Shown here piece after piece: positions 1 to 64,000 of a DNA stretch of 64,000 nucleotides (position 1 is the stretch's first letter; every line of letters starts with the position of its first letter). This stretch comes from an uncultured Acetatifactor sp. Its GTDB lineage: Bacteria > Bacillota > Clostridia > Lachnospirales > Lachnospiraceae. The stretch is from assembly GCA_910586775.1 (NCBI GenBank), contig CAJUJN010000006.1, positions 26,344-90,343 of the forward strand. The letters run 5' to 3'. The notes below the pieces were generated by a model. It did not search any database, was not told the origin of the DNA, and worked only from the letters and a program-made list of their open reading frames with translations. Position numbers and translations under genes: made by a program.

Positions 1-11
1 GTAGCGTCCGG

Positions 12-50
12 GCGGATGCTGTTTTCCAGTTCCGCATCCGCATCTTTTTT
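12..50 (+). terminator. Rho-independent terminator for a plus-strand gene ending upstream of the window
   Basis: GCGGATGC (12-19) pairs with GCATCCGC (34-41) and is followed by ATCTTTTTT. Confidence 0.55.
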
Positions 51-116
51 GTGTTATTTCGACAGTTTATATATCAGAAATATCATATCCTACAAAATCT
101 CATTAGTCAATAGTCT

Positions 117-1283
117 TTAATCCACTCTGTACTGTTCCACCATGCTCATGACTTCGGACGCAAATTCCGGATATTTCTCCGCGATGTCCATGATTTCTTT
201 TCGCGCTGTCTCCGCCACGTCATTGTTATAGTCCATCTGTTTCCGAAGAGCCTGTCTGCGAAGGATAAGGTCATGACGTATTTCCACCATCTCCCGCTTA
301 TCCAGAAGCGCCGCCGGCTGCCCCAGCCACCTTTCCGGACTGGAAATCCGATAACGCGACAGTTCATAAACCAGCTGCTTCCGGTAATATTCCGCCTTCG
401 ATTCCGCTTCCGCGAACTCCCTTCTCTCCTCTTTTTCCTTCTGGTACTTCTTCCAGAGTCTGTCAAGCGCGGCGGCACTCTCCGTATTGTACTTCATGCA
501 GAGATAATCCGTCAGATTCCGATTGTTCACATACCGGATCTTCACCTTGTTCTGAAGCTGGATCAGCTTATTGATGTCTACTTCCACCCGGCGCAGTTCA
601 TTGTCTCCGTCCGTATATTTCACCCAACTGACCGTTACGGCAAGCGCCACCACTGCTCCTGCCAACAGGTACCCCAGCTTCGTATCCATCTGAAAGACGA
701 ACTGCAGTACCAGAAGCATCACAAGGCACATGACAAAAGCTGTCACGAAAATGATTGACATCCCCCGCAGATTATTCAGGATGGCCTCCAGCTCCTGCCT
801 GCGGAACTCGTAAGCATGGCGCTCCATATCCAGCCTTTTCAGATCATGCCTGACCTTCTCGCCGTATTCTTCGCATTCCTTCAGCTTGGCAATACCTTCC
901 TGGACATCTGTCTCCTGCTCCCGCAGACGGTAGTAGTCCACATCCGTCATCCGATTCTTCTTCCCGCGGTATTTATCTCCCTCCTGCTCCATGGCAACCA
1001 GTCTGCCTGCAATGCCGTTCAGCTCCACCCGCTCACTGTCCGGAAGCGCTTCTATCTCTTCCATATCTGTCAGATAAGAAGTAATCAGAGAATACTCTCC
1101 TGTCAGAAGGTTCAGCTCTCTGGAAGCCTCTCCCATCTGTTCCAGACATCCTGTCACATACCGATTCCGCTGCGCATCATCCCTGAAATCCACATGATCC
1201 CGCTCATAGACCACATTTTCCCAGTCGTCAGTGCCGATTTCACGCTGTTTTCTTTTACTGAATAAATTTTTTAAAAATCCCAT
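117..1283 (-). CDS. Bitopic membrane protein with long coiled-coil regions on both sides of two central TM helices; function unknown; last gene of the four-gene cassette
   Basis: 388-aa ORF. Hydrophobic helices are MSIIFVTAFVMCLVMLLVLQFVF and LGYLLAGAVVALAVTVSWV. They are flanked by charged heptad-like E/K/R-rich segments. The start lies 47 nt downstream of the preceding gene. Confidence 0.75.
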   Translation of the reverse strand: MGFLKNLFSKRKQREIGTDDWENVVYERDHVDFRDDAQRNRYVTGCLEQMGEASRELNLLTGEYSLITSYLTDMEEIEALPDSERVELNGIAGRLVAMEQEGDKYRGKKNRMTDVDYYRLREQETDVQEGIAKLKECEEYGEKVRHDLKRLDMERHAYEFRRQELEAILNNLRGMSIIFVTAFVMCLVMLLVLQFVFQMDTKLGYLLAGAVVALAVTVSWVKYTDGDNELRRVEVDINKLIQLQNKVKIRYVNNRNLTDYLCMKYNTESAAALDRLWKKYQKEKEERREFAEAESKAEYYRKQLVYELSRYRISSPERWLGQPAALLDKREMVEIRHDLILRRQALRKQMDYNNDVAETARKEIMDIAEKYPEFASEVMSMVEQYRVD

Positions 1284-1330
1284 TCACCCTTGCTCCTTCT
1301 CGCATCCGCCGACCGATTGCTGCCAGACAT

Positions 1331-2173
1331 TCAGCTGCATCGGTAGCTGTCTTTCAGAGCCTGCACCAGACGCTCATTTTCCTCGTTATACTTCTGACGG
1401 TCACGGCTTTTCAAATCTCTCCGGTTATACAGCTGCAGATAGTCAGGGTGCTTTTCCCATTCTTCCGCCGCCTCCCTGTATTTCTTCTCCAGTTCCTGCG
1501 TCTGTGGGTACCACTCCGTACACCCCGCCGCAAAATCCACATACGCTTTTTCGGAAAGCCGCATTCTCTTTGCCGCCAGATAATCCACGCAATACGCTTC
1601 GTCCCCGCTCAATTCATAAGCCTGCCGAAAGCATTCCGCGGCACTTTCATAAAGCATCAGCCCCGCATAGGCCACACCTTTATTATGCCATATTTCTGCC
1701 TGAAAATCCGATGCCGGCTTTGCCGCGCCCTCTGATTCCTGTGCCTGCCACTTTTGCAGTAACTCGTCATATCCTCTCAAAGCCGGCCTGTATTTTTTCT
1801 TTCGGACCAGATAGTCTACCTGATTCTTGCGCTTTTCAATGCCGCTCAGACCGGCTCCCTTTTTAAGCGCCTGCTCGGTCTCCTGTATGGCCTCCTCACC
1901 ACAGAATCCCACATAGCGTAGAATTGCTACCACAAACTCGCTCAACTGGCCGCGCCTGTGCACCAACGGGTGAAGCCTGTCCGCCAGCTCCCCCAACCCG
2001 CACTCCCGCTCAATCCAGTCCAGCAGTCCGTCATCCAGGAGCGATAAATCCAACAGGAACGCATTCTCCTTCATACAGTAACACAGTTCCTCCATGCTGA
2101 AGACATTCATCTCCAGTCCCGGAATCCGATATGGCTCTTTTGCATAATTCCCCACACAGACACTGACTCGCAT
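1331..2173 (-). CDS. Soluble helical / TPR-like protein of unknown function (cassette gene 3)
   Basis: 280-aa ORF. A TPR-like segment reads AEIWHNKGVAYAGLMLYESAAECFRQAYELSGDEAY. The start lies 25 nt after the upstream gene stop. Confidence 0.7.
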   Translation of the reverse strand: MRVSVCVGNYAKEPYRIPGLEMNVFSMEELCYCMKENAFLLDLSLLDDGLLDWIERECGLGELADRLHPLVHRRGQLSEFVVAILRYVGFCGEEAIQETEQALKKGAGLSGIEKRKNQVDYLVRKKKYRPALRGYDELLQKWQAQESEGAAKPASDFQAEIWHNKGVAYAGLMLYESAAECFRQAYELSGDEAYCVDYLAAKRMRLSEKAYVDFAAGCTEWYPQTQELEKKYREAAEEWEKHPDYLQLYNRRDLKSRDRQKYNEENERLVQALKDSYRCS

Positions 2174-2198
2174 CCTTTGTTTACCCCCATCCGTCCAT

Positions 2199-3461
2199 TT
2201 ACTGCTCTATCTCTATTTCGTCTTTCCATGTACGTCCGGACGCTGCTCTGAATTCTCCAAAGCCAAGATCCTCCGCCTCCACTACCAGACAATGCTCCGT
2301 CTTCATAAAGAAGTGCAGCTTCAGCCTGGCTACTCCTTCCGATAATCCCTCAAGAACCACCCGAACCATCACGCCTTCTTTTCCGGAACCCTTTCCTGCC
2401 TTTGTGTTGCTCCTGATCAGAGGAAGCACCGTAAGCACAATCTCGTTGCCGTCCTGCAGATACACCTCCAACGTCCGCTCGGCCTCATACCAGCTGATGC
2501 CTGCATCCAGAAGCGCATAGTAAGATTCCTCGCCGTTGCGAAGAATCTGCATGCCGATATTGGCCTTCAGCTTTTCATTCCCCAGAAAAACATGGGCTTT
2601 CCCCAGCTCGCCGGGAGCGATTTTCTCCTGCATTGCACAGCACGCGCCCTTGCTGAACAGATTATTCCCCTGAAATACTCTCCTTCCCCTGCACAGAAAG
2701 CGAAGGGACTCCTTCATCCAGTCTCCCTGGAAGCCGTCCCCGATCAGAAAGATGCTTCCGATAAGCCCTTTTCCGCAGGCCTCCTCCACGATCTCCAGCA
2801 ACGCCTCGTCCCGTACCTCCGGAAATGCATACTCCTTCTCCTCCATAAATACCACAATGGGCGTAGTCCGCTTATTCGCCTCCATCCGATATACCCTGAT
2901 ACTGTCCTGTCTGTAATGAAAGAGCAGGGAAGGATACGTCCAAAGTTCCTTCGGCTGCCGAAGCATATAGCTGTAATAACTCTCCGCATGCCCCTGGAAA
3001 GAAACCCTGTCAACCTTAAGCCTGCTCCCTTCCACCACCTGTCCCAGCACTTCCAGAAGCTTTTTATCAATTACGGGACAGGTGACCGTCAGCGCTGAAA
3101 GCTTCTCGCCTGTCTGGGAAAGCTGTCCCAGGCTCCGTCTGAAAAACAATGCCAGCAACGCTATCGGGTCATAGCTTTCCCCTTCCACTACTACCGGTTC
3201 CCCGTCCAATGCCATATTCAGAAGGTTCTCCACCAGAATACCTTCCTGTCTGTCAGCCGCCCGCAACGCCTCCCTGCCGTAAAACCACTGGTTTACTCCA
3301 TGCCGCTTGCAGAGTACGGTCGGTATATGATATTTCTGCTCCCCTGCCACCTGGGAAATGGTCTCTGCCTCCCCGCTTACGGAGAGTGCAAAGCTGATCT
3401 GGCTGACTTCATTTCCCAAATCGTATCCGGCAATCAATTTCGCACCGTTCAGAAATCCCAT
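2199..3461 (-). CDS. Divergent Hsp70/actin-fold (ASKHA-like) protein, possibly the family annotated DUF5716 (from memory, unverified)
   Basis: 420-aa ORF. The N-terminal IAGYDLGNEVSQIS resembles the Hsp70 phosphate-1 motif IGIDLGTTNS. IFLIGDGFQGDW resembles the adenosine motif LVGGSTRIP. An RBS GGGGAAGG precedes the ATG. Confidence 0.7.
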   Translation of the reverse strand: MGFLNGAKLIAGYDLGNEVSQISFALSVSGEAETISQVAGEQKYHIPTVLCKRHGVNQWFYGREALRAADRQEGILVENLLNMALDGEPVVVEGESYDPIALLALFFRRSLGQLSQTGEKLSALTVTCPVIDKKLLEVLGQVVEGSRLKVDRVSFQGHAESYYSYMLRQPKELWTYPSLLFHYRQDSIRVYRMEANKRTTPIVVFMEEKEYAFPEVRDEALLEIVEEACGKGLIGSIFLIGDGFQGDWMKESLRFLCRGRRVFQGNNLFSKGACCAMQEKIAPGELGKAHVFLGNEKLKANIGMQILRNGEESYYALLDAGISWYEAERTLEVYLQDGNEIVLTVLPLIRSNTKAGKGSGKEGVMVRVVLEGLSEGVARLKLHFFMKTEHCLVVEAEDLGFGEFRAASGRTWKDEIEIEQ

Positions 3462-3477
3462 ACTGCTACCTTCCCCT

Positions 3478-6400
3478 CTACTTTAGTACAAACAATCTGC
3501 TGTTCAGGAAATCTCTCTTATAGTATTCCTCCAGCAGGTTATCCATGGTATTACAATCCTGCAGCGACCTGGCCATAGCGATATCATTGAGCAGACGGTA
3601 CCTGCTGTCCTCTTCCTCGCCGGCACCGTCTCCCTTCTGAATCGTACTGCTCTCCGTCACCTGCGTATTCCCGTCTTTTTCCTCTGTGATATAGTACTGG
3701 AGGCTCTCTCCGAAAAAGAGGATGAAGTCTTTAAAGAACACCCCTCCGTAAGCCTCTCGCATATATTCTGACCGGTATCCGTCAGTCTCCCCGTTCTCGT
3801 TGAGAATCGTATAATGAATGCACGCCCTCGTCCCGGGAGCAGTGCGATATTCGATGATGGTCTTGTCCGCCAGTTCCTCCTGCAGAGACTGACACTCTCT
3901 GAATTTCCTGAAAAATTCCAGGTAAATCCCCTCCGATATCATTTCACCCAACAGTTTTACGGCAGTTGCGGCCGTCTCTTCGTCCATTTCATCACGGTTT
4001 TCCGAGAAATATTTCAGAAAAGCCAACTTGCAGACCTTCTGTACCGGTTCTCCGCGGGAATCCATGTAACGGATTTCCCGGAAGACTTCTCTCTCCATCA
4101 CCCGCTCTCCCACAAAACAGTCATATGCACACTGGGCCAGGAATGCTTCTTCCACCTCTACCTTCGCGCCCTGAGAGATATAGTATAGGAAAATCTCCAT
4201 CCGCTCTCCCACAAATGCGCCTGAATACAGCATCTGCACCAGAATTCTCTCGCTGAGGTCATAACAGTCCCTGCCGAAAGCCCTGGCCGCCTTCCAGATA
4301 TCCCGCATGTTCCTGGTCATCCCCTGATAGTACATGCTCAGATACTCCAGAACCATATCATCATATTTTCCCCGCTGAAATGCATACATTGCGGCAGCCG
4401 TCATCAGAGCATCCTCCGCCATCCCGCTTTCTTCCAGCAAAACCCGCAGTAGCCGCACCAATATCTTTGCATCCGCAAAATAAGGCCCATATGTTCGAAT
4501 CCATTGGCCCGCCAGCCTGTGGTTTCCGCGCAGCACCATGTACTTCAATACAGTATCTTTTTCCGCAGAGTCCAGTGCCTCTGCCGGAACCGCCTCCAGA
4601 TGTCTGTCCAATGTCTCCATCTCGTCCGCTTCGTAATAAAACTGCAGAAGCCGCATATACATATCCTTTTTCACGGATGCATCGGCATAATCGGACACAA
4701 GTACCCGCAGTTCCCGTCTTGCCAGATCGACAGGCTCCTCCCTGCACACACTTTCATTGTCGCACAGATAGAGCTCCAGTCCCGGCTCCACCTGTTCGAA
4801 CGGCAGAAGCCACCGAAGGAATTTCCCCGGTATCATCAGCTTCTCCATGGTATACTCCACGCTTTTGACAAAGCGGTTGCCTGCCGCATCCTCAAACACA
4901 ATGGTATATCTGCTGCCGTAAAGCGCCACCCATGTCCGTTTTTCCGTTAATATATATTCGTCAGGATGTCTGTTTCCAGGTTGGTACACATACACCTTCC
5001 GCAGACTCTCATCCTCCACTTTGATCAAATGGGCAAACAGAAGCTTCGAAAGCTGCCAACAGCCCGACCCGTCCACCATATCCTGCCGCAGCACTCCCTG
5101 ATACAGATTTGCCAGGTGCCTGTCGATACGTCCCTTTCCGATCTGCTCCCGGACAAAGGCCTCTATCCTGAGCCGGTAAGCCTCATAAATATCCCCGTAC
5201 TTATCCTTGTGCTGCCATATGTAGTCATAAAGGAAGGCGCTGCGGACATAGTCGAGATTGTTCTGGTAGGAAAAATATTTCAGCACCGATTTGGGCAGTT
5301 CCTCCGCCCTATCCGGGTCCAGTGACAGGAAGAAATGCTCATACAGATTGGCAATCCGCAGCTGATTCTCCACCCCTGCCCTGTACCAGTCGAGATACCC
5401 CTTTCCCGCCTTGCCCCCCTTGACCAGCAAAGTACAGATTTCCTGCAGAAGCTGTATGTCTTTTTTCTTTCCGTACAGCCTGCTCATCGTCTGAAACAGC
5501 AGCTCCGAATACTCTTTCACCTTGCTGACCAGATAGAGCATCTGGTCCACTGCCTCCCGCTTCAGACCCCCCTGTCTGGAACCATAGCTTAATATCTGCC
5601 GCTCAAAGCTTCCCAGCTTCCTCAGCAGAGCAGGATTCCCGTTTATCATGGAAAGGGCCTCTATATACAGCACAGGACTTGTACAGCCCCGGGAGTACAG
5701 CCTCTCCAAAAGCCCCCATTTGTCCCTGTCCGAGCCGCGATAATCCCGCGACAGATACAGAAGCAGCCACGCCACCCGCCAGTTCGCGGGGTCCCGGCGA
5801 AATATATGCCCCACGTCTTCCGCCACCTTGTCCACATATTCCTCGTCTCCGTGGATCAGGGTAGTCAGATAGAGATAATATGCCAGAAGGGTATCGTCCG
5901 TCTGCCCGTTTTCGAACAGATCGGATACATGGTCCAACAGCCAGTTCGCCTCCTGGTACCTTTCCTCCGTAATCAGCAGCTGTGCCTGGAACAGACGAAA
6001 GCCGATGTCATTCTCGTCCATGGCCACCAACTGTTCCACCAGCCTGCCCGTCTCCTTCAGCCATGCGCTCGTCCCGATCTTACGCAGTCTGAAATCCTGA
6101 TATGACTTCATCAGCCGGACAATGCACCTCTTCCTGTCCGCATCCGGCCTGCCGTAAAAATATCCCCTGCCGTAACGCACTGTCACCGGAATCCTCAGCT
6201 CCGTATAGGCATTGTACAGGCGAATCTCTCCCATATTCTGCCCGCCATGGCAAGTACTTCCGTCAAAAAACACCTGAAGACCGCATCGGTTATCCTGAAA
6301 ATCTTCTTCCGTCAGGATTTCCCGCTCCGTATAGAAAAAGTCCCCTCTGCATTCCACACAGAGCATCGTAAAACCCCAGCCGTTTCGCAGGACATTCAGC

Positions 6401-7053
6401 TCCTGCTTCAGCACTGCGCCGCTGCTTTCCATTTCCACCTGCAGGGAATCCTGTTCCGTCAGGAACTCTATCCTCTGCTTCTTATTAGCCTGTATCAGGA
6501 ATTCCTCTACATGCTGTCCGCTTCCCTCATAAACCGAAAGCGCCCTGTAGTCCTGCCTGTATCCCGCATCGCTTCCCGAAAAAATCTGCTCAAATTCCGG
6601 GGTATAATATAACTGCACGGCTTCCTTCCAGTTGCTTTTCGCCAGATTTGCAAAATGGAACAGATTTCGGATACTCCCTATGGAAGACTCCGGCACCGTG
6701 CGTGTCACCGATATCACAAAGGGAAGATAATACTCCCCCTGATTGCTGACAATGTCAAAAGTTCCTTTGACTACATCTCGTTCTTCAAGATTCTCCCCGT
6801 GAAAACGAAAAGAAATCTCCCCGTCAGAGCCGGAGAATTCCCCTGTCAGGCACTCCATCCGCCAGTCTGAAGAAAAAACGCTTCCATTGACAAACACCCC
6901 CTGCTGAGCATACACATGAAAGGTACCTTCGTAAATTTCTCCCTTCCTTATATTCAGCTCTATTTTTGCACAGGAAAATTCAAGAGAGCCATTCTCATAG
7001 TCGAATTTTCCCTCCAGTATCTGTTCGATTCTCTGCTGTTTTTGCTTCTGCAT
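3478..7053 (-). CDS. Giant (about 1191 aa) helical-repeat protein with N-terminal beta-sandwich-like module, possibly the family annotated DUF5717 (from memory, unverified)
   Basis: The ORF is open to a GTG at 7119 (1213 aa). I prefer the ATG at 7053 (MQKQKQQRIEQILEGKFDYENG), because a TTGACA-17-TATTTT promoter lies inside the longer version. No catalytic motifs were recognised. Confidence 0.75.
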   Translation of the reverse strand: MQKQKQQRIEQILEGKFDYENGSLEFSCAKIELNIRKGEIYEGTFHVYAQQGVFVNGSVFSSDWRMECLTGEFSGSDGEISFRFHGENLEERDVVKGTFDIVSNQGEYYLPFVISVTRTVPESSIGSIRNLFHFANLAKSNWKEAVQLYYTPEFEQIFSGSDAGYRQDYRALSVYEGSGQHVEEFLIQANKKQRIEFLTEQDSLQVEMESSGAVLKQELNVLRNGWGFTMLCVECRGDFFYTEREILTEEDFQDNRCGLQVFFDGSTCHGGQNMGEIRLYNAYTELRIPVTVRYGRGYFYGRPDADRKRCIVRLMKSYQDFRLRKIGTSAWLKETGRLVEQLVAMDENDIGFRLFQAQLLITEERYQEANWLLDHVSDLFENGQTDDTLLAYYLYLTTLIHGDEEYVDKVAEDVGHIFRRDPANWRVAWLLLYLSRDYRGSDRDKWGLLERLYSRGCTSPVLYIEALSMINGNPALLRKLGSFERQILSYGSRQGGLKREAVDQMLYLVSKVKEYSELLFQTMSRLYGKKKDIQLLQEICTLLVKGGKAGKGYLDWYRAGVENQLRIANLYEHFFLSLDPDRAEELPKSVLKYFSYQNNLDYVRSAFLYDYIWQHKDKYGDIYEAYRLRIEAFVREQIGKGRIDRHLANLYQGVLRQDMVDGSGCWQLSKLLFAHLIKVEDESLRKVYVYQPGNRHPDEYILTEKRTWVALYGSRYTIVFEDAAGNRFVKSVEYTMEKLMIPGKFLRWLLPFEQVEPGLELYLCDNESVCREEPVDLARRELRVLVSDYADASVKKDMYMRLLQFYYEADEMETLDRHLEAVPAEALDSAEKDTVLKYMVLRGNHRLAGQWIRTYGPYFADAKILVRLLRVLLEESGMAEDALMTAAAMYAFQRGKYDDMVLEYLSMYYQGMTRNMRDIWKAARAFGRDCYDLSERILVQMLYSGAFVGERMEIFLYYISQGAKVEVEEAFLAQCAYDCFVGERVMEREVFREIRYMDSRGEPVQKVCKLAFLKYFSENRDEMDEETAATAVKLLGEMISEGIYLEFFRKFRECQSLQEELADKTIIEYRTAPGTRACIHYTILNENGETDGYRSEYMREAYGGVFFKDFILFFGESLQYYITEEKDGNTQVTESSTIQKGDGAGEEEDSRYRLLNDIAMARSLQDCNTMDNLLEEYYKRDFLNSRLFVLK

Positions 7054-7109
7054 TTTCTTCACCCGTTTCTGCTTCTGAATAGCCTGCTCCTGCCACGGAA
7101 CAATTATAG

Positions 7110-7138
7110 AAAATAGCACATCCGTTCTTATTTGTCAA
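7110..7138 (-). promoter_or_regulatory. Candidate sigma-A promoter of the four-gene cassette
   Basis: On the minus strand: TTGACA (7138-7133), a 17-nt spacer, then TATTTT (7115-7110). It sits in the 38-104 nt gap after the ABC permease gene. Confidence 0.3.
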
Positions 7139-7157
7139 GTCGTGCCCGCAGCCTGTG

Positions 7158-7997
7158 TCAATCCATATTCAGCTTATTACTCGTCACATACCATGATACA
7201 AAGTAAAGGCACACGGCAATCAACAGCTTGATGAGGAAGTTGGAATGAGCCGACCTGCCCACATATGTGCCGAAGCTGGACAGGCTGCTGAATGTCACAA
7301 AGCTGCGGATTATGGAAGAAAGGAGCGATTCCGCTATCATGATGCCGATATAACTCAGTATTGCCATCAGCACCCGGTGCCTCGAAGCCAGCTGTCCGAT
7401 GGAAATCGCGCCAAACAGTGTGGTCAACGTTATAAAAGGCGAAATCAGGGAAGTGATAATCGCCGTTACAAACCATACATCGAACTCAATCCCCAACTCC
7501 AGCCCTGCCATCCGGAATAAGTCTCCCGCTCCCTCGCTGAACCCCTGCCAAAATTCCAGGAACGTATACTGATCCGGCACAATGGCCCAGGCCATGGCAA
7601 ACCCCAGCAGGAATATGGACAGATACATGGAAAAGACAACGATCAGAACCCACAGGCTGCCCACTAAAATCTTGCTGATCAGTATCTCGTGTTTCGTCAC
7701 CGGCAGCGTATGAAGCAGATATCCCTCGTCCGTATACATGGTTTTGTAAAAATGAACTCCGATATATACCAGAATACCGACATTTACCACCACTAACAAT
7801 ATCACATACATGACCAGCGTAAACGCCCCGAAGATATCCAGCCAGCTGAAACGGCTCCCTCCCTCTCCCATCGACCTCCACATGGGTGTCTGGAACGACA
7901 GCCAGCCAAAAAAGGTAATCAGAGCCATGGCTATCAGCATCAGGCACCCTGTCTTATAAGTACTCTTCCATTCGTGTTTGATCAGCTTGCCTAACAT
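7158..7997 (-). CDS. ABC-2 type transporter permease
   Basis: 279-aa polytopic membrane ORF. It overlaps the upstream ATPase gene by 7 nt. Confidence 0.8.
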   Translation of the reverse strand: MLGKLIKHEWKSTYKTGCLMLIAMALITFFGWLSFQTPMWRSMGEGGSRFSWLDIFGAFTLVMYVILLVVVNVGILVYIGVHFYKTMYTDEGYLLHTLPVTKHEILISKILVGSLWVLIVVFSMYLSIFLLGFAMAWAIVPDQYTFLEFWQGFSEGAGDLFRMAGLELGIEFDVWFVTAIITSLISPFITLTTLFGAISIGQLASRHRVLMAILSYIGIMIAESLLSSIIRSFVTFSSLSSFGTYVGRSAHSNFLIKLLIAVCLYFVSWYVTSNKLNMD

Positions 7998-8692
7998 GCG
8001 AACACCTCCCTGAAATACGCGTCTACGGATTTTCCGTGCTGCTGTCTGATATTATCCGCAGAATTATAGAGCACCAGATAGCCGTACCGCATGAAAATAA
8101 CCTCGTCAAGCACCTGCTCGATATCCCCAATCAAATGGGTAGAGATCAGCACAGACGCTGCCGGATTGTAATTGTTGACGATTGTGCGCAGGATATAATC
8201 TCTGGCCGCGGGGTCCACCCCTGCAATGGGCTCATCCAGGATATAGAGATCCGCATTCCGGCTCATCACCAGGATCAGCTGCACCTTCTCCTTCGTTCCC
8301 TTTGACAGAGTACTCATCCTGGCAGTCGGCTCTATGCCCAGGCTCTGCAGCATCCCAATTGCCCTCTCCCTGGAAAAATCTGCGTAGAAATCACAGAAAT
8401 AATCCAGTATTTCGTTTATTTTTTTATTTCCCGCCAGGTAGGTCCTGTCGGGGAGATATGCCACCCTGGCCTTGGTTGCCACGCCCGGCTCCTGGCCGTT
8501 AATGCAGATGCTTCCCCTCGTGGGGGCCAGCAGCCCGTTCAGCATCTTAATCAGAGTGGTCTTGCCGCTGCCGTTGGGTCCCAAGAGACCTATAATCTTG
8601 CCTCTGGGCAGCTTCAGGCTGATATTGTTTACCGCTATATGACGTTCGTCGTAGGCTTTCGTCAGGCCGACGATTTCTACCAGTTCGCTCAT
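7991..8692 (-). CDS. ABC transporter ATP-binding protein
   Basis: Walker A GPNGSGKTT, signature LSKGTKEKV and Walker B LYILDEP. The ATG at 8692 is preceded by AGGAGG. The ORF-track start at 8719 would run through that RBS. Confidence 0.9.
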   Translation of the reverse strand: MSELVEIVGLTKAYDERHIAVNNISLKLPRGKIIGLLGPNGSGKTTLIKMLNGLLAPTRGSICINGQEPGVATKARVAYLPDRTYLAGNKKINEILDYFCDFYADFSRERAIGMLQSLGIEPTARMSTLSKGTKEKVQLILVMSRNADLYILDEPIAGVDPAARDYILRTIVNNYNPAASVLISTHLIGDIEQVLDEVIFMRYGYLVLYNSADNIRQQHGKSVDAYFREVFAC

Positions 8693-8821
8693 CTTTTTCC
8701 TCCTGTTCCGCTTCCGCACTTTCCCGTAAATCCTCCGGACACCGGGTGGGCAAGTGCTGTTTTCCGCTTCCGCACTTCCCCAGCCGCAACAATTCCTGGG
8801 CAGAAAATTTCCGGCACATTC

Positions 8822-8850
8822 AGTATACTATTAATGTGGGTGGATTTCAA
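8822..8850 (-). promoter_or_regulatory. Candidate sigma-A promoter of the ABC-2 transporter operon
   Basis: On the minus strand: TTGAAA (8850-8845), a 17-nt spacer, then TATACT (8827-8822). Confidence 0.45.
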
Positions 8851-8980
8851 GAAAAAAACAGGATTCCCCGGATTTTAGAGACATCTTTTTGACAGACAGC
8901 AGGACAGCGTAACCTCTTTGCCGGAAATGCATATATTAACATGACGAATCAATTGCACCCTATGCGTGCCCGAGGACATT

Positions 8981-10261
8981 ATGCCTGATACAAATACAAC
9001 AATCACACAGGAACCGGCAGCCAATACCGTCTCTTACGCCGGCAGCATCAAAATCAGCGTGGTCTCTTCTGTCGGAATGATTCCCATTGAAAATGCCACA
9101 GTCACCATATCATACACGGGAGACCCGGAAGAACCCCTGTTTGTCCTTACCACTGACAGTTCCGGGCAGACTCCCGTAACAGAGCTTCCGGCACCGCCCC
9201 TGAATCTGTCCCTGCAGCCGGAAAACGAACAGCAGCCTTATTCTGAATTTAATATTGAGGTCACGGCGGAAGGGTATGAGCCGGTACTGGTATCCGGTTC
9301 GGAGATTTTCGCAGATGAGCTTTCTCTCCAGCCCATCCGTATGAATCCCCTGGCGACCACGGAAGAAGGGGAAAAAACCATCATTATTCCCGCCCACACT
9401 TTATTCGGGGACTTTCCGCCCAAGATACCGGAGGATGAGATCAAGCCCATGCCGGAAAGCGGCGAAATCGTCCTGAGCCGTGTGGTAATCCCTGAATATG
9501 TCATAGTTCATGACGGGGTTCCCAACGACCCCACCGCACGCAATTACTGGGTAAGGTACAAGGATTATATTAAGAATGTGGCTTCCTGCGAAATATATTC
9601 CACCTGGCCGGAAAATGCGATTTATGCAAATCTTCTGGTGATTATGTCCTTTACGCTGAACAGAGTATATACCGAGTGGTACCGGAACCAGGGCTATGAT
9701 TTCACCATCACATCCTCCACCGCTTATGACCAGAAATGGGTATACGGACGGAATATTTTTGAAAATATTGATTACCTTGTAGATACGATTTTCGCAAATT
9801 ACCTGTCCCGCCCCGGCGTGCGTCAGCCCATATTCACTTCCTACTGCGACGGGCGCAGGGTGACCTGTTCGGGGTTAAGTCAGTGGGGTTCCATGTACCT
9901 GGCGGAGCAGGGTTATTCTGCCATTGAAATCATACGTTATTACTACGGAAATGATATGTATATCAATACGGCAGATATTATCTCAGGCGTCCCTTCCTCC
10001 TGGCCGGGATACAATCTGAGCCAGGGCTCCTCCGGCGAGAAGGTTCGACAGCTTCAGACTCAGCTGAACCGGATTGCAAGGAATTATCCCGCCGTCCCCA
10101 CCGTTACTGCGGACGGTATCTACGGACCGGCTACCGCTAATGCCATTCGGACTTTTCAGGGAATTTTCAATCTGCCCCAGACAGGGGTGACAGATTATGC
10201 CACATGGTATGAGGTTTCGGATATTTACGTAGGTGTTTCGAGAATTTCGGAACCGGGATGA
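8981..10261 (+). CDS. Peptidoglycan-binding domain protein with SpoIID/LytB-like central region and N-terminal beta-sandwich region
   Basis: The C-terminal segment GSSGEKVRQLQTQLNRIARNYPAVPTVTADGIYGPATANAIRTFQ is PG_binding_1-like. The ATG at 8981 is preceded by GAGGA. The ORF track starts at a GTG at 8966. Confidence 0.75.
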   Translation: MPDTNTTITQEPAANTVSYAGSIKISVVSSVGMIPIENATVTISYTGDPEEPLFVLTTDSSGQTPVTELPAPPLNLSLQPENEQQPYSEFNIEVTAEGYEPVLVSGSEIFADELSLQPIRMNPLATTEEGEKTIIIPAHTLFGDFPPKIPEDEIKPMPESGEIVLSRVVIPEYVIVHDGVPNDPTARNYWVRYKDYIKNVASCEIYSTWPENAIYANLLVIMSFTLNRVYTEWYRNQGYDFTITSSTAYDQKWVYGRNIFENIDYLVDTIFANYLSRPGVRQPIFTSYCDGRRVTCSGLSQWGSMYLAEQGYSAIEIIRYYYGNDMYINTADIISGVPSSWPGYNLSQGSSGEKVRQLQTQLNRIARNYPAVPTVTADGIYGPATANAIRTFQGIFNLPQTGVTDYATWYEVSDIYVGVSRISEPG

Positions 10262-10344
10262 AAAAAATTAGTGCATCCCTTCTTTCAGACACTGAAACCG
10301 CCACATCAGGCAGTCTCCGCACAGGATATGACATCCTGCAATAT

Positions 10345-10445
10345 TATACTGCGCACCGGTTAAATTACAGTACAACCCGACTGCAGACCGCCAGCCAGGT
10401 ACTTTCCCGGAGGCATCACTGTAAATCCTGGCTGTCTGCAGTATA
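10345..10445 (+). repeat. Copy 1 of a ~101-nt intergenic hairpin element with terminal inverted repeats TATACTGC / GCAGTATA
   Basis: About 88% identical to 39177-39278. The internal 14-bp stem pairs CTGCAGACCGCCAG with CTGGCTGTCTGCAG. It lies between convergent genes. Confidence 0.8.
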
Positions 10446-10492
10446 TCATATCCTGTGCCGGCACAGCATAATCCGCTTCAGCTCCGCCTGCT

Positions 10493-13400
10493 TTACTCTA
10501 CTCTGACAGTGCTCGTAATACCCTCCCTGTCTCTGGATTTCGTGACGATAATTTTCTTATCAATCCTGTCTTTCAACTCACCCACATGAGATATGATTCC
10601 CACCAGGCGTTTTCCTTCAGTAAGCTGTGTCAATGCTTTTATCGCCTGATTCAGGGCATCCTCGTCCAGGGAGCCGAATCCCTCGTCCACAAACATGGAG
10701 TCCATCCGGATTCCTCCCGCATAGGACTGAATTTCGTCCGCCAGCCCCAGGGCAAGGGACAGAGAGGCCTGAAAAGATTCTCCTCCCGAGAGGGTTTTCA
10801 CGCTTCGCTCCGTGGCATTGTAGTGGTCTGTGACGCTTAGTTCCAGACCGGCTTTCCTGTTGAGATTCTCCGCCTCCTGTACCCGCTTCAGTTCATACTG
10901 TCCGTTGCTCATGGTCATAAGCCGCAGATTCGCCCGCCTTATGATGCGGTCAAAATAAGTCATTTGAACATAGGTCTCCAGTTCGACCTTCTGTTTGCCG
11001 GTCAGGGTTCCGTTGGCAGTGTCTGACAGCGCTTTCATCCATACATATTTCTTTTCTACTACAGTTATGTCTTCCTGCTGTATCCTGACCTTCGACAGGA
11101 TATCCCGGTTCTGTAAAAGTGCCCGGTTCTTTCCGTCACGTTTTCCGCTCAGCAGCTTTTTCTCATCCTGCCGCTGCGCCTTTCTGGCCAGCACGTCCTC
11201 TTCCCTGGCGCATCCCGCCTCTCCTGCACCCGCAAGCTGTCTTCGAAGCGTATCTGCCGCCGATGCAAGACGCTCACTTTGTGTACGGCATTCCGTATAG
11301 CTTTCTTCGGCGGCCTTCCAGGCTGTCTCCAGGGAGATTTGGCAGTTTTGAAGCCATGCAATCTTTTCCTCGCAATCCTCTTTCGTGCCGTCTCCCAGCT
11401 GTCTGACAAGTCCGTCAATCTTTTCCTTCCTCGCTCTGAGTTCCGCCTCTTTTTCGGCGGCGGCCAGCTCTGATCTCTGTATTTCTTCTTCCAGCTTTCC
11501 GATTCGTCCTTCCGTCTCAGGAATCAGAATGCCCAGTTCCTGCCGGATTCGCAGTTCTTCCTGTTTTCTCTCCAATTGTGTTTCCAGCAGGGCCAGTTCT
11601 TCTCCCAGTCTCTTCTCCGTGTCAAAGGCAAGCTCTCTCAGTGCTTCCTCCTCGTTTCGCCCGGATACCGGGATATCCTTATCACTCTCCCCGAAAGATG
11701 TGACTACTGCACCTCTCAGTTTCAGTGCCGCCTTTATCTCCCCGATCTTCTTACTGTTCTCAGGCGACGGAGCATTTTCATCCTCCTGTCCTTCCCAATA
11801 CACCAGCAGATTCTCCAGAAGCTGCCCGGCTTTTTCCATTCTCCTGCTCTTAACTGCCGTCAGCTGTGTTTCCATTTCACCCAGCAATTCTTTTATCTGC
11901 AGCCGAACCTCTTCTTTCCGAAGCCTGTCTGCCTTCATCTGTTCCCGGAATCCGATTTCCTCTTCGAGCCCCTTTTTCCAGTTCTCCAGGTCCTCCAGAT
12001 AGCTCTGTATGAAAAATACCGCTTCGGGCAGCTCTGCGGATTTGCACGCCCCTGCATCCTGCAGAATATTCTTTGATTCCTGCCCGGATTGACAAAACTC
12101 CATTCCTCTGATTTCCGTCTGCTTTTTCAACTGTATATCGGCTTCTTTCAGAAGCTGAATCGTCACTTCGTATTCCCTAGTAAGCTGCTGTTCCGCAGTA
12201 TCCGCCTGCCCTTTCAGCTGTGCGCAATACGCCTTCTGTTCTGCAGTTTCAGCCTCCAGTTCCTGCTTTTCCCTCTCCGCCTCCTCAGCCTTCGCTTCCA
12301 GGGCTTCCAGACGCCTGCGTCCTGCCTGAGCCTGCTGAAGCGCTTCTCCCGCCTGTTTTTGAGCTTCCTGCAGATAATCGGACATTTTGTCCCGTTTTTC
12401 CGGCAGCCCTTCCATAAGCACTTCCGGAAAATCCAACTCCGAAATCAGTTTCTTCCACTGTTTCTGCCGTTCCTCCAACTGACCTTCCACCGTGTGATAA
12501 ACCTGCATCGCAGCCTGCTGCCTGCTGTCCAGTTCCTTCTGCAGGCTTTCTGCCTCTTTCATCAGCGCATCCAGGTCCCTTTTCCGAAGACAGGCGCTCT
12601 CGGCTCTTTGCAATTCCAGCTTCAATTGTTCTGCCTTCTGTCTTATCAGACGCCCTGCTTCTGACAGTTTATCACGCAGCGCTTCCGGCGTCGGTTCACC
12701 TTCCTGTGTCTGCCCGCTTCTCCCGGAAATAGTTTCTGCCTGTTTTGAAGCCGCCTCATCTCCCGGCCTTTCCGCAATTTCAGATTCTACTCCGACTTCA
12801 GTATGTTCCTGTGTTCCAATCCCCAATGCCCCAAAAAATTCCGAAGCCTGTCCCCCAATCCTGCACCATTGTTCCTCAAGCTGCTCTCCCAGATTCCCGG
12901 CACTTGCGCTGAGCTCTGCGGCTCTCTGTTCCGCCGCCGAAAGCTGTTTCTTTTTGCTTTCCAGCTCGTCTTTCTCCGGAACATGCTCCGGAATCAGTGC
13001 CTTTACAGGATGATGCGTGGAACCGCAGACAGGACATGCCTCCCCCTCCTTTAATTCCCGGGCCAGCAGCCCGGCCTGGGCATCCAGAAAACACTGTTCC
13101 AGCTTCCGGTAGGCCTCTCCCAGTTTTTCTTTTTCATCCGAAGCGATTCTGTACTCCTGACGGATGCCGTCAAGCTTATTCCGGCTTTCTTCCCAACGGA
13201 GCACATCCCCGGTCAGGTTCTTCCGCATGCTCTCCGCTTCCAGCATCTTATCCTTCCGCCCTGTTAAAATCAGTTTGTCCGCTTCGCAATCCTTAATCTG
13301 CTCCCATTCCTCCGCGTAAACTTTCCCTGCTTCTCTCTGCTTTTCCGCCGCCATACACTGCCGTTCATAAGCCTGTTTCAGCCCGGCCGCCTGTTCCTCT

Positions 13401-15079
13401 GAAGCTTTCAGATTATCTGCCTGCTCCCGGAAACGTCTCAGTCTGTCCTCCGCTGCCTCCGCCTGGCTGCGGCATGCAATCTCCTTCTCCCGGATGCCTT
13501 TTAGCCCGTCCTGTTCCTTTCTTCGCTCCTTCTCTTCCTCCTGTACCTTTTCCGCACGGACTGCCAGTTTCTCCAGGGCCGCGGCAGCACGGCTCCTCTC
13601 CTGTCCTGTCCTGCTTAAACCTTTTCCCAGCTCCTCCAGACATTCCATCCGTTCCTTCAGCTTCCTTCCCGTCTCCTCCACGGTAAAAAGCATTTCGTTG
13701 CGGTCGGCCAGGCGCTCTTCTTTCTTCTGCAGCTCTTCAATGTCGGATGTCAATTCTTTTTCTTTTTCTCGGTTTATCGCTATATCTTTTTCTGCGGCTT
13801 CCTGCCCGCGGATTTCCTGTTTCCATCCTTCAGATTGCCGATGCAGATTCTGTCTCTGCTGCAGTGCATTCTTCCTTTTATTTTCCAGGCGCTCCTTTTC
13901 CTGCCCCGCCATTTCCAGAGCCCTGTAACGTTCCTGCTGTACCTGCAAAGTCTCTCTGGAAACCTGCCTTTGTCCGGCAAGTGACTCTTTCCGCTTCCTT
14001 TCCCCGGCAATTGTCAGTTCATCTGCCTGCTGCGCTTTTCTCTCCCCATCCAGGCTGTCAAAAAGTTCCAGATTCTTCTGCTCCTGCTGAATCCGGATTT
14101 CCAGCTGGCTGCACTCGCTGCCTGCCTTTTTGGCCTCCTCCCAACGCGCCTTCCGCTTCACAAGCTCCGGCTGCAGTTCCTCAAACTGCTTCCGTGTCTC
14201 TTCAAGCGTCTTTCTCTGCTCCTCCACATGCCTGATGCTCCCCAGCAGCTGCTCTTCTCTCCTGATTTTTTCCTCCAGGTCTTCCAGTTCGGAGTCCATT
14301 GTCTCCAGCGCCTCCGCATCCTCTCTGCACAGTTCCTCCAGCAGTTCCATGCCTTCCCTTATACGGCCGTCAAATGTTTCCTTCTGCAATTCCCTCAGCC
14401 GCATTGCCGCGCGCACATTCTCTGCATCCTGGTATACAATTCCGTCCATGTACTGGCTGATGCTGCGCTTTAATTCGCTGTATTCCTGCTCCTGCTGCCT
14501 GACTTCCGTTTTCAGCTTCTCCTGGATGTCCTGATAAAGGGCAGTATTGAATATCTGCCGGAATATGGGACTTCTGTCCCTGGTCTCCGCCAGCAGAAGC
14601 TTCTGGAAATCTCCCTGGGCAATCATGACTATCTGCGTGAACTGCTTCCGGTTCAGCCCGATCAGCTCCGTCACCGCCCTGGTCACATCCTTCGTTTTCG
14701 TCACCGGAGCCCTTCCGTCAGGATAGAGCAGCTCTGCATCGGCATCCGTCTTCGTATATCCCGTTCCTCTTTTCTTAAGCCTGTAATACTCCGGATTTCG
14801 TTTTACAGTATACTGTTTTTCATGATATACGAAAGTAAATTCCACATATGTCGGAACGGTATCCTCCGCGTATTTACTGCGGAACATATCCGCCGTCCGC
14901 ACCCCTCCGCTGGCTTCTCCATATAAAGCAAACGTAATTGCGTCAAAAATGGTGGTCTTACCCGCTCCCGTATCCCCTGTGATCAGATACAGTCCGCTTC
15001 CCCCGAATCTGCCGAAATCTATTTCCGTCCTGTCCGCATATGGTCCAAAGGCACTCATAATCAGTTTAACCGGTTTCAT
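10493..15079 (-). CDS. sbcC: SbcC/Rad50-family double-strand-break repair ATPase, unusually long (1528 aa)
   Basis: N-terminal Walker A GDTGAGKTT, zinc hook CPVCGSTHHP, C-terminal signature LSGGESF and Walker B MFVDEGFGSLD. The ATG at 15079 is preceded by GGAGG. Confidence 0.93.
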   Translation of the reverse strand: MKPVKLIMSAFGPYADRTEIDFGRFGGSGLYLITGDTGAGKTTIFDAITFALYGEASGGVRTADMFRSKYAEDTVPTYVEFTFVYHEKQYTVKRNPEYYRLKKRGTGYTKTDADAELLYPDGRAPVTKTKDVTRAVTELIGLNRKQFTQIVMIAQGDFQKLLLAETRDRSPIFRQIFNTALYQDIQEKLKTEVRQQEQEYSELKRSISQYMDGIVYQDAENVRAAMRLRELQKETFDGRIREGMELLEELCREDAEALETMDSELEDLEEKIRREEQLLGSIRHVEEQRKTLEETRKQFEELQPELVKRKARWEEAKKAGSECSQLEIRIQQEQKNLELFDSLDGERKAQQADELTIAGERKRKESLAGQRQVSRETLQVQQERYRALEMAGQEKERLENKRKNALQQRQNLHRQSEGWKQEIRGQEAAEKDIAINREKEKELTSDIEELQKKEERLADRNEMLFTVEETGRKLKERMECLEELGKGLSRTGQERSRAAAALEKLAVRAEKVQEEEKERRKEQDGLKGIREKEIACRSQAEAAEDRLRRFREQADNLKASEEQAAGLKQAYERQCMAAEKQREAGKVYAEEWEQIKDCEADKLILTGRKDKMLEAESMRKNLTGDVLRWEESRNKLDGIRQEYRIASDEKEKLGEAYRKLEQCFLDAQAGLLARELKEGEACPVCGSTHHPVKALIPEHVPEKDELESKKKQLSAAEQRAAELSASAGNLGEQLEEQWCRIGGQASEFFGALGIGTQEHTEVGVESEIAERPGDEAASKQAETISGRSGQTQEGEPTPEALRDKLSEAGRLIRQKAEQLKLELQRAESACLRKRDLDALMKEAESLQKELDSRQQAAMQVYHTVEGQLEERQKQWKKLISELDFPEVLMEGLPEKRDKMSDYLQEAQKQAGEALQQAQAGRRRLEALEAKAEEAEREKQELEAETAEQKAYCAQLKGQADTAEQQLTREYEVTIQLLKEADIQLKKQTEIRGMEFCQSGQESKNILQDAGACKSAELPEAVFFIQSYLEDLENWKKGLEEEIGFREQMKADRLRKEEVRLQIKELLGEMETQLTAVKSRRMEKAGQLLENLLVYWEGQEDENAPSPENSKKIGEIKAALKLRGAVVTSFGESDKDIPVSGRNEEEALRELAFDTEKRLGEELALLETQLERKQEELRIRQELGILIPETEGRIGKLEEEIQRSELAAAEKEAELRARKEKIDGLVRQLGDGTKEDCEEKIAWLQNCQISLETAWKAAEESYTECRTQSERLASAADTLRRQLAGAGEAGCAREEDVLARKAQRQDEKKLLSGKRDGKNRALLQNRDILSKVRIQQEDITVVEKKYVWMKALSDTANGTLTGKQKVELETYVQMTYFDRIIRRANLRLMTMSNGQYELKRVQEAENLNRKAGLELSVTDHYNATERSVKTLSGGESFQASLSLALGLADEIQSYAGGIRMDSMFVDEGFGSLDEDALNQAIKALTQLTEGKRLVGIISHVGELKDRIDKKIIVTKSRDREGITSTVRVE

Positions 15080-15130
15080 CTTACACTCCTCCATACGTCA
15101 GCGGCCGTACACCCCTGTTCAGCGTAAGTC

Positions 15131-16291
15131 TCACGCTTCCCCAAGCAGCTGCCTGATCACACTCTTCACAAAATCCGTCTGTTCCTCGTTCATGGGCTGA
15201 TTGTTCTGCAACTCGTAAAATTCCCCGAAAAGCTCCAGTTCCGACTTCCGCTCCACGGCCTCCGCAGCTTCTATACCGTTTTCCTGTCTCGTACGGCGGT
15301 TGTCATAGGAAAGACGCATTAAATTCGGATAAATAATGCGAAGCTTCTGCAGACCGTCAGGTATATCCTCTTCATCCGTCAAGGTCACCTGGACATAGTC
15401 TTCTCTGTCAAAATCCTGGTAAAAAGACTTCGCAGTCACCTCCAGATAAGTCCCCCTGATCTTCCGCATGTCCCGCAGGGGTACCAGCGGTACCGTGGAA
15501 ACCGTCACATTCCCCTTCTCGCCCATCTCCAGAATCGTGACGGATTTTATCTGCTCCGCCTCGGAAAAAGAATATTTCAAAGGCGTACCGCAATAGCGAA
15601 CGCTCTCCCGCCCCACAGACTGAGGACTGTGAATATGTCCAAGCGCCACATAGTCGAAACCGTCAAACACCTCTGCATCCACATTGTCCATGCCTCCTAC
15701 GGCTACGTCCTCCGAGTCGCAGCGTCCCGCACCTGTGACAAACTGATGCGCCACCAGGATATTGCGCTTCTCAGAGTCTATCGGCATGCGTTCGACCGCC
15801 GTCTTTACGGCATCCTGATAACTATCCGGAAGCGGTATTTCCTGCCCTTCTGATGCACCGGAATTTTCCAGGGCGTGACGCACTGTGGCAGGTTTCACAT
15901 AGGGAAGCAGGTACACGAAAATCTCCCCGTATTCGTCCGCCAGCGGGATTCCTCTGACTTCTCCCCCATATACCGGGGACATATAGACATTCCGCCCGCT
16001 CATCAGCTCCGCGCCAAAAGCTATCCGCTCCGGCGAATCATGGTTTCCGCTGACCACAAACACACTCATTTTCCTGTCCGCAAACGCCGTCAGAAAAGAA
16101 TCAAATATCTGCACTGCCTCCGCGGACGGAACCGGCTTGTCGTATATATCTCCGGCAATCAGAACCGCTTCCGCCCGTTCCCGCTCCGCAATGCCCAGTA
16201 TCTGTCTTAAAATATGTTTTTGATCCTCAATCATGGAAAATTCGTTGACGCGCTTTCCGATATGTAAATCTGATATGTGCAGAAATTTCAT
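15131..16291 (-). CDS. sbcD: SbcD/Mre11-family nuclease
   Basis: MKFLHISDLHIGKR, GDIYD, SGNHD and GHIH phosphoesterase motifs. The longer ORF-track start at 16375 overlaps the upstream gene. Confidence 0.92.
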   Translation of the reverse strand: MKFLHISDLHIGKRVNEFSMIEDQKHILRQILGIAERERAEAVLIAGDIYDKPVPSAEAVQIFDSFLTAFADRKMSVFVVSGNHDSPERIAFGAELMSGRNVYMSPVYGGEVRGIPLADEYGEIFVYLLPYVKPATVRHALENSGASEGQEIPLPDSYQDAVKTAVERMPIDSEKRNILVAHQFVTGAGRCDSEDVAVGGMDNVDAEVFDGFDYVALGHIHSPQSVGRESVRYCGTPLKYSFSEAEQIKSVTILEMGEKGNVTVSTVPLVPLRDMRKIRGTYLEVTAKSFYQDFDREDYVQVTLTDEEDIPDGLQKLRIIYPNLMRLSYDNRRTRQENGIEAAEAVERKSELELFGEFYELQNNQPMNEEQTDFVKSVIRQLLGEA

Positions 16292-16331
16292 CGATATCCC
16301 CCGTTCCTTTTTCAGGTATTCCTGAATCCTT

Positions 16332-16763
16332 TTATCCTTCCCACTCCTCATATTCCGGTTCTTCAGCCGCCTCATGTCTCAGCAGCCCAAGAATCACGTG
16401 ATAAATCCCCCGAAATACGGAAAACACCAGAAACATGCTGATAAAACCCAACACCCCAAACATGATGTCCGCAAATTCCATCGCCCCTGTATTGGTGATT
16501 CTCTGGCCAATCTCAATGGCAAATGTAATCACAATAATTAGCGTAAATACGTATATCCAGCTGATTGCCATGACATGGTTGTTTTTCGCCAGCCATTTGA
16601 ACAGTGGATGTACCACGAATATCATCGCCATTCCAAGCGCGCCTATAATCAGAAAATGCAGTTCCTTATCCGTAAAATCATACTCATAAGCGTCATTCAT
16701 CCGCAGCAGAAATCTGTGTATCTTCGCAATCATCTCTACCACGGCGTACAAAAATTCTTTCAT
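16332..16763 (-). CDS. Small integral membrane protein, unknown function
   Basis: 143-aa ORF with 3-4 hydrophobic helices. It lies directly upstream of sbcD on the same strand. Confidence 0.6.
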   Translation of the reverse strand: MKEFLYAVVEMIAKIHRFLLRMNDAYEYDFTDKELHFLIIGALGMAMIFVVHPLFKWLAKNNHVMAISWIYVFTLIIVITFAIEIGQRITNTGAMEFADIMFGVLGFISMFLVFSVFRGIYHVILGLLRHEAAEEPEYEEWEG

Positions 16764-16786
16764 TTGTATTTCCTTTCCAGGTTGTT

Positions 16787-16999
16787 TCAGTATTCTTTGG
16801 CCAGATCCGTAATTGCATACTTATGCTTGAATGCTTCCAGTTCCTCGTCATCCCGAATAAAACACTCTTCCTTAAATTCACCTGTATGTATGTTTTTGAA
16901 GCCCGCAACTCTTTCACCGTTGCAAATGCTGCATTTCAATACAGGCCTCCAGTTTTCCCTGTCGTAATCTGCCTGTTGTATCCGTTTTCTTCTGAACAT
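16787..16999 (-). CDS. Small conserved-looking cytoplasmic protein, unknown function
   Basis: 70-aa ORF containing CSICNGE. It lies 23 nt upstream of the next gene. Confidence 0.45.
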   Translation of the reverse strand: MFRRKRIQQADYDRENWRPVLKCSICNGERVAGFKNIHTGEFKEECFIRDDEELEAFKHKYAITDLAKEY

Positions 17000-17161
17000 C
17001 TGATTCTCCTGTTCCAGTGCTGCATATCCCCTCCCGATACCTCACTCGGGCAGGGCATGGCATCTCTTTTGGATAATAGAATAACATATTCAGCCTGTTT
17101 CTTCAAGGCACAGAGCATCCCTGTTCCACGGGGTTCCATGCAATATTTCTGCAAGGTCCTG

Positions 17162-18298
17162 CTATGCCTCTGTAAAATAAACCCCCATCCCTTCAGACAT
17201 GACAATACTTCCATCCGACATAACAAACAGTACATCCACTCCGTATTCCGATGCCAGCTCCATCCCCCGCTCCGGCCCCAGAAGAAAGCATGCTGTGGAA
17301 AGTCCGTCGCTGAGCAGCCCGTCCTTTGCAAGAATCGTCACTCCCCGCACGTCGCTGACGGCAGGATATCCTGTATCCGGGTCCAGAATATGATGATAAC
17401 GTCTCCCGTCTATCTCCACATACCGCTCATAATCCCCGGAAGTAGAGACACACCACTGCCCTTCCAGAGACAGAATCCCCACATTGGAAGAAGTGTCAAA
17501 AGGATTGACAATACCCACTTTCCAGGTGCTTCCATCCGGCTTGTCTCCGAAAGTCAGGATGCTGCCACCCAGGGATATCACCGCTCCCCTGATTCCCGCC
17601 TCTTCCAGGAGACTGCCAAGTCTGGACTGCGCAAGCCCTTTTCCCACGGCTCCCAGATCAAGCTGCATTCCTTCCGGCAGGAAAAGCTTCGCTTCTCCCT
17701 CCCCGGAATCAGCCGGGACTAACCTCACTTTACCGCTTCCGCACATACATAACGCCTGTTCCAGCTCTGCCGGGGAAGGCAGCTGAAAGCCCTCTGCTCC
17801 CCCATCATCCGTACCGCCGGCTGCCCATTTGTCAATGTTCCACAATCTCGTCAACGGTCCCAACGTCACATCAAAGGCACCGTCCGAACGCTCATATAAT
17901 TCCAGGCAATCCTCCAGCAATGCCGCCATCTCTTCAGAGATACCGCATCCTTCTCCGTTCCCGGAAGACGCATTGATACGCCATACTTCGGATGTCTCCA
18001 GACGCCAGGACAGCTCCTCCTGCTCCAGCTCCCGCAAAAGCGCCATGGATTTATCATTAAAGCTCTCTGCCGCCTCCCGGGAGGCATAGACAGTCTGCTG
18101 TACCACTGTTCCCATGGCAGTGTCCACATACCGTCTGGCTATGACATCCTGTTCTACGGCTCTGCCAGAGCCCTGTTCTACGGAATCCGTATTATCTCCC
18201 GCCGGATTGGTTCCGTAACTGCCGTTTTCTCTTCCACAGCTACAGCAAAAAACTGCGGCAATCACCGCCGTACGAAAAAAAAACTTCATTTTTCTCAT
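17162..18298 (-). CDS. apbE: FAD:protein FMN transferase (ApbE family) lipoprotein
   Basis: Lipoprotein-like signal MKFFFRTAVIAAVFCCSCG. ApbE-like DLGAVGKGLA and TSGDYERY motifs. The start is chosen among the clustered ATGs at 18298/18289. Confidence 0.85.
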   Translation of the reverse strand: MRKMKFFFRTAVIAAVFCCSCGRENGSYGTNPAGDNTDSVEQGSGRAVEQDVIARRYVDTAMGTVVQQTVYASREAAESFNDKSMALLRELEQEELSWRLETSEVWRINASSGNGEGCGISEEMAALLEDCLELYERSDGAFDVTLGPLTRLWNIDKWAAGGTDDGGAEGFQLPSPAELEQALCMCGSGKVRLVPADSGEGEAKLFLPEGMQLDLGAVGKGLAQSRLGSLLEEAGIRGAVISLGGSILTFGDKPDGSTWKVGIVNPFDTSSNVGILSLEGQWCVSTSGDYERYVEIDGRRYHHILDPDTGYPAVSDVRGVTILAKDGLLSDGLSTACFLLGPERGMELASEYGVDVLFVMSDGSIVMSEGMGVYFTEA

Positions 18299-18633
18299 TC
18301 TTTTTGCTATACTATACCCGTAAGTATAGTCCTTTCCCTTATCTGTGCTGCATTGCGCCATACATGCTCACTCGTTATACATGAAAGTCGATTCATTTTT
18401 TAAGGCAAGTATAAACAATAGGAAATGATTGCATGATTTCTGCCATCCTCCCTGATGCCGGCTCCGGTATTCCGGTATTATTGCAGGCCAAGCACAGAAC
18501 CAGAGCAATGTAATGCAACACATATTTATAGAAAGCAAGTTCATCTTCCTGTAGTGCGCCGGCACATGCCGTTACAATAGTTGAATGCAGTGCAAAAGAT
18601 GCGCCTTACATATAATAATAAATAATATTCTGC

Positions 18634-19083
18634 ATGAAAGCGACAATGCCCATGAAAACAATAACACACGCGAAAACAGATTCCAACACCCCAAAAGCCG
18701 CCGTTCTGACAGCCGCTTTTCTGATTCTCGTATGCCTGATAAGCTTAATCTATCTGCTTCTGCCCGCCGGGAACAAAACGGAATACACGGCAGATATCTA
18801 TCAAAACGGTATATTGATTATGAGTATACCGTTAGTCGGAGAAACAGAAAGCCGCATTTTCACCATAGAAGGAGATAACGGCTGTATCAACGAAGTTGAA
18901 GTCCGGCCTGGCAGCATCGGCATCATCTCCGCCGACTGCCCGGACAAACTCTGCGTCGGTCAGGGGTTCATCAGCGATACCAGACTGCCCATTACCTGTC
19001 TGCCCAACAGGCTGGTCATTCAGCTAAGGCCTGCATCCGATGACGCCAAAGACACCGCAGTTTTGGATATCATCACCTACTGA
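18634..19083 (+). CDS. NusG domain II-containing membrane-anchored protein (DUF1312-like)
   Basis: N-terminal TM helix followed by IFTIEGDNGCINEVEVRPGSIGIISADCPDKLCVGQGFIS, as in the NusG_II family. It sits next to a Gx transporter, as is typical. Confidence 0.75.
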   Translation: MKATMPMKTITHAKTDSNTPKAAVLTAAFLILVCLISLIYLLLPAGNKTEYTADIYQNGILIMSIPLVGETESRIFTIEGDNGCINEVEVRPGSIGIISADCPDKLCVGQGFISDTRLPITCLPNRLVIQLRPASDDAKDTAVLDIITY

Positions 19084-19168
19084 CCGCTTTCCGGCCAGTG
19101 CCCGGGCATTTATCGAAGCATGGTCCAAACCTACCCGCCCCCTGTCCCATATACCAAAGGAGCCTGTT

Positions 19169-19666
19169 ATGTCCCTGAAAAAACTGACACTTTTATCCCT
19201 TTTCACCACCATATCCCTGGCTGTCTACACCATTGAAAGCGCCATTCCGCCCCTTGTCCCTATCCCGGGGATTAAGCTGGGGCTTGCCAATATCGTGACT
19301 CTGGTGCTGCTGCGCCGCTTCCGTGCCAAAGATGCGCTGACGGTGCTGTGCTGCAGAATCCTGCTGTCCGCGCTGTTGTTCGGCCATGCACTGTCCCTGC
19401 TTTACAGCCTTGCCGGCGGACTTGCGAGCCTTTTTATCATGTGTCTCGTCATGAAGCTGTTGCAGAAAAAATGGATTTACCTTACAGGTGCCATGGGCGG
19501 ACTGACTCACAATATGGGACAGCTTCTGACTGCATGGGCGCTCACCGGCACCGGCGGCGTATTTGCCTATCTGCCTTTCCTGGCCCTCAGCGGAGTTATC
19601 ACAGGTCTCTTTACCGGATTGTGTGCCGGATTTCTGGACAAATACCTGGGAATTGCCGGAAAATAG
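19169..19666 (+). CDS. Gx transporter family protein (heptaprenyl diphosphate synthase component I-like)
   Basis: IPGIKLGLANIVTLVLL motif and a polytopic profile. The ATG at 19169 is preceded by AAGGAG. The ORF-track start at 19040 overlaps the previous gene. Confidence 0.85.
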   Translation: MSLKKLTLLSLFTTISLAVYTIESAIPPLVPIPGIKLGLANIVTLVLLRRFRAKDALTVLCCRILLSALLFGHALSLLYSLAGGLASLFIMCLVMKLLQKKWIYLTGAMGGLTHNMGQLLTAWALTGTGGVFAYLPFLALSGVITGLFTGLCAGFLDKYLGIAGK

Positions 19667-19687
19667 CTTGTGGTTTCCGAACCTGCT

Positions 19688-20527
19688 CTACCTGAAATCT
19701 TCCAGGTCCCGCAAAAGCACCCTTATCGACTTTCCCGTTACCGGGTGCCTGAAAGCGGGCGCAATCTCTGCCAGCGGCTCCAGTACAAAGCGCCGGTTCT
19801 CCAGGTCAGGATGGGGAATCACCAGATTATCGCTCTCCATCACTATTTTATCAAAAAAAAGAATATCCAGATCCAACGTCCTGGGTCCCCAGTGTATCGT
19901 CCGCTCTCTTCCCGCCGCATTTTCCATTTCATGCAGGGCTTCCAGAAGCTGCTGCGGATTCATCAGAGTCTCAATCTCCACCGCGCCGTTTAAAAAATCA
20001 TCCTGTTCCACCCCGCCGTAAGGTTTCGTGACCAGCAATTCCGAAACCTTCCTCAGCTCTATCAGCGGATGTTTTTTCATCGCCTCTATGGCATCCGAAA
20101 GAAAGCTTTCCCGCTCTCCCATGTTGGAACCCAGTGCAATATATGCCCTGTGCCAGCTTCTATTAACCCTGACGGAAATCTCCTCAAAGGGCAGAAGGAC
20201 CGGCGCAAACGGCTTTACGATTTCCAGGCTGACTGCCGAAACCAGGCTGTAATTCAGAAGCAATGCTTCCGACAGCCTTTCCGCTACGGCTTCCAGAAGC
20301 CTGCAGGTGTTCTCCTGCATCCATTTCGTGATAAAATGGCATACTGCTCCATAGTCCACTGTATGCTCCAGCTCATCGCTGGTACCCGCCTTCTCCATAT
20401 CGGTATACAAAACGGCATTCACGTAAAATGTCTGACCGTTCCTGGTCTCCTCCGGATAAACTCCGTGATATGCGAATACTTCCAATCTGTCAATATGAAT
20501 CTCATCTTTCGCCCATTCAGAATACAT
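19688..20527 (-). CDS. folBK: Bifunctional dihydroneopterin aldolase / 6-hydroxymethyl-dihydropterin pyrophosphokinase (FolB-FolK fusion)
   Basis: The N-terminal half LEVFAYHGVYPEETRNGQTF is FolB-like. The C-terminal half AYIALGSNMGE...WGPRTLDLDIL is FolK-like. The ATG at 20527 has a GGGAGG RBS; an alternative upstream ATG lies at 20590. Confidence 0.88.
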   Translation of the reverse strand: MYSEWAKDEIHIDRLEVFAYHGVYPEETRNGQTFYVNAVLYTDMEKAGTSDELEHTVDYGAVCHFITKWMQENTCRLLEAVAERLSEALLLNYSLVSAVSLEIVKPFAPVLLPFEEISVRVNRSWHRAYIALGSNMGERESFLSDAIEAMKKHPLIELRKVSELLVTKPYGGVEQDDFLNGAVEIETLMNPQQLLEALHEMENAAGRERTIHWGPRTLDLDILFFDKIVMESDNLVIPHPDLENRRFVLEPLAEIAPAFRHPVTGKSIRVLLRDLEDFR

Positions 20528-20609
20528 TGTAGCCTTACCTCCCACAGCGCATAATCCGTTCTGACACCGTACTGCTTTCTCCGTTTTCATTCTGCCGTTG
20601 CCGACCCTC

Positions 20610-21416
20610 TCATGCGTTCAAAATCGCCTCAGTCATCTTCACCGCCCTCACATTCTCCTTCACGTCATGAACCCTGACAAACATACAGCCCTTCATGACA
20701 CCGAGAACAGTGGTTGCAAGTGTACCCTCCAGCCTCTGCTCCACCGGCAGGTCAAGAGTCAGACCGATCACGGACTTTCTGCTGCAGCCCAAAAGCAGCG
20801 GATATTCCGATATTTGAATTGCATCCAGATGACGGAGTATCTTCAGATTCTGCTCACACGTTTTGCCGAAGCCGATACCGGGATCCAGAATAATTCTGTC
20901 CCTGGCAATCCCCGCTCTCTCCGCCAGCTGCAGACTCTCCTTGAGTTCTGTCGCCACATCATCCACAAGAGAACGATACTCCGTACTCTTTCTGTTATGC
21001 ATGAGGCAGCAGGGCAGTTCGCTTCCGGCAATCACCTTTGCCATATCCGCGTCATATTTCAATCCCCATACATCATTGATCAGGTCCGCCCCCGCCGCAA
21101 TTCCCGCCGTTGCGACCCCGGATTTATAGGTATCCAGCGAAACCGGCACATCAAAAGCTTTTTTCACGGCTTCTATCACAGGCACTACTCTGGCAATTTC
21201 TTCCTCCTCCGGCAGCAGTGTATAGCCCGGTCTGGTGGATTCGCCTCCCACATCAATCAGGTCGGCACCCTCCGCCAGCATCTCCTCCACATGCCGCAGA
21301 GCCTTGTCTTTTTCATTCCATTTTCCGCCATCTGAGAAGGAATCCGGCGTTATGTTCAGAATACCCATCACATAGGTATGCCCTTTTGTCCGAAATTCTC
21401 TGTTTCCAATTCTCAT
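20610..21416 (-). CDS. folP: Dihydropteroate synthase
   Basis: GILNITPDSFSDGG, DVGGESTRPG and DPGIGFGK motifs. Confidence 0.95.
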   Translation of the reverse strand: MRIGNREFRTKGHTYVMGILNITPDSFSDGGKWNEKDKALRHVEEMLAEGADLIDVGGESTRPGYTLLPEEEEIARVVPVIEAVKKAFDVPVSLDTYKSGVATAGIAAGADLINDVWGLKYDADMAKVIAGSELPCCLMHNRKSTEYRSLVDDVATELKESLQLAERAGIARDRIILDPGIGFGKTCEQNLKILRHLDAIQISEYPLLLGCSRKSVIGLTLDLPVEQRLEGTLATTVLGVMKGCMFVRVHDVKENVRAVKMTEAILNA

Positions 21417-21592
21417 ATCTTATTCTGTTCCTCCCGACTCTGTCATCCAAAAACTTCGCCACAGTGTTCCCCAAAAACTGCTGCCCTCTGAATCCTCCCT
21501 TCAAAAAGCACTGCTGTCATACATGTCTCAAAGCTATCTGCTGAATCATCCCCATTTCCTTCAAAAGAAAATCACCTCAACCCGCACTGTCC

Positions 21593-22153
21593 CTACCCCA
21601 TCCGCAGCATCTGAAAGAAGCGTTCCTGCAGCATGGAATTCTCCTCAAAAGCACCTCTGACGGCAATGCTGACCGTCCTGCTGCCAGGCTTTTTTACCCC
21701 CCGCATGGTCATACACATATGCTCTGCCTCCAAAACCACCATGACACCTTTCGGTGCCAGATGCTTCATCAGCGCGTCCGCAATCTGTCCGGTCATCTGT
21801 TCCTGAATCTGCAGCCGGGCGGCATAGATTTCCACCGTCCTGGCAAGCTTGCTTAATCCGACCACCTTTCCGTCCGGTACGTACGCAATATGGGCTTTCC
21901 CGTAAAAAGGCATCAAATGGTGCTCGCAAATGGAATAAAAAGTAATATCCTTTTCCAACACCATCTCACTGCTTTCCACCGAGAATACCCTGGACAGCGG
22001 TACGGCTGCATCCGCCTCCATCCCGGCCAGGATTTCTCCATACATCCTGGCCACCCGGTCCGGGGTATCTTTAAGCCCTTCCCGGCCGGGGTCTTCATCG
22101 ATTCCCTCCAGAAGCAGCTTCACTGCCTCCCTTATTTTACCCTGATCTATCAT
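21593..22153 (-). CDS. folE: GTP cyclohydrolase I
   Basis: [20 protein letters not shown] and RLQIQE motifs. It overlaps the folC stop by 4 nt. Confidence 0.95.
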
Positions 22154-23535
22154 CTTCTGCCAGCTTCCTTTCCATGCCGGTTATTTTTGCTGCCTTTTTC
22201 GGCTTTCTCGAAGACAGCAGTCTGATACAGTTCTTTGCCGTGTCCTTCCTTTGAGGCATATCCTGTGATTTCCATCAGCCTCCCCAGAAAGGACAGTGAC
22301 CCAAAGGCAATTATCACGTCCTCCTTTCCGGCCAGCAAATGACTCATCTCCACCGCTTCCTCCAGGCTGTCCGCCGCTGTCACATTTACATGAACCTCTG
22401 CAGCGGCCTGTGCCAGCTCATACGCAGAAAGCGCCCTTGCATTATCCGGCGGCGTCACGGTTATGATCTGATCCGCCAGAGCATGGGTCAGGGCGATCAC
22501 CTTCTCATACTCCTTGTCCTTCAACATTCCCATGATATAGAGCACTCTTTTATCCGGAAAATAAAATTTCACAGACTCCGCCAGCCGCCTGGCTCCGTCC
22601 TCATCATGGGCACCGTCCACAATAAAATAAGGCTTCTTACCCACCACGGTAAATCTGCCCGGCCATCTCGCCCCCGCCATCCCTCTGCGCAGCTGTGTCT
22701 CCGTAACCGCAAATCCCCGGCCTGCAAGACTCCTCAAAGTCTCCAGCGCCACAATAGCATTGCCAATCTGATACTGTCCTCCCAGAGTGATCTCCATGCT
22801 CTTCCAGTCGCTGTAATCAAATCTTTGCTTTTCCAGTCCGTAACGCACATGAGAAGCTTTTCTCTCGTCCGCAATGACCAGCGGACAATCCAAAGCGGCA
22901 GCTTTCTCCGCAATCACTTCCGTAACCTCCGGGCACTGGGCTGCGGAAACCACACTGCACCCCGCTTTCAGTATTCCCGCCTTCTGAGCCGCAATCTCCG
23001 GCAGCGTGTTGCCGAGAAACTTCATGTGATCCCTGCTGATGGACGTAATCACTGCCACACAGGTCTCTTCCACCACATTAGTGGCGTCCAACAGGCCTCC
23101 CATTCCTGTCTCCAACACCACGATATCACATTTTTTCTCTTTAAAATACCAGAACGCCAGCGCCGTCTTAATCTCGAAGACCGTTGGATGAGGCAGCCCG
23201 TCCGCCACCATGCCGTCACATGCCGCTTTCAGCAACTCCATTCCCTGGCAGAGCGCTTTCTGTGTGATATAAGTATCATTTACCTGTATTTCCTCCCTGT
23301 AATCAAAAAGGGCCGGAGAGAGATACCTACCCACACGGCATCCGCCGCATTTCAGGACAGATGCCACATAAGCGGAAACCGAGCCTTTCCCATTGGTTCC
23401 GGCTACATGCACATATTTCAGCCCCTTCTGGGGCTCTCCTATCTTTCTGCAGAGTTCACGAATACTGTCAAGCCCGGGCGATACGCCGTACCTCGATGTC
23501 TGTTCCACATATTCCATTGCTTCTCTGTAATTCAT
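22150..23535 (-). CDS. folC: Folylpolyglutamate synthase / dihydrofolate synthase
   Basis: [10 protein letters not shown]-loop, Mur-ligase layout, 461 aa. Confidence 0.92.
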
Positions 23536-23674
23536 CGCCTGCCATACGCCCCCTTTACTATGATCTGCTGTCAGCGGCTGTCGGTTTTACACCACATATA
23601 CTCGTGAGCGCATTCCTTTTCCACTTTGTGCCTTGACTTTGCAGAAGCGCACACTCGTTTGCTGTTCTTTGCGC

Positions 23675-23748
23675 TATACTCAGGACCGCCAGAATTTACC
23701 GTTCTGTTCAAGGCAGGAATATTGCCGGCGACCTTCCGTAATATCAAA
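23675..23748 (-). repeat. Degenerate copy of the TATACT hairpin element, in inverted orientation relative to copies 1-3
   Basis: TATACTCAGGACCGCCAGAATTTAC matches the reverse complement of the 3-prime arm of the full copies. The partner arm TTGCCGGCGACCT has diverged. Confidence 0.55.
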
Positions 23749-23979
23749 TAACTGCAACTCTACCCAATACGCGGTATAAATTGCAGCTTTCTGCATAATT
23801 TTCACCCGGATATGCATACTAAGGAAGTGTTACGAAAGCGGCATTGAACAATCATGTAAAACGCCGCTCCTGTCTGTTACTGCAGAAACTGCCGCACTAT
23901 AAACTGCCTGAAAGCCCCTCCTGCCTCACCGGCACTCCATTACGGCAGACTTTGCCATTCCATCAAAAGGAGCCCTGTT

Positions 23980-24393
23980 ATGAAACATACTTTACCCACG
24001 TTTACGAAAAACTTCCTCAAATGCGGGCTTGCAGGCTGGTGCATGGAAATACTGTTCACTTCCATGGACTCGCTGCGACGCCGGGATATGACCCTCAGAG
24101 GCAATACTTCTCTCTGGATGTTCCCCATCTACGGCAGTGCTGCCGTACTGGCTCCCTTAAGCCGGCTCCTGGCCGGGAAATCCCCATGGAGACGCGGACT
24201 GGCTTACATGGGCCTGATTTTTTCCGCCGAGTATTTTTCCGGCATATATCTGGGCAGACACAGACTCTGTCCCTGGGATTACAGACGCAGCCGGTGGAAC
24301 ATACGCCGTGTCATCCGCCTGGACTATGCTCCCTTCTGGTTTTTCGCAGGATTATTGTTCGAGCATCTGCTTTCGCCGGACTCCGACAGATAA
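23980..24393 (+). CDS. Small membrane protein of the putative ABC-transporter type IV family (DUF1113-like)
   Basis: CGLAGWCMEILFTS and LWMFPIYG motifs. RBS AAGGAG. A paralog lies at 42035-43006. Confidence 0.7.
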   Translation: MKHTLPTFTKNFLKCGLAGWCMEILFTSMDSLRRRDMTLRGNTSLWMFPIYGSAAVLAPLSRLLAGKSPWRRGLAYMGLIFSAEYFSGIYLGRHRLCPWDYRRSRWNIRRVIRLDYAPFWFFAGLLFEHLLSPDSDR

Positions 24394-24546
24394 TCCGGAG
24401 ACACAACATGCCCTGCTCCTCCCCGCGCCCGCTTAACCGTTCGGCACTTATCTCCATTCCATAAAAGCTGTCCTGCGTCTGACAACCGTCAGCATCAGCC
24501 CGAGCGAATTTACCCGTGTCAGATATCTCCAAACGCCCTCAGGTTG

Positions 24547-24933
24547 TCAGTCGTCCATATCCTCCATATCGCTCAGGTCTTCGGAACCGATATCCAGCAT
24601 ATTCACCGTACGCCTCTTCAGCCTGGCCTCCTCGGATTGCTTCAAAATATATTCCTTCACCTCTTTGGAATGCTTAATATGCTGCAGTACCAGCTGCGGG
24701 TGGGTGGTGTCACCGGTGTAACAGGTCACTGTGCCCAGTCCGAAGACTTTCTCCGCCAGACTTGCGCTATGACTTACATCCTGCACCTTGTACATGAAAC
24801 AGTCATTCTCTATGGTCTTCAGCAACCCCTCATCTATGGTGATCATATCCTCCTTCACCGTGTACTTTGTAAAAGTAAAAGGAAGCCCGAAAAACACCCA
24901 TCTTTTTCTCTCAACATATTCCATCTTCTGCAC
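24547..24933 (-). CDS. Bacterial PH domain (bPH_2 / YdbS-like) protein
   Basis: FFGLPFTFTKYTV...ITIDEGLL...YKVQDV...LGTVTC pattern, 128 aa. Confidence 0.7.
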   Translation of the reverse strand: MQKMEYVERKRWVFFGLPFTFTKYTVKEDMITIDEGLLKTIENDCFMYKVQDVSHSASLAEKVFGLGTVTCYTGDTTHPQLVLQHIKHSKEVKEYILKQSEEARLKRRTVNMLDIGSEDLSDMEDMDD

Positions 24934-25106
24934 CCGTCCTTTCTGTATCCGTTTTCAGTCTCATTATAATCTAATCGGGCGGAATATGCAAATCTTTACA
25001 CACAAATCTTTTGCAATTCTTGAAAGATTTCATTGAAACTCCTTCCATAACGTGGTATTATTGTAAGAAGAAATTTCCAGGAAAATAATCTAAGGAGGTT
25101 CCACCG

Positions 25107-25646
25107 ATGACTGCAAACGAGTGTATCAAAGGACGCAGAAGCATCCGCAAGTTCACTGACCAGCCCGTTTCCCATGAACTGTTGGCCCGGATTGTTGAGA
25201 CCGCTTCCTACGCCCCCAGTTGGAAACATACCCAGATCGTCCGTTATATCGCCGTAGAGGGTGCAAAGAAGGCCGCTTTGGCCAAATGTACTTCCATTTT
25301 CCCCGGCAACGGAAGGATCATGGAGAACGCTCCCATGGTAATCGCCGTCACCATGATCAAGGGACGCAGCGGATATGAGCGCGACGGCTCTTTTTCCACT
25401 CCCAAAGGCGACAGATGGCAGATGTATGATGCCGGTGTGGCCGGTGAAGCCTTTTGTCTTGCCGCTTATGAACAGGGACTGGGCACCGTGATCATGGGTC
25501 TGTTTGATGAAGAAGAAGCAACGAAGCTGCTGGAACTCCCTGAGGACAGAGAGCTGGTGGCTTTAATTCCTGTTGGATATCCCGATGAGACACCTGCCGC
25601 TCCCAGACGCAAAGCGGTAGAAGATTTATTATCCTATCAATCATAA
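25107..25646 (+). CDS. Nitroreductase family protein
   Basis: [15 protein letters not shown] and APSWKHTQ motifs, 179 aa. Confidence 0.9.
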
Positions 25647-25653
25647 AACCAGG

Positions 25654-25686
25654 AGTCGAAGAGTTTTTCTCTTCGACTTCTTTTTG
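25654..25686 (+). terminator. Rho-independent terminator after the nitroreductase gene
   Basis: AGTCGAAGAG (25654-25663) pairs perfectly with CTCTTCGACT (25669-25678) and is followed by TCTTTTTGGG. Confidence 0.85.
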
Positions 25687-25912
25687 GGTGAGGTCCGGGC
25701 TGCGCGGTCCCGGGCTTTTCCCGGCCTGCTGCGGCACTGCGGCGGAATCTGCTTTCCCGGAACACCGGTACCCGCCATACATCCTGACTCCCCTGTTTCC
25801 GGAAAGATCCGCCCATATCCGTTTTACCTGTCCTCTGACACTGCTGTCCGGACACGGCCGCCGCAATCCCAAAAACTATATAAAAAGCTGCGCAGAAATG
25901 AGGAAAACATTT

Positions 25913-26836
25913 ATGAGACATTTAATGAGTCCCCTTGATTTTACCACCGAGGAGCTTGACCGGCTTTTCGACCTGGCAAATGAAATCGAACGTAATCCCG
26001 ACAGCTATGCCCATGCCTGTGACGGGAAGATACTCGCCACCTGCTTCTATGAACCCAGTACCCGCACCCGGTTAAGCTTTGAATCTGCAATGACACGCCT
26101 GGGCGGAAGGGTCATGGGCTTCGCGGATGCCGCTTCGTCTTCCGCCACCAAGGGCGAAAGCGTATCCGACACCATCCGCGTCATCTCCTGCTATGCAGAC
26201 ATCTGTGCCATGCGGCACCCCAAAGAAGGCGCGCCCATGGTCGCCGCGGAAAAATCCGGCATCCCGGTCATCAACGCCGGAGACGGCGGCCATCACCACC
26301 CCACCCAGACGCTGACGGACCTTCTGACCATCCGCAGCCTGAAAGGACGCCTGGGCGGTTTCACCATCGGACTGTGCGGTGACCTGAAATTCGGGCGTAC
26401 CGTCCATTCCCTGATCAATGCCCTGGTGCGTTACGAGGATATCCGCTTCACTTTTATCTCTCCCGAGGAATTGAGAGTCCCCGACTATATCACGGACATG
26501 CTGAAGGAAAAGAACATTCCCTTCAAGGAGGTCATCCGCCTGGAAAATGTCATGCCTGAGCTGGACCTGCTGTACATGACCAGAGTGCAGAAAGAACGCT
26601 TCTTCAATGAAGAGGATTATGTCCGCCTGAAAGATTTCTATATCCTGAATGCAGAGCGGATGGGCCTTGCCAAAGAGGACATGCTTGTGCTCCATCCCCT
26701 GCCCAGGGTCAATGAGATTTCCGTGGAGGTGGATGATGATCCCAGAGCCGTATATTTCCGGCAGGCGCAGTATGGCGTATATGTGCGCATGGCACTGATA
26801 CTGACCCTGCTGGGTATCACATCTTTATCAAAATAA
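25913..26836 (+). CDS. pyrB: Aspartate carbamoyltransferase catalytic subunit
   Basis: [17 protein letters not shown] and HPLPRV motifs. The ATG at 25913 is preceded by AGGAAA. The in-frame ORF extension back to 25688 is GC-rich and non-homologous. Confidence 0.93.
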
Positions 26837-26906
26837 GCTGTTCCCTGTAAATGATATGATTTTATGCAACAATTTCATCAAAAATAAACAGAAGGAATGA
26901 TACAAT

Positions 26907-27347
26907 ATGCTAAATGTAGGAAAAATTGAAGAAGGCTTCGTGCTTGACCATATCAAGGCCGGCAAAAGCCTGGATATTTATGACCATCTGCAGTTGGACA
27001 AACTGGACTGCACTGTAGCCATCATCAAAAATGCCAGAAGCAATAAAATGGCAAAAAAGGACATCCTGAAGGTAGAATGCGACATTGATATGCTGGACCT
27101 GGATGTGCTTGCCTATATTGACCACAACATCACAGTCAACGTGATTAAAAACGGCAAAATTGTGGAAAAAAAGGAACTGACGCTACCCGGGAAGATTAAA
27201 AATGTCATCCACTGTCACAATCCCAGATGCATTACTTCCATCGAACAGGAACTGCCCCATATCTTTTATCTGGCAGATCCCAAAAAGGAGGTCTACCGCT
27301 GCAAGTACTGTGACGAGAAGTATGTGGCATCTGCGAAATGGAATTAG
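26907..27347 (+). CDS. pyrI: Aspartate carbamoyltransferase regulatory subunit
   Basis: VLDHIKAG and the zinc domain CHNPRCIT...YRCKYCD. Confidence 0.92.
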   Translation: MLNVGKIEEGFVLDHIKAGKSLDIYDHLQLDKLDCTVAIIKNARSNKMAKKDILKVECDIDMLDLDVLAYIDHNITVNVIKNGKIVEKKELTLPGKIKNVIHCHNPRCITSIEQELPHIFYLADPKKEVYRCKYCDEKYVASAKWN

Positions 27348-27375
27348 TACCAAAAATATTTAATGAAAAACAAAA

Positions 27376-27399
27376 GGCTCTGGATTTGTTCCAGAGTCC
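27376..27399. terminator. Bidirectional hairpin terminator between the convergent pyrBI and HK/RR operons
   Basis: GGCTCTGGA tttgt TCCAGAGTCC. It is flanked by an A-run upstream and TCCTTTGCTT downstream. On the minus strand it is followed by CTTTTGTTTTTC. Confidence 0.7.
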
Positions 27400-27671
27400 T
27401 TTGCTTCAATGTTTTCCTTTCGTCCCCCGATCCGGCCAACCGACATTTAAGATATCATTTTCAGAAAACCCAAACTCAAATTCTGTTTCAACAATCTCAA
27501 CCGCCCTTCCTTCAGTTCACCTTTTGTCCTGTTTTCCTTTGCGATTTTCAAACAAAATACACATATCATAGTCTTTCCTTTCAAATAGCATTATAATCAA
27601 TCTTACAGTTTGCTGCACCCTGCTTTCAACCGCTTGAACAGGATGTCATACTCGCCGTTTATCTGTAGATA

Positions 27672-29933
27672 CTACTCACGGGAATACAGCGGAAAACACA
27701 ACATTACTTTAAACAAATCCCCGTCAATCACAATCTCCATCCTCCCGTGCTGCAGTTCCACCAGACTCTTTGCAATGGACAGCCCAAGACCGTTTCCTTC
27801 CATATGCCGGGATTTATCCCCTCTCACAAAACGCTCTTCCAGTTCCTCCGCCGAGATATCCAACGGATACTTGGACATATTCCGGAAAATGATCTGTACT
27901 TCATCTCCTCTGACTCCCACGTTCAGGTATACTCTGGAGTTTTCCTGCGCGTATTTACAGATATTATTCAACAGATTTTCAAACACTCTCCATAACCTTC
28001 TGCCATCTGCCAGAATAGTCACCATCGCTTCGGGCTGTCGGGTAATCAACTCCAGCTGCTTCTCCTCCATACGCTGCTGGTATTCCCCCACCGCCTGAGA
28101 AAGCAGCACTCCCACCTCACAGGGCTCCAGATTCACCTCCAGATTCCCTGTCGTCGCCTTGGAGGCTTCCACCAGATCCTCCAGCAGCTTTTTCAGCCGC
28201 CTGGACTGGCGCAGCAGCACTTCCGCATATTCCCTTATCTTCCCATTGTCTATGAATGACACCGCATTGCTCCCGGCCGGCAGCGCCTGCCCCTCTGTCC
28301 CGCACTCTCCTGACCTGCCCTGCCCGCACAGCCGCTCTTCCGGATCCGGATACCCGGAAACCTGGCTTTCTGACGGTTGGATTTCAGAAACCTGTTCCTC
28401 CAGGTTCACTTCTTCCCAAATCAAATCTGCATAATTGATAATCGAAGTCAGCGGCGTCTTCAGATCATGGGATACATTCGAAATCAATTCAGTCTTCATC
28501 CGCTCACTTTTCATGCGTGCTTCCACCGCCTTGGAAATCCCCAGCCCCAGACTGTTCAGATTCTCCCCGTGCTCACGGAAAGCCCCAAACATTCTGGATG
28601 TATCCACACGGTAATTTTCCTCTCCGTCAGCCAGCTTCTGACTGGCTTTCAGAAGTTTCCTGCAGATTAGAGCAATATACATAATCGCGAGCAGGAGAAC
28701 TGCCTTTTCCACTGCCCACAGCATGACTCCTTCCTCTCTGTTTATAAACAGGATTACTCCCATGAATTCCAGAATGCAGATTCCAAGATATACAATCAGC
28801 GTCGTCATAATCAACGGAATCCCTCTCACCAATGCCGCCAGTTCCCTGCCAAGGAAGCGCAGAACCCTGCCAAGCCACCGCAGTATCACATATACAAGGC
28901 TGTGTCTCCAGCACCTGCCACGTTTCACCCTCAGCGCAAAGTCCATAAAGTAGAATGTCATCCAGACTGCCAGCGCCGTTCCTCCCAAAGCCATCAAAAG
29001 CACCTGAAGAATATCATCGGCATAGGATATCTCCGTTGCCATGAAAAAGAGAAATACTATCGCCACACCTCCGAAGAGTACAGTTAATACATCCAGGTGT
29101 ATCGCTGTCAGCGCACCCGGAACGATTCCCTCACGGCCATTGCGGTGCCCCGCACTGCACATCAGAAACAGGAAGCAGTTCAGGCACAGAAAGATACCTG
29201 TGACCGCCACGCCTATCAATATATATCGAATGTCATACAGATATTTCACCAGCCCGGCCATACTGCTGAAGTTGTCTTCAAACGGAAAGTCCGTATCAAT
29301 ATAAGCACGAAGTATATACCATTCATCATCCTTCATTGCATACCCGTTAATACGAACCGTTTTTCCTTTCTCTTCAAATACAATATAAATATCTGTTACC
29401 AGTTTCGTTTTATCCCCATTGCCTGAATTCCACAGTACACTTTCCCTGCCCGTCTCTGTTTCATCCCCGCTCCCTGAACTCCACAGTACATTTTCCCCGC
29501 CATCATCATCCACATGAATCAATTGCAGATCAAGATTAGTATCCCTGCACATTTCTGCAACTGCCTTCATATCCCCCTGCTCTATATATCTTTCAGCAGT
29601 ATACGCCATATACCTGCATTGCGGAGTCATAACGTCTATCAGAACCGAATCCAGCTCTCCCGTATAAAATCCCTGACTCTCCATATACAGGCATACAAGC
29701 CCCGATCCAAGTCCCACCAGACAGGATGCGGCCAGCAGAAAAAACGCAACTATTTTTGCCACCATGGAGCCTGTCAAACGAAAAACGCGATTTTTGCGCT
29801 TCTTGCGGACAGCAACATCCTCTGCCTCTTCATCGTTCCAGCCAATCGTATACTCGTTTCCCGTCTTCTGCTCTTCCTGATTCTCTTCCGCCCAACCTTC
29901 CGTTCCGGCTTCGTTTTCATATCGCTTTTTCAT
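27672..29933 (-). CDS. Membrane sensor histidine kinase (partner of the OmpR-type regulator upstream)
   Basis: H-box SHDLKTPLTSI, N-box NLLNNICKY and G-box GNGLGLSIAK, with a multi-TM N-terminal region. 753 aa. Confidence 0.9.
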   Translation of the reverse strand: MKKRYENEAGTEGWAEENQEEQKTGNEYTIGWNDEEAEDVAVRKKRKNRVFRLTGSMVAKIVAFFLLAASCLVGLGSGLVCLYMESQGFYTGELDSVLIDVMTPQCRYMAYTAERYIEQGDMKAVAEMCRDTNLDLQLIHVDDDGGENVLWSSGSGDETETGRESVLWNSGNGDKTKLVTDIYIVFEEKGKTVRINGYAMKDDEWYILRAYIDTDFPFEDNFSSMAGLVKYLYDIRYILIGVAVTGIFLCLNCFLFLMCSAGHRNGREGIVPGALTAIHLDVLTVLFGGVAIVFLFFMATEISYADDILQVLLMALGGTALAVWMTFYFMDFALRVKRGRCWRHSLVYVILRWLGRVLRFLGRELAALVRGIPLIMTTLIVYLGICILEFMGVILFINREEGVMLWAVEKAVLLLAIMYIALICRKLLKASQKLADGEENYRVDTSRMFGAFREHGENLNSLGLGISKAVEARMKSERMKTELISNVSHDLKTPLTSIINYADLIWEEVNLEEQVSEIQPSESQVSGYPDPEERLCGQGRSGECGTEGQALPAGSNAVSFIDNGKIREYAEVLLRQSRRLKKLLEDLVEASKATTGNLEVNLEPCEVGVLLSQAVGEYQQRMEEKQLELITRQPEAMVTILADGRRLWRVFENLLNNICKYAQENSRVYLNVGVRGDEVQIIFRNMSKYPLDISAEELEERFVRGDKSRHMEGNGLGLSIAKSLVELQHGRMEIVIDGDLFKVMLCFPLYSRE

Positions 29934-30030
29934 CTTTCTCCTGCCCTTTCTGTATCTGGGGTATCATTTTCTCAGGAAACCTTTTCACAGTGCGAAACTT
30001 AGATTTTCTTTACCAGTGTACTTTACTGCC

Positions 30031-30723
30031 TTAGGAAATCTTTTCGCACTTGTAGCCCTGCCCCCACACCACCTTGAGGTACCTCGGCTCCGCCGGATTA
30101 ATCTCCAGCTTCTCCCGTATATGCCGTATATGTACCGCCACCGTATTTTCGCTTCCATAAGGCATATCATTCCAGATTCTCCGGTATATCTCCCTGGGAG
30201 AAAATACCTGCCCCGGATGCTGCATTAAAAGCTTCAGAATCTCATATTCCGTAGGCGTCAGAGACACTTCCTCCCCGTCCAACAGCACCTTTTTCTGTGT
30301 GTCATCCAGCTCTATGCCGCCGCAGCGAAGCAGTTCCTGCCTGACATTTCCCGCTCCCAGCTGCATATACCTGCGCAACTGGGATTTCACTCTGGCGGAT
30401 ACTTCCACAGGATTGAACGGCTTCGTAATATAATCATCTGCCCCCACTGTCAGACCCAGAATTTTATCCGAATCTTCGGATTTCGCCGTCAGCAGAATCA
30501 CCGGCACATTGCTCATCTCCCGAATCTTCACCATGGCCTCTATCCCGTCCATCTCCGGCATCATGATGTCCATCAATACCAGATGTATTTCCTGTTCTCT
30601 CACGATTTTCAGCGCTTCCCTGCCGTCAAAAGCCTCATGCAGTACATAATTGGAATCGTGCAGATAGATTTTTAATGCATTCACGATATCCCGTTCATCA
30701 TCACAGATTAAAATATGGTACAT
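30031..30723 (-). CDS. OmpR-family response regulator (canonical receiver)
   Basis: ILICDDERDI, LVLMDIMMPEMDG, ADDYITKPF and the winged-helix motif TVAVHIRHIREKL. Confidence 0.93.
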   Translation of the reverse strand: MYHILICDDERDIVNALKIYLHDSNYVLHEAFDGREALKIVREQEIHLVLMDIMMPEMDGIEAMVKIREMSNVPVILLTAKSEDSDKILGLTVGADDYITKPFNPVEVSARVKSQLRRYMQLGAGNVRQELLRCGGIELDDTQKKVLLDGEEVSLTPTEYEILKLLMQHPGQVFSPREIYRRIWNDMPYGSENTVAVHIRHIREKLEINPAEPRYLKVVWGQGYKCEKIS

Positions 30724-30808
30724 TTCCTTTATCCTTCCTCATAAAAATTGCTGACATCATACCATGTAATTATTTTACCAGAACATCGTTTAATAAAAAA
30801 CAGGGGAA

Positions 30809-30830
30809 TTCTTTAAGATATGTTTAAGAT
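30809..30830 (-). promoter_or_regulatory. Direct-repeat candidate operator upstream of the RR/HK operon
   Basis: On the minus strand, ATCTTAAACAT ATCTTAAAGAA forms two 11-nt-phased TCTTAAA repeats. They lie about 50 nt upstream of an extended -10-like TGGTATGAT. Confidence 0.3.
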
Positions 30831-30840
30831 TTATATTTAC

Positions 30841-30880
30841 ACAAAATAAACCGGCAGCAAAATATCATTACTGCCGGTTT
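30841..30880 (-). terminator. Rho-independent terminator after the GH42 gene
   Basis: AAACCGGCAG (30848-30857) pairs with CTGCCGGTTT (30871-30880). On the minus strand it is followed by ATTTTGT. Confidence 0.7.
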
Positions 30881-30928
30881 ACAGACTTATTCCAACAATT
30901 TATGCTCACGGTCAAAAACAACCGTGGC

Positions 30929-33076
30929 TCAGAATCTGGCAACCCGTATTACAGCTGTCCCGAAAGGGCCCAACAGCAATCTCTTGCCTTCTCCCTGACA
31001 ATACAATATCTCTGCATCGAAGAGCTCCACATCCGAATTTCCTTTCATAAATGCTTCCTCAGGCGTTTCCGCCCCAAGAAGCTCTGCCTGTTCCGGTATT
31101 TCCAGCCTGCAGTTCTCCTCACCCCAGTTAATATAGAAGTAATAACTGAAAGATTCATCCCGGCGGACTGACAACTCTACTTCCTTCGGAAGTCTCCTGT
31201 GCCGTTCACTCATCATCTCCATGGAAGAAAACAGCTTTTCATAAAAACAATCCAAAAAGTCCTCCGATGCCCTGGTTCCCAGATACCACACACAGCCCGC
31301 CCCAGACTGATGGCTGGTCAGCACAGGCATCCCCTGATACCAGGAAGTACCGTGTACCGCTTCGGCTCTGGCTGTCTCCAGATGAATGACCTCACCATAA
31401 TCCCGGCTGCCCCATATTCCCTGAAGCCCCAGGCTGTTCTCGGGCATGCTGACAATCCTGCCCTGTTCTTCTGGATACAGGGTATCCAGCTCCTCCACCC
31501 ATATTCCCGCCAACTCTCTGAGCGGTCCCGGAAATCCCCCCTGAAAACACAAATCGTTTTCATCCACAATCCCGCTGAGACAGGTCAGCACCAGAATGCC
31601 TCCCTTTTCCACAAAAGCCTCCAGCTTCCCGGGGACACCCTCTTTTATCAGATACAGCATGGGAGCCGCTATCAGACGGTAACCTTCCAGATTCTCTCCC
31701 TCTTCAATCACATCCACATTCATGCCCAGACTTCGCAGCGCCGTATAATGTTCCCTTACGGTCTCCTCATAGTACTTATTCTGCCTGGGTCCAACGGAAC
31801 CATTCAGCGCCCATCGATTACTCCAGTCGTACAAAATAGCTGTCCCGGATTGATGTTCTGTTCCTGCAACCTCTCCAAGTCTCTCCAGAATGTCTCCCAG
31901 CTGCGCGGTCTCCCTGAAGACCCTTGTATGTTCATGTCCGCTGTGGCCCACCACGGCACCGTGGAACTTCTCAAAAGCTCCTCTGCTTTTCCGCCATTGA
32001 AAATATTGTACACTGTCCGCCCCATGAGCCACCGCCTGCAGACATCCTGCCCTGTGCAGCCCCGGACTCTTCGGTTTTCCCACCTCCGTCCAGTTTGTCA
32101 TTGAAGGCGTAGTCTCCATAAGCAGAAACGGTTTTTTCTTCAGGCTGCGGATTACATCATATTCAAACCCCGCCTTCATCGCCACCTTCCACGGACTCTC
32201 TTTCCCCCACTCCGGATACAGGTCAATGGATGCTATATCCAGCGAGGGGGCCAGTCTGGGATAATCCACCTCTATGAAACTGCCGATCATATTGGTGGTC
32301 ACAGGAATATCCGGTGCATATGACCTTACCGCCCGGATTTCCATATCCATGAATTCTTTGGTCTGGGCAGTAACAAATCTTTTCCAGTCCAGAGCCAGTC
32401 CCTGTATCGCCCTCTCCCCTCTGGAAGAAGGGGATTCCACCTGTTCCCACTCCATGAAAGTTTTAGACCAGAATCCGGTCCACCAGGCTTGATTCAAATT
32501 CTCCAGAGAGCCGTACTTTCTCTTCAGGAATTCCCGGAAAGTCTCCTGGCATAAATCGCAATGGCATTCTCCATGGTACTCATTGGAAATATGCCATGCC
32601 TTTAACGCCGGATGCCTTCCATATCTCCCGGCCAGTTTTTCGTCTATCCGCCTGGTCAGCTCTCTGTACCGGGGCGAAGTATAGCAATGGTTCATCCGCA
32701 TTCCGTACAGATTTTTCTGTCTGTCCTCCGCCACCCTCAGTACTTCCGGATATGCCTTTGCTAGCCATGCCGGCCGTGCCCCGCTGGGAGTGGCCAGAAT
32801 CACGGATATGCCATTCGCATACAGCCTGTCCATCACTTCGTCCAACCATCCGAAACTCCAGTTTCCCTCCCGGGGTTCCAACGCCGCCCAGGCGAATACA
32901 CCCAGTGTCACAGTGTTTATGTGGGCAAGTTTCATCATCCGAATGTCTTCTTCCAGAATTTCCGGCCTGTCCAGCCACTGCTCGGGATAATAATCCGCTC
33001 CGTGTATCAGTTTTTTCCCGTTTCTCTTCTTTTCATCCGTTTTCCTTCTGTCCGTTTTCTCCCACCCCTTTTCCAT
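30929..33076 (-). CDS. Glycoside hydrolase family 42 beta-galactosidase
   Basis: GADYYPEQW, LGVFAWAALEP and WHISNEY motifs, 715 aa. Confidence 0.9.
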   Translation of the reverse strand: MEKGWEKTDRRKTDEKKRNGKKLIHGADYYPEQWLDRPEILEEDIRMMKLAHINTVTLGVFAWAALEPREGNWSFGWLDEVMDRLYANGISVILATPSGARPAWLAKAYPEVLRVAEDRQKNLYGMRMNHCYTSPRYRELTRRIDEKLAGRYGRHPALKAWHISNEYHGECHCDLCQETFREFLKRKYGSLENLNQAWWTGFWSKTFMEWEQVESPSSRGERAIQGLALDWKRFVTAQTKEFMDMEIRAVRSYAPDIPVTTNMIGSFIEVDYPRLAPSLDIASIDLYPEWGKESPWKVAMKAGFEYDVIRSLKKKPFLLMETTPSMTNWTEVGKPKSPGLHRAGCLQAVAHGADSVQYFQWRKSRGAFEKFHGAVVGHSGHEHTRVFRETAQLGDILERLGEVAGTEHQSGTAILYDWSNRWALNGSVGPRQNKYYEETVREHYTALRSLGMNVDVIEEGENLEGYRLIAAPMLYLIKEGVPGKLEAFVEKGGILVLTCLSGIVDENDLCFQGGFPGPLRELAGIWVEELDTLYPEEQGRIVSMPENSLGLQGIWGSRDYGEVIHLETARAEAVHGTSWYQGMPVLTSHQSGAGCVWYLGTRASEDFLDCFYEKLFSSMEMMSERHRRLPKEVELSVRRDESFSYYFYINWGEENCRLEIPEQAELLGAETPEEAFMKGNSDVELFDAEILYCQGEGKRLLLGPFGTAVIRVARF

Positions 33077-33134
33077 CCTCTTTCCAAAGCTTCCTTATGT
33101 GGAAATTACTCGGCAACATCCCGTCTTTTTGTTT

Positions 33135-34130
33135 TTACCATTGTATTTGCATACATTCCCTGGCGGCTTGTATTCCCTTTACAATGGCCTCCTCATTGGA
33201 GTACCGCTCCATCTCTATGGGAATCACCCTGTCAGCTTTCTTCCTTTCAAATTTTCTGAGACCATATAAACTCATGACAGGCGCCACATGAATGATTGAA
33301 GCCTTTTCAAATCCCGGTACATTTTCCCTCAGATAATCTCTGAGCATATAGGCATAAATCCGCAGCCCTGCCATTGCGTCCGACAACGTAAATACGGAAA
33401 GCTCCGGCAGCGTTATTTTGATACCGTTAAATATTGTCTCCCCGAAAATATTGCTGTGGCAGCACCTGCTTCCGTCACAGGCATAATGAATCCCTTTTCT
33501 GTCCAATACAGGCTCCAATCCAAAAGTCCCCGTCAGATAGCCTTCCCCTTCCTCATAACCGGGCAGCATCCGTTTCTTCAACGCTTCTTTGGGGATACCG
33601 TTCCATTTCACGGCTCCCTCTGCAACAGCAGTTCCTTCTGTACTATCTGCATCCTGCTTCCTGCGCAGTCCGGCCATCCCGGCAGATTCCTGAAAAGCCT
33701 GTCCGTCAATGACCGCCCCGCATCGGATTTCCAGAGTGCCTGTCTTACATTCCGCCCTGCAAAGGACTCTTTTATTCTCCTGTATCATTTCATAAGGAAA
33801 AATATGAGTCAGTACCGTCACACCTGTCTTCTTCAGCAGCCTGGCCAATACCACTTTTGCCTTCTGGTCATGAAACAGCGGTCCCTTCTGCCCCTCAGCC
33901 TGCCCTGCCTGCTCCCACAGCAATTTGCCATATTCCTGTGCTCTCGCATCTGCAATCCGGTTCCATCGCAGGATTGTCTCCAGACCATTGGAAGCGGCCC
34001 CTCCCAGGGAACCGTTTTTCTCCGTCAGTAGCACCTTTTTACCCATTCCCGCCAGCTCTGCAGCAGCAATACAGCCTTCCAGACTGCCGCCCGTGACCAG
34101 AACATCTGTTTCTATGCATTCCTTATACAT
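33135..34130 (-). CDS. FAD-dependent oxidoreductase-like protein with degenerate dinucleotide motif
   Basis: DVLVTGGSLEGCIAAAELAGMGKKVLLTEKNGSLGG. The ATG at 34130 is preceded by AGGAGG. The longer ORF-track start is basic low-complexity sequence. Confidence 0.75.
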   Translation of the reverse strand: MYKECIETDVLVTGGSLEGCIAAAELAGMGKKVLLTEKNGSLGGAASNGLETILRWNRIADARAQEYGKLLWEQAGQAEGQKGPLFHDQKAKVVLARLLKKTGVTVLTHIFPYEMIQENKRVLCRAECKTGTLEIRCGAVIDGQAFQESAGMAGLRRKQDADSTEGTAVAEGAVKWNGIPKEALKKRMLPGYEEGEGYLTGTFGLEPVLDRKGIHYACDGSRCCHSNIFGETIFNGIKITLPELSVFTLSDAMAGLRIYAYMLRDYLRENVPGFEKASIIHVAPVMSLYGLRKFERKKADRVIPIEMERYSNEEAIVKGIQAARECMQIQW

Positions 34131-34287
34131 CACCTGACCTCCTATTCCTGACCGGCATTTTCTTACGCCTTGCCTCCGGCACTTTCTTATGGACTTGTCC
34201 CTGGCACTAAACTTACCGCCATGCCTACATTCACAAATCCGGCTTCTTTTGCCTTTCCTTTTTCCGCTCCTGTTTTGAATTGTTTGG

Positions 34288-35796
34288 TCAATCCAGCTCA
34301 TCTGCAAGCCCCAGTTCCTTCAGCCGCTCCGGCGTGCCCAGGTACACATTCTGCCCAAGCAGTTCCTTCTGCAGCTGCCGGATTGAAATCTTTCTCACCG
34401 GAATGTCCTGCCTTGCCGCCAATGCCGCCGCTGCCCCTGCCGCCTGCCCCAGGGACATGCCCGCGGACTGATACCGCAGCATCGTCTGGGGAACCGCGGA
34501 TACGCTTTTACCGCTGGCCACCAGCAGATTCTCCACACCCTCCGGAACCATAACGCCAAAAGGAATATCCACGGTGGCATTTCCCACAAATTCTCCTGAA
34601 AGTTTGAAATTCATCTGTTTGGGCCTGCAGGCAATCACGTCATCCGCATAAATATTTTCCTCTGTCTGATCTGCGGATTTTGCATATCTGGGGTCCTCCG
34701 TCAGATTCCTCAGAATATTATACTCGATATCCGTGCCGTTTGCCGTGGGATCATCGGAAGCAATTTTGCCCTCTATGGTCTTCTCATCCTTGTCAAAGGT
34801 TACATGTCCCTCAATCCCCCGGCTGACCCTCACCGCCAGTTCATCGGAAACCTGAGCCACATAGGCATGCTCGAATCCCGGTATATTTCGCACCATAAAA
34901 TCCGCTACATAACAGACTGCCTCGTGAGCTTTTGTCTCCGCATCGGATAACACAAAGGGGTCCAGAGAGCGCACCCGCCACATCTGGGAATTGATCACCG
35001 CCGTATGGGAGCCCTTCATACCGATAATACAGCAGGAATCCATGGAAAAAATATCTCCGATTTCCTTCCGGAACCGGCCTTCCTTAATGGCATCCTGAAA
35101 CAGGTTCCACTCTTCCCCTCCGGAATGAGGAAAATAGAGAACATCCCTGTTCAGCCATACCTCCTCGAACTCCTGAAAATTCTTCATGGCATCAATGCCT
35201 GTGGGAAATGTATCCGGGTGCTCCTTAAAATGAAGATACAGCTCTTCCAGATTCACATTGGCAAATTTAAAGGTTAATGTGGCCATTCCACAGGCATAGC
35301 GGGTAGGCGCTTCCGCCTTCCATGCCACATCGCATTCCCCGGTAGTGTCAATTACCTGCTTTGCACGGATCAGTTCTTTTCCCTCCGGCGTATTCACGTA
35401 CACACCGCATATTCTGTCTTCTTCCATATAAGGTTTCAGGGCCATGGTCCCGAACAGGACTTTCACCCCTGCATCTTCCATCATTTCGTCAAAGGTCACC
35501 TTCATCTGTTCCGGATCATGCACCAGCCTCCCATCGGGAAACCTCCATTTTGTGGTGGCAGCATGCTTTTTTTCCATCCTTTCCATCCAGTCCAGAGCCG
35601 CTCCCTTCATTACCATGCACCCGTCCTTTGTAATGAAATGATTATACAAATTGGATATCATACTGGAACCCGCAATTCCTCCCAGGAATCCGTTCCGCTC
35701 CAGAAGAATCACTTCCGCTCCTGCCCTGGCTGCTCCCAGTGCGGCACCGCAACCCGCGCAGCCTCCTCCGCATACTAATACATCCGTAATGATCAT
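34288..35796 (-). CDS. FAD-dependent oxidoreductase (FAD_oxidored-like)
   Basis: DVLVCGGGCAGCGAALGAARAGAEVILLERNGFLGG Rossmann motif. The ATG at 35796 is preceded by AGGAGAG. Confidence 0.85.
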   Translation of the reverse strand: MIITDVLVCGGGCAGCGAALGAARAGAEVILLERNGFLGGIAGSSMISNLYNHFITKDGCMVMKGAALDWMERMEKKHAATTKWRFPDGRLVHDPEQMKVTFDEMMEDAGVKVLFGTMALKPYMEEDRICGVYVNTPEGKELIRAKQVIDTTGECDVAWKAEAPTRYACGMATLTFKFANVNLEELYLHFKEHPDTFPTGIDAMKNFQEFEEVWLNRDVLYFPHSGGEEWNLFQDAIKEGRFRKEIGDIFSMDSCCIIGMKGSHTAVINSQMWRVRSLDPFVLSDAETKAHEAVCYVADFMVRNIPGFEHAYVAQVSDELAVRVSRGIEGHVTFDKDEKTIEGKIASDDPTANGTDIEYNILRNLTEDPRYAKSADQTEENIYADDVIACRPKQMNFKLSGEFVGNATVDIPFGVMVPEGVENLLVASGKSVSAVPQTMLRYQSAGMSLGQAAGAAAALAARQDIPVRKISIRQLQKELLGQNVYLGTPERLKELGLADELD

Positions 35797-35828
35797 TTTT
35801 TCTCTCCTGTCATTCACAATTCTCGTTT

Positions 35829-36665
35829 TCAGCTTTTAATTCCTGTACTGGCAATCCCCTGTACGAAGTATTTCTGCAGGCATATAAACAGAGTCATAAC
35901 CGGCAGCAGACTTACACAGGACATGGCGATAATGCTGTTCCAGTTTACCACCGAATCCGCGTCAATTGCCAGACGCAGCCCCAGGGAAACCGGATAGTTC
36001 TTTACCCTGTCGATATACAACAACGGATTAAAGAAATCATTCCATGTCCATACCGACTGAAACAATACCACCGACACAATGGGTGCCTTTGTCAGTGGCA
36101 GTATCACCCTGGTCAGAATCTGCCATTTCCCCGCCCCGTCGATATAAGCGGCTTCATCCAAATCCTTTGGAATCCCCCGGAAGAACTGAATCAGCAGATA
36201 GGCGAAAAAGGGATTTACCGCCATCACCGCCATGGCATAAAAGGGGATATAGCTGTTCAGCCAGTGGAACTTCTGAAATAATATGTACCGTGGAATCATA
36301 ATTACCGTGTTCGGCAGCATCATGGTGGAAAGCATAAGAGTCATCAGCACCTTCCTGCCCCTGAATTCAAATCTGGAAAAGCCGTAAGCTACCAGGCAGG
36401 AAGAGATTGCCGTAAGCAAAACCGTAGGAGCCACCATCTTACAGGAATTCAGCAAAAAGGTGGAAAACGGTACTGCTGCCGTGGACTTCCAACCGTTGAC
36501 AAAGCCATCAAAAGTAAAATGCTCCGGCAGGAGCCCGACAGAGGTAAAAATTTCCGCATTTTCTTTAAAAGCCGCAAAAAACAGCCACAACAAAGGATAA
36601 CCCACCACAACTGCCGAGATTGATATGATACCGTATAGTCCTGTCTTTTTTATTTTCTGTCTCAT
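35829..36665 (-). CDS. Carbohydrate ABC transporter permease
   Basis: EAAYIDGAGKWQILTRVILP EAA-loop, 278 aa. Confidence 0.9.
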   Translation of the reverse strand: MRQKIKKTGLYGIISISAVVVGYPLLWLFFAAFKENAEIFTSVGLLPEHFTFDGFVNGWKSTAAVPFSTFLLNSCKMVAPTVLLTAISSCLVAYGFSRFEFRGRKVLMTLMLSTMMLPNTVIMIPRYILFQKFHWLNSYIPFYAMAVMAVNPFFAYLLIQFFRGIPKDLDEAAYIDGAGKWQILTRVILPLTKAPIVSVVLFQSVWTWNDFFNPLLYIDRVKNYPVSLGLRLAIDADSVVNWNSIIAMSCVSLLPVMTLFICLQKYFVQGIASTGIKS

Positions 36666-36686
36666 TCATACCCTCCCCATCCGCCG

Positions 36687-37592
36687 CTACTGCCGCTCGT
36701 CCCCATAATATACCCACTTTCCCGACAATCCGAAAAAAGCCAGCGTAAAACTGATGATAATCACGAAAAGTATCCACGACAAGGCACTTGCATACCCTAT
36801 CTTCATATCCCTGAACGCAGTATCATAGAGATAGAGAGAGTACAGATAAGTCTGTTTCACCGGTCCTCCTTTGGTAATCAGGTAAGCCGGGGTAAAGATC
36901 TGAATAATCTCAATAGTCTGCATGATACAGTTAAAGAAAATAACAGGGGAAATCATGGGCAGTGTAATTTTCCGGAATATCTGAAAAGGCCTTGCACCGT
37001 CGATTCTGGCTGCCTCCAGCAAATCTCCCGGCACATTTTTCAGCGCAGCCAGAAATAATACCATGGGCGCCCCCATCTGCCATAAGGGAAGCAGCATCAT
37101 CACATACAGGACCAGTTTGGGATCTCCCAGCCAGTTTGCACCATCGATTCCCATTGCCCCCAACAGCAGATTCAGCAGCCCGTCCTTTTTAAATACATAT
37201 TTCCACAGAACTGCCAGAGCAACGCTGGAACCCAGAATGGAAGGCAGATAGAAAACCGTATAATACAGAACCCTGCCCCTTTGGATACTGTTCAGCATCA
37301 TGGCCACCAACAGCGCCACCAACAGCTTTAGCGGAACAGAAACCGCCGTATACAGCAAGGTCCTGCCCAGAGAGTCCAACGCCGTTTTATCTTTTGTAAA
37401 AATGTCCACATAATTTTTAAATCCGGTAAAACGTATCGTGAACATATCATATTCCGTAAATGAATAGAACAGCGAAACCACAAAGGGATATAAAGTCAGA
37501 ACAAGAAACCCGATAAGCCAGGGTGCAATATAGAGATACCCCAGATATTTATCCTTTTTATGCATATGTAATAATCCCTTCTTCCATATCAA
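36687..37592 (-). CDS. Carbohydrate ABC transporter permease
   Basis: EAARIDGARPFQIFRKITLP EAA-loop, 301 aa. Confidence 0.9.
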   Translation of the reverse strand: MIWKKGLLHMHKKDKYLGYLYIAPWLIGFLVLTLYPFVVSLFYSFTEYDMFTIRFTGFKNYVDIFTKDKTALDSLGRTLLYTAVSVPLKLLVALLVAMMLNSIQRGRVLYYTVFYLPSILGSSVALAVLWKYVFKKDGLLNLLLGAMGIDGANWLGDPKLVLYVMMLLPLWQMGAPMVLFLAALKNVPGDLLEAARIDGARPFQIFRKITLPMISPVIFFNCIMQTIEIIQIFTPAYLITKGGPVKQTYLYSLYLYDTAFRDMKIGYASALSWILFVIIISFTLAFFGLSGKWVYYGDERQ

Positions 37593-37712
37593 GTCTAATC
37601 CGGAATGCCCTGAGCCATGTCTGCCCGGACATTCCGGCGGTGCCTTTTACGGCACTGTCTTTCTCCGTTACAATATCATGTATTACTCTTCCATAGATTT
37701 TCTCCTATTTCC

Positions 37713-39131
37713 TTATTGTCCCGAAAGGTCCTTCAGAAGCCCTTCCAACTCTGCCGTCATACCCTGGGAGGCCTGTTCCGGCGTGGACACTCCGTAAATC
37801 ACTTTCTCCATATAGTCCACAAATACGGCCTTTACGGAAGAATTCAGCTCATAAGCACCGTTTTTCAAAGAAATGGTGTCATTGGAAATCTGAATGCCCT
37901 GAGACATCAGCTCACTGAGCATCTGACCTTTTTCAAGAGCTTCCAGGGCACTTGCACTGGCAGGAACCCCCCTTACTGTCCCCAGAATCAGGGAAGCCTC
38001 CTCACTGTTGATAAACCATTCCAGAAACTCTGCCGCCGCCTGCTGATGAGCCTCGTCCGCCTTCCTGTTAATCGCTACCATCAGGGAAGGGCAGCATTCC
38101 TGACCGGAAATACTGGCATCCGCAAACATGGGCATGCCTGCCACACCGTAATCATAGTCAAGTCCGGCGATTTCCGTGTCGATATTGGAGAAAAACAGGA
38201 AAATACCTCCGATTTTGCCGTTCAGCCACAGGGGATTGTTCTGCATGGAATCATATAATACCGCCTCGTCATAGGGCTGGGATACCTGCTGAGCGAATAT
38301 TTCCAGAAAGCTTTCATATGCCTGTGTCATCTGTTCCTGATTAAAGCCCAGCGTAAAATCATCCTGAATATCGATTTCATTGGTAATCTGCTCCAGCATG
38401 GGTTTCAGGATATAACGAAGATAACCGTCCGTCACTGCCGTTGTCATATAACATTCAGCATCTTTGGCATGCAGCTCCCGCCCAATGCGGATGAAATCAT
38501 CCCAGGAAGCCATTTCCAGCCTGCCTTCTTCGTCACACCAGTCAGCCAGCAGTGTCCTGTTATAGAGAAATACCGTACCGTTATAGCCGAAAGGCAGCAC
38601 GGATATCTCATCTCCGATTTTACAGTAATCATTCATCATGGACTCGGAAATCTGAGCCATGTCAATGACTTCGGAATATTTCGACAAATCTGCAAATGCA
38701 TCTCCCCGGGCAGAAAGCTCTGCCACCCATCCCTGATCCACCTGAAATATTTCCGGTGCGTTTGAAGATGCCAGCTGCGTTACCAGCTTCTCATAATAAC
38801 CTGAAAAGCTGGAATATTCCGGCTCGATTTTAATTCCCGGATGTGAGTTTTCATAAGCTTCGATTGCTTTCAGGGTAGCCTCATGTCTGGAATCACCGCC
38901 CCACCAGGAGAAGCGCAATGTAATGTCCTCTCCGGAACCGCTCTCCGGCTGCTGATCAGAAGCTGATTCCTGAACTCCTGATTCCTGATTCTGTGCTTCG
39001 CTGTTCTGCTCTGTCTGTCCGGCGGAACCGGATTCTCCGGTATTGCCCTCCCCGGAATCAGAAGTGCCGCATCCAGTCAGACCGATTCCCATCCATGCCG
39101 CCATAAACAATGCCAACCACTTTCTTTTCAT
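37713..39131 (-). CDS. Extracellular sugar-binding lipoprotein of the ABC importer
   Basis: Lipoprotein signal LALFMAAWMGIGLTGC followed by a Ser/Gly/Glu-rich linker. 472 aa. Confidence 0.88.
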   Translation of the reverse strand: MKRKWLALFMAAWMGIGLTGCGTSDSGEGNTGESGSAGQTEQNSEAQNQESGVQESASDQQPESGSGEDITLRFSWWGGDSRHEATLKAIEAYENSHPGIKIEPEYSSFSGYYEKLVTQLASSNAPEIFQVDQGWVAELSARGDAFADLSKYSEVIDMAQISESMMNDYCKIGDEISVLPFGYNGTVFLYNRTLLADWCDEEGRLEMASWDDFIRIGRELHAKDAECYMTTAVTDGYLRYILKPMLEQITNEIDIQDDFTLGFNQEQMTQAYESFLEIFAQQVSQPYDEAVLYDSMQNNPLWLNGKIGGIFLFFSNIDTEIAGLDYDYGVAGMPMFADASISGQECCPSLMVAINRKADEAHQQAAAEFLEWFINSEEASLILGTVRGVPASASALEALEKGQMLSELMSQGIQISNDTISLKNGAYELNSSVKAVFVDYMEKVIYGVSTPEQASQGMTAELEGLLKDLSGQ

Positions 39132-39176
39132 TTTAATCCTCCTTCTTCTTATAAATCTTTCGGAACTGCCGGAAAA

Positions 39177-39278
39177 TATACTGCACGCCGGTTGAATTTG
39201 CAGTGCACCCCGACTGCAGACCGCCAGCCAGGTATTTTCCCTGAGGCATCAATGTAAATCCTGACGGTCTGCAGTATA
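39177..39278 (+). repeat. Copy 2 of the ~101-nt TATACT hairpin element
   Basis: About 88% identical to 10345-10445. It has the same termini, TATACTGC and GCAGTATA. It lies between the divergent SBP gene and the two-component operon. Confidence 0.8.
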
Positions 39279-39451
39279 ACTACAGTAATTTCCAGACATT
39301 TCCTTACTGAACCATCTGACATACTGAGCATAGCACCAAATTCTTTTTTCCCATAGTAATTAGAATTGACAATTTGACCTTTTATATGCTAACATTTAGC
39401 AAAAGGTATCTTTATATGACATATCGTTTCACTATGAGGAGAATTAGACGA

Positions 39452-40198
39452 ATGTATTCCTTGATTATTGTAGAAGATGATGATAATATACGAAGTGGAC
39501 TGGTTCATTTATTTCCCTGGGAAGACTCCGGCTTTACCGTAACCGGCGACTTCTCCAACGGCCAGACGGCATGGAATTATCTCAAATCCCATCCCGAGAC
39601 CACCGCTGTGCTGACAGATATCCGGATGCCTGTGATGGACGGCCTGGAGCTTTCCCGGATGATTTATGAAAATATTCCTTCGGTACAGGTATATCTGATC
39701 TCAGGCTTCCAGGACTTTACTTACGCCCAGACTGCCCTGCGTTACAATGTAAGGGATTTCCTGGTAAAGCCCCTGCGCCATCATTCCCTGATGCTGGCTT
39801 TTCTGAAGCTGAAGGAAGAACTGGACAGAACAGGAGCAGCCTCCCTGGAGCCGGAACAGCCCAATCAATATTATGAGCAGATTATCAGAGGCGTGAAGGT
39901 ATACGTTATGGATCACCTGAAAACAGCCACCCTGGAGGAAGCTGCCGTTTTGTCCCACTTAAGCAGCAGCTACCTTTCCCGACTTTTTAAAAGCAGGACT
40001 TCTCTGTCCTTCTCCGAATACCTGCTGCAAAAACGTATGGAGCGGGCCTGTGTGCTGTTGGGAGATTCCCGTAATAAAATATACGAAATATCGGATGCCA
40101 TTGGATATGACAATCCGAAGAACTTTTCCAGGGCTTTCCGCAGTTATTATAATCTGTCCCCCAAAGAATATCGGGAAAGGGGCGGCGAACTGCCATGA
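39452..40198 (+). CDS. Response regulator with AraC-type HTH output (YesN-like)
   Basis: MYSLIIVEDDDNIR, LTDIRMPVMDG and a C-terminal AraC HTH. An RBS GAGGAG lies upstream of the ATG at 39452. Confidence 0.9.
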   Translation: MYSLIIVEDDDNIRSGLVHLFPWEDSGFTVTGDFSNGQTAWNYLKSHPETTAVLTDIRMPVMDGLELSRMIYENIPSVQVYLISGFQDFTYAQTALRYNVRDFLVKPLRHHSLMLAFLKLKEELDRTGAASLEPEQPNQYYEQIIRGVKVYVMDHLKTATLEEAAVLSHLSSSYLSRLFKSRTSLSFSEYLLQKRMERACVLLGDSRNKIYEISDAIGYDNPKNFSRAFRSYYNLSPKEYRERGGELP

Positions 40199-42003
40199 TC
40201 AAACGCAGCCATCTGCAGCAGAAATACTTTCTGCGACAACTGATTCATCATCTTATAATTATCACCCTGCCCCTTCTGCTGCTGGGAATCATCCTGACCA
40301 ATTATTTCCAGAAACAGCTTCAGGAGGAGCTTACCGTCTATGCTGAGCGTTCCAAAAATTTCCTTCTCAGCAATGTGACAGAAGAGCTGAATACCTTCTC
40401 GGAACAGACTGCCCTGTTTTCCACTACCCCTACCCTGGCTCTGTCCATTTCCCGGCTATTAAACGAACAGTCCCTCGATTATAAGAATAATGTCTTTAAA
40501 TCCATTATTCCCACCATCATAGGCACCACGGCAAATATCAGTGAATTCGTGGATTCCATCTATATTTATTATGACAACCCTGACGGCAATTTTTTCAGCA
40601 GCCTGATGGGATATACTAATATTGCCTCTCCCAGCTGTATGGACAGCCAATGGCTTTCCGTCTATCAAAGCACGCCTGCCGACCGCAGGCAATGGGTATT
40701 GCCCAGAAATGTCAGATATTACTCTTTTGAAGCAGAGCGGGAAAACGTATCAGTCTTCCGCAGATTTGATTATTACAGCGGCGTCATGGTATTGAATCTG
40801 AACACGGAAAAGCTGTCCCAGATGTTGGACAGCAATCATATCTACCAGGGTTCCTGTACCCTGATAACAGATCCGGATGGAAATATTATCTTCGGAAGCA
40901 GCGGTCATAAGAAGCTGTTCGAATCCGGAAATACCGCTCCCCGCATCTTCTCCCATTCCATGTCCGAAAATGCGGTATATGATACCACACAGATTCATGA
41001 TGTAGGGTATGTGTATTACTCTTCGGAAATACCTGACTATAATCTCGTTATGATATCCCTTCTCCCCACAGCCGAAGTATTTAAAACGGTTCACAACATG
41101 GTACTGGCATTTACCCTCATTATTCTGTTCAGCATCCTGTTGAGCATCAGTCTGAGTCTCAGCGGCACTGTCAATAATTTCAGGCAGCTGAGGCTCTTGC
41201 TGGAGTTGTTTTCCCATGCGGAAACGGGCACGGAACTGCCTGTATTACTCCGTTCCAATGCCCGCAATGAATATGACCTGATCTTCAATAATATCGTCTC
41301 TACATTTGTGTCCAATCACCGTCTTCAGCTGAACCTGGCACAGACCCAGGTACGTCAGAAGGATGCCCAGCTGGCAGTTCTGCAGCTTCAGCTGAATCCG
41401 CACTTTATCTTCAATACCCTGCAGACACTGGACCTGGAAATTCTAAAGACACTGCCTGCCAACAGCCATGCCGACCTGCTGATTCACAATCTGTCGGATA
41501 TCCTGAAATACTCGCTTGAAAATACCTCCCGACAAGTACGGATCCGCGAAGAAATCGCCATCTGTAAGTCCTATGCCGAAATTCAGAAAATACGTTACGC
41601 CAATCCCTTTATTTTATACTGGGAATACAGCGAAGATATTCTGGATCTGCCCGTGATACATCTGATCCTCCAGCCTCTGCTGGAAAACAGCCTCCATCAT
41701 GCCATTAAGGAACTGCCCGGAAAAGGACTGATCAAAATAAAAATCTTCCGGCGGGAAAACCGGATCCACTTCTGTATTGTTGACAACGGACTGGGCATCA
41801 GCCGCAGCCGGCTGGAAGAAATAAAGCGCAGCCTCAGGGAACGGGACCAGAGCCACACATCCCATATCGGCCTGTATAATACAAATCTACGGTTGGTACT
41901 TACCTATGGGCCTGAAGCAGCTGTCCGGATTCAGAGTAAGGAAGGAATGGGAACGACAGTGCATTTCAGCTTTCCGCCCCAACCCTGCTCTCCCCATAAA
42001 TAA
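40195..42003 (+). CDS. Sensor histidine kinase (YesM-like, His_kinase plus HATPase)
   Basis: LQLNPHFIFNTLQ and NGLGIS motifs with two TM segments. It overlaps the regulator gene by 4 nt. Confidence 0.9.
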   Translation: MIKRSHLQQKYFLRQLIHHLIIITLPLLLLGIILTNYFQKQLQEELTVYAERSKNFLLSNVTEELNTFSEQTALFSTTPTLALSISRLLNEQSLDYKNNVFKSIIPTIIGTTANISEFVDSIYIYYDNPDGNFFSSLMGYTNIASPSCMDSQWLSVYQSTPADRRQWVLPRNVRYYSFEAERENVSVFRRFDYYSGVMVLNLNTEKLSQMLDSNHIYQGSCTLITDPDGNIIFGSSGHKKLFESGNTAPRIFSHSMSENAVYDTTQIHDVGYVYYSSEIPDYNLVMISLLPTAEVFKTVHNMVLAFTLIILFSILLSISLSLSGTVNNFRQLRLLLELFSHAETGTELPVLLRSNARNEYDLIFNNIVSTFVSNHRLQLNLAQTQVRQKDAQLAVLQLQLNPHFIFNTLQTLDLEILKTLPANSHADLLIHNLSDILKYSLENTSRQVRIREEIAICKSYAEIQKIRYANPFILYWEYSEDILDLPVIHLILQPLLENSLHHAIKELPGKGLIKIKIFRRENRIHFCIVDNGLGISRSRLEEIKRSLRERDQSHTSHIGLYNTNLRLVLTYGPEAAVRIQSKEGMGTTVHFSFPPQPCSPHK

Positions 42004-42034
42004 ACCTTAATTCCCGTCAAAAAAGGGGGCTGTT

Positions 42035-43006
42035 TTATTCTTCGTCCTTTCTGTTCTTCCTCCCTGAAACTCTCTTCCGCAACTCTTCAAAGGCCTCCCT
42101 GTACTCCTTCGAAATCATCCTGGGATTGGAGCGAATCATATCTCTCTGGAAGAAATCCCTGATCCTTCCAAGACGGTCTCTGTCCGCTACGTTAACGGCA
42201 TACTTTGTCTTCAGCTCAAGAAGTTCTTCCTTGATTCCGCCGAAATATTCCGCAGGTTTTGCCAGCACAATATTTTTAGCCGTCTCCAGCTTGCTCTCAA
42301 TACCGGATTTCACATCGTCGATACACATGCCCATGCCTTCGGCCAGTTCTTCCTTCACCGCGCTCACATTCTCCGCCATGGCCGACTTGTAATTCGCCAC
42401 TTCCTGGTTCGTCAGTGCAATGATGACGTCAAGCCGCTTCTGGATATGCACCATTTCCCGCTTCACCTGCTCCATCTTCACCAGCACATCCCGGATATCG
42501 ATGGCAGCCTTGAAGGAAAGCGCAAAATCCGCCGCTATCCCCACCGTCAGCACATAGGTCAGCACCGTCAGCAGCCTGCCTGGAATGAAGAACACAAAAT
42601 GCTCCACTGGCACATGTACTATTTCCGTCATCAGGATTGTCAAAAGACCCCACGCCAACGATGTTCCAAGGCAGATATACCCCTGAAAATTGAAGGGCTT
42701 ATCCGAATAATCCCAGTAACGCATTTTAAACAGCGCCTCCATGGTTACCCCTGTCACATATTCCAGAACAGTGGCGCCTACGCAGCCGGCCAGATAAGTC
42801 AATACAATACTCTCCTGAAAAGGCATGGACACCACCAACATCATAATTGCCCCGCTTCCGTACAACGGCAGAAACGGACCTCTCATAAACCCGCGGTTTG
42901 TCAGCTTTTTTTCATGAACCGATACATAGGTTGATTCAATACACCATCCGGCAAAACAGTAAATATAAAAAAAGAAAAGCCATTGTGTTATTGTATACGA
43001 ATACAT
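42035..43006 (-). CDS. Putative ABC-transporter type IV family (DUF1113-like) membrane protein with C-terminal coiled-coil extension
   Basis: FFFYIYCFAGWCIESTYVS and GPFLPLYG motifs, followed by about 150 aa of charged helical tail. Confidence 0.75.
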   Translation of the reverse strand: MYSYTITQWLFFFYIYCFAGWCIESTYVSVHEKKLTNRGFMRGPFLPLYGSGAIMMLVVSMPFQESIVLTYLAGCVGATVLEYVTGVTMEALFKMRYWDYSDKPFNFQGYICLGTSLAWGLLTILMTEIVHVPVEHFVFFIPGRLLTVLTYVLTVGIAADFALSFKAAIDIRDVLVKMEQVKREMVHIQKRLDVIIALTNQEVANYKSAMAENVSAVKEELAEGMGMCIDDVKSGIESKLETAKNIVLAKPAEYFGGIKEELLELKTKYAVNVADRDRLGRIRDFFQRDMIRSNPRMISKEYREAFEELRKRVSGRKNRKDEE

Positions 43007-43181
43007 AAGAACCTCTCATACATCATTTAAGGAATTGTCGAAGTATAACTGCTATGTTTTTCTTTTGATTACAGAGTCGCAGAGTAGTTCCTGTCATTTG
43101 ATTCGGCAAAAATCCGGAATTTGTTGCTCTAAACTATCTCACAGATATTTGCCCCACTCAGTATGTCATAATAACATAAAA

Positions 43182-43958
43182 TCACCGAAACACTTCCGCT
43201 TCAACCGCCAGCCTGCCCTTCCTGGTCTCCCTGGGCTCTCCCGACAACATGAATTTCCCGAACCCTCTGGCATTTACCGTCTCCCCGGCTTTCAGCTGAC
43301 GGGAATTGTTCTCGCAACGGCGGCCGTTTATATAAACTTTCCCCGCCCGAAAAAGCTCGATGCTTTTCTCCCTGGACAAATCACAGACTCTGGCCAGCAC
43401 CGCGTCCGCCCGCAGAGAAGGCACATGCAGATTCACGGAAACCGGCTCCTCTTTCGGAAGCGCCCCGATGTCCTCCGCAAGGCTGCACTTCACACTGGTG
43501 TGTTTTACCTGTGCCAGGTTCCCGCAGATATAATCAGAAATGGAATCCAGACAAAAAAGATACGCTTCAGCGTCAGCAACCTTGATATCGCCGATGGTGC
43601 TCCTCTCAATCCCCAGGTTCATCAGCGCCCCCAGGAAATCCCTGTGGGACAGCTCGTCCGCAAATTTCCGTGCAAGAGGCGCAATCCGGATACAGGCAAT
43701 GGGAAATTCCGTTTCGTATCCCAGTTCCTCCGGGTTGCCGAAGCGAATCAGAACCCGCTCTGCGCCTTCATACCCTCCGTTCAGCCTGTACCCTGCATAT
43801 TTCAGCCCTTTTTCCTCCTGCCAGAACAAATCCTGGTCGCTTAACCCCAGAAAACCGGTAAAGGTATAGATACCCTGCCGGAAAGACTTGTCCGCCAGGT
43901 CACGGAAACGGTTTTTCAGCTGCTGTATTTCTTTCTCGTCGGCATTTTTATTTTCCAT
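43182..43958 (-). CDS. ylmH: S4-domain RNA-binding protein YlmH-like
   Basis: 258 aa. FLGLSDQ and the C-terminal S4 segment LRADAVLARVCDLSREKSIELFRAGKVYINGR. Confidence 0.8.
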   Translation of the reverse strand: MENKNADEKEIQQLKNRFRDLADKSFRQGIYTFTGFLGLSDQDLFWQEEKGLKYAGYRLNGGYEGAERVLIRFGNPEELGYETEFPIACIRIAPLARKFADELSHRDFLGALMNLGIERSTIGDIKVADAEAYLFCLDSISDYICGNLAQVKHTSVKCSLAEDIGALPKEEPVSVNLHVPSLRADAVLARVCDLSREKSIELFRAGKVYINGRRCENNSRQLKAGETVNARGFGKFMLSGEPRETRKGRLAVEAEVFR

Positions 43959-44012
43959 TCCAAAATCTCCGTAATATACTCTCGTGCCGTAAGATTTTAC
44001 TGCATGTTGATT

Positions 44013-44115
44013 TATACCGCTTAACAGTTAAATTTTCCGAGTAACCCGACTACATAACGCCAGCCATATACATTTAACCAATGCAATATGGTAAATTCTG
44101 GCGTTATGTAGTATA
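44013..44115 (+). repeat. Copy 3 of the ~101-nt TATACT hairpin element (diverged, with a compensated stem)
   Basis: It shares CCCGAC, ACGCCAG, GTAAATTCTGGCG and the terminal GTATA with the other copies. Its stem TACATAACGCCAG / CTGGCGTTATGTA is perfect. Confidence 0.75.
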
Positions 44116-44171
44116 ATGCCACAGATGCCAGAAAACAATCCATCTTTCCCTGGCACTCCGTATCCATATTC

Positions 44172-45104
44172 TCATGAAAAGCTGATAACCGGTTCCCTGG
44201 GCGCTTTGGTTTTCTCTACACTGACGGCATGCAGAATCGGGCCTTCTCCCTTGTAATCCGCCCAGTACTCCTTTGCCACCCTGGCGGTCACCTTCACCCA
44301 CTCCTTCTGCTTCAGTTCATCCGCCCCCTCATATTCGCAGGCATACCCCAGGAAAGCCATATCATCCGCACAGCAGGTCATGGCCATGCGCCCGGGCACG
44401 AAATACCCCTTGGGAAACTGCTCCGGCTTCAGCACCATGGCCACAAAACGCAGGGTCTTTCCCTCATACCGCTCCAGATGATCCATGGAATCCAGATACC
44501 AGATTCCGTATCCTTCATTGTCCAGGTCGATAATGGGCTGATTCAGGTCATAAGGCAAATCTTCTTCAAAAATCTCGTCAATCTCGCCCTTTGAGTCTTC
44601 AAAGATAACATCCGCATCAGGGTTTACCGCCTTGATATTTCTTTTGTAGGAATTCAGCTGCTCTCTAACCGTATCACAGCGGTTAAAAATGATCATCTCC
44701 GATTTTCGTATCATCTCCGCCAACAGCGAACGCATATTGGTATAGTACATGGGAAACGTAGAACCGTCAATGGTGGTTATCTGCTGCTCTATTGTCCAGT
44801 ACCAGGGAAGCTTTGCATTTTTGTAATTCCACATACCATTATACTCTATAATGATACGTTCCGGCTTGTGACGTTTTTCCAGGGCTGTCAGGTTTGCCGG
44901 ATTGAAATCCTCTTCCCGCTCAATCAGCTCCACCTCTGTGCGGCTTTTTTCCAAAAGCGCAGGATCATATTCGTTTTCCCCTTCCTCACAGAGAATCAGC
45001 AGGGTCTTGCCTCTGACCTGAAAATAGTTCTGTGCCAGAGTAAAGCTGATAAATTCCGTCTTCCCGCTCTCCAGAAAACCATTAATCACATATACAGGTT
45101 TCAT
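44172..45104 (-). CDS. COG0523/CobW-like GTPase paralog with degenerate motifs
   Basis: VINGFLESGKTEF P-loop variant and no CxCC motif. 310 aa. It lies downstream of the canonical paralog. Confidence 0.8.
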   Translation of the reverse strand: MKPVYVINGFLESGKTEFISFTLAQNYFQVRGKTLLILCEEGENEYDPALLEKSRTEVELIEREEDFNPANLTALEKRHKPERIIIEYNGMWNYKNAKLPWYWTIEQQITTIDGSTFPMYYTNMRSLLAEMIRKSEMIIFNRCDTVREQLNSYKRNIKAVNPDADVIFEDSKGEIDEIFEEDLPYDLNQPIIDLDNEGYGIWYLDSMDHLERYEGKTLRFVAMVLKPEQFPKGYFVPGRMAMTCCADDMAFLGYACEYEGADELKQKEWVKVTARVAKEYWADYKGEGPILHAVSVEKTKAPREPVISFS

Positions 45105-45277
45105 CTTCTTTTATCCATGCCTTTCCGATTCGGGTATCCAAAGCGGCACCGATACATACTTTACCACAAACATGACTTATAAGACTTTCACCTTTTCATA
45201 TCATGCTTATAGCAACATGTTCCGATGCCCTTGCTGCCTGTTATACCTTATCACAGATTATAAACTTATGACAAAAA

Positions 45278-46531
45278 TCAGCCGAACAGCTCCTCCAGCT
45301 TATCCTCTTTTAATTCCGCACCTATCACACAGAATTTTCCGGTTACCGCCGGCTTTCCCCTCCTGATATCGTGCTCTTCGGGAACATAATCAAAGTAAAC
45401 CCAGGTACCGTCCTCCGAAGGAACCATTCCCTTTGCTCGGAGGATATTGCCATATGCGCCGCTGTCCAGAGCCGTCAGGATACTTTCAATCTTCCCGCTC
45501 GTAAATTTAGCGGGCGATTCCTTCCCCCAGCTGGTGAAAACCTCATCCGCATGGTGGTGGCCGTGATGGTCATGATGATCATGACAGCTACATTCCCCGT
45601 CATGATGATGATCATGCTCTCCGCCATCATGATGATGACCATGGCCACAGCATTCCTCGTGATGGTGTTCATGGCTCTCCTCATCATGGTGATGGCCGCG
45701 TTCACAGCACTCCCCATCGTGATGATGTTCGTGGCCTTCCTCATCATGGTGACGGCCATGTTCACAGCACTCCCCATCGTGATGGTGTTCATGGCCTTCC
45801 TCATCATGGTGATGGCCATGTTCACAGCACTCTCCATCGTGATGATGTTCACCGTGCCTTCCCTCATGATGATGGTGATGCTCATGCTCTTCCTTCGCAT
45901 GCTCCAGCATTTCCTTCATCATATCTTCCAGGGTATCCGCACCCTCTATGGTTTCCAGAACCGCTTTTCCTTCCAGTTCATCCAAAGGTGTGGTAATAAT
46001 GACAGCCTTGTCATTATGCTCCTTCACCAGTTTCACACTCTCCTGCAGTTTCTCCGCGCTGACCTTATCCGTCCTGGTCAGCAGAATCGTCCCTGCATAT
46101 TCGATCTGATTGATAAAAAACTCACCGAAATTCTTGATATACATCTTCGCTTTCGCGGCATCCACTACGGCCACCGCGCTGTTCACCTGTACATCCAGGT
46201 CAGCCGCCACATTTTCCACTGCCCTCAGCACATCTGACAGCTTACCTACGCCTGAAGGCTCAATCAGAATACGCTCAGGCGCGTAAGTTTCAATGACCTC
46301 CTTCAGAGATGTACCAAAATCTCCCACCAGAGAACAGCAGATACAGCCTGAATTCATCTCTTTGATCTCAATGCCCGATTCCTTCAGAAAACCTCCGTCG
46401 ATGCCGATCTCACCGAACTCGTTCTCGATCAGCACCGTCTTGCTGCCATCCAGCGCTTCTTTCAACAGCTTCTTGATCAGAGTGGTTTTGCCCGCTCCCA
46501 GAAATCCGGAAAATACGTCAATTTTTGTCAT
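45278..46531 (-). CDS. COG0523/CobW-family metallochaperone GTPase with His/Cys-rich insert
   Basis: GFLGAGKTTL, the GCICCSL (CxCC) motif, about 115 aa of H/E/D/C-rich sequence, then a CobW C-terminal domain. The ATG at 46531 is chosen because it directly precedes the P-loop. Confidence 0.88.
   Translation of the reverse strand: MTKIDVFSGFLGAGKTTLIKKLLKEALDGSKTVLIENEFGEIGIDGGFLKESGIEIKEMNSGCICCSLVGDFGTSLKEVIETYAPERILIEPSGVGKLSDVLRAVENVAADLDVQVNSAVAVVDAAKAKMYIKNFGEFFINQIEYAGTILLTRTDKVSAEKLQESVKLVKEHNDKAVIITTPLDELEGKAVLETIEGADTLEDMMKEMLEHAKEEHEHHHHHEGRHGEHHHDGECCEHGHHHDEEGHEHHHDGECCEHGRHHDEEGHEHHHDGECCERGHHHDEESHEHHHEECCGHGHHHDGGEHDHHHDGECSCHDHHDHHGHHHADEVFTSWGKESPAKFTSGKIESILTALDSGAYGNILRAKGMVPSEDGTWVYFDYVPEEHDIRRGKPAVTGKFCVIGAELKEDKLEELFG
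45641..45880 (-). repeat. In-frame 60-nt tandem repeat (about 4 units) encoding EHHHDGECCEHGHHHDEEGH
   Basis: Unit starts marked by TTCACAGCAC occur at 45701, 45761 and 45821, with a shorter unit upstream. Confidence 0.9.
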
Positions 46532-46763
46532 TTCCAATCCATCCTTTCCAGGCCTTCCAGGGCATGGAAATACGGGCCGGCGCTCTGCCAGCCCTTCCTC
46601 TCCATGCGAAAGCCCACTGCACTGCATTCTATTTTGTACCATAATGGAACGATTGTCAATAAACTGAATATAAAAGTTTTCTGAAACCCTGAGGGATTCA
46701 CCGCGCCGTTCCTGGCATCCCAGCCCACATAGTCAAAATGGAAGAAACAAATAACCCGAAAGC

Positions 46764-47735
46764 TTAACCGCGCTGCTCCAGCGCTGACGCAATGTCCTCC
46801 CTCATATCCAGTACTGCCGCCCTGGAAGCATCCGCATACCCCTGCTCACCGAAGCGGGCATACTTCTCCTGCTGATACGCCGCAATGATTCCTCTGGAAG
46901 AATTGATGATTGCCCCCAAACCGTCCTCGTTAAAGAAATGTACCAAATCCGCACCTTTTCCGCCCTGGGCACCGTAGCCGGGTACCAGAATGAAGGTCTT
47001 CGGCATCATCTTACGCAGGATTTTCCCCTGTTCCGGGTAAGTGGCACCCACCACGGCGCCCACATAGCTGTAGGAGCCTTCCTCCGGCATGCACTGCTCT
47101 CCCCACTCCGCAACATACCTGCCAACAACCTCATACAGCGGCCTGTCTCCCTCTTCTCCCGATGTCTCCTCTCCGGCTGTCCCCTTCACCAGACGGTCCT
47201 GCAATTCCCCGCTGCTGGGATTGGAAGTCTTGACCAGCACAAAGATACCTTTCTTCTCCTCCGCACATACTTTCAGGAACGGCTTCACCCCGTCAGAGCC
47301 AAGATAAGGGTTCACCGTCGTAAAGTCCTCACCAAATGCGCTGAAGAAATGGTTTCCCACCTGTACCTTTCCCAGATGTCCCACTGCATAAGCCTCAGAT
47401 GTGGAGCCGATATCTCCGCGCTTCACATCCCCGATGACCACCAGCTCCTTCTCCTTACAGTAATCTACCGTCTTCCGAAAGGCAATCATTCCCGGGATTC
47501 CGAACTGCTCATACATGGCAATCTGGGGCTTCACCGCAGGCACCAGGTCATAGATGGCATCCACAATTCCCTTATTAAACTGCCATATGGCCTCCGCAGC
47601 ACCTTCCAGCGTCTCGCCGTACTCCGCAAAAGCCGCTTTCCGGATATGCTCCGGCACATACTTCATCATGGGGTCCAACCCTACCACGATGGGGGCATTG
47701 GTTTTACGAATCTTCGATATCAGTTTGTTAATCAT
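46764..47735 (-). CDS. pyrF: Orotidine 5-prime-phosphate decarboxylase, type 2
   Basis: APIVVGLDP, VIGDVKRGDIGST and LVKTSNPSS motifs, 323 aa. RBS AAGGGAG. Confidence 0.9.
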   Translation of the reverse strand: MINKLISKIRKTNAPIVVGLDPMMKYVPEHIRKAAFAEYGETLEGAAEAIWQFNKGIVDAIYDLVPAVKPQIAMYEQFGIPGMIAFRKTVDYCKEKELVVIGDVKRGDIGSTSEAYAVGHLGKVQVGNHFFSAFGEDFTTVNPYLGSDGVKPFLKVCAEEKKGIFVLVKTSNPSSGELQDRLVKGTAGEETSGEEGDRPLYEVVGRYVAEWGEQCMPEEGSYSYVGAVVGATYPEQGKILRKMMPKTFILVPGYGAQGGKGADLVHFFNEDGLGAIINSSRGIIAAYQQEKYARFGEQGYADASRAAVLDMREDIASALEQRG

Positions 47736-47752
47736 TTCTTCTCCCTTCTTAT

Positions 47753-47904
47753 TTATAGTTCCGCGTATGCCCTTCCGTCACCCTGGCTTGGGCAGAACAA
47801 TTTCTGTCCCAAATGCAGGGCCAGCAATTGTTCTGGGGTACCGGACGGGCATACGCTGTTTTATAGTTCCGCGTATGCCCTTCCGTCACCCTGGCTTGGG
47901 CAGA
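47753..47904 (-). promoter_or_regulatory. Structured pyrF leader with an exact 44-nt direct repeat and alternative pairings
   Basis: 47753-47796 is identical (44/44) to 47861-47904. GGGCATACGC (47847-47856) can pair with GCGTATGCCC at either 47763-47772 or 47871-47880. Confidence 0.5.
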
Positions 47905-47970
47905 GGCCTGGGCAACGCAATTGCTTTACACATCTTATCATTCCGGTTGTAGAAAGTCAATGCGCCGATG

Positions 47971-49551
47971 CTACGCAGTCTCCATATTATAGAAATTCAG
48001 CATGGCAATCACCATGAAAACGATAGTAAACAGTATCAGGAACACATCCATCAGCACATATGCCTGGACGATGCCCCCAACGGCCATCCCCAGCACGCCT
48101 CCTATCACTGCCGCCATCGCCGCCATGCCCTGGATCAGCATCTGCAGCAGCTGCTTTCCGAACCTGCCCAGCGTGCTGCCGCACACCGCTTCCGCCACCG
48201 CCAGGGCATACAGCTTATTTGCCGAAAAAAACACATGAAACACAATGGCCAGCACCGTGACCAGCGGTGAAAGTCCCATGGCAATGGCTCCCGGCAAAGC
48301 AATCAGACAGGCATTCACCAGGCTCTGGATATGCTGCATCGCCGTAGCGTTTATTAATTTATTAAAAACCGAATCCGGTATCAGGTAGGTATAGGGAGAC
48401 AAAAGCTCCTTTGCCCACTTCCCATTCAGTGCCGTAAATATAAAAATGACATAAGCCGACATAATGGGAAGTATAAAGGGCGCATACCTTTCCAATCCAC
48501 CAAAATCCCCTTCCCGGATATAGAGATATGCCACCCCTGCGCCCGCCAACACTGCCACTACAGTACTGCCGTCAAATATAAAATACCTGCTCTTCTTATA
48601 TTCCAGCAGCTGCCTGTAAAATAACGCCCTGGCACCGTGCCCCTGCCAGTTTACCCTCGCCTTGCCAAATTTCTGCTTTCTGCCCAGGCGTCTCTGGGTA
48701 TTGCCCTGCCTACGGCTCTCCAGCACCTCCTCGTAGTCCTCGGCAAATTTCATGACATCCTCATAGAAATCCCCTGTGCACTTCATTCTCCATGCTGCCG
48801 CCACTATCATTGCCACCAACAGGATATAGCAAACCGTTCCTGCTGCGCTTACAACCGTAACTTCCAGAAACAGCAGGTGCAGCACTGCGATATACCATCC
48901 GATCACAGGCACCAGCTGAAGCATATCACTGTGCAGATAATCCGCCACCGTCTGAAAGCTTAATCCCCCTCGGAAATAAGCCAGGATCCCCATAAACACC
49001 AGGATTCCAACCAGTCCGTAAGCCGCCTTCACCACCAGCCCCCTCTGCTTCTCTCCCATACGTTCGGAGCCGTAAAGCAGCAGCATGATACCGCCCTCCA
49101 TCACATTTTCAATAAATATAGAAAATACAAAATAGACAGCCAGCCTCCACCCCTCCGCATGGAACAGCACCTTTCCGCACACAATAACAAAAAGATTCAT
49201 CACAAGCTGCATTGCCAGTGTCCTTATATGTGCATACACCAATACCTGCTTGGGACTGACCGGAGCCGGAAACAGAAAATGTACGTCACTGTTCCTGTAT
49301 ACCAGTCCTTTCCGTTTGGAATAAGCGATCAGATTCGCCGGAATCGTCCAGAATGCAAATACCGTCAGCACTGTTACCAGGCCTTTGGCAGAGTCCGCCC
49401 CCATCATATCCACCGTCATCCGCAGTGACATAGGAACCGCCGTCATGTAAAACAGTAACAGCAGAAGATAAATATACGTAACCGGCTTGCGCAAAGCCAT
49501 TCTAACACGGTTGCGCAACATCCTAAGGTAGAGATAGCCCATTGCACCCAT
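47971..49551 (-). CDS. Putative ABC exporter permease (large polytopic membrane protein)
   Basis: 526-aa ORF with many TM helices. It starts 3 nt after the ATPase gene stop. Confidence 0.8.
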   Translation of the reverse strand: MGAMGYLYLRMLRNRVRMALRKPVTYIYLLLLLFYMTAVPMSLRMTVDMMGADSAKGLVTVLTVFAFWTIPANLIAYSKRKGLVYRNSDVHFLFPAPVSPKQVLVYAHIRTLAMQLVMNLFVIVCGKVLFHAEGWRLAVYFVFSIFIENVMEGGIMLLLYGSERMGEKQRGLVVKAAYGLVGILVFMGILAYFRGGLSFQTVADYLHSDMLQLVPVIGWYIAVLHLLFLEVTVVSAAGTVCYILLVAMIVAAAWRMKCTGDFYEDVMKFAEDYEEVLESRRQGNTQRRLGRKQKFGKARVNWQGHGARALFYRQLLEYKKSRYFIFDGSTVVAVLAGAGVAYLYIREGDFGGLERYAPFILPIMSAYVIFIFTALNGKWAKELLSPYTYLIPDSVFNKLINATAMQHIQSLVNACLIALPGAIAMGLSPLVTVLAIVFHVFFSANKLYALAVAEAVCGSTLGRFGKQLLQMLIQGMAAMAAVIGGVLGMAVGGIVQAYVLMDVFLILFTIVFMVIAMLNFYNMETA

Positions 49552-49554
49552 CGC

Positions 49555-50391
49555 CTATATCCTGTCCTTTCCGTCTTTCTGTCCGACGCCTTCCGCTCTC
49601 GCCATGGCCTGTCCGGCGTCACCTCCTCCCGCCATGCCCTTTTCTTCTCTCTCCTGTACACTTCCGCTGTTTACGGGCTCCTGTGTCCGCCCGGAACCCG
49701 CGCCCTGCCCTGTCACGGAAAAATACAGTGTCTCCAGATCCTCATCCGCCACTGTTTCCCTGGCATAAGTCCCGACAATATGCCCTTTATCCATCACAAA
49801 GGTCACATCCCACAGTTCCTTCACCATCTCCAGCATATGAGTGCTGATCAGAACCGTGCACCCTTCCGCCTTCAATTCCAATATCACCTCTTTTAATTCC
49901 TTGATCGCCGCAGGGTCCAGACCCACCATAGGCTCGTCCAACAGGATAACTTTGGGCTTTATCACCAATGCGCAGCATATACTGACCTTCTGCATCATGC
50001 CCTTGGAAAGCTCATTTCCAAGCTTTTCCTGCTTATCCGTCAATTCAAACCTTTCGAACAGACACTCCACTTCCGCTTCCGTAACATCCACCCCGTAAGC
50101 CCTGGTAATAAATTCAATATGCTCCCTTACTGTCAGGGCATCATACATATAGGGCAGCTCCGGCACATAGGCGAAACACCGTTTTGCTTCCAGACTCCTG
50201 GCATCCTGTCTCTGGATACGAATTGAGCCCTTATACCGCAGCAATCCCGCAATACTCTTGATCACGGTGGATTTTCCCGCCCCGTTCGGCCCCAGCAGTA
50301 TCCCGATTCTCCCGTCAGGCACCGTAAAGCCGATATGGTCCGCCGCCAGCGTTTTTCCGTATTTTTTCGTCAAATCACTTACTTCTAACAT
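49555..50391 (-). CDS. ABC transporter ATP-binding protein with Gly/Glu-rich C-terminal tail
   Basis: GPNGAGKST, LSKGMMQKV and ILLDEP motifs. Confidence 0.9.
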   Translation of the reverse strand: MLEVSDLTKKYGKTLAADHIGFTVPDGRIGILLGPNGAGKSTVIKSIAGLLRYKGSIRIQRQDARSLEAKRCFAYVPELPYMYDALTVREHIEFITRAYGVDVTEAEVECLFERFELTDKQEKLGNELSKGMMQKVSICCALVIKPKVILLDEPMVGLDPAAIKELKEVILELKAEGCTVLISTHMLEMVKELWDVTFVMDKGHIVGTYARETVADEDLETLYFSVTGQGAGSGRTQEPVNSGSVQEREEKGMAGGGDAGQAMARAEGVGQKDGKDRI

Positions 50392-50510
50392 GCCTTCCTC
50401 TTTTCTGTCAACTCATTTTCCCTTTACCTATACCTATACGCCCCTGCAGCCCAAACCGCGCCGCAACTTTTCACATGATACATCGATTTATTAGAGTAAA
50501 CCCCCATGCC

Positions 50511-50740
50511 TTTATTTTGACTGCGCGGTTTCCGCAGGCCGGATACAGATCTTTCACAGAAAACCCGCTCCAACAAGCTGCCCCACCACGCATGAAAGTC
50601 GAGGGTTTCCTATGGATGCACACAAACCGCAAGATGTGCCGCCTTTGGGCATGCGGTTTGGCGCACAATCCGAATAAGCAAAAGAGTTTATTCGGACTGT
50701 GCGATTTCCGCAGGTTTGATACAGACCTTTCACAGCAAAA
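50511..50740. repeat. Two ~54-nt direct repeats 176 nt apart flanking two strong hairpins; the second copy overlaps the traX stop
   Basis: 50511-50564 is about 83% identical to 50687-50740. Hairpins lie at 50623-50660 and 50661-50703. Confidence 0.7.
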
Positions 50741-51755
50741 CAATCCCCCCCAGCCCCAACAGGACCGAAATAATATATAGCAACAGCAGATGCACCGGAT
50801 AAAATGCATAGAAGAAATATTTCATCTTCAGTCCCCTCTTCCCGTTATACAGGGCAATGGGAATCGCTGCCAGAAAAGCCGGAATCTCACTGACGGACAT
50901 AAGGGTAAGCACTACGCAGCCCGCCAGCATGGCTGTCACCTTATGCTTCCGGAATATATACATGACTGTAATCGTCAGAACTCCCATTCCGCCGTAATCC
51001 GTGCGCAGATATTCCGCCAGAAACATCATCGCCACCAGCACCATGACATCCGCACAGACTGTCTGCACATGCCGCAGCCCCTTCTTTCTTCCATACAAAA
51101 CCAGTGCCAGGACAGTAACCGCGCACACTACTCCCACCGTTACCGCCAGGTCTCTCCCGGCCCCATAACCGGACGGCGCTGCCATCCACACCACTATAAA
51201 AGCAGCGGGAGAAAGCACTCCCGTAACCGTCAGAAACATCCTCAATATCCCCGGAAGCTCCTTCTCCGCATCCTGCTCACATTTGCCAAAATAAGCATAT
51301 CCGCACATCCCCAGAAGCCCCAGCAACAAAGTGAAATATACATTCTGATATCCCCAATGAAAGAAACGCCCCGTAACCGCCAGATCAAAGGGAATATCCG
51401 AAATCAACGCAAATATCCCCAGCCGCAGCGCATATTTTCTCACATTCCGGCTCCGCTGAAACCCCTCCACCAGCAAAAAGCAGAAAATCGGAAAGCCCAG
51501 CCTGCCAATCATCCGCATAATCGTCATCCCATAATACAGCACGGCATTTTCCCCCAGCCAACTGATAATCTGGTTCTCCGTGCCCCTGACAGCATCCAGA
51601 TAACCATTCGCAATCACCTGCCTGGTCAGAACCGCTGCCGCGAAGTGGTCGATCAGCATTGCAACTACCGCCGCAATCTTGACAGTGCTCCCGCTGATTC
51701 CCTTCCTTTCACCCGATGTACTGACTGTCCGTCCCTGCAACTGCACACTATCCAT
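50730..51755 (-). CDS. traX: TraX family acyltransferase-like membrane protein
   Basis: KIAAVVAMLIDHFAAAVL and a polytopic profile, 341 aa. Confidence 0.85.
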   Translation of the reverse strand: MDSVQLQGRTVSTSGERKGISGSTVKIAAVVAMLIDHFAAAVLTRQVIANGYLDAVRGTENQIISWLGENAVLYYGMTIMRMIGRLGFPIFCFLLVEGFQRSRNVRKYALRLGIFALISDIPFDLAVTGRFFHWGYQNVYFTLLLGLLGMCGYAYFGKCEQDAEKELPGILRMFLTVTGVLSPAAFIVVWMAAPSGYGAGRDLAVTVGVVCAVTVLALVLYGRKKGLRHVQTVCADVMVLVAMMFLAEYLRTDYGGMGVLTITVMYIFRKHKVTAMLAGCVVLTLMSVSEIPAFLAAIPIALYNGKRGLKMKYFFYAFYPVHLLLLYIISVLLGLGGIVLL

Positions 51756-51833
51756 TTTCGTCCCTTTTCCTCCCTGCTTTCAATTCGGCTCTCATACGAA
51801 TTTTTATTCTTCATATATACTGACTCGATTAAC

Positions 51834-51862
51834 ATCATAAAATATACCATAGCATTTGTCAA
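51834..51862 (-). promoter_or_regulatory. Candidate sigma-A promoter of traX
   Basis: On the minus strand: TTGACA (51862-51857), a 17-nt spacer, then TATGAT (51839-51834). Confidence 0.45.
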
Positions 51863-51971
51863 TTAGCGCTGTCAAACTTCTGTCACTTTTCGCCGGGTCA
51901 CATGCCCCTGCCCCCCGGACCTGCAGTGCCGCCTGTGCCGTTGCCGGCATTTGCCCTGTGGAAATCCCCGT

Positions 51972-52005
51972 CCAAAAACAGGGCAGGCTCCTGCAGCCTG
52001 CCCTG
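51972..52005 (-). terminator. Rho-independent terminator after the orphan response regulator
   Basis: CAGGGCAGGC (51979-51988) pairs with GCCTGCCCTG (51996-52005). On the minus strand it is followed by TTTTTGG. Confidence 0.85.
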
Positions 52006-52028
52006 AAACCATATCTCCCGTCAAGGAT

Positions 52029-52727
52029 TCACCCCACCTTATATCCATTGCCCCAGACCACTTTCAGATACCTGGGCTCCTTGGGGTTCTTCTCTATCTT
52101 CTCCCTGATATGCCTGATATGTACTGCTATGGTATTGTCGGCGCCAATCGCCTGCATATGCCAGATATTTTCATAGATCTGGCTGTTGGAAAATACCTTT
52201 CCTTTCTGCTGTACCAGCAGCCGCAATATCTTATATTCAATCGGCGTCAGCCTTACAGCCCTGCCTTCCACCGTCACCTTCCTCTGAACATCATCTATCA
52301 CCAGCTCATCCACCTTGTAAATCCGGTCAATATTGGCACACATATTCACCAGCTGAATGTATCTGCGCAGCTGAGACTTTATCCTTGCCAGCAGCTCCAG
52401 GGGATTACAGTCCACCGTGACATAATCGTCCGCTCCCGCCTCCAGCGCCATGATCTTTGCCGTCTCCGCAGACTGGGCGGAAACCACGATCAGCGGTATG
52501 CTGCTCTTATTCCTCAAATTTGCGATCATCTCGATTCCCTTATCCCAACCCTTATCGTTCAACTCCACATCCACCAGCATCAGGTGAATCTCCAGCCGCT
52601 TCAGTATCCCGTACAAATCCTCCACATCTGCAGCTACCACAACAGAGAGCCCTTCTCCTGCGCAAAGGGGTATCATCTTCTCAGCAATTCCTGTCTGATT
52701 GTTATATATCAGAATATTCCTCTTCAT
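52029..52727 (-). CDS. OmpR-family winged-helix regulator with atypical (pseudo-)receiver domain
   Basis: The output domain TIAVHIRHIREKIEKNP...YLKVVWGNGYK is canonical. In the receiver, ILIYNNQTG replaces the DD pocket and YVTVDCNP replaces the K-P-F motif. Confidence 0.88.
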   Translation of the reverse strand: MKRNILIYNNQTGIAEKMIPLCAGEGLSVVVAADVEDLYGILKRLEIHLMLVDVELNDKGWDKGIEMIANLRNKSSIPLIVVSAQSAETAKIMALEAGADDYVTVDCNPLELLARIKSQLRRYIQLVNMCANIDRIYKVDELVIDDVQRKVTVEGRAVRLTPIEYKILRLLVQQKGKVFSNSQIYENIWHMQAIGADNTIAVHIRHIREKIEKNPKEPRYLKVVWGNGYKVG

Positions 52728-52884
52728 CGTATCCTCTCCATCCTTTCCTATATTATAACGGCATCCTGATTTCCTTTTCCGAAATCCCTCTTCTTAAGAA
52801 CGCCTCCGCTGCGGAAGCAAATCATATGCCGTCCCGTTTTCACTTTTTACAGCCATCCGCCGTATTCCCCCGGCGGACGGCCTG

Positions 52885-53769
52885 TCACTCCTGAAAATAT
52901 ACCGACAGATCAAGTCCGTACAAAATCCTTTCGACCACGCTCTGGTCAAATCCCTCGAAAGAAAGTGTCAGGTCTCTGCCATTCACGGATATGGCCGCAT
53001 GCACAGATATGACTGCCTCATTTTCATCCACCGAATCAATCACCACATAATTCAGTCCCTGGCTGTTTGTAAAGCTTCTCTCATTCCTGCTCTCTCCCAT
53101 ATAGGCAGTGGCAGAGCTGTAGCTTTCATATCCCCTGTTATCAGACTGGCTCATGGTAAAATACACATCCTCATTGCTCAAAGATATCAAAACACGCCTT
53201 CCCTCATCTATGACATGCACATTCTCATTTGTAAATTCCATCCCCAGAAGCTTCCCGTCCAAAACCGGAACTGCTCCCGCCAAATCGGACTGAGCAAAAA
53301 AAGTTTCCAGAGAATTATATTCATCCATCTGAGGCTCATATTCTATTATCTCAACCTCTTCTGAAATATTCTCGTCAGGGATATCTCCCTCTGTGGAAAA
53401 TACCCCCCCTGTTTTCAAAATTGACGCGGTATCGGGAATTCCCTTCCCGTTTTCCGTCTCCGGCAGAGCATCCTCGTTGGTAATGACAAAACCATTGTCA
53501 TTCACCCTGATAATGCTGTTCCGAAAGTTCTTCGCCGCCACAGTCCCTGCGCCGCACAGAAGAAACACCGCTGCCACAGTACACCCTCTTGTGATCAGGT
53601 ACTTTCTTCCCTGCTTCAGCATCTTGTAATGATGCACCTCATCCTGTACCCTGTCCGCATCCATATGTAATTTGGGCAGTTCGTCTACCGCTTCCCGATA
53701 TACATCCGTAAATTGATCCAAAGCCGTTCCCCCCCTGATCTCAAGTCCAACCGGCGCATTACATCTCAT
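52885..53769 (-). CDS. Anti-sigma factor-like single-pass membrane protein
   Basis: One TM helix, TVAAVFLLCGAGTVAA, followed by an extracytoplasmic domain. It overlaps the sigma gene stop by 11 nt. Confidence 0.65.
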   Translation of the reverse strand: MRCNAPVGLEIRGGTALDQFTDVYREAVDELPKLHMDADRVQDEVHHYKMLKQGRKYLITRGCTVAAVFLLCGAGTVAAKNFRNSIIRVNDNGFVITNEDALPETENGKGIPDTASILKTGGVFSTEGDIPDENISEEVEIIEYEPQMDEYNSLETFFAQSDLAGAVPVLDGKLLGMEFTNENVHVIDEGRRVLISLSNEDVYFTMSQSDNRGYESYSSATAYMGESRNERSFTNSQGLNYVVIDSVDENEAVISVHAAISVNGRDLTLSFEGFDQSVVERILYGLDLSVYFQE

Positions 53770-54319
53770 AGCGGGAATGCAATGCTTTTCTCAGCAGTTC
53801 CCTTCCTCTGGTCAGCTGCGAGGTCACTGTAGATTCCAACCGGCCCGTAACCTTCGAAATTTCCTTTACAGAAAGCTCTTCATAATAGAAAAGGTGAATC
53901 ACATCGCGATATTTCGCCGGAAGGGCAAGCACTGCATTCAGCAGCAGGCTCTTTTCCTCCTTTTGAAATGCTGCCTCCTCCGGTCCCGGCTCATAAGATT
54001 CTAAATCCGGACAGGAAGCCTCAGGCCACGTTTCCTCCTGCCGCTCCCCCTCGGGCCGCCAGTCGCTGCGGTGCCTGTGCCATGCGCTGCGCCATACCTT
54101 GCGGCAGGCGTTCATAGTAACCTTCAGCAGCCAGGCCTTCTCATGCTCGGGACTCTGAAATGCCTGAGGATTTTTAATATACTGGTAAAAAACCTCCTGC
54201 ACCACATCCTCCGCATCCTGCACATTCTGAAGGCGTATGTAACTGAGTTTGAACAACATATCACCGTACTGGTCAATTTTAAGTTGTAGTTCTCTCTCTT
54301 CCGTACCTGCCATCGCCAT
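53759..54319 (-). CDS. ECF-type RNA polymerase sigma-70 family factor
   Basis: Region 2 DAEDVVQEVF and region 4 LPAKYRDVIHLFYYEELSVKEISKVTG, with an acidic linker of about 45 aa between them. Confidence 0.88.
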   Translation of the reverse strand: MAMAGTEERELQLKIDQYGDMLFKLSYIRLQNVQDAEDVVQEVFYQYIKNPQAFQSPEHEKAWLLKVTMNACRKVWRSAWHRHRSDWRPEGERQEETWPEASCPDLESYEPGPEEAAFQKEEKSLLLNAVLALPAKYRDVIHLFYYEELSVKEISKVTGRLESTVTSQLTRGRELLRKALHSRYEM

Positions 54320-54440
54320 ATTCTTTTAAGTACGACCTCTTCTATTTATTAATATCCCGAAGCATATCGTTTTACTGCAAATATTGTAAAATAAATTTGT
54401 ATCAAAGTTGCATAGATTCCTTCGCCATCTTGTAAAAAGT

Positions 54441-54476
54441 ATCACATAAAGAGAGCGTGCCCTGTGCACGCTCTCT
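54441..54476 (-). terminator. Rho-independent terminator after ytvI
   Basis: AGAGAGCGTGC (54450-54460) pairs with GCACGCTCTCT (54466-54476). On the minus strand it is followed by TTTATGTG. Confidence 0.7.
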
Positions 54477-54508
54477 AATATATAGACTGCTTTTACACCC
54501 GAAAAGTT

Positions 54509-55744
54509 TCACTTTTTCGAATTTTTTTTATTTTTTAGGGGAGTTTCATCCGACTTACTTTCTTCGGCCAGTTTTCCGGCCGCCCTCGCATTCCGAAACT
54601 GCATCTCCTCCACATCGGACAAATCTTCCTTCTCCAGACTGCGGAAGCGGTTCACCCCTGCCAGCAGAATCAGTATGCTGTTCTTTGTAGTGTCAAATGC
54701 GCCGTCCTCGTACAAAGTATACACAAGCAGTCCCACCGGAACAGCCACAATCATTCCTACCACACCACCCACCTTATAACCTATGAACAGCAGAAACAAT
54801 GTGGGAAGCGGCGGCACACCGATGGAATCCCCCACAATCTTGGGCTGTATCAGCTGTCTCGCCAACTGTCCCACGCCCCATATCACCAGAAGCCCTATGG
54901 CAGTCTTATATTCCGCAGTCAGAATCCGTATCACCGCCCACGGGATCAGCACCGTCCCCGTACCCAGAAACGGCAGGAAATCAAGGATTGCGATAACCAA
55001 AGCTATCAGGCCGAAATAATTCACCTTGAGAATTCCGAGCCCCACCAACAACAAAAAATACATCCACACTTCTATCTTCAGCTGAGCCTTCAGATATCCG
55101 CCCACAGACTTCACCAGGCTGCCCCGAACCATGCGGTAGCGCAGCAGCACCACTGCCGGCATATGCTTGCGGAACCATTCATTGATATGGTGCCTCTCTG
55201 CCACAAAGAAATAAGAGGAAAGCAGCGCCATGATCACACCGATGAATATGGCCGGAAGCAGCTTCGCAAAGTTTCCGGCCGCTTCAATGGTGGGCGAGCC
55301 GAACTTTTCCAGGAGCTCCCCTATATAGGAGTCCAACTCCAGTACATTGTTGTCCAGATTCAGATGCAGGCCTCCGGGAAGCCTGTCAAGCAGTTGGTTC
55401 AGATTCGCCGCAATACTGTTGAAGTCGTTCTCTGCCTTCTCCAGCATTTCCGGCAGGGCCCCCGTCAGTCCCTTCACCTGTTCAAAAAGCTGTGCACATA
55501 CGATATAAATCACCAGCACCACCAAAGCAATCACTGCCACAATCACGAATGCGCTGCCTATTTTTCTCTTTAATTTTACTTTCTCCTCAAAGAAACGCAC
55601 CAGCGGACTTGCAATCAAGGCTATGACCCAGCCTGCCACAAAAGGCGCAAAGAAGACAAGTGCCCTTGGAAAAAGCCATACAACACCAATCAGTATGATG
55701 GCCGCTACCGCCAGGTTCACCAGGGCTTTGCAGTATTTCCTCAT
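54509..55744 (-). CDS. ytvI: AI-2E family transporter / sporulation integral membrane protein YtvI-like
   Basis: 411-aa polytopic protein. It overlaps engB by 4 nt. Confidence 0.8.
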   Translation of the reverse strand: MRKYCKALVNLAVAAIILIGVVWLFPRALVFFAPFVAGWVIALIASPLVRFFEEKVKLKRKIGSAFVIVAVIALVVLVIYIVCAQLFEQVKGLTGALPEMLEKAENDFNSIAANLNQLLDRLPGGLHLNLDNNVLELDSYIGELLEKFGSPTIEAAGNFAKLLPAIFIGVIMALLSSYFFVAERHHINEWFRKHMPAVVLLRYRMVRGSLVKSVGGYLKAQLKIEVWMYFLLLVGLGILKVNYFGLIALVIAILDFLPFLGTGTVLIPWAVIRILTAEYKTAIGLLVIWGVGQLARQLIQPKIVGDSIGVPPLPTLFLLFIGYKVGGVVGMIVAVPVGLLVYTLYEDGAFDTTKNSILILLAGVNRFRSLEKEDLSDVEEMQFRNARAAGKLAEESKSDETPLKNKKNSKK

Positions 55745-56334
55745 ATATTTTCCTCCAGAACAGCATCCAAAAGCCCGTATATCTCATCCCGTCCCTGCTT
55801 TGTCTCCGCAGAAAACGGAATAATAGCTCCGTCTGCGCTCATACCCAGAGTACTGCATATCTGTTTCAGCTGACTCTGCACCTGGCTGCGCTTTATCTTA
55901 TCCAGCTTGGTGGCAATGATGACAGGCCGATAGCCACTGTCCATGATCCAGTCATACATGATACGGTCATTTTCCGAAGGCGCATGCCGGATATCCACCA
56001 GGAGAAATACCTGCTTCAGCTGCTTCGACCTATGCAGATACCTTTCCACCATTTTCCCCCACTGGGCTTTCACGGCTTCATTTGCCCTCGCATAACCGTA
56101 TCCGGGCAAATCCACAAAATAGAGAGTATCATTTATATTATAGAAATTAATCGTCTGGGTTTTGCCCGGCTGGGAACTTGTACGGGCAAGAGACTTCCGG
56201 TTCATCAGCGCGTTAATCAGGGAAGATTTCCCCACATTACTCTTGCCTGCAAATGCCACCTCGGGCAGCTGAGTCTCCGGCAGTTTACTGGTGATACCGC
56301 ACACTGTCTCCAGACTGACCTGTTTGATTAACAT
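55741..56334 (-). CDS. engB: Ribosome biogenesis GTP-binding protein YsxC/EngB
   Basis: GKSNVGKSSLINAL, DLPGYGYA and TKLDK motifs. Confidence 0.95.
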   Translation of the reverse strand: MLIKQVSLETVCGITSKLPETQLPEVAFAGKSNVGKSSLINALMNRKSLARTSSQPGKTQTINFYNINDTLYFVDLPGYGYARANEAVKAQWGKMVERYLHRSKQLKQVFLLVDIRHAPSENDRIMYDWIMDSGYRPVIIATKLDKIKRSQVQSQLKQICSTLGMSADGAIIPFSAETKQGRDEIYGLLDAVLEENI

Positions 56335-56435
56335 TCGTCACATCCTTCCTCAGAAAATACCGCAAATCCCACCCTTTCTTCTCTTTTGGAATGCTGCAGG
56401 GCTGTTTACCAATATTTCCTGCCATAAAACTGAAA

Positions 56436-56466
56436 TGTCAAAACGCCGTCCTGAAGGACGGCGTCT
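56436..56466 (-). terminator. Rho-independent terminator about 190 nt downstream of clpX
   Basis: ACGCCGTCC (56443-56451) pairs with GGACGGCGT (56456-56464). On the minus strand it is followed by TTTTGACATTT. Confidence 0.8.
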
Positions 56467-56472
56467 TACATC

Positions 56473-56518
56473 TATACTCAGGACCGCCAGAATTAATACT
56501 CGTGCCCGAAAACATTTA
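56473..56518 (-). repeat. Two tandem half-units of the TATACT repeat family in the clpX 3-prime region
   Basis: TATACTCAGGACCGCCAGAATT is identical (22/22) to 23675-23696. It is followed by AATACTCGTGCCCGAAAACATTTA. Confidence 0.6.
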
Positions 56519-56652
56519 TCAACACAAATGTATAACGAGTGAGTGCTTCCGCGATGCGGAATAAAAAAGCTGCAACAAAATACACTCACGAGTATACACT
56601 GTCAGTATAATCCAACCATCCCGGAAATTGTACTGCCAATCGCTCAAACCGG

Positions 56653-57927
56653 TTATATGGCCTTATTCAACCCTATCCTCCGCTCATTCTTGTGAATGGT
56701 CAAAGGCGCATTACCTTCTTCCACCGTATCTTCCGTAATAATGCATTCCTCAATGCTCTCGTCGGAAGGAATCTCATACATGGTATCCATCAGGATATCC
56801 TCCATGATAGAACGCAATCCTCTGGCACCCGTTTTACGCTCATAAGCCTTGGCCGCAATGGATTCCACTGCGCTGTCCTCAAAAGAAAGCTCCACACCGT
56901 CCATGTCGAACAGCTTCTTATACTGTTTGATCAGGGCATTCTTGGGTTCTTTCAGGATGCGGACCAAAGCTTCCTTATCAAGTCCTCTCAAAGCGACACA
57001 GATGGGCACACGGCCTACGAACTCCGGAATCAGACCGAATTTTACCAGATCCTGAGGCGTCACCTCCTGAAGGATATCTCCGATCTCCCTGGTAGTCTTC
57101 TGTGACACCTCGGTGTTAAATCCGATGGCCTTGCGGTCCAGCCTGGTCTCAATGATCTTCTCCAGTCCGTCAAAAGCGCCTCCGCAGACAAACAGGATAT
57201 TGGAAGTATCAATGGAAATCAACTCCTGATGAGGATGCTTCCTTCCTCCCTGAGGCGGCACATTCGCCACGGTACCTTCCACAATTTTCAGAAGCGCCTG
57301 CTGAACACCCTCACCCGATACATCCCGGGTTATGGATACATTCTCCCCTTTCTTGGTGATCTTGTCGATCTCATCAATATAAATCATGCCATACTGGGCA
57401 CGCTCTACATCATAATCCGCTGCCTGAATCAGCTTCAGAAGGATATTTTCCACATCCTCCCCTACATATCCGGCTTCGGTCAGCGTAGTCGCATCCGCGA
57501 TTGCAAAGGGGACATTGATAATCTTTGCCAGCGTCTGAGCCAGATAAGTCTTGCCCGATCCTGTAGGGCCAACCATAATAATATTGCTCTTCTGCAGTTC
57601 CACGTCATCCAGATCCCTGGGTGCCATCACTCTCTTGTAATGGTTGTAGACAGCCACAGAGAGCACTTTCTTTGCCTCCTCCTGGCCAACCACATATTCA
57701 TCCAGAAAATTTTTGATCTCAACGGGCTTCAGAAGGTTGATGTCGGGACGGACAGATTCCTCCTCTTCCTCTTCCTGCAATTCCTCCTCCAGAATATCCG
57801 TGCATATCTCCACACAATCATCACAGATATAAACTCCCGCCGGACCCGCAATCAGCTTGCGGACCTGGTTCTGGGTCTTATTGCAGAAGGAGCATCTGAT
57901 ATCGCTTCCGATTATTCTTCCTGCCAT
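56653..57927 (-). CDS. clpX: ATP-dependent Clp protease ATP-binding subunit ClpX
   Basis: Zinc finger CSFCNK...CDDC, Walker A GPTGSGKT and IYIDEIDK. Confidence 0.97.
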
Positions 57928-57966
57928 TACTTTACTCCTAAATTTTTTAATCTCGCACAGCGGAAC

Positions 57967-58566
57967 TTATTTCCCGCTCTGTGTGTCATGGGAACTGATC
58001 ACCATGTCAATGATTCCATACTCTCTGGCTTCCTCGGCGCTCATCCAGTTGTCGCGCTCGGTATCCGCACAGATCTGCTCATAATCCCTGCCGGTATTCT
58101 GTGACAGGATATGATTTAACTTCTCTTTTGTTCTCAAAATATGCTTTGCGGCAATCTCAATCTCCGTTGCCTGCCCCTGAGTACCGCCTGCCGGCTGGTG
58201 AATCATGATCTCCGCATTGGGCAATGCAAAACGCTTTCCCTTCGCGCCGCCTGCCAGCAGGAAAGAGCCCATGCTGGCTGCCATACCGATACATACGGTA
58301 GACACGTCACACTTGATATAATGCATGGTGTCATAAATCGCCATGCCCGCCGTAATGACACCGCCGGGGCTATTGATATACAAATGAATATCCTTCTCCG
58401 GGTCCTCTGCCTCCAGGAATAACAGCTGTGCCACCACAATACTGGCAGATGTATCGTTCACTTCCTCGCCAAGGACAATAATCCTGTCCTTCAAAAGCCT
58501 GGAATAGATATCATAGGATCTCTCTCCCCTGCTGGTCTGCTCAATGACATAAGGTACTAAACTCAT
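57967..58566 (-). CDS. clpP: ATP-dependent Clp protease proteolytic subunit
   Basis: GMAASMG catalytic Ser region and IMIHQP. Confidence 0.97.
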
Positions 58567-58669
58567 ATGAAAAGCCTCCTACATAAATCCTGTATCCGCC
58601 CCCGTTCCCAACCGTCTGAAACAAGTCCTGACACCGGAACGGACACCTTCTGAAATTACGCCTGCAAAA

Positions 58670-59959
58670 TTATTCTTCTACTGCATTCTCCACTACAAAG
58701 TCGGCCGCCTTCCTGACACAGATATCCTCGCTTACCTGCTTCCTGCCGTCCTTACCCAGCATCTCCACGACTCTCTCGGTATCCATCTGGTAAACCTCGC
58801 CCATTTTCTTCAGTTCTTCCTCAATCTCCTCATCGGAAGCGGTGATATTCTCTGCAGCCGCCACAGCCTCCAGAATCAGTCTGGACTGGATGCGCTTCAT
58901 CACCTGAGGCTTCACCTGCTCCATGAACTGCTCTCTGGTCATGCCTGTAAACTGCATATACTGCTCAAAGGAAATCCCCTGGTACTGCAGTCTCTGAGCA
59001 TAATCCTGCACCATCTGCCTCTGCTGGGTCTCGATCATGGCCTGAGGGATATCCATCTGTGCATCCTCGATAATGGCATCCACAACAGCATCCTCTTTCT
59101 TCGCCCTGGCTTCCTCTTCCTTTCTTCCCGTCAGTTTCTTCCTGATTTCCTCTTTATATTCCTCAACGGTATCGCTTTCCTCGGAGATTTCGCCTACGAA
59201 ATCATCATCAAGCTCCGGAAGCTGCTTCTCCTGCAGTCTCTTGACAGTACACTTAAATACTGCCGGCCTGCCTGCAAGCTCCTCTGCCTGATAATCCTCC
59301 GGAAATGTCACGTTCACATCAGTCTCTTTCTCCAGCTCGGCTCCAATCAGCGCCTCCTCAAAACCGGGAATGAATGCATGGGAGCCAATGGTCAGCGGAT
59401 AGTCACTTCCCTTGCCGCCCTCAAAAGCCTCTCCGTCCACAAAGCCTTCAAAATCGATGGTTGCAATATCACCTTCCTGCACTGTCCTGTCGGTGACCTC
59501 CACGGTCCTTGCGTTCTTGCCTCGCTCTTTGTCGATTTCTGCCGTCACTTCTTCGTCTGTGACATCCACATCTGACTTCTCTACCTTGATGCCCTTGTAC
59601 TGTCCCAGTGTCACCTCGGGCTTGATTGCCACTTCAGCAGTAAAGATAAAGGGCTTGCCTGCCTCCAGCTGTACCACATCGACCTTCGGCGCAGATACAA
59701 TATCTTCTTCGCACTCATCATAAGCCTGCTCATATGCATCAGGAATCAGGGCATTCGCTGCATCCTCATAGAACAGCTCCCTGCCGTACATCTGCTCCAG
59801 CATCCTGCGGGGTGCTTTCCCTTTCCTGAATCCGGGAAGACTGATCTTGCCTTTGTTCTTCTGATATGCGCCTTCGATTGCCTTCTCCAATTCCTCGGCG
59901 GACACCTCAATTGTCAGTCTCGCCATATTATTGCCTAATTTTTCTACCTGTAAACCCAT
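58670..59959 (-). CDS. tig: Trigger factor
   Basis: GFRKGKAP ribosome-binding motif and an FKBP-type central domain, 429 aa. Confidence 0.95.
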   Translation of the reverse strand: MGLQVEKLGNNMARLTIEVSAEELEKAIEGAYQKNKGKISLPGFRKGKAPRRMLEQMYGRELFYEDAANALIPDAYEQAYDECEEDIVSAPKVDVVQLEAGKPFIFTAEVAIKPEVTLGQYKGIKVEKSDVDVTDEEVTAEIDKERGKNARTVEVTDRTVQEGDIATIDFEGFVDGEAFEGGKGSDYPLTIGSHAFIPGFEEALIGAELEKETDVNVTFPEDYQAEELAGRPAVFKCTVKRLQEKQLPELDDDFVGEISEESDTVEEYKEEIRKKLTGRKEEEARAKKEDAVVDAIIEDAQMDIPQAMIETQQRQMVQDYAQRLQYQGISFEQYMQFTGMTREQFMEQVKPQVMKRIQSRLILEAVAAAENITASDEEIEEELKKMGEVYQMDTERVVEMLGKDGRKQVSEDICVRKAADFVVENAVEE

Positions 59960-60316
59960 TTTTACATTTCCTCCTTCAATTCTGTGTCCTGTCCTTCAAT
60001 GCGCATCCTTCTCTTAAGAAAAATCGTTACCGGCCATCCTGTGGCACATGGCAAATCACTTCCTAATTTATAAGTAAAAAAGGCTTTATGCTGCATAGAC
60101 ACAGCCGCAATCGTAAAGATTATAGCATAGTGTATTCAAAAACACAAATGTTTTCAGCATTTTTTCATTATAATTGTTTCTTAAATCTTTCTAAAAGATG
60201 CTTCTCGCCCCCAATTTCCGAATTCTGTATTACAGATAATGTTTCACAAAAGCTTCTTTTCACACTTCCCGCCATGCCGTCAATGCCTGCACTTTACGGA
60301 ACCGGTGCAATTCCAT

Positions 60317-61324
60317 TTACACTTCTCCCAGAAGGATATCATGATTCACGGTCCGGTAGAACATCCTGCGGAACTGCTCCGGCTCCCCCGACTGCCCCAA
60401 CACCCACATTACTTTTGCCACGGCCGCTTCCAGCGTCATATCATAGGCTTCCATCAGCCGGAATTCTTCCTTGATGACCCTCCCCACCCGGTACACCTCC
60501 ATATCACTGCCCTCATGGGTGACCTGGGTAGCCATCAGCACCAGTTTACCTGCATCCGTCCACCGGCGTATCTCCGGATAAAAAGGCTCTTCCCCATACT
60601 CCGGAAGCCCTCCCACGCCGAATGCTTCTATGATTACGCCATCGTAATAGGGAAAGAGCCGGTTCAACACGGCCGCATCCGTCCCCGGCACCAGTTTCAG
60701 CAGCAGAATCCGTTCATTCAATGTATGGTAAAAGCGCACCGGGCCATCCACCCTGTCTTTATCGTCAATGTAAAACACAATCCTGCCGTCCCGGATGACA
60801 GCCACACTCGGAAAATTAATGCTGGAAAAAGCGTCATAGCTTTTGGAGCGCTCCTTCTTGGCCCGGGTTCCCGCAATCACATTGCCGCCAAACACAATAT
60901 TCACTCCGTGAGCCCTCTCATCGGAGGCAAACCTGAGACTGTCCAGCAGATTGGTCCTGGCATCCGTCACCGGCAGGTCAATCGGCTTCTGAGAGCCCGT
61001 GATGATAATGGGCTTCCTGCTGTCCTGCACCAGATAGGACAACGCCGCCGCGGTAAACGCCATGGTATCCGTGCCATGGCTGATGACAAATCCGTCATAT
61101 TTCTGATAATGCCTCTCCACCAGGGCAGCCAGCTCCAACCAGTGCTTTGCATATACATTTGTGCTGTCCAGGCTGAAGGGCTGTATCACATCCACATCAC
61201 AGAAGGCTCTGTGCTCTTCTACATACTGAAGCAACTCCCCCGCTCCGATCTTCGGCGATAATCCTTCCTCTGTGCGTCCTGACGCAATGGTTCCGCCCGT
61301 TGCGATCAGCAGTATCTTTTTCAT
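60317..61324 (-). CDS. ansA: L-asparaginase, type I
   Basis: LLIATGGTIAS and HGTDTM motifs. The ATG at 61324 is preceded by GGAGG. Confidence 0.9.
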   Translation of the reverse strand: MKKILLIATGGTIASGRTEEGLSPKIGAGELLQYVEEHRAFCDVDVIQPFSLDSTNVYAKHWLELAALVERHYQKYDGFVISHGTDTMAFTAAALSYLVQDSRKPIIITGSQKPIDLPVTDARTNLLDSLRFASDERAHGVNIVFGGNVIAGTRAKKERSKSYDAFSSINFPSVAVIRDGRIVFYIDDKDRVDGPVRFYHTLNERILLLKLVPGTDAAVLNRLFPYYDGVIIEAFGVGGLPEYGEEPFYPEIRRWTDAGKLVLMATQVTHEGSDMEVYRVGRVIKEEFRLMEAYDMTLEAAVAKVMWVLGQSGEPEQFRRMFYRTVNHDILLGEV

Positions 61325-61427
61325 TTCAATTCCTCCGTCCCGACTGCTTTCCGTTGATTTTACACCCATACCCGGCGGCCTCCAGACCTCGCAGCAGTCT
61401 GACAAGCCCCGCATTATTGTCAGCTTT

Positions 61428-62876
61428 CTATTCCGTCTCCTTTACAATCCCTTCATCCGATATCTCCACATTAACGGAAATACTCTCCAGGAAATCGTAA
61501 ATTCTCCGCTGCTCCTTCGCTTCAGCCGTGTAGGTTGTCCGATATCCCGCCTGCACTGCCGGAATCACCTGTACCTCCAGCTGTCCGTCTTCTTCTGTTC
61601 CTGTAAAATGCAGCTGCAGCAGCATGGTATCCAGGGTCTTCTCATTAAACCAATAATTTCCCAGACTGTAAATAATCGGTTTCCCGTCATAATACTCCAT
61701 CCCCTGAAGACAGTGAGAATGAGCGCCGATGACCGCATCCGCGCCGGCGTCCAGATACGCCTTCCCCGTCTCCAGCTGAACCTGCTCCAGGTCATAGCTG
61801 TATTCTGTCCCCCAGTGGACGAAGGCAATACAGAAGTCCGCATTTTCCTTGCCCTCCTGAATTGCCTGCAGGTACAGTTCCGTGTCATAGCATCGCAGAA
61901 TCCCAGGCTCCGTTTCCGTAGCCTGGGGCGTCATTTTATTTTTTTCCGCCCGGGAAGCCCCTACCAGGGCGATGCGCTTGCCGTCCGCCTCCAGATACAG
62001 AGGTTTCATGGCATCCTCCAACGTACGACCTGCCCCGAAATACGGCACCTCCGCTTCCTCCAGCACGGCAAAGGTGTCCAGCAGGGCTTCCTTTCCGTAA
62101 TCATAGACATGGTTGTTGGCCAGTGTCACGGCATCCACCCCAAGCTGGCGAAGCACCTCCACCCGCTCGGGCATCGCCCGGAAAGTGTACGCTTTTCCCG
62201 GCAGCGGTGAGCCTCCCATACTGTAGGTAAACTCATTGTTCAGGCACATGATATCCGCCGACTGCATTATCTCCGTCAGTTCCCCGGAAATACAATCGTA
62301 GATACCGTTTTCCTGCGCGTCCAGGAAATGAGTGGTGCCCCAGTTTTCATCCAGGTTGATGTCCCCGGCAAAGCAAACCGTAAAGTCGTAGCCATCGTCT
62401 TTCCCATTATCCGGCTCTGAGGCAGATGCCGACACGCCTTCCTGTCCTGCCGGCAGACCGGCTTCCGTTCCCTGTTCATCCGACGGTTCAGATTCGTTCC
62501 CCTGGTTTACAGATGAATCAGACATGCCCCGGCCTGATGATGCCCCTGACTCTGTGCCCTCTCTTACATCTGAACCGGGCTCGGCATGGCTTGTTGATGT
62601 CCCTGACTCCCCGCTCTCCCCAACACCCGAAACCGGATTCGGCACAGCAGCTTCCGAATGTTCTCCCGGGGCACCTGCGCCATCCCTCGCTTCTGCGTCG
62701 GCACTCTCTGACTCTGTTCCAGTGCCTGCCGCGGCAGATACTGCATCTCCCTGTCCTGGACTGTCCTGTCCCCACAATGCACATCCGGAAAATGTCAGGC
62801 ACAATGCCAACAGCAATACGGCCCGTTTTCCTGTCAGGGCTTTATCATTTCTATTTCTTCCCATCACATCAGGCAT
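61428..62876 (-). CDS. CapA-family (PGA_cap metallophosphatase-like) lipoprotein with long low-complexity linker
   Basis: Signal LLLALCLTFSGC, about 130 aa of S/G/E/A-rich linker, then CFAGDINLDENW and ANNHVYDYG. Confidence 0.82.
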   Translation of the reverse strand: MPDVMGRNRNDKALTGKRAVLLLALCLTFSGCALWGQDSPGQGDAVSAAAGTGTESESADAEARDGAGAPGEHSEAAVPNPVSGVGESGESGTSTSHAEPGSDVREGTESGASSGRGMSDSSVNQGNESEPSDEQGTEAGLPAGQEGVSASASEPDNGKDDGYDFTVCFAGDINLDENWGTTHFLDAQENGIYDCISGELTEIMQSADIMCLNNEFTYSMGGSPLPGKAYTFRAMPERVEVLRQLGVDAVTLANNHVYDYGKEALLDTFAVLEEAEVPYFGAGRTLEDAMKPLYLEADGKRIALVGASRAEKNKMTPQATETEPGILRCYDTELYLQAIQEGKENADFCIAFVHWGTEYSYDLEQVQLETGKAYLDAGADAVIGAHSHCLQGMEYYDGKPIIYSLGNYWFNEKTLDTMLLQLHFTGTEEDGQLEVQVIPAVQAGYRTTYTAEAKEQRRIYDFLESISVNVEISDEGIVKETE

Positions 62877-64000
62877 CTTTTTTCTCCAGCAGCTTCACAA
62901 GATACTCCCACACCCGCCTTACGGAAGCAATGCTGAGAGTCTCCTCCGTGGTATGGATTCCGCTCATATCAGGCCCTAACGACACGCAGTCCAGATCTTT
63001 TATCTTACTGCCCAGAATACCGCATTCCAACCCTGCGTGAATCGCCTCCACCTTCGGCTCCGCGCCGTACATTTCCCGGTACACCGCAACCATTTTATCC
63101 CGCAGCGGAGAATCCTTGCGATATTTCCAGCCCGGATAATCCCCTGACGCCTCGCTGCTGCCCCCGGACAGGCAGGTTACCGCCGCAACCTTATCAAGCA
63201 GCGCATATTTCACGCTCTCCACACTGCTTCTCACGGCAAATTCCGCCAGCAATTTTCCGTTTTCATATTTCAAAATCCCCAGGTTCAGGGATGTCTCCAC
63301 CAATCCCGGCATATCGGCGCTCATGCCCTGAACACCGTTTGGCAGAGAAATCAGAAATGCCGCAGTCCGTTTCGTATCTTCCGCCGTAACACAGGAATGC
63401 CTCCCCTCTGCGATACTGTCCGCCCGAAGGAAAAAACCCGGATCTTTCGATGCCAGCTCTGCCTGAATCTCTGCCTCCACAGCCTTTACAACCTCACAGA
63501 ATGCTTCCCTGTCCTTCTCCTCCGTGAGAAGCACAGCCCTTGTCTCTCTCGGAATGGCATTGTCCGCCAAGCCGCCTTCTACCCTGACGAGACTCACCGG
63601 CAGCTTCTCCGTCAGCCTGTAGAGCAGCCTGCCAAACAACACATTGGAATTTCCCCTCTCCTTGTGAATCTCGCCGCCGGAATGGCCGCCCTGAAGGCCG
63701 CCCAGCGCAACTTCCACTGCCACGCCTTCCCTCTCCGTAACCGCCACCGGCAGATGGCAATGCACTCTGGCGCCGCCGGCACAGCTGGTGAGAAAGATAC
63801 CCTCCTCTTCGGAGTCCAGATTAATCATACGGCTGCCGGTGAGCAGGGAAAGGTCTATGCCTCTGGCACCGTCCATCCCCACTTCCTCATCAACGGTAAT
63901 AATGACTTCCAGACGAGGATGCTTTATGGTGTCGGAATCCAGAAGCGCCAGGGCATATGCCACCGCAATGCCGTCATCTCCGCCCAGGCTGGTGCCTTCC
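62869..64000 (-). CDS. pepD: Aminoacyl-histidine dipeptidase (PepD-like, M20 family), N-terminus beyond the window edge
   Basis: ITVDEEVGMDGA and HAGLECG motifs. The reading frame stays open to position 64000. Confidence 0.85.
   Translation of the reverse strand, partial: EGTSLGGDDGIAVAYALALLDSDTIKHPRLEVIITVDEEVGMDGARGIDLSLLTGSRMINLDSEEEGIFLTSCAGGARVHCHLPVAVTEREGVAVEVALGGLQGGHSGGEIHKERGNSNVLFGRLLYRLTEKLPVSLVRVEGGLADNAIPRETRAVLLTEEKDREAFCEVVKAVEAEIQAELASKDPGFFLRADSIAEGRHSCVTAEDTKRTAAFLISLPNGVQGMSADMPGLVETSLNLGILKYENGKLLAEFAVRSSVESVKYALLDKVAAVTCLSGGSSEASGDYPGWKYRKDSPLRDKMVAVYREMYGAEPKVEAIHAGLECGILGSKIKDLDCVSLGPDMSGIHTTEETLSIASVRRVWEYLVKLLEKKDA

Follow-up and report, generated by a model that had tools for sequence, protein, structure and literature searches.

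The 64,000-nt window analysed here, a segment of a contig of an uncultured Acetatifactor sp., carries four co-oriented genes at 117-7053 on the minus strand. The cassette is conserved across Lachnospiraceae, a major gut bacterial family. What do these four genes make together? We tentatively suggest, with a confidence somewhat short of even, that they are one constitutively expressed operon and that their products form a membrane-tethered, Lachnospiraceae-specific complex around a stripped-down Hsp70. The features on which the argument is built are the following.

7110..7138, minus strand: sigma-A-type promoter match (TTGACA, 17-nt spacer, TG-n-TATTTT).
3478..7053, minus strand: gene 1, 1191-aa DUF5717 protein, putative scaffold (Pfam PF18984 and PF18983).
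6172..6984, minus strand: gene 1 residues 24-294, two Ig-like beta-sandwiches separated by a helical insert at 131-188 (AF2 model, Foldseek).
3862..6147, minus strand: gene 1 residues 303-1064, TPR-like alpha-solenoid with a small beta domain inserted at 674-738 (AF2 model, Foldseek).
3481..3828, minus strand: gene 1 residues 1076-1191, small beta module and C-terminal tail (AF2 model, conservation).
2199..3461, minus strand: gene 2, 420-aa DUF5716 protein, by its model a divergent, lid-less Hsp70 homologue (Pfam PF18980, AF2, Foldseek).
2595..3461, minus strand: gene 2 residues 1-289, Hsp70-type nucleotide-binding-domain fold with degenerate phosphate loops (AF2, Foldseek, hhalign).
2202..2594, minus strand: gene 2 residues 290-420, HVFLG segment and beta-sandwich (AF2, Foldseek, hhalign).
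1331..2173, minus strand: gene 3, 280-aa protein, N-terminal domain and TPR-containing helical part (profile searches).
1598..1699, minus strand: gene 3 residues 159-192, TPR motif (TPR_1).
117..1283, minus strand: gene 4, 388-aa predicted membrane anchor (hydropathy).
621..761, minus strand: gene 4 residues 175-221, two predicted transmembrane helices (hydropathy).

The genes are separated by gaps of 16, 25 and 47 nt, exactly as a sequence-only reading of this DNA had stated, and purine-rich ribosome-binding sites precede genes 2, 3 and 4. Across 31 sequence groups the intergenic gaps have medians of 24, 16 and 14 nt. The open reading frame of gene 1 spans 3478-7119 with a GTG start; the ATG at 7053, which gives the 1191-aa product, agrees with the N-termini of relatives and is preceded by the promoter match, which itself contains the GTG at 7119. 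The same reading had given the cassette a promoter of its own. The match is present (TTGACA-17-TATTTT at 7138-7110, 10 of 12 positions, with a TG extended -10), though by itself it carries little weight, since 11 consensus matches occur across the region against 8.3 expected. The claim is borne out in the relatives: an equivalent site, mostly TTGCCC-17-TGnTATAAT, precedes gene 1 by 60-110 nt in 22 of 29 sequence groups, compared with 15% of control windows.

Co-conservation of the four genes, presupposed when they were first read as one cassette, holds in the gene neighbourhoods across the whole family Lachnospiraceae. The order is kept in 141 complete loci, which correspond to 32 sequence groups at 70% identity, and in three further loci of the most divergent branches, down to about 27% identity, including L168, which represents the most divergent one sampled. 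The genes around the cassette have housekeeping roles, e.g. purB, gltX, pcrA, pheST, rarA and groEL. They change between lineages, and the chromosomal position is fixed across a genus-level clade. The G+C content of the cassette is that of its surroundings.

The suggested complex is centred on gene 2. The protein belongs to the family proposed for it earlier, DUF5716 (PF18980 DUF5716_C, E 2.4e-86, 289.8 bits with a cut-off of 34.7), residues 124-418 corresponding to model positions 2-296 of 296. Its AF2 model (pLDDT 81.9, pTM 0.75) has Hsp70s as all 50 of its best 50 Foldseek matches, the first being DnaK 4ani_C with E 4e-19, and the best targets are DnaK constructs with the nucleotide-binding domain and the beta substrate-binding domain, at TM about 0.5. 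A hydrophobic, linker-like HVFLG segment precedes the beta-sandwich, the model is all-beta across residues 300-417, and hhalign pairs residues 372-411 with DnaK 460-503. At the sequence level the alignment of the gene 2 family with one DnaK sequence, entered by hand, is full-length and weak (hhalign, E 5.7e-4, probability 30%). Pfam HSP70 PF00012 gives no match at E up to 0.1, a search of the PDB sequences up to E 10 gives none for the single sequence or for the family profile, and BLAST with DnaK gives no match. By its modelled structure gene 2 is a divergent Hsp70 in which a nucleotide-binding domain and a beta substrate-binding domain are both present; the ASKHA fold named earlier was right and is thereby made more exact.

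The ATP site is strongly altered. D14 is kept, with GYDLG pairing with DnaK GIDLG, and the rest of the phosphate-1 loop (DxGTTxS) is variable. The position of DnaK K70, the catalytic lysine, is occupied by N79, which varies across the family, and the Gly-rich phosphate-2 loop DLGGGTFD is absent in the alignments to DnaK. LIGDGF and RVFQGNNLFSKGAC are the counterparts of DnaK LVGGxxR and NPDEAVAIGAA. Residue equivalences assigned by hhalign and by eye are off by one near 182 and by four near 156-160, and this uncertainty of 1-4 residues does not rescue the ATP-site loops. The model also lacks subdomain IIB and the C-terminal alpha-helical lid: lobe II contains a single helix (218-229) between strands, and the protein ends with the beta-sandwich. 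DnaK residues ~230-340 are left unmatched by hhalign, and gene 2 has 420 aa versus the about 600 needed by DnaK. As the canonical nucleotide-binding loops are missing, gene 2 may not be an ATPase; of the ATPase-fold subunit proposed earlier the fold stands and the ATPase role is doubtful. Some family members may still bind or hydrolyse nucleotide, because several acidic residues of the ASKHA core are often kept (D14 in 80%, D/E182 in 73% and D/E242 in 78% of the family). The DnaJ and GrpE families have no match in any of the four cassette proteins.

Two narrower identities for gene 2 are not supported. Against a filament former of the MreB/FtsA/ParM type stand the ranking of Hsp70s as the best 50 matches and the substrate-binding-type beta-sandwich, and a canonical Hsp70 (DnaK/HscA/HscC) would require the sequence match, ATP site, subdomain IIB and lid that gene 2 lacks.

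Gene 3 begins with a conserved domain of unassigned fold (about residues 1-100), followed by the TPR-containing part. The protein itself reaches TPR_1 with E 1.2e-4 and 22.2 bits, below the Pfam cut-off of 27.8; TPR_1 is matched in 16 of 20 relatives, with a best E of 5.6e-7, and the family profile matches consensus TPR proteins with E 1.6e-13. Judged from these profiles, gene 3 carries a genuine TPR. A single HPD tripeptide in gene 3 is not kept in the relatives. Among the 150 family representatives listed, at least 8 have gene 3 joined to the C-terminal end of gene 2. One cluster of such fusions contains 1109 members, and a cultured Butyrivibrio encodes a fusion of 726 aa. At the fusion loci gene 1 and gene 4 still flank the fused gene. 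This natural gene fusion links the products of genes 2 and 3 physically.

The membrane attachment of the suggested complex would be provided by gene 4. Two hydrophobic helices, residues 175-193 and 203-221 with hydropathy peaks of 2.9 and 2.05, are joined by a loop of about 9 residues and flanked by charged helical regions (1-174 and 222-388). With such a two-helix hairpin both large regions are on the same side of the membrane, presumably the cytoplasmic one. The hairpin is kept in all relatives examined, L168-L170 included, and the N-terminus (MGFLKNLFSKRKQR) is conserved and hydrophobic-basic. No Pfam family matches gene 4 above threshold; weak DUF2207_C matches occur in 12 of 20 relatives, and for the putative coiled coils of the flanking regions the profile matches to coiled-coil chains are insignificant.

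Gene 1 is matched over the full length of both DUF5717 models (PF18984 DUF5717_N, E 1.9e-274, 913 bits; PF18983 DUF5717, E 1.9e-101, 340 bits; cut-off 25). In its AF2 model (pLDDT 81.9) a TPR-like solenoid of ~700 residues follows two Ig-like beta-sandwiches. The Ig-like part resembles, over about 290 aligned columns in Foldseek, ASH/Ig-like ciliary central-pair proteins, the SPD-2 domain of CEP192 and titin Ig domains, and the solenoid resembles Naa15, Ctr9, Ski3, spliceosomal HAT proteins, IFT-A and UNC-45, with E of 1e-5 to 4e-4 and low TM-scores. These structural matches are generic, Ig-like and TPR-superhelix; "scaffold" is the default reading of gene 1, because TPR and Ig domains are generic. 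No catalytic signature was seen. Positions that stay invariant among diverse family members are mostly aromatic, Gly or Leu, with no Cys/His cluster and none of catalytic type. Hydropathy reveals no hydrophobic segment, so gene 1 is presumably cytoplasmic. Residues 1139-1191 have pLDDT below 50, and the C-terminal tail, which carries SRYxLxN and LFxL motifs, equals the remainder of the protein in conservation. We consider this tail a candidate partner-binding segment.

Much of what the sequence-only reading had said about the proteins is thus confirmed: the beta-sandwich modules followed by long helical repeats in the ~1191-aa product and the name DUF5717 suggested for it, the TPR-like nature of the 280-aa protein, now a real TPR by the family profile and 16 of 20 relatives, and the two central transmembrane helices of the 388-aa protein, both evident in the hydropathy. 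None of the four proteins matches a characterised sequence family in the HMM check. As anticipated, the two largest proteins belong to domain families of unknown function, and the literature yielded no relevant mention of DUF5717 or DUF5716. The membrane-tethered scaffold or chaperone-like machine that had been proposed holds for its structural parts, and for the machine role we offer a suggestion.

In our opinion the cassette is best read as encoding a scaffold or holdase complex that is derived from Hsp70, tethered to the membrane, made constitutively and specific to Lachnospiraceae. Anchoring the complex at the cytoplasmic face would be the task of the gene 4 hairpin protein. The Hsp70-like subunit would serve mainly as a peptide clamp or structural subunit, not as a cycling ATPase, with the TPR protein in place of a lid or co-chaperone. 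The Ig/TPR giant would be the platform for the client or clients. As a guess, the beta substrate-binding domain of gene 2 would receive either the N-terminus of gene 4 or the C-terminal tail of gene 1. During vegetative growth the complex would most likely hold, assemble or quality-control, at the membrane, a protein or an assembly associated with the envelope.

An unlikely alternative, the best of four, is a cytoskeletal or morphogenetic machine, in which the actin-fold subunit polymerises on the membrane anchor like FtsA, MreB or ParM and the giant repeat protein is a spacer or ruler for division or cell shape. The ASKHA fold of gene 2, the membrane-anchored partner with its flanking helical regions, and the core-genome behaviour, vertical inheritance and vegetative-type promoter of the cassette agree with it. 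However, no actin-like filament former appears among the best 50 structural matches of gene 2, all of them Hsp70s, the beta substrate-binding domain is missing from filament-forming ASKHA proteins, and the nucleotide-binding loops that drive polymer dynamics are degenerate.

We regard it as improbable that the cassette is an anti-phage or conflict system, with the Hsp70-like and TPR proteins sensing an invader and the two-helix protein acting as a membrane-disrupting effector. Defence systems often employ two-transmembrane-helix effectors and TPR sensors, and the cassette has no known housekeeping function. Marginal SLATT_1 matches are found in 3 of 20 gene 4 relatives, but with E 0.05 or higher they are at chance level. 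No protein of the four matches PADLOC-DB 2.0 at E up to 0.1, PHROG gives no match, no copy was found on plasmids, and 2.9 million viral contigs contain a single cassette locus, at a contig end. The Pfam scan detects no nuclease, protease, TIR or other effector domain. The fixed place among housekeeping genes within the genus-level clade, the family-wide retention and the unremarkable G+C content also speak against defence.

Just as low a probability is given to the idea that the cassette is accessory to the ABC transporter upstream and to cell-wall genes, serving for instance the assembly or regulation of an exporter or a peptidoglycan-remodelling enzyme. Directly upstream of the cassette, on its own strand, come an ABC ATPase and an ABC-2-type permease, which 38 nt without a terminator separate from the GTG ORF, most loci of the Acetatifactor clade have the same arrangement, and a protein with PG_binding_1 and weak SpoIID similarity adjoins the cassette. 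The arrangement dissolves elsewhere: the ABC pair is absent or apart in L037, L041, L055 and L081, about 1 kb off in others, and adjacent in none of the distant loci L088-L168. In L169 and L170 it forms its own unit with a PG_binding_1 gene, other genes lying between this unit and the cassette, which moreover has its own conserved promoter. The transporter is a separate module outside the cassette. In L169 a GntR regulator gene stands in front of the ABC/PG_binding_1 unit.

Least probable of all is an assembly factor specific to sporulation or germination, e.g. of coat or cortex: many Lachnospiraceae form spores, large scaffold proteins are typical of spore morphogenesis and the neighbour is SpoIID-like and peptidoglycan-binding, but the conserved promoter belongs to the housekeeping sigma-A class, Butyrivibrio, described as a non-spore-forming genus, has the cassette, and the SpoIID-like neighbour is not kept beside the cassette elsewhere.

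The membrane-tethered, Hsp70-derived complex favoured here can be compared part by part with known systems. Residues ~300-1064 of gene 1 have their best structural matches in long alpha-solenoids that organise multi-subunit complexes, namely Naa15 of NatA, Ctr9, Ski3, IFT-A subunits and UNC-45. The likeness is one of fold class only (TM-scores 0.14 or below, 8-13% identity), these TPR/HAT scaffolds are all eukaryotic, and the tandem Ig-like modules at the N-terminus of gene 1 and its inserted beta domain are found in none of them.

The coupling of a TPR module to an Hsp70-fold protein is shared with the TPR co-chaperones Hop, CHIP, PP5, Tah1 and Sec72. The gene 3 family profile matches some of them weakly (Tah1 E 0.002, Sec72 0.05, PP5 0.16, CHIP 0.3), and TPR profiles cross-match readily. 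The co-chaperones bind a free EEVD C-terminus, whereas gene 2 has no conserved EEVD and its C-terminus is not free in the fusions; unlike them, gene 3 also has its additional, unrelated conserved N-terminal domain.

In E. coli the Hsp70 paralogue HscC is found beside the membrane-anchored helical partners DjlB/DjlC and has a job separate from that of DnaK. As in the cassette, an Hsp70 relative is encoded beside a dedicated membrane-anchored helical partner. However, HscC is a full-length member of the Hsp70 sequence family with an active ATPase site, and its partners act via J domains, whereas gene 2 has no Pfam HSP70 match at E up to 0.1 and is devoid of subdomain IIB, the lid and the Gly-rich phosphate loop.

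Ssz1 of the yeast ribosome-associated complex (Ssz1-Zuo1) is an atypical Hsp70 that acts as a stable structural subunit, with a truncated substrate-binding domain without a functional lid and with no productive ATPase cycle. Its structures are among the Foldseek matches of gene 2 (6sr6_C with E 2e-16, also 7x3k_B and 5mb9_A). Ssz1 is eukaryotic; it binds ATP and has retained subdomain IIB, which gene 2 lacks. Its partner, a J-protein, docks on the ribosome, while in the cassette, which has no J domain, the Hsp70-like subunit is encoded together with the TPR protein, the Ig/TPR giant and the hairpin protein.

The open reading frames of the cassette and its candidate promoter are located in the window as follows.

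7138-7110, minus strand: promoter match, TTGACA (7138-7133), 17-nt spacer and TATTTT (7115-7110), with TG two bases ahead of the second hexamer
3478-7119, minus strand: gene 1 with a GTG start; 1191 aa from the in-frame ATG at 7053
2199-3461, minus strand: gene 2, 420 aa
1331-2173, minus strand: gene 3, 280 aa
117-1283, minus strand: gene 4, 388 aa

The intergenic gaps in this list (16, 25 and 47 nt) are the same as those of the sequence-only reading, and purine-rich ribosome-binding sites are located ahead of genes 2, 3 and 4. The likely start of gene 1 is the ATG at 7053, since its homologues have their N-termini at the corresponding place (consensus MQKII.QILEGNFDYENGSL) and the upstream GTG falls within the promoter match. 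The promoter proposed in the same reading is indeed found at its site; a single consensus match is no evidence alone, as the region holds 11 such matches against 8.3 +/- 3.0 expected. Nevertheless, a like site is present 60-110 nt 5' of gene 1 in 22 of the 29 sequence groups, versus 15% of the control windows, which were taken within gene 1. These sites are mostly TTGCCC-17-TGnTATAAT, with TTGCAA-17-TATAAT in distant lineages. By this recurrence across relatives, the cassette has a conserved housekeeping-sigma-type promoter of its own.

A convincing intrinsic terminator is found neither within the cassette nor in the interval from the upstream ABC permease gene to gene 1, nor in the 116 nt past gene 4. 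Two elements occur just past gene 4 (window 14-52 and 82-110). One is a promoter-like TTGACT-17-TATGAT on the minus strand after the stop codon, which probably serves the downstream purB gene that loci L001-L003 contain. The other is an 8-bp GC-rich hairpin (GCGGATGC...GCATCCGC) with a T-run on the plus strand only, and thus not a canonical terminator of the cassette. The window holds no conserved RNA element at Rfam gathering thresholds. Throughout window 1-14000 the plus-strand GC skew is strongly negative (-0.06 to -0.34) and the minus strand carries most of the long genes, as would be the case were it the leading replication strand here.

The four genes travel together. The exact gene 2 protein is found on 21 contigs of the same species with unchanged neighbours, and relatives occur in at least 454 species in a scan of one genome per species. 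The best 80 loci are all from Acetatifactor-like Lachnospiraceae (48-87% identity) and, on every contig of sufficient length, keep the four genes and their order. A further 80 loci, also with the four genes in identical order, come from metagenome contigs scanned with a distant sub-family whose identity to the window gene 2 protein is about 30%. Altogether, the complete cassette is present in 141 loci, which make 32 groups at 70% identity, with median intergenic gaps of 24, 16 and 14 nt. The most divergent gene 2 homologue looked up (388 aa, 29% identity to the query over 39-40% of its length) also belongs to a four-gene cassette, located between rarA and pheST in locus L168. Co-conservation, which the initial reading proposed to examine, extends to the most divergent lineage looked up. 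In L168 gene 1 and the rarA/mgsA-type AAA gene upstream of it share 4 nt (6438-6441), so that the cassette may be co-transcribed with rarA there, and the anchor protein (494 aa) is about 100 residues longer at its N-terminus. In several loci from human-gut metagenome contigs (L117, L136, L146-L148, L151, L153) gene 1 and/or gene 4 are split into 2-4 reading frames beside intact neighbouring cassette genes, perhaps owing to frameshifts of assembly or to the presence of pseudogenes in some strains.

Among 1.84 billion cluster representatives, a profile search yields 1493 family clusters at 50% identity, and the source names seen are Lachnospiraceae, Clostridiales, Eubacterium or Butyrivibrio without exception. 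The neighbours of the cassette are housekeeping genes that differ by lineage: purB and a glutamine amidotransferase gene in the Acetatifactor clade, and gltX, pcrA/uvrD, a P-type ATPase, an aminotransferase, groEL, rarA and pheST elsewhere. The G+C content of the cassette is 0.50-0.54, and both G+C and strand skew equal those of the surrounding DNA. A core module passed on vertically, rather than a mobile island, typically shows what is seen here: a fixed place among housekeeping genes, native base composition and retention across the family. Phage or plasmid origin is rejected: one of 2.9 million viral contigs carries a homologue, matched at the contig end, and no plasmid homologue is found. 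No cassette protein matches a defence protein (PADLOC), a phage protein family (PHROGs) or an NCBIfam family. Lachnospiraceae are among the most abundant human and mouse gut bacteria, and this family-wide cassette is known only as two DUFs.

Upstream of the cassette the following genes are located.

7158-8719, minus strand: ABC ATPase (233-242 aa) and six-helix ABC-2-type permease (279 aa), directly upstream of the cassette, the two genes overlapping by 7 nt
8966-10261, plus strand: 431-aa protein with a PG_binding_1 domain and weak SpoIID similarity, adjoining the ABC pair
10493-16375, minus strand: SbcC-type protein of 1533 aa, then a 414-aa reading frame; the homologue of the SbcC-type gene in L002-L004 contains AAA_23 and SbcC_Walker_B domains

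The ABC pair, found in most loci of the Acetatifactor clade, is missing in four of them (L037, L041, L055, L081), lies about 1 kb off in others and adjoins the cassette in none of the distant loci examined. In L169 a GntR regulator gene is followed by the ABC pair and the PG_binding_1 gene on one strand, and in L170 the pair and the PG_binding_1 gene stand together at the locus start; in both, other genes lie between them and the cassette. Hence, the pair is a neighbour and not a component, which rules it out as the fifth and sixth cassette genes. Together with the PG_binding_1 gene it looks like a separate YtrA-like envelope module. Two loci of the window species (L001 1678-4481, L005 1099-3902) carry a 586-aa large serine recombinase (Resolvase and Recombinase domains) with a 95-aa partner gene at the place of the window's sbcC, and there the PG_binding_1 gene is shortened to 233 aa. 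The arrangement has the look of a mobile element inserted, in certain strains only, a few kb upstream of the cassette. The SbcC-type gene and the 414-aa reading frame are taken to be the sbcCD nuclease pair, unrelated to the cassette.

Residues 124-418 of the gene 2 protein match Pfam DUF5716_C (E 2.4e-86), and no other match is found at the sequence level, including the Hsp70 family model and PDB chains. The AlphaFold2 model of the protein (39 sequences, pLDDT 81.9, pTM 0.75) was compared with the PDB, and all 50 top matches are Hsp70s. The best are lid-less DnaK constructs comprising the nucleotide-binding and the beta substrate-binding domain (4ani_C, E 4e-19, then 2v7y, 7kru and 5obu), followed by Ssz1, BiP and Hsc70; 301 structures match at E <=1e-3, with sequence identity of 9-14%. 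The narrow family alignment gives only a 45-column local match to DnaK (hhalign). However, the broader profile of 135 diverse members aligns residues 7-411 end to end with 1-503 of E. coli DnaK (E 5.7e-4 for a single comparison, probability 30%; the DnaK sequence used is to be regarded as approximate). The aligned blocks are listed below.

gene 2 GYDLGNEVSQ with DnaK GIDLGTTNSC
gene 2 WFYGREA with DnaK LVGQPAK
gene 2 EGESYDPIALLALFFRRSL...LTVTCPV with DnaK KGQKMAPPQISAEVLKKMK...AVITVPAYF
gene 2 VYLIGDGF (family consensus; IFLIGDGF in the window protein) with DnaK VILVGGQT
gene 2 NLFSKGAC with DnaK DEAVAIGAA
gene 2 LEGLSEGVARLKLHFFMKTEHCLVVEAEDLGFGE with a stretch of 38 residues of DnaK

The structural matches and the profile alignment together indicate that gene 2 encodes a true, very divergent Hsp70. 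An actin-like filament, a rival reading, is disfavoured by the Hsp70-type substrate-binding domain and by the structural neighbours, which are all Hsp70s. The window and the homologous loci contain no dnaK gene.

Several elements of a canonical Hsp70 are absent from the gene 2 protein. Subdomain IIB is missing, with one helix only between the lobe-II strands and DnaK ~230-340 unmatched, and so is the helical lid, the beta-sandwich being the end of the protein. The Gly-rich phosphate-2 loop DLGGGTFD is replaced by FHYRQDSIR, itself unconserved. The first Asp, D14, is present in 80% of the family, and the phosphate-1 loop is variable past it; N79, which aligns with the catalytic Lys70 of DnaK, is at a variable position. 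Position 182 is acidic in 73% of the family and His in the window protein. The hhalign and by-eye alignments place the DnaK equivalences four residues apart at 156-160 and one apart at 182, hence these support the absence of the loops only. In our reading, the window protein is unlikely to run a canonical ATPase cycle. With DUF5716 recognised as a minimal Hsp70, which lacks a J-protein partner and has a TPR partner, there is a concrete way into an otherwise DUF-only cassette.

Gene 3 encodes the TPR protein. In the window protein a single TPR motif (residues 159-192) is under the Pfam cut-off; TPR_1 is matched by 16 of 20 relatives, and the family profile matches consensus TPR proteins with E 1.6e-13. 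Weaker profile matches, spanning 110-240, are to Tah1 (E 0.002), Sec72 (0.05), PP5 (0.16) and CHIP (0.3), whose TPR domains bind Hsp70 or Hsp90; as TPR profiles readily cross-match, this similarity is no more than a lead. A separate conserved domain without any match makes up residues 1-100.

Genes 2 and 3 are naturally fused in some lineages. At least 8 of the best 150 cluster representatives (685-765 aa) consist of a gene 2 homologue, a short linker and a full gene 3 homologue, and in fusion loci the cassette has three genes, with the fusion between gene 1 and gene 4. One fusion cluster comprises 1109 sequences on many contigs, and another includes WP_026504008.1 of the cultured Butyrivibrio sp. 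NC3005, which rules out assembly artefacts. The fusion argues strongly, on comparative grounds, for a single functional unit of the Hsp70-like and TPR proteins. It also places gene 3 directly past the beta substrate-binding domain, that is, at the position of the helical lid of ordinary Hsp70s. As a side note, the 90%-identity cluster of the family protein P0390 contains 417-aa DUF5716 proteins together with 262-aa entries named 'tetratricopeptide repeat protein', probably a clustering artefact of read-through or fusion sequences bridging the two adjoining genes.

Gene 1 matches Pfam DUF5717_N (E 1.9e-274) and DUF5717 (E 1.9e-101), both models at full length; the family names DUF5717 and DUF5716, given for the two largest proteins in the sequence-only reading, are thus correct. 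The AlphaFold2 model of gene 1 (43 homologues, mean pLDDT 81.9) contains the following modules.

residues 24-116: beta-sandwich
residues 131-188: helical insert
residues 196-294: second beta-sandwich
residues 303-672: alpha-solenoid
residues 674-738: small beta domain
residues 743-1064: second alpha-solenoid
residues 1076-1139: small beta module, then a low-confidence tail

Sequence search gives no significant PDB-chain match, and Foldseek against the PDB returns generic matches only (TM-scores <=0.14). These relate the N-terminal part to Ig/ASH-like modules (ciliary central-pair proteins, the CEP192 SPD-2 domain, titin) and the rest to TPR/HAT superhelical scaffolds (Naa15, Ctr9, Ski3, spliceosomal HAT proteins, IFT-A, UNC-45). 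The 74 residues invariant among 13 diverse members are mostly aromatic, Gly and Leu. A metal or Fe-S site is rejected, since a conserved Cys/His cluster is absent among these members. No hydrophobic segment is found. Gene 1 looks like a cytoplasmic scaffold, with nothing pointing to an enzyme. Its last 50 residues match the remainder of the protein in conservation yet are modelled with pLDDT <50, a pattern which would fit a segment folding upon partner binding.

Gene 4 gives no family above threshold in Pfam or NCBIfam. DUF2207_C is weakly matched by 12 of 20 relatives and SLATT_1 by 3 of 20 (E >=0.05); the latter matches are taken as chance, on the membrane hairpin. Hydropathy places its two helices at residues 175-193 and 203-221 with a short connecting loop. 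The hairpin is kept in all relatives while its sequence drifts, and the flanking regions carry conserved motifs, such as NKVKIRYVN right after the second helix and REMVE.RH.L..RRQ.LR close to the C-terminus. The short loop and the two large charged regions suggest that both ends are on the same side of the membrane, presumably the cytoplasmic one. The N-terminus is a conserved hydrophobic-basic peptide (MGFLKNLFSKRKQR) with M1 invariant and F8 in at least 90%. Hsp70 substrate-binding domains favour peptides of this type; it could equally be a membrane-binding amphipathic helix.

With somewhat less than even confidence, we suggest that the four proteins, encoded as one operon, make up a constitutive complex located at the membrane's cytoplasmic face. 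In this complex, gene 4 would serve as the membrane anchor, gene 2 as a minimal Hsp70 acting as a peptide clamp or structural subunit and not as a cycling ATPase, gene 3 as a lid- or co-chaperone-like partner, and gene 1 as the client-binding platform, the whole having a possible holdase or assembly role. Conceptually, the nearest precedent for such use of an Hsp70 is Ssz1 of the yeast ribosome-associated complex. The operon structure, co-conservation, fusion, folds, absent Hsp70 elements and membrane hairpin are shown, whereas a physical complex that goes beyond genes 2 and 3, its topology, the loss of ATPase cycling and the role itself are proposed. If this reading is right, the ways in which bacteria are known to use the Hsp70 fold would be more varied, and an ecologically important group would have a core cellular machine specific to its lineage. 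A role in sporulation only is disfavoured by the sigma-A-type promoter and by the presence of the cassette in Butyrivibrio, which is non-spore-forming.

No experimental or computational description of the system was found in the literature, where the two DUF names gave one irrelevant hit only and keywords nothing relevant. The families themselves are not new, as both large proteins are already catalogued. What is new is the assignment of DUF5716 to a lid-less Hsp70 which has the substrate-binding domain and lacks subdomain IIB, the natural fusion of gene 2 with the TPR gene, the delimitation of the core to four genes (three where fused) with the ABC transporter left out, and the behaviour of the cassette as core genome. 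The cassette, whose function is still inferred, is uncharacterised, widely conserved in an important gut lineage and offers a clear experimental entry.

Finally, at a fairly low probability, the cassette might represent a previously unrecognised class of Hsp70-derived machine. Its minimal Hsp70, without lid or subdomain IIB, would be independent of J-proteins and GrpE, the TPR protein would act as its 'lid', either in trans or as a fused part, and a 1200-residue Ig/TPR platform at the membrane would be its partner. Such a machine, confined to Lachnospiraceae and near-universal there, would have a housekeeping task specific to this lineage, in the assembly of membrane or envelope proteins.
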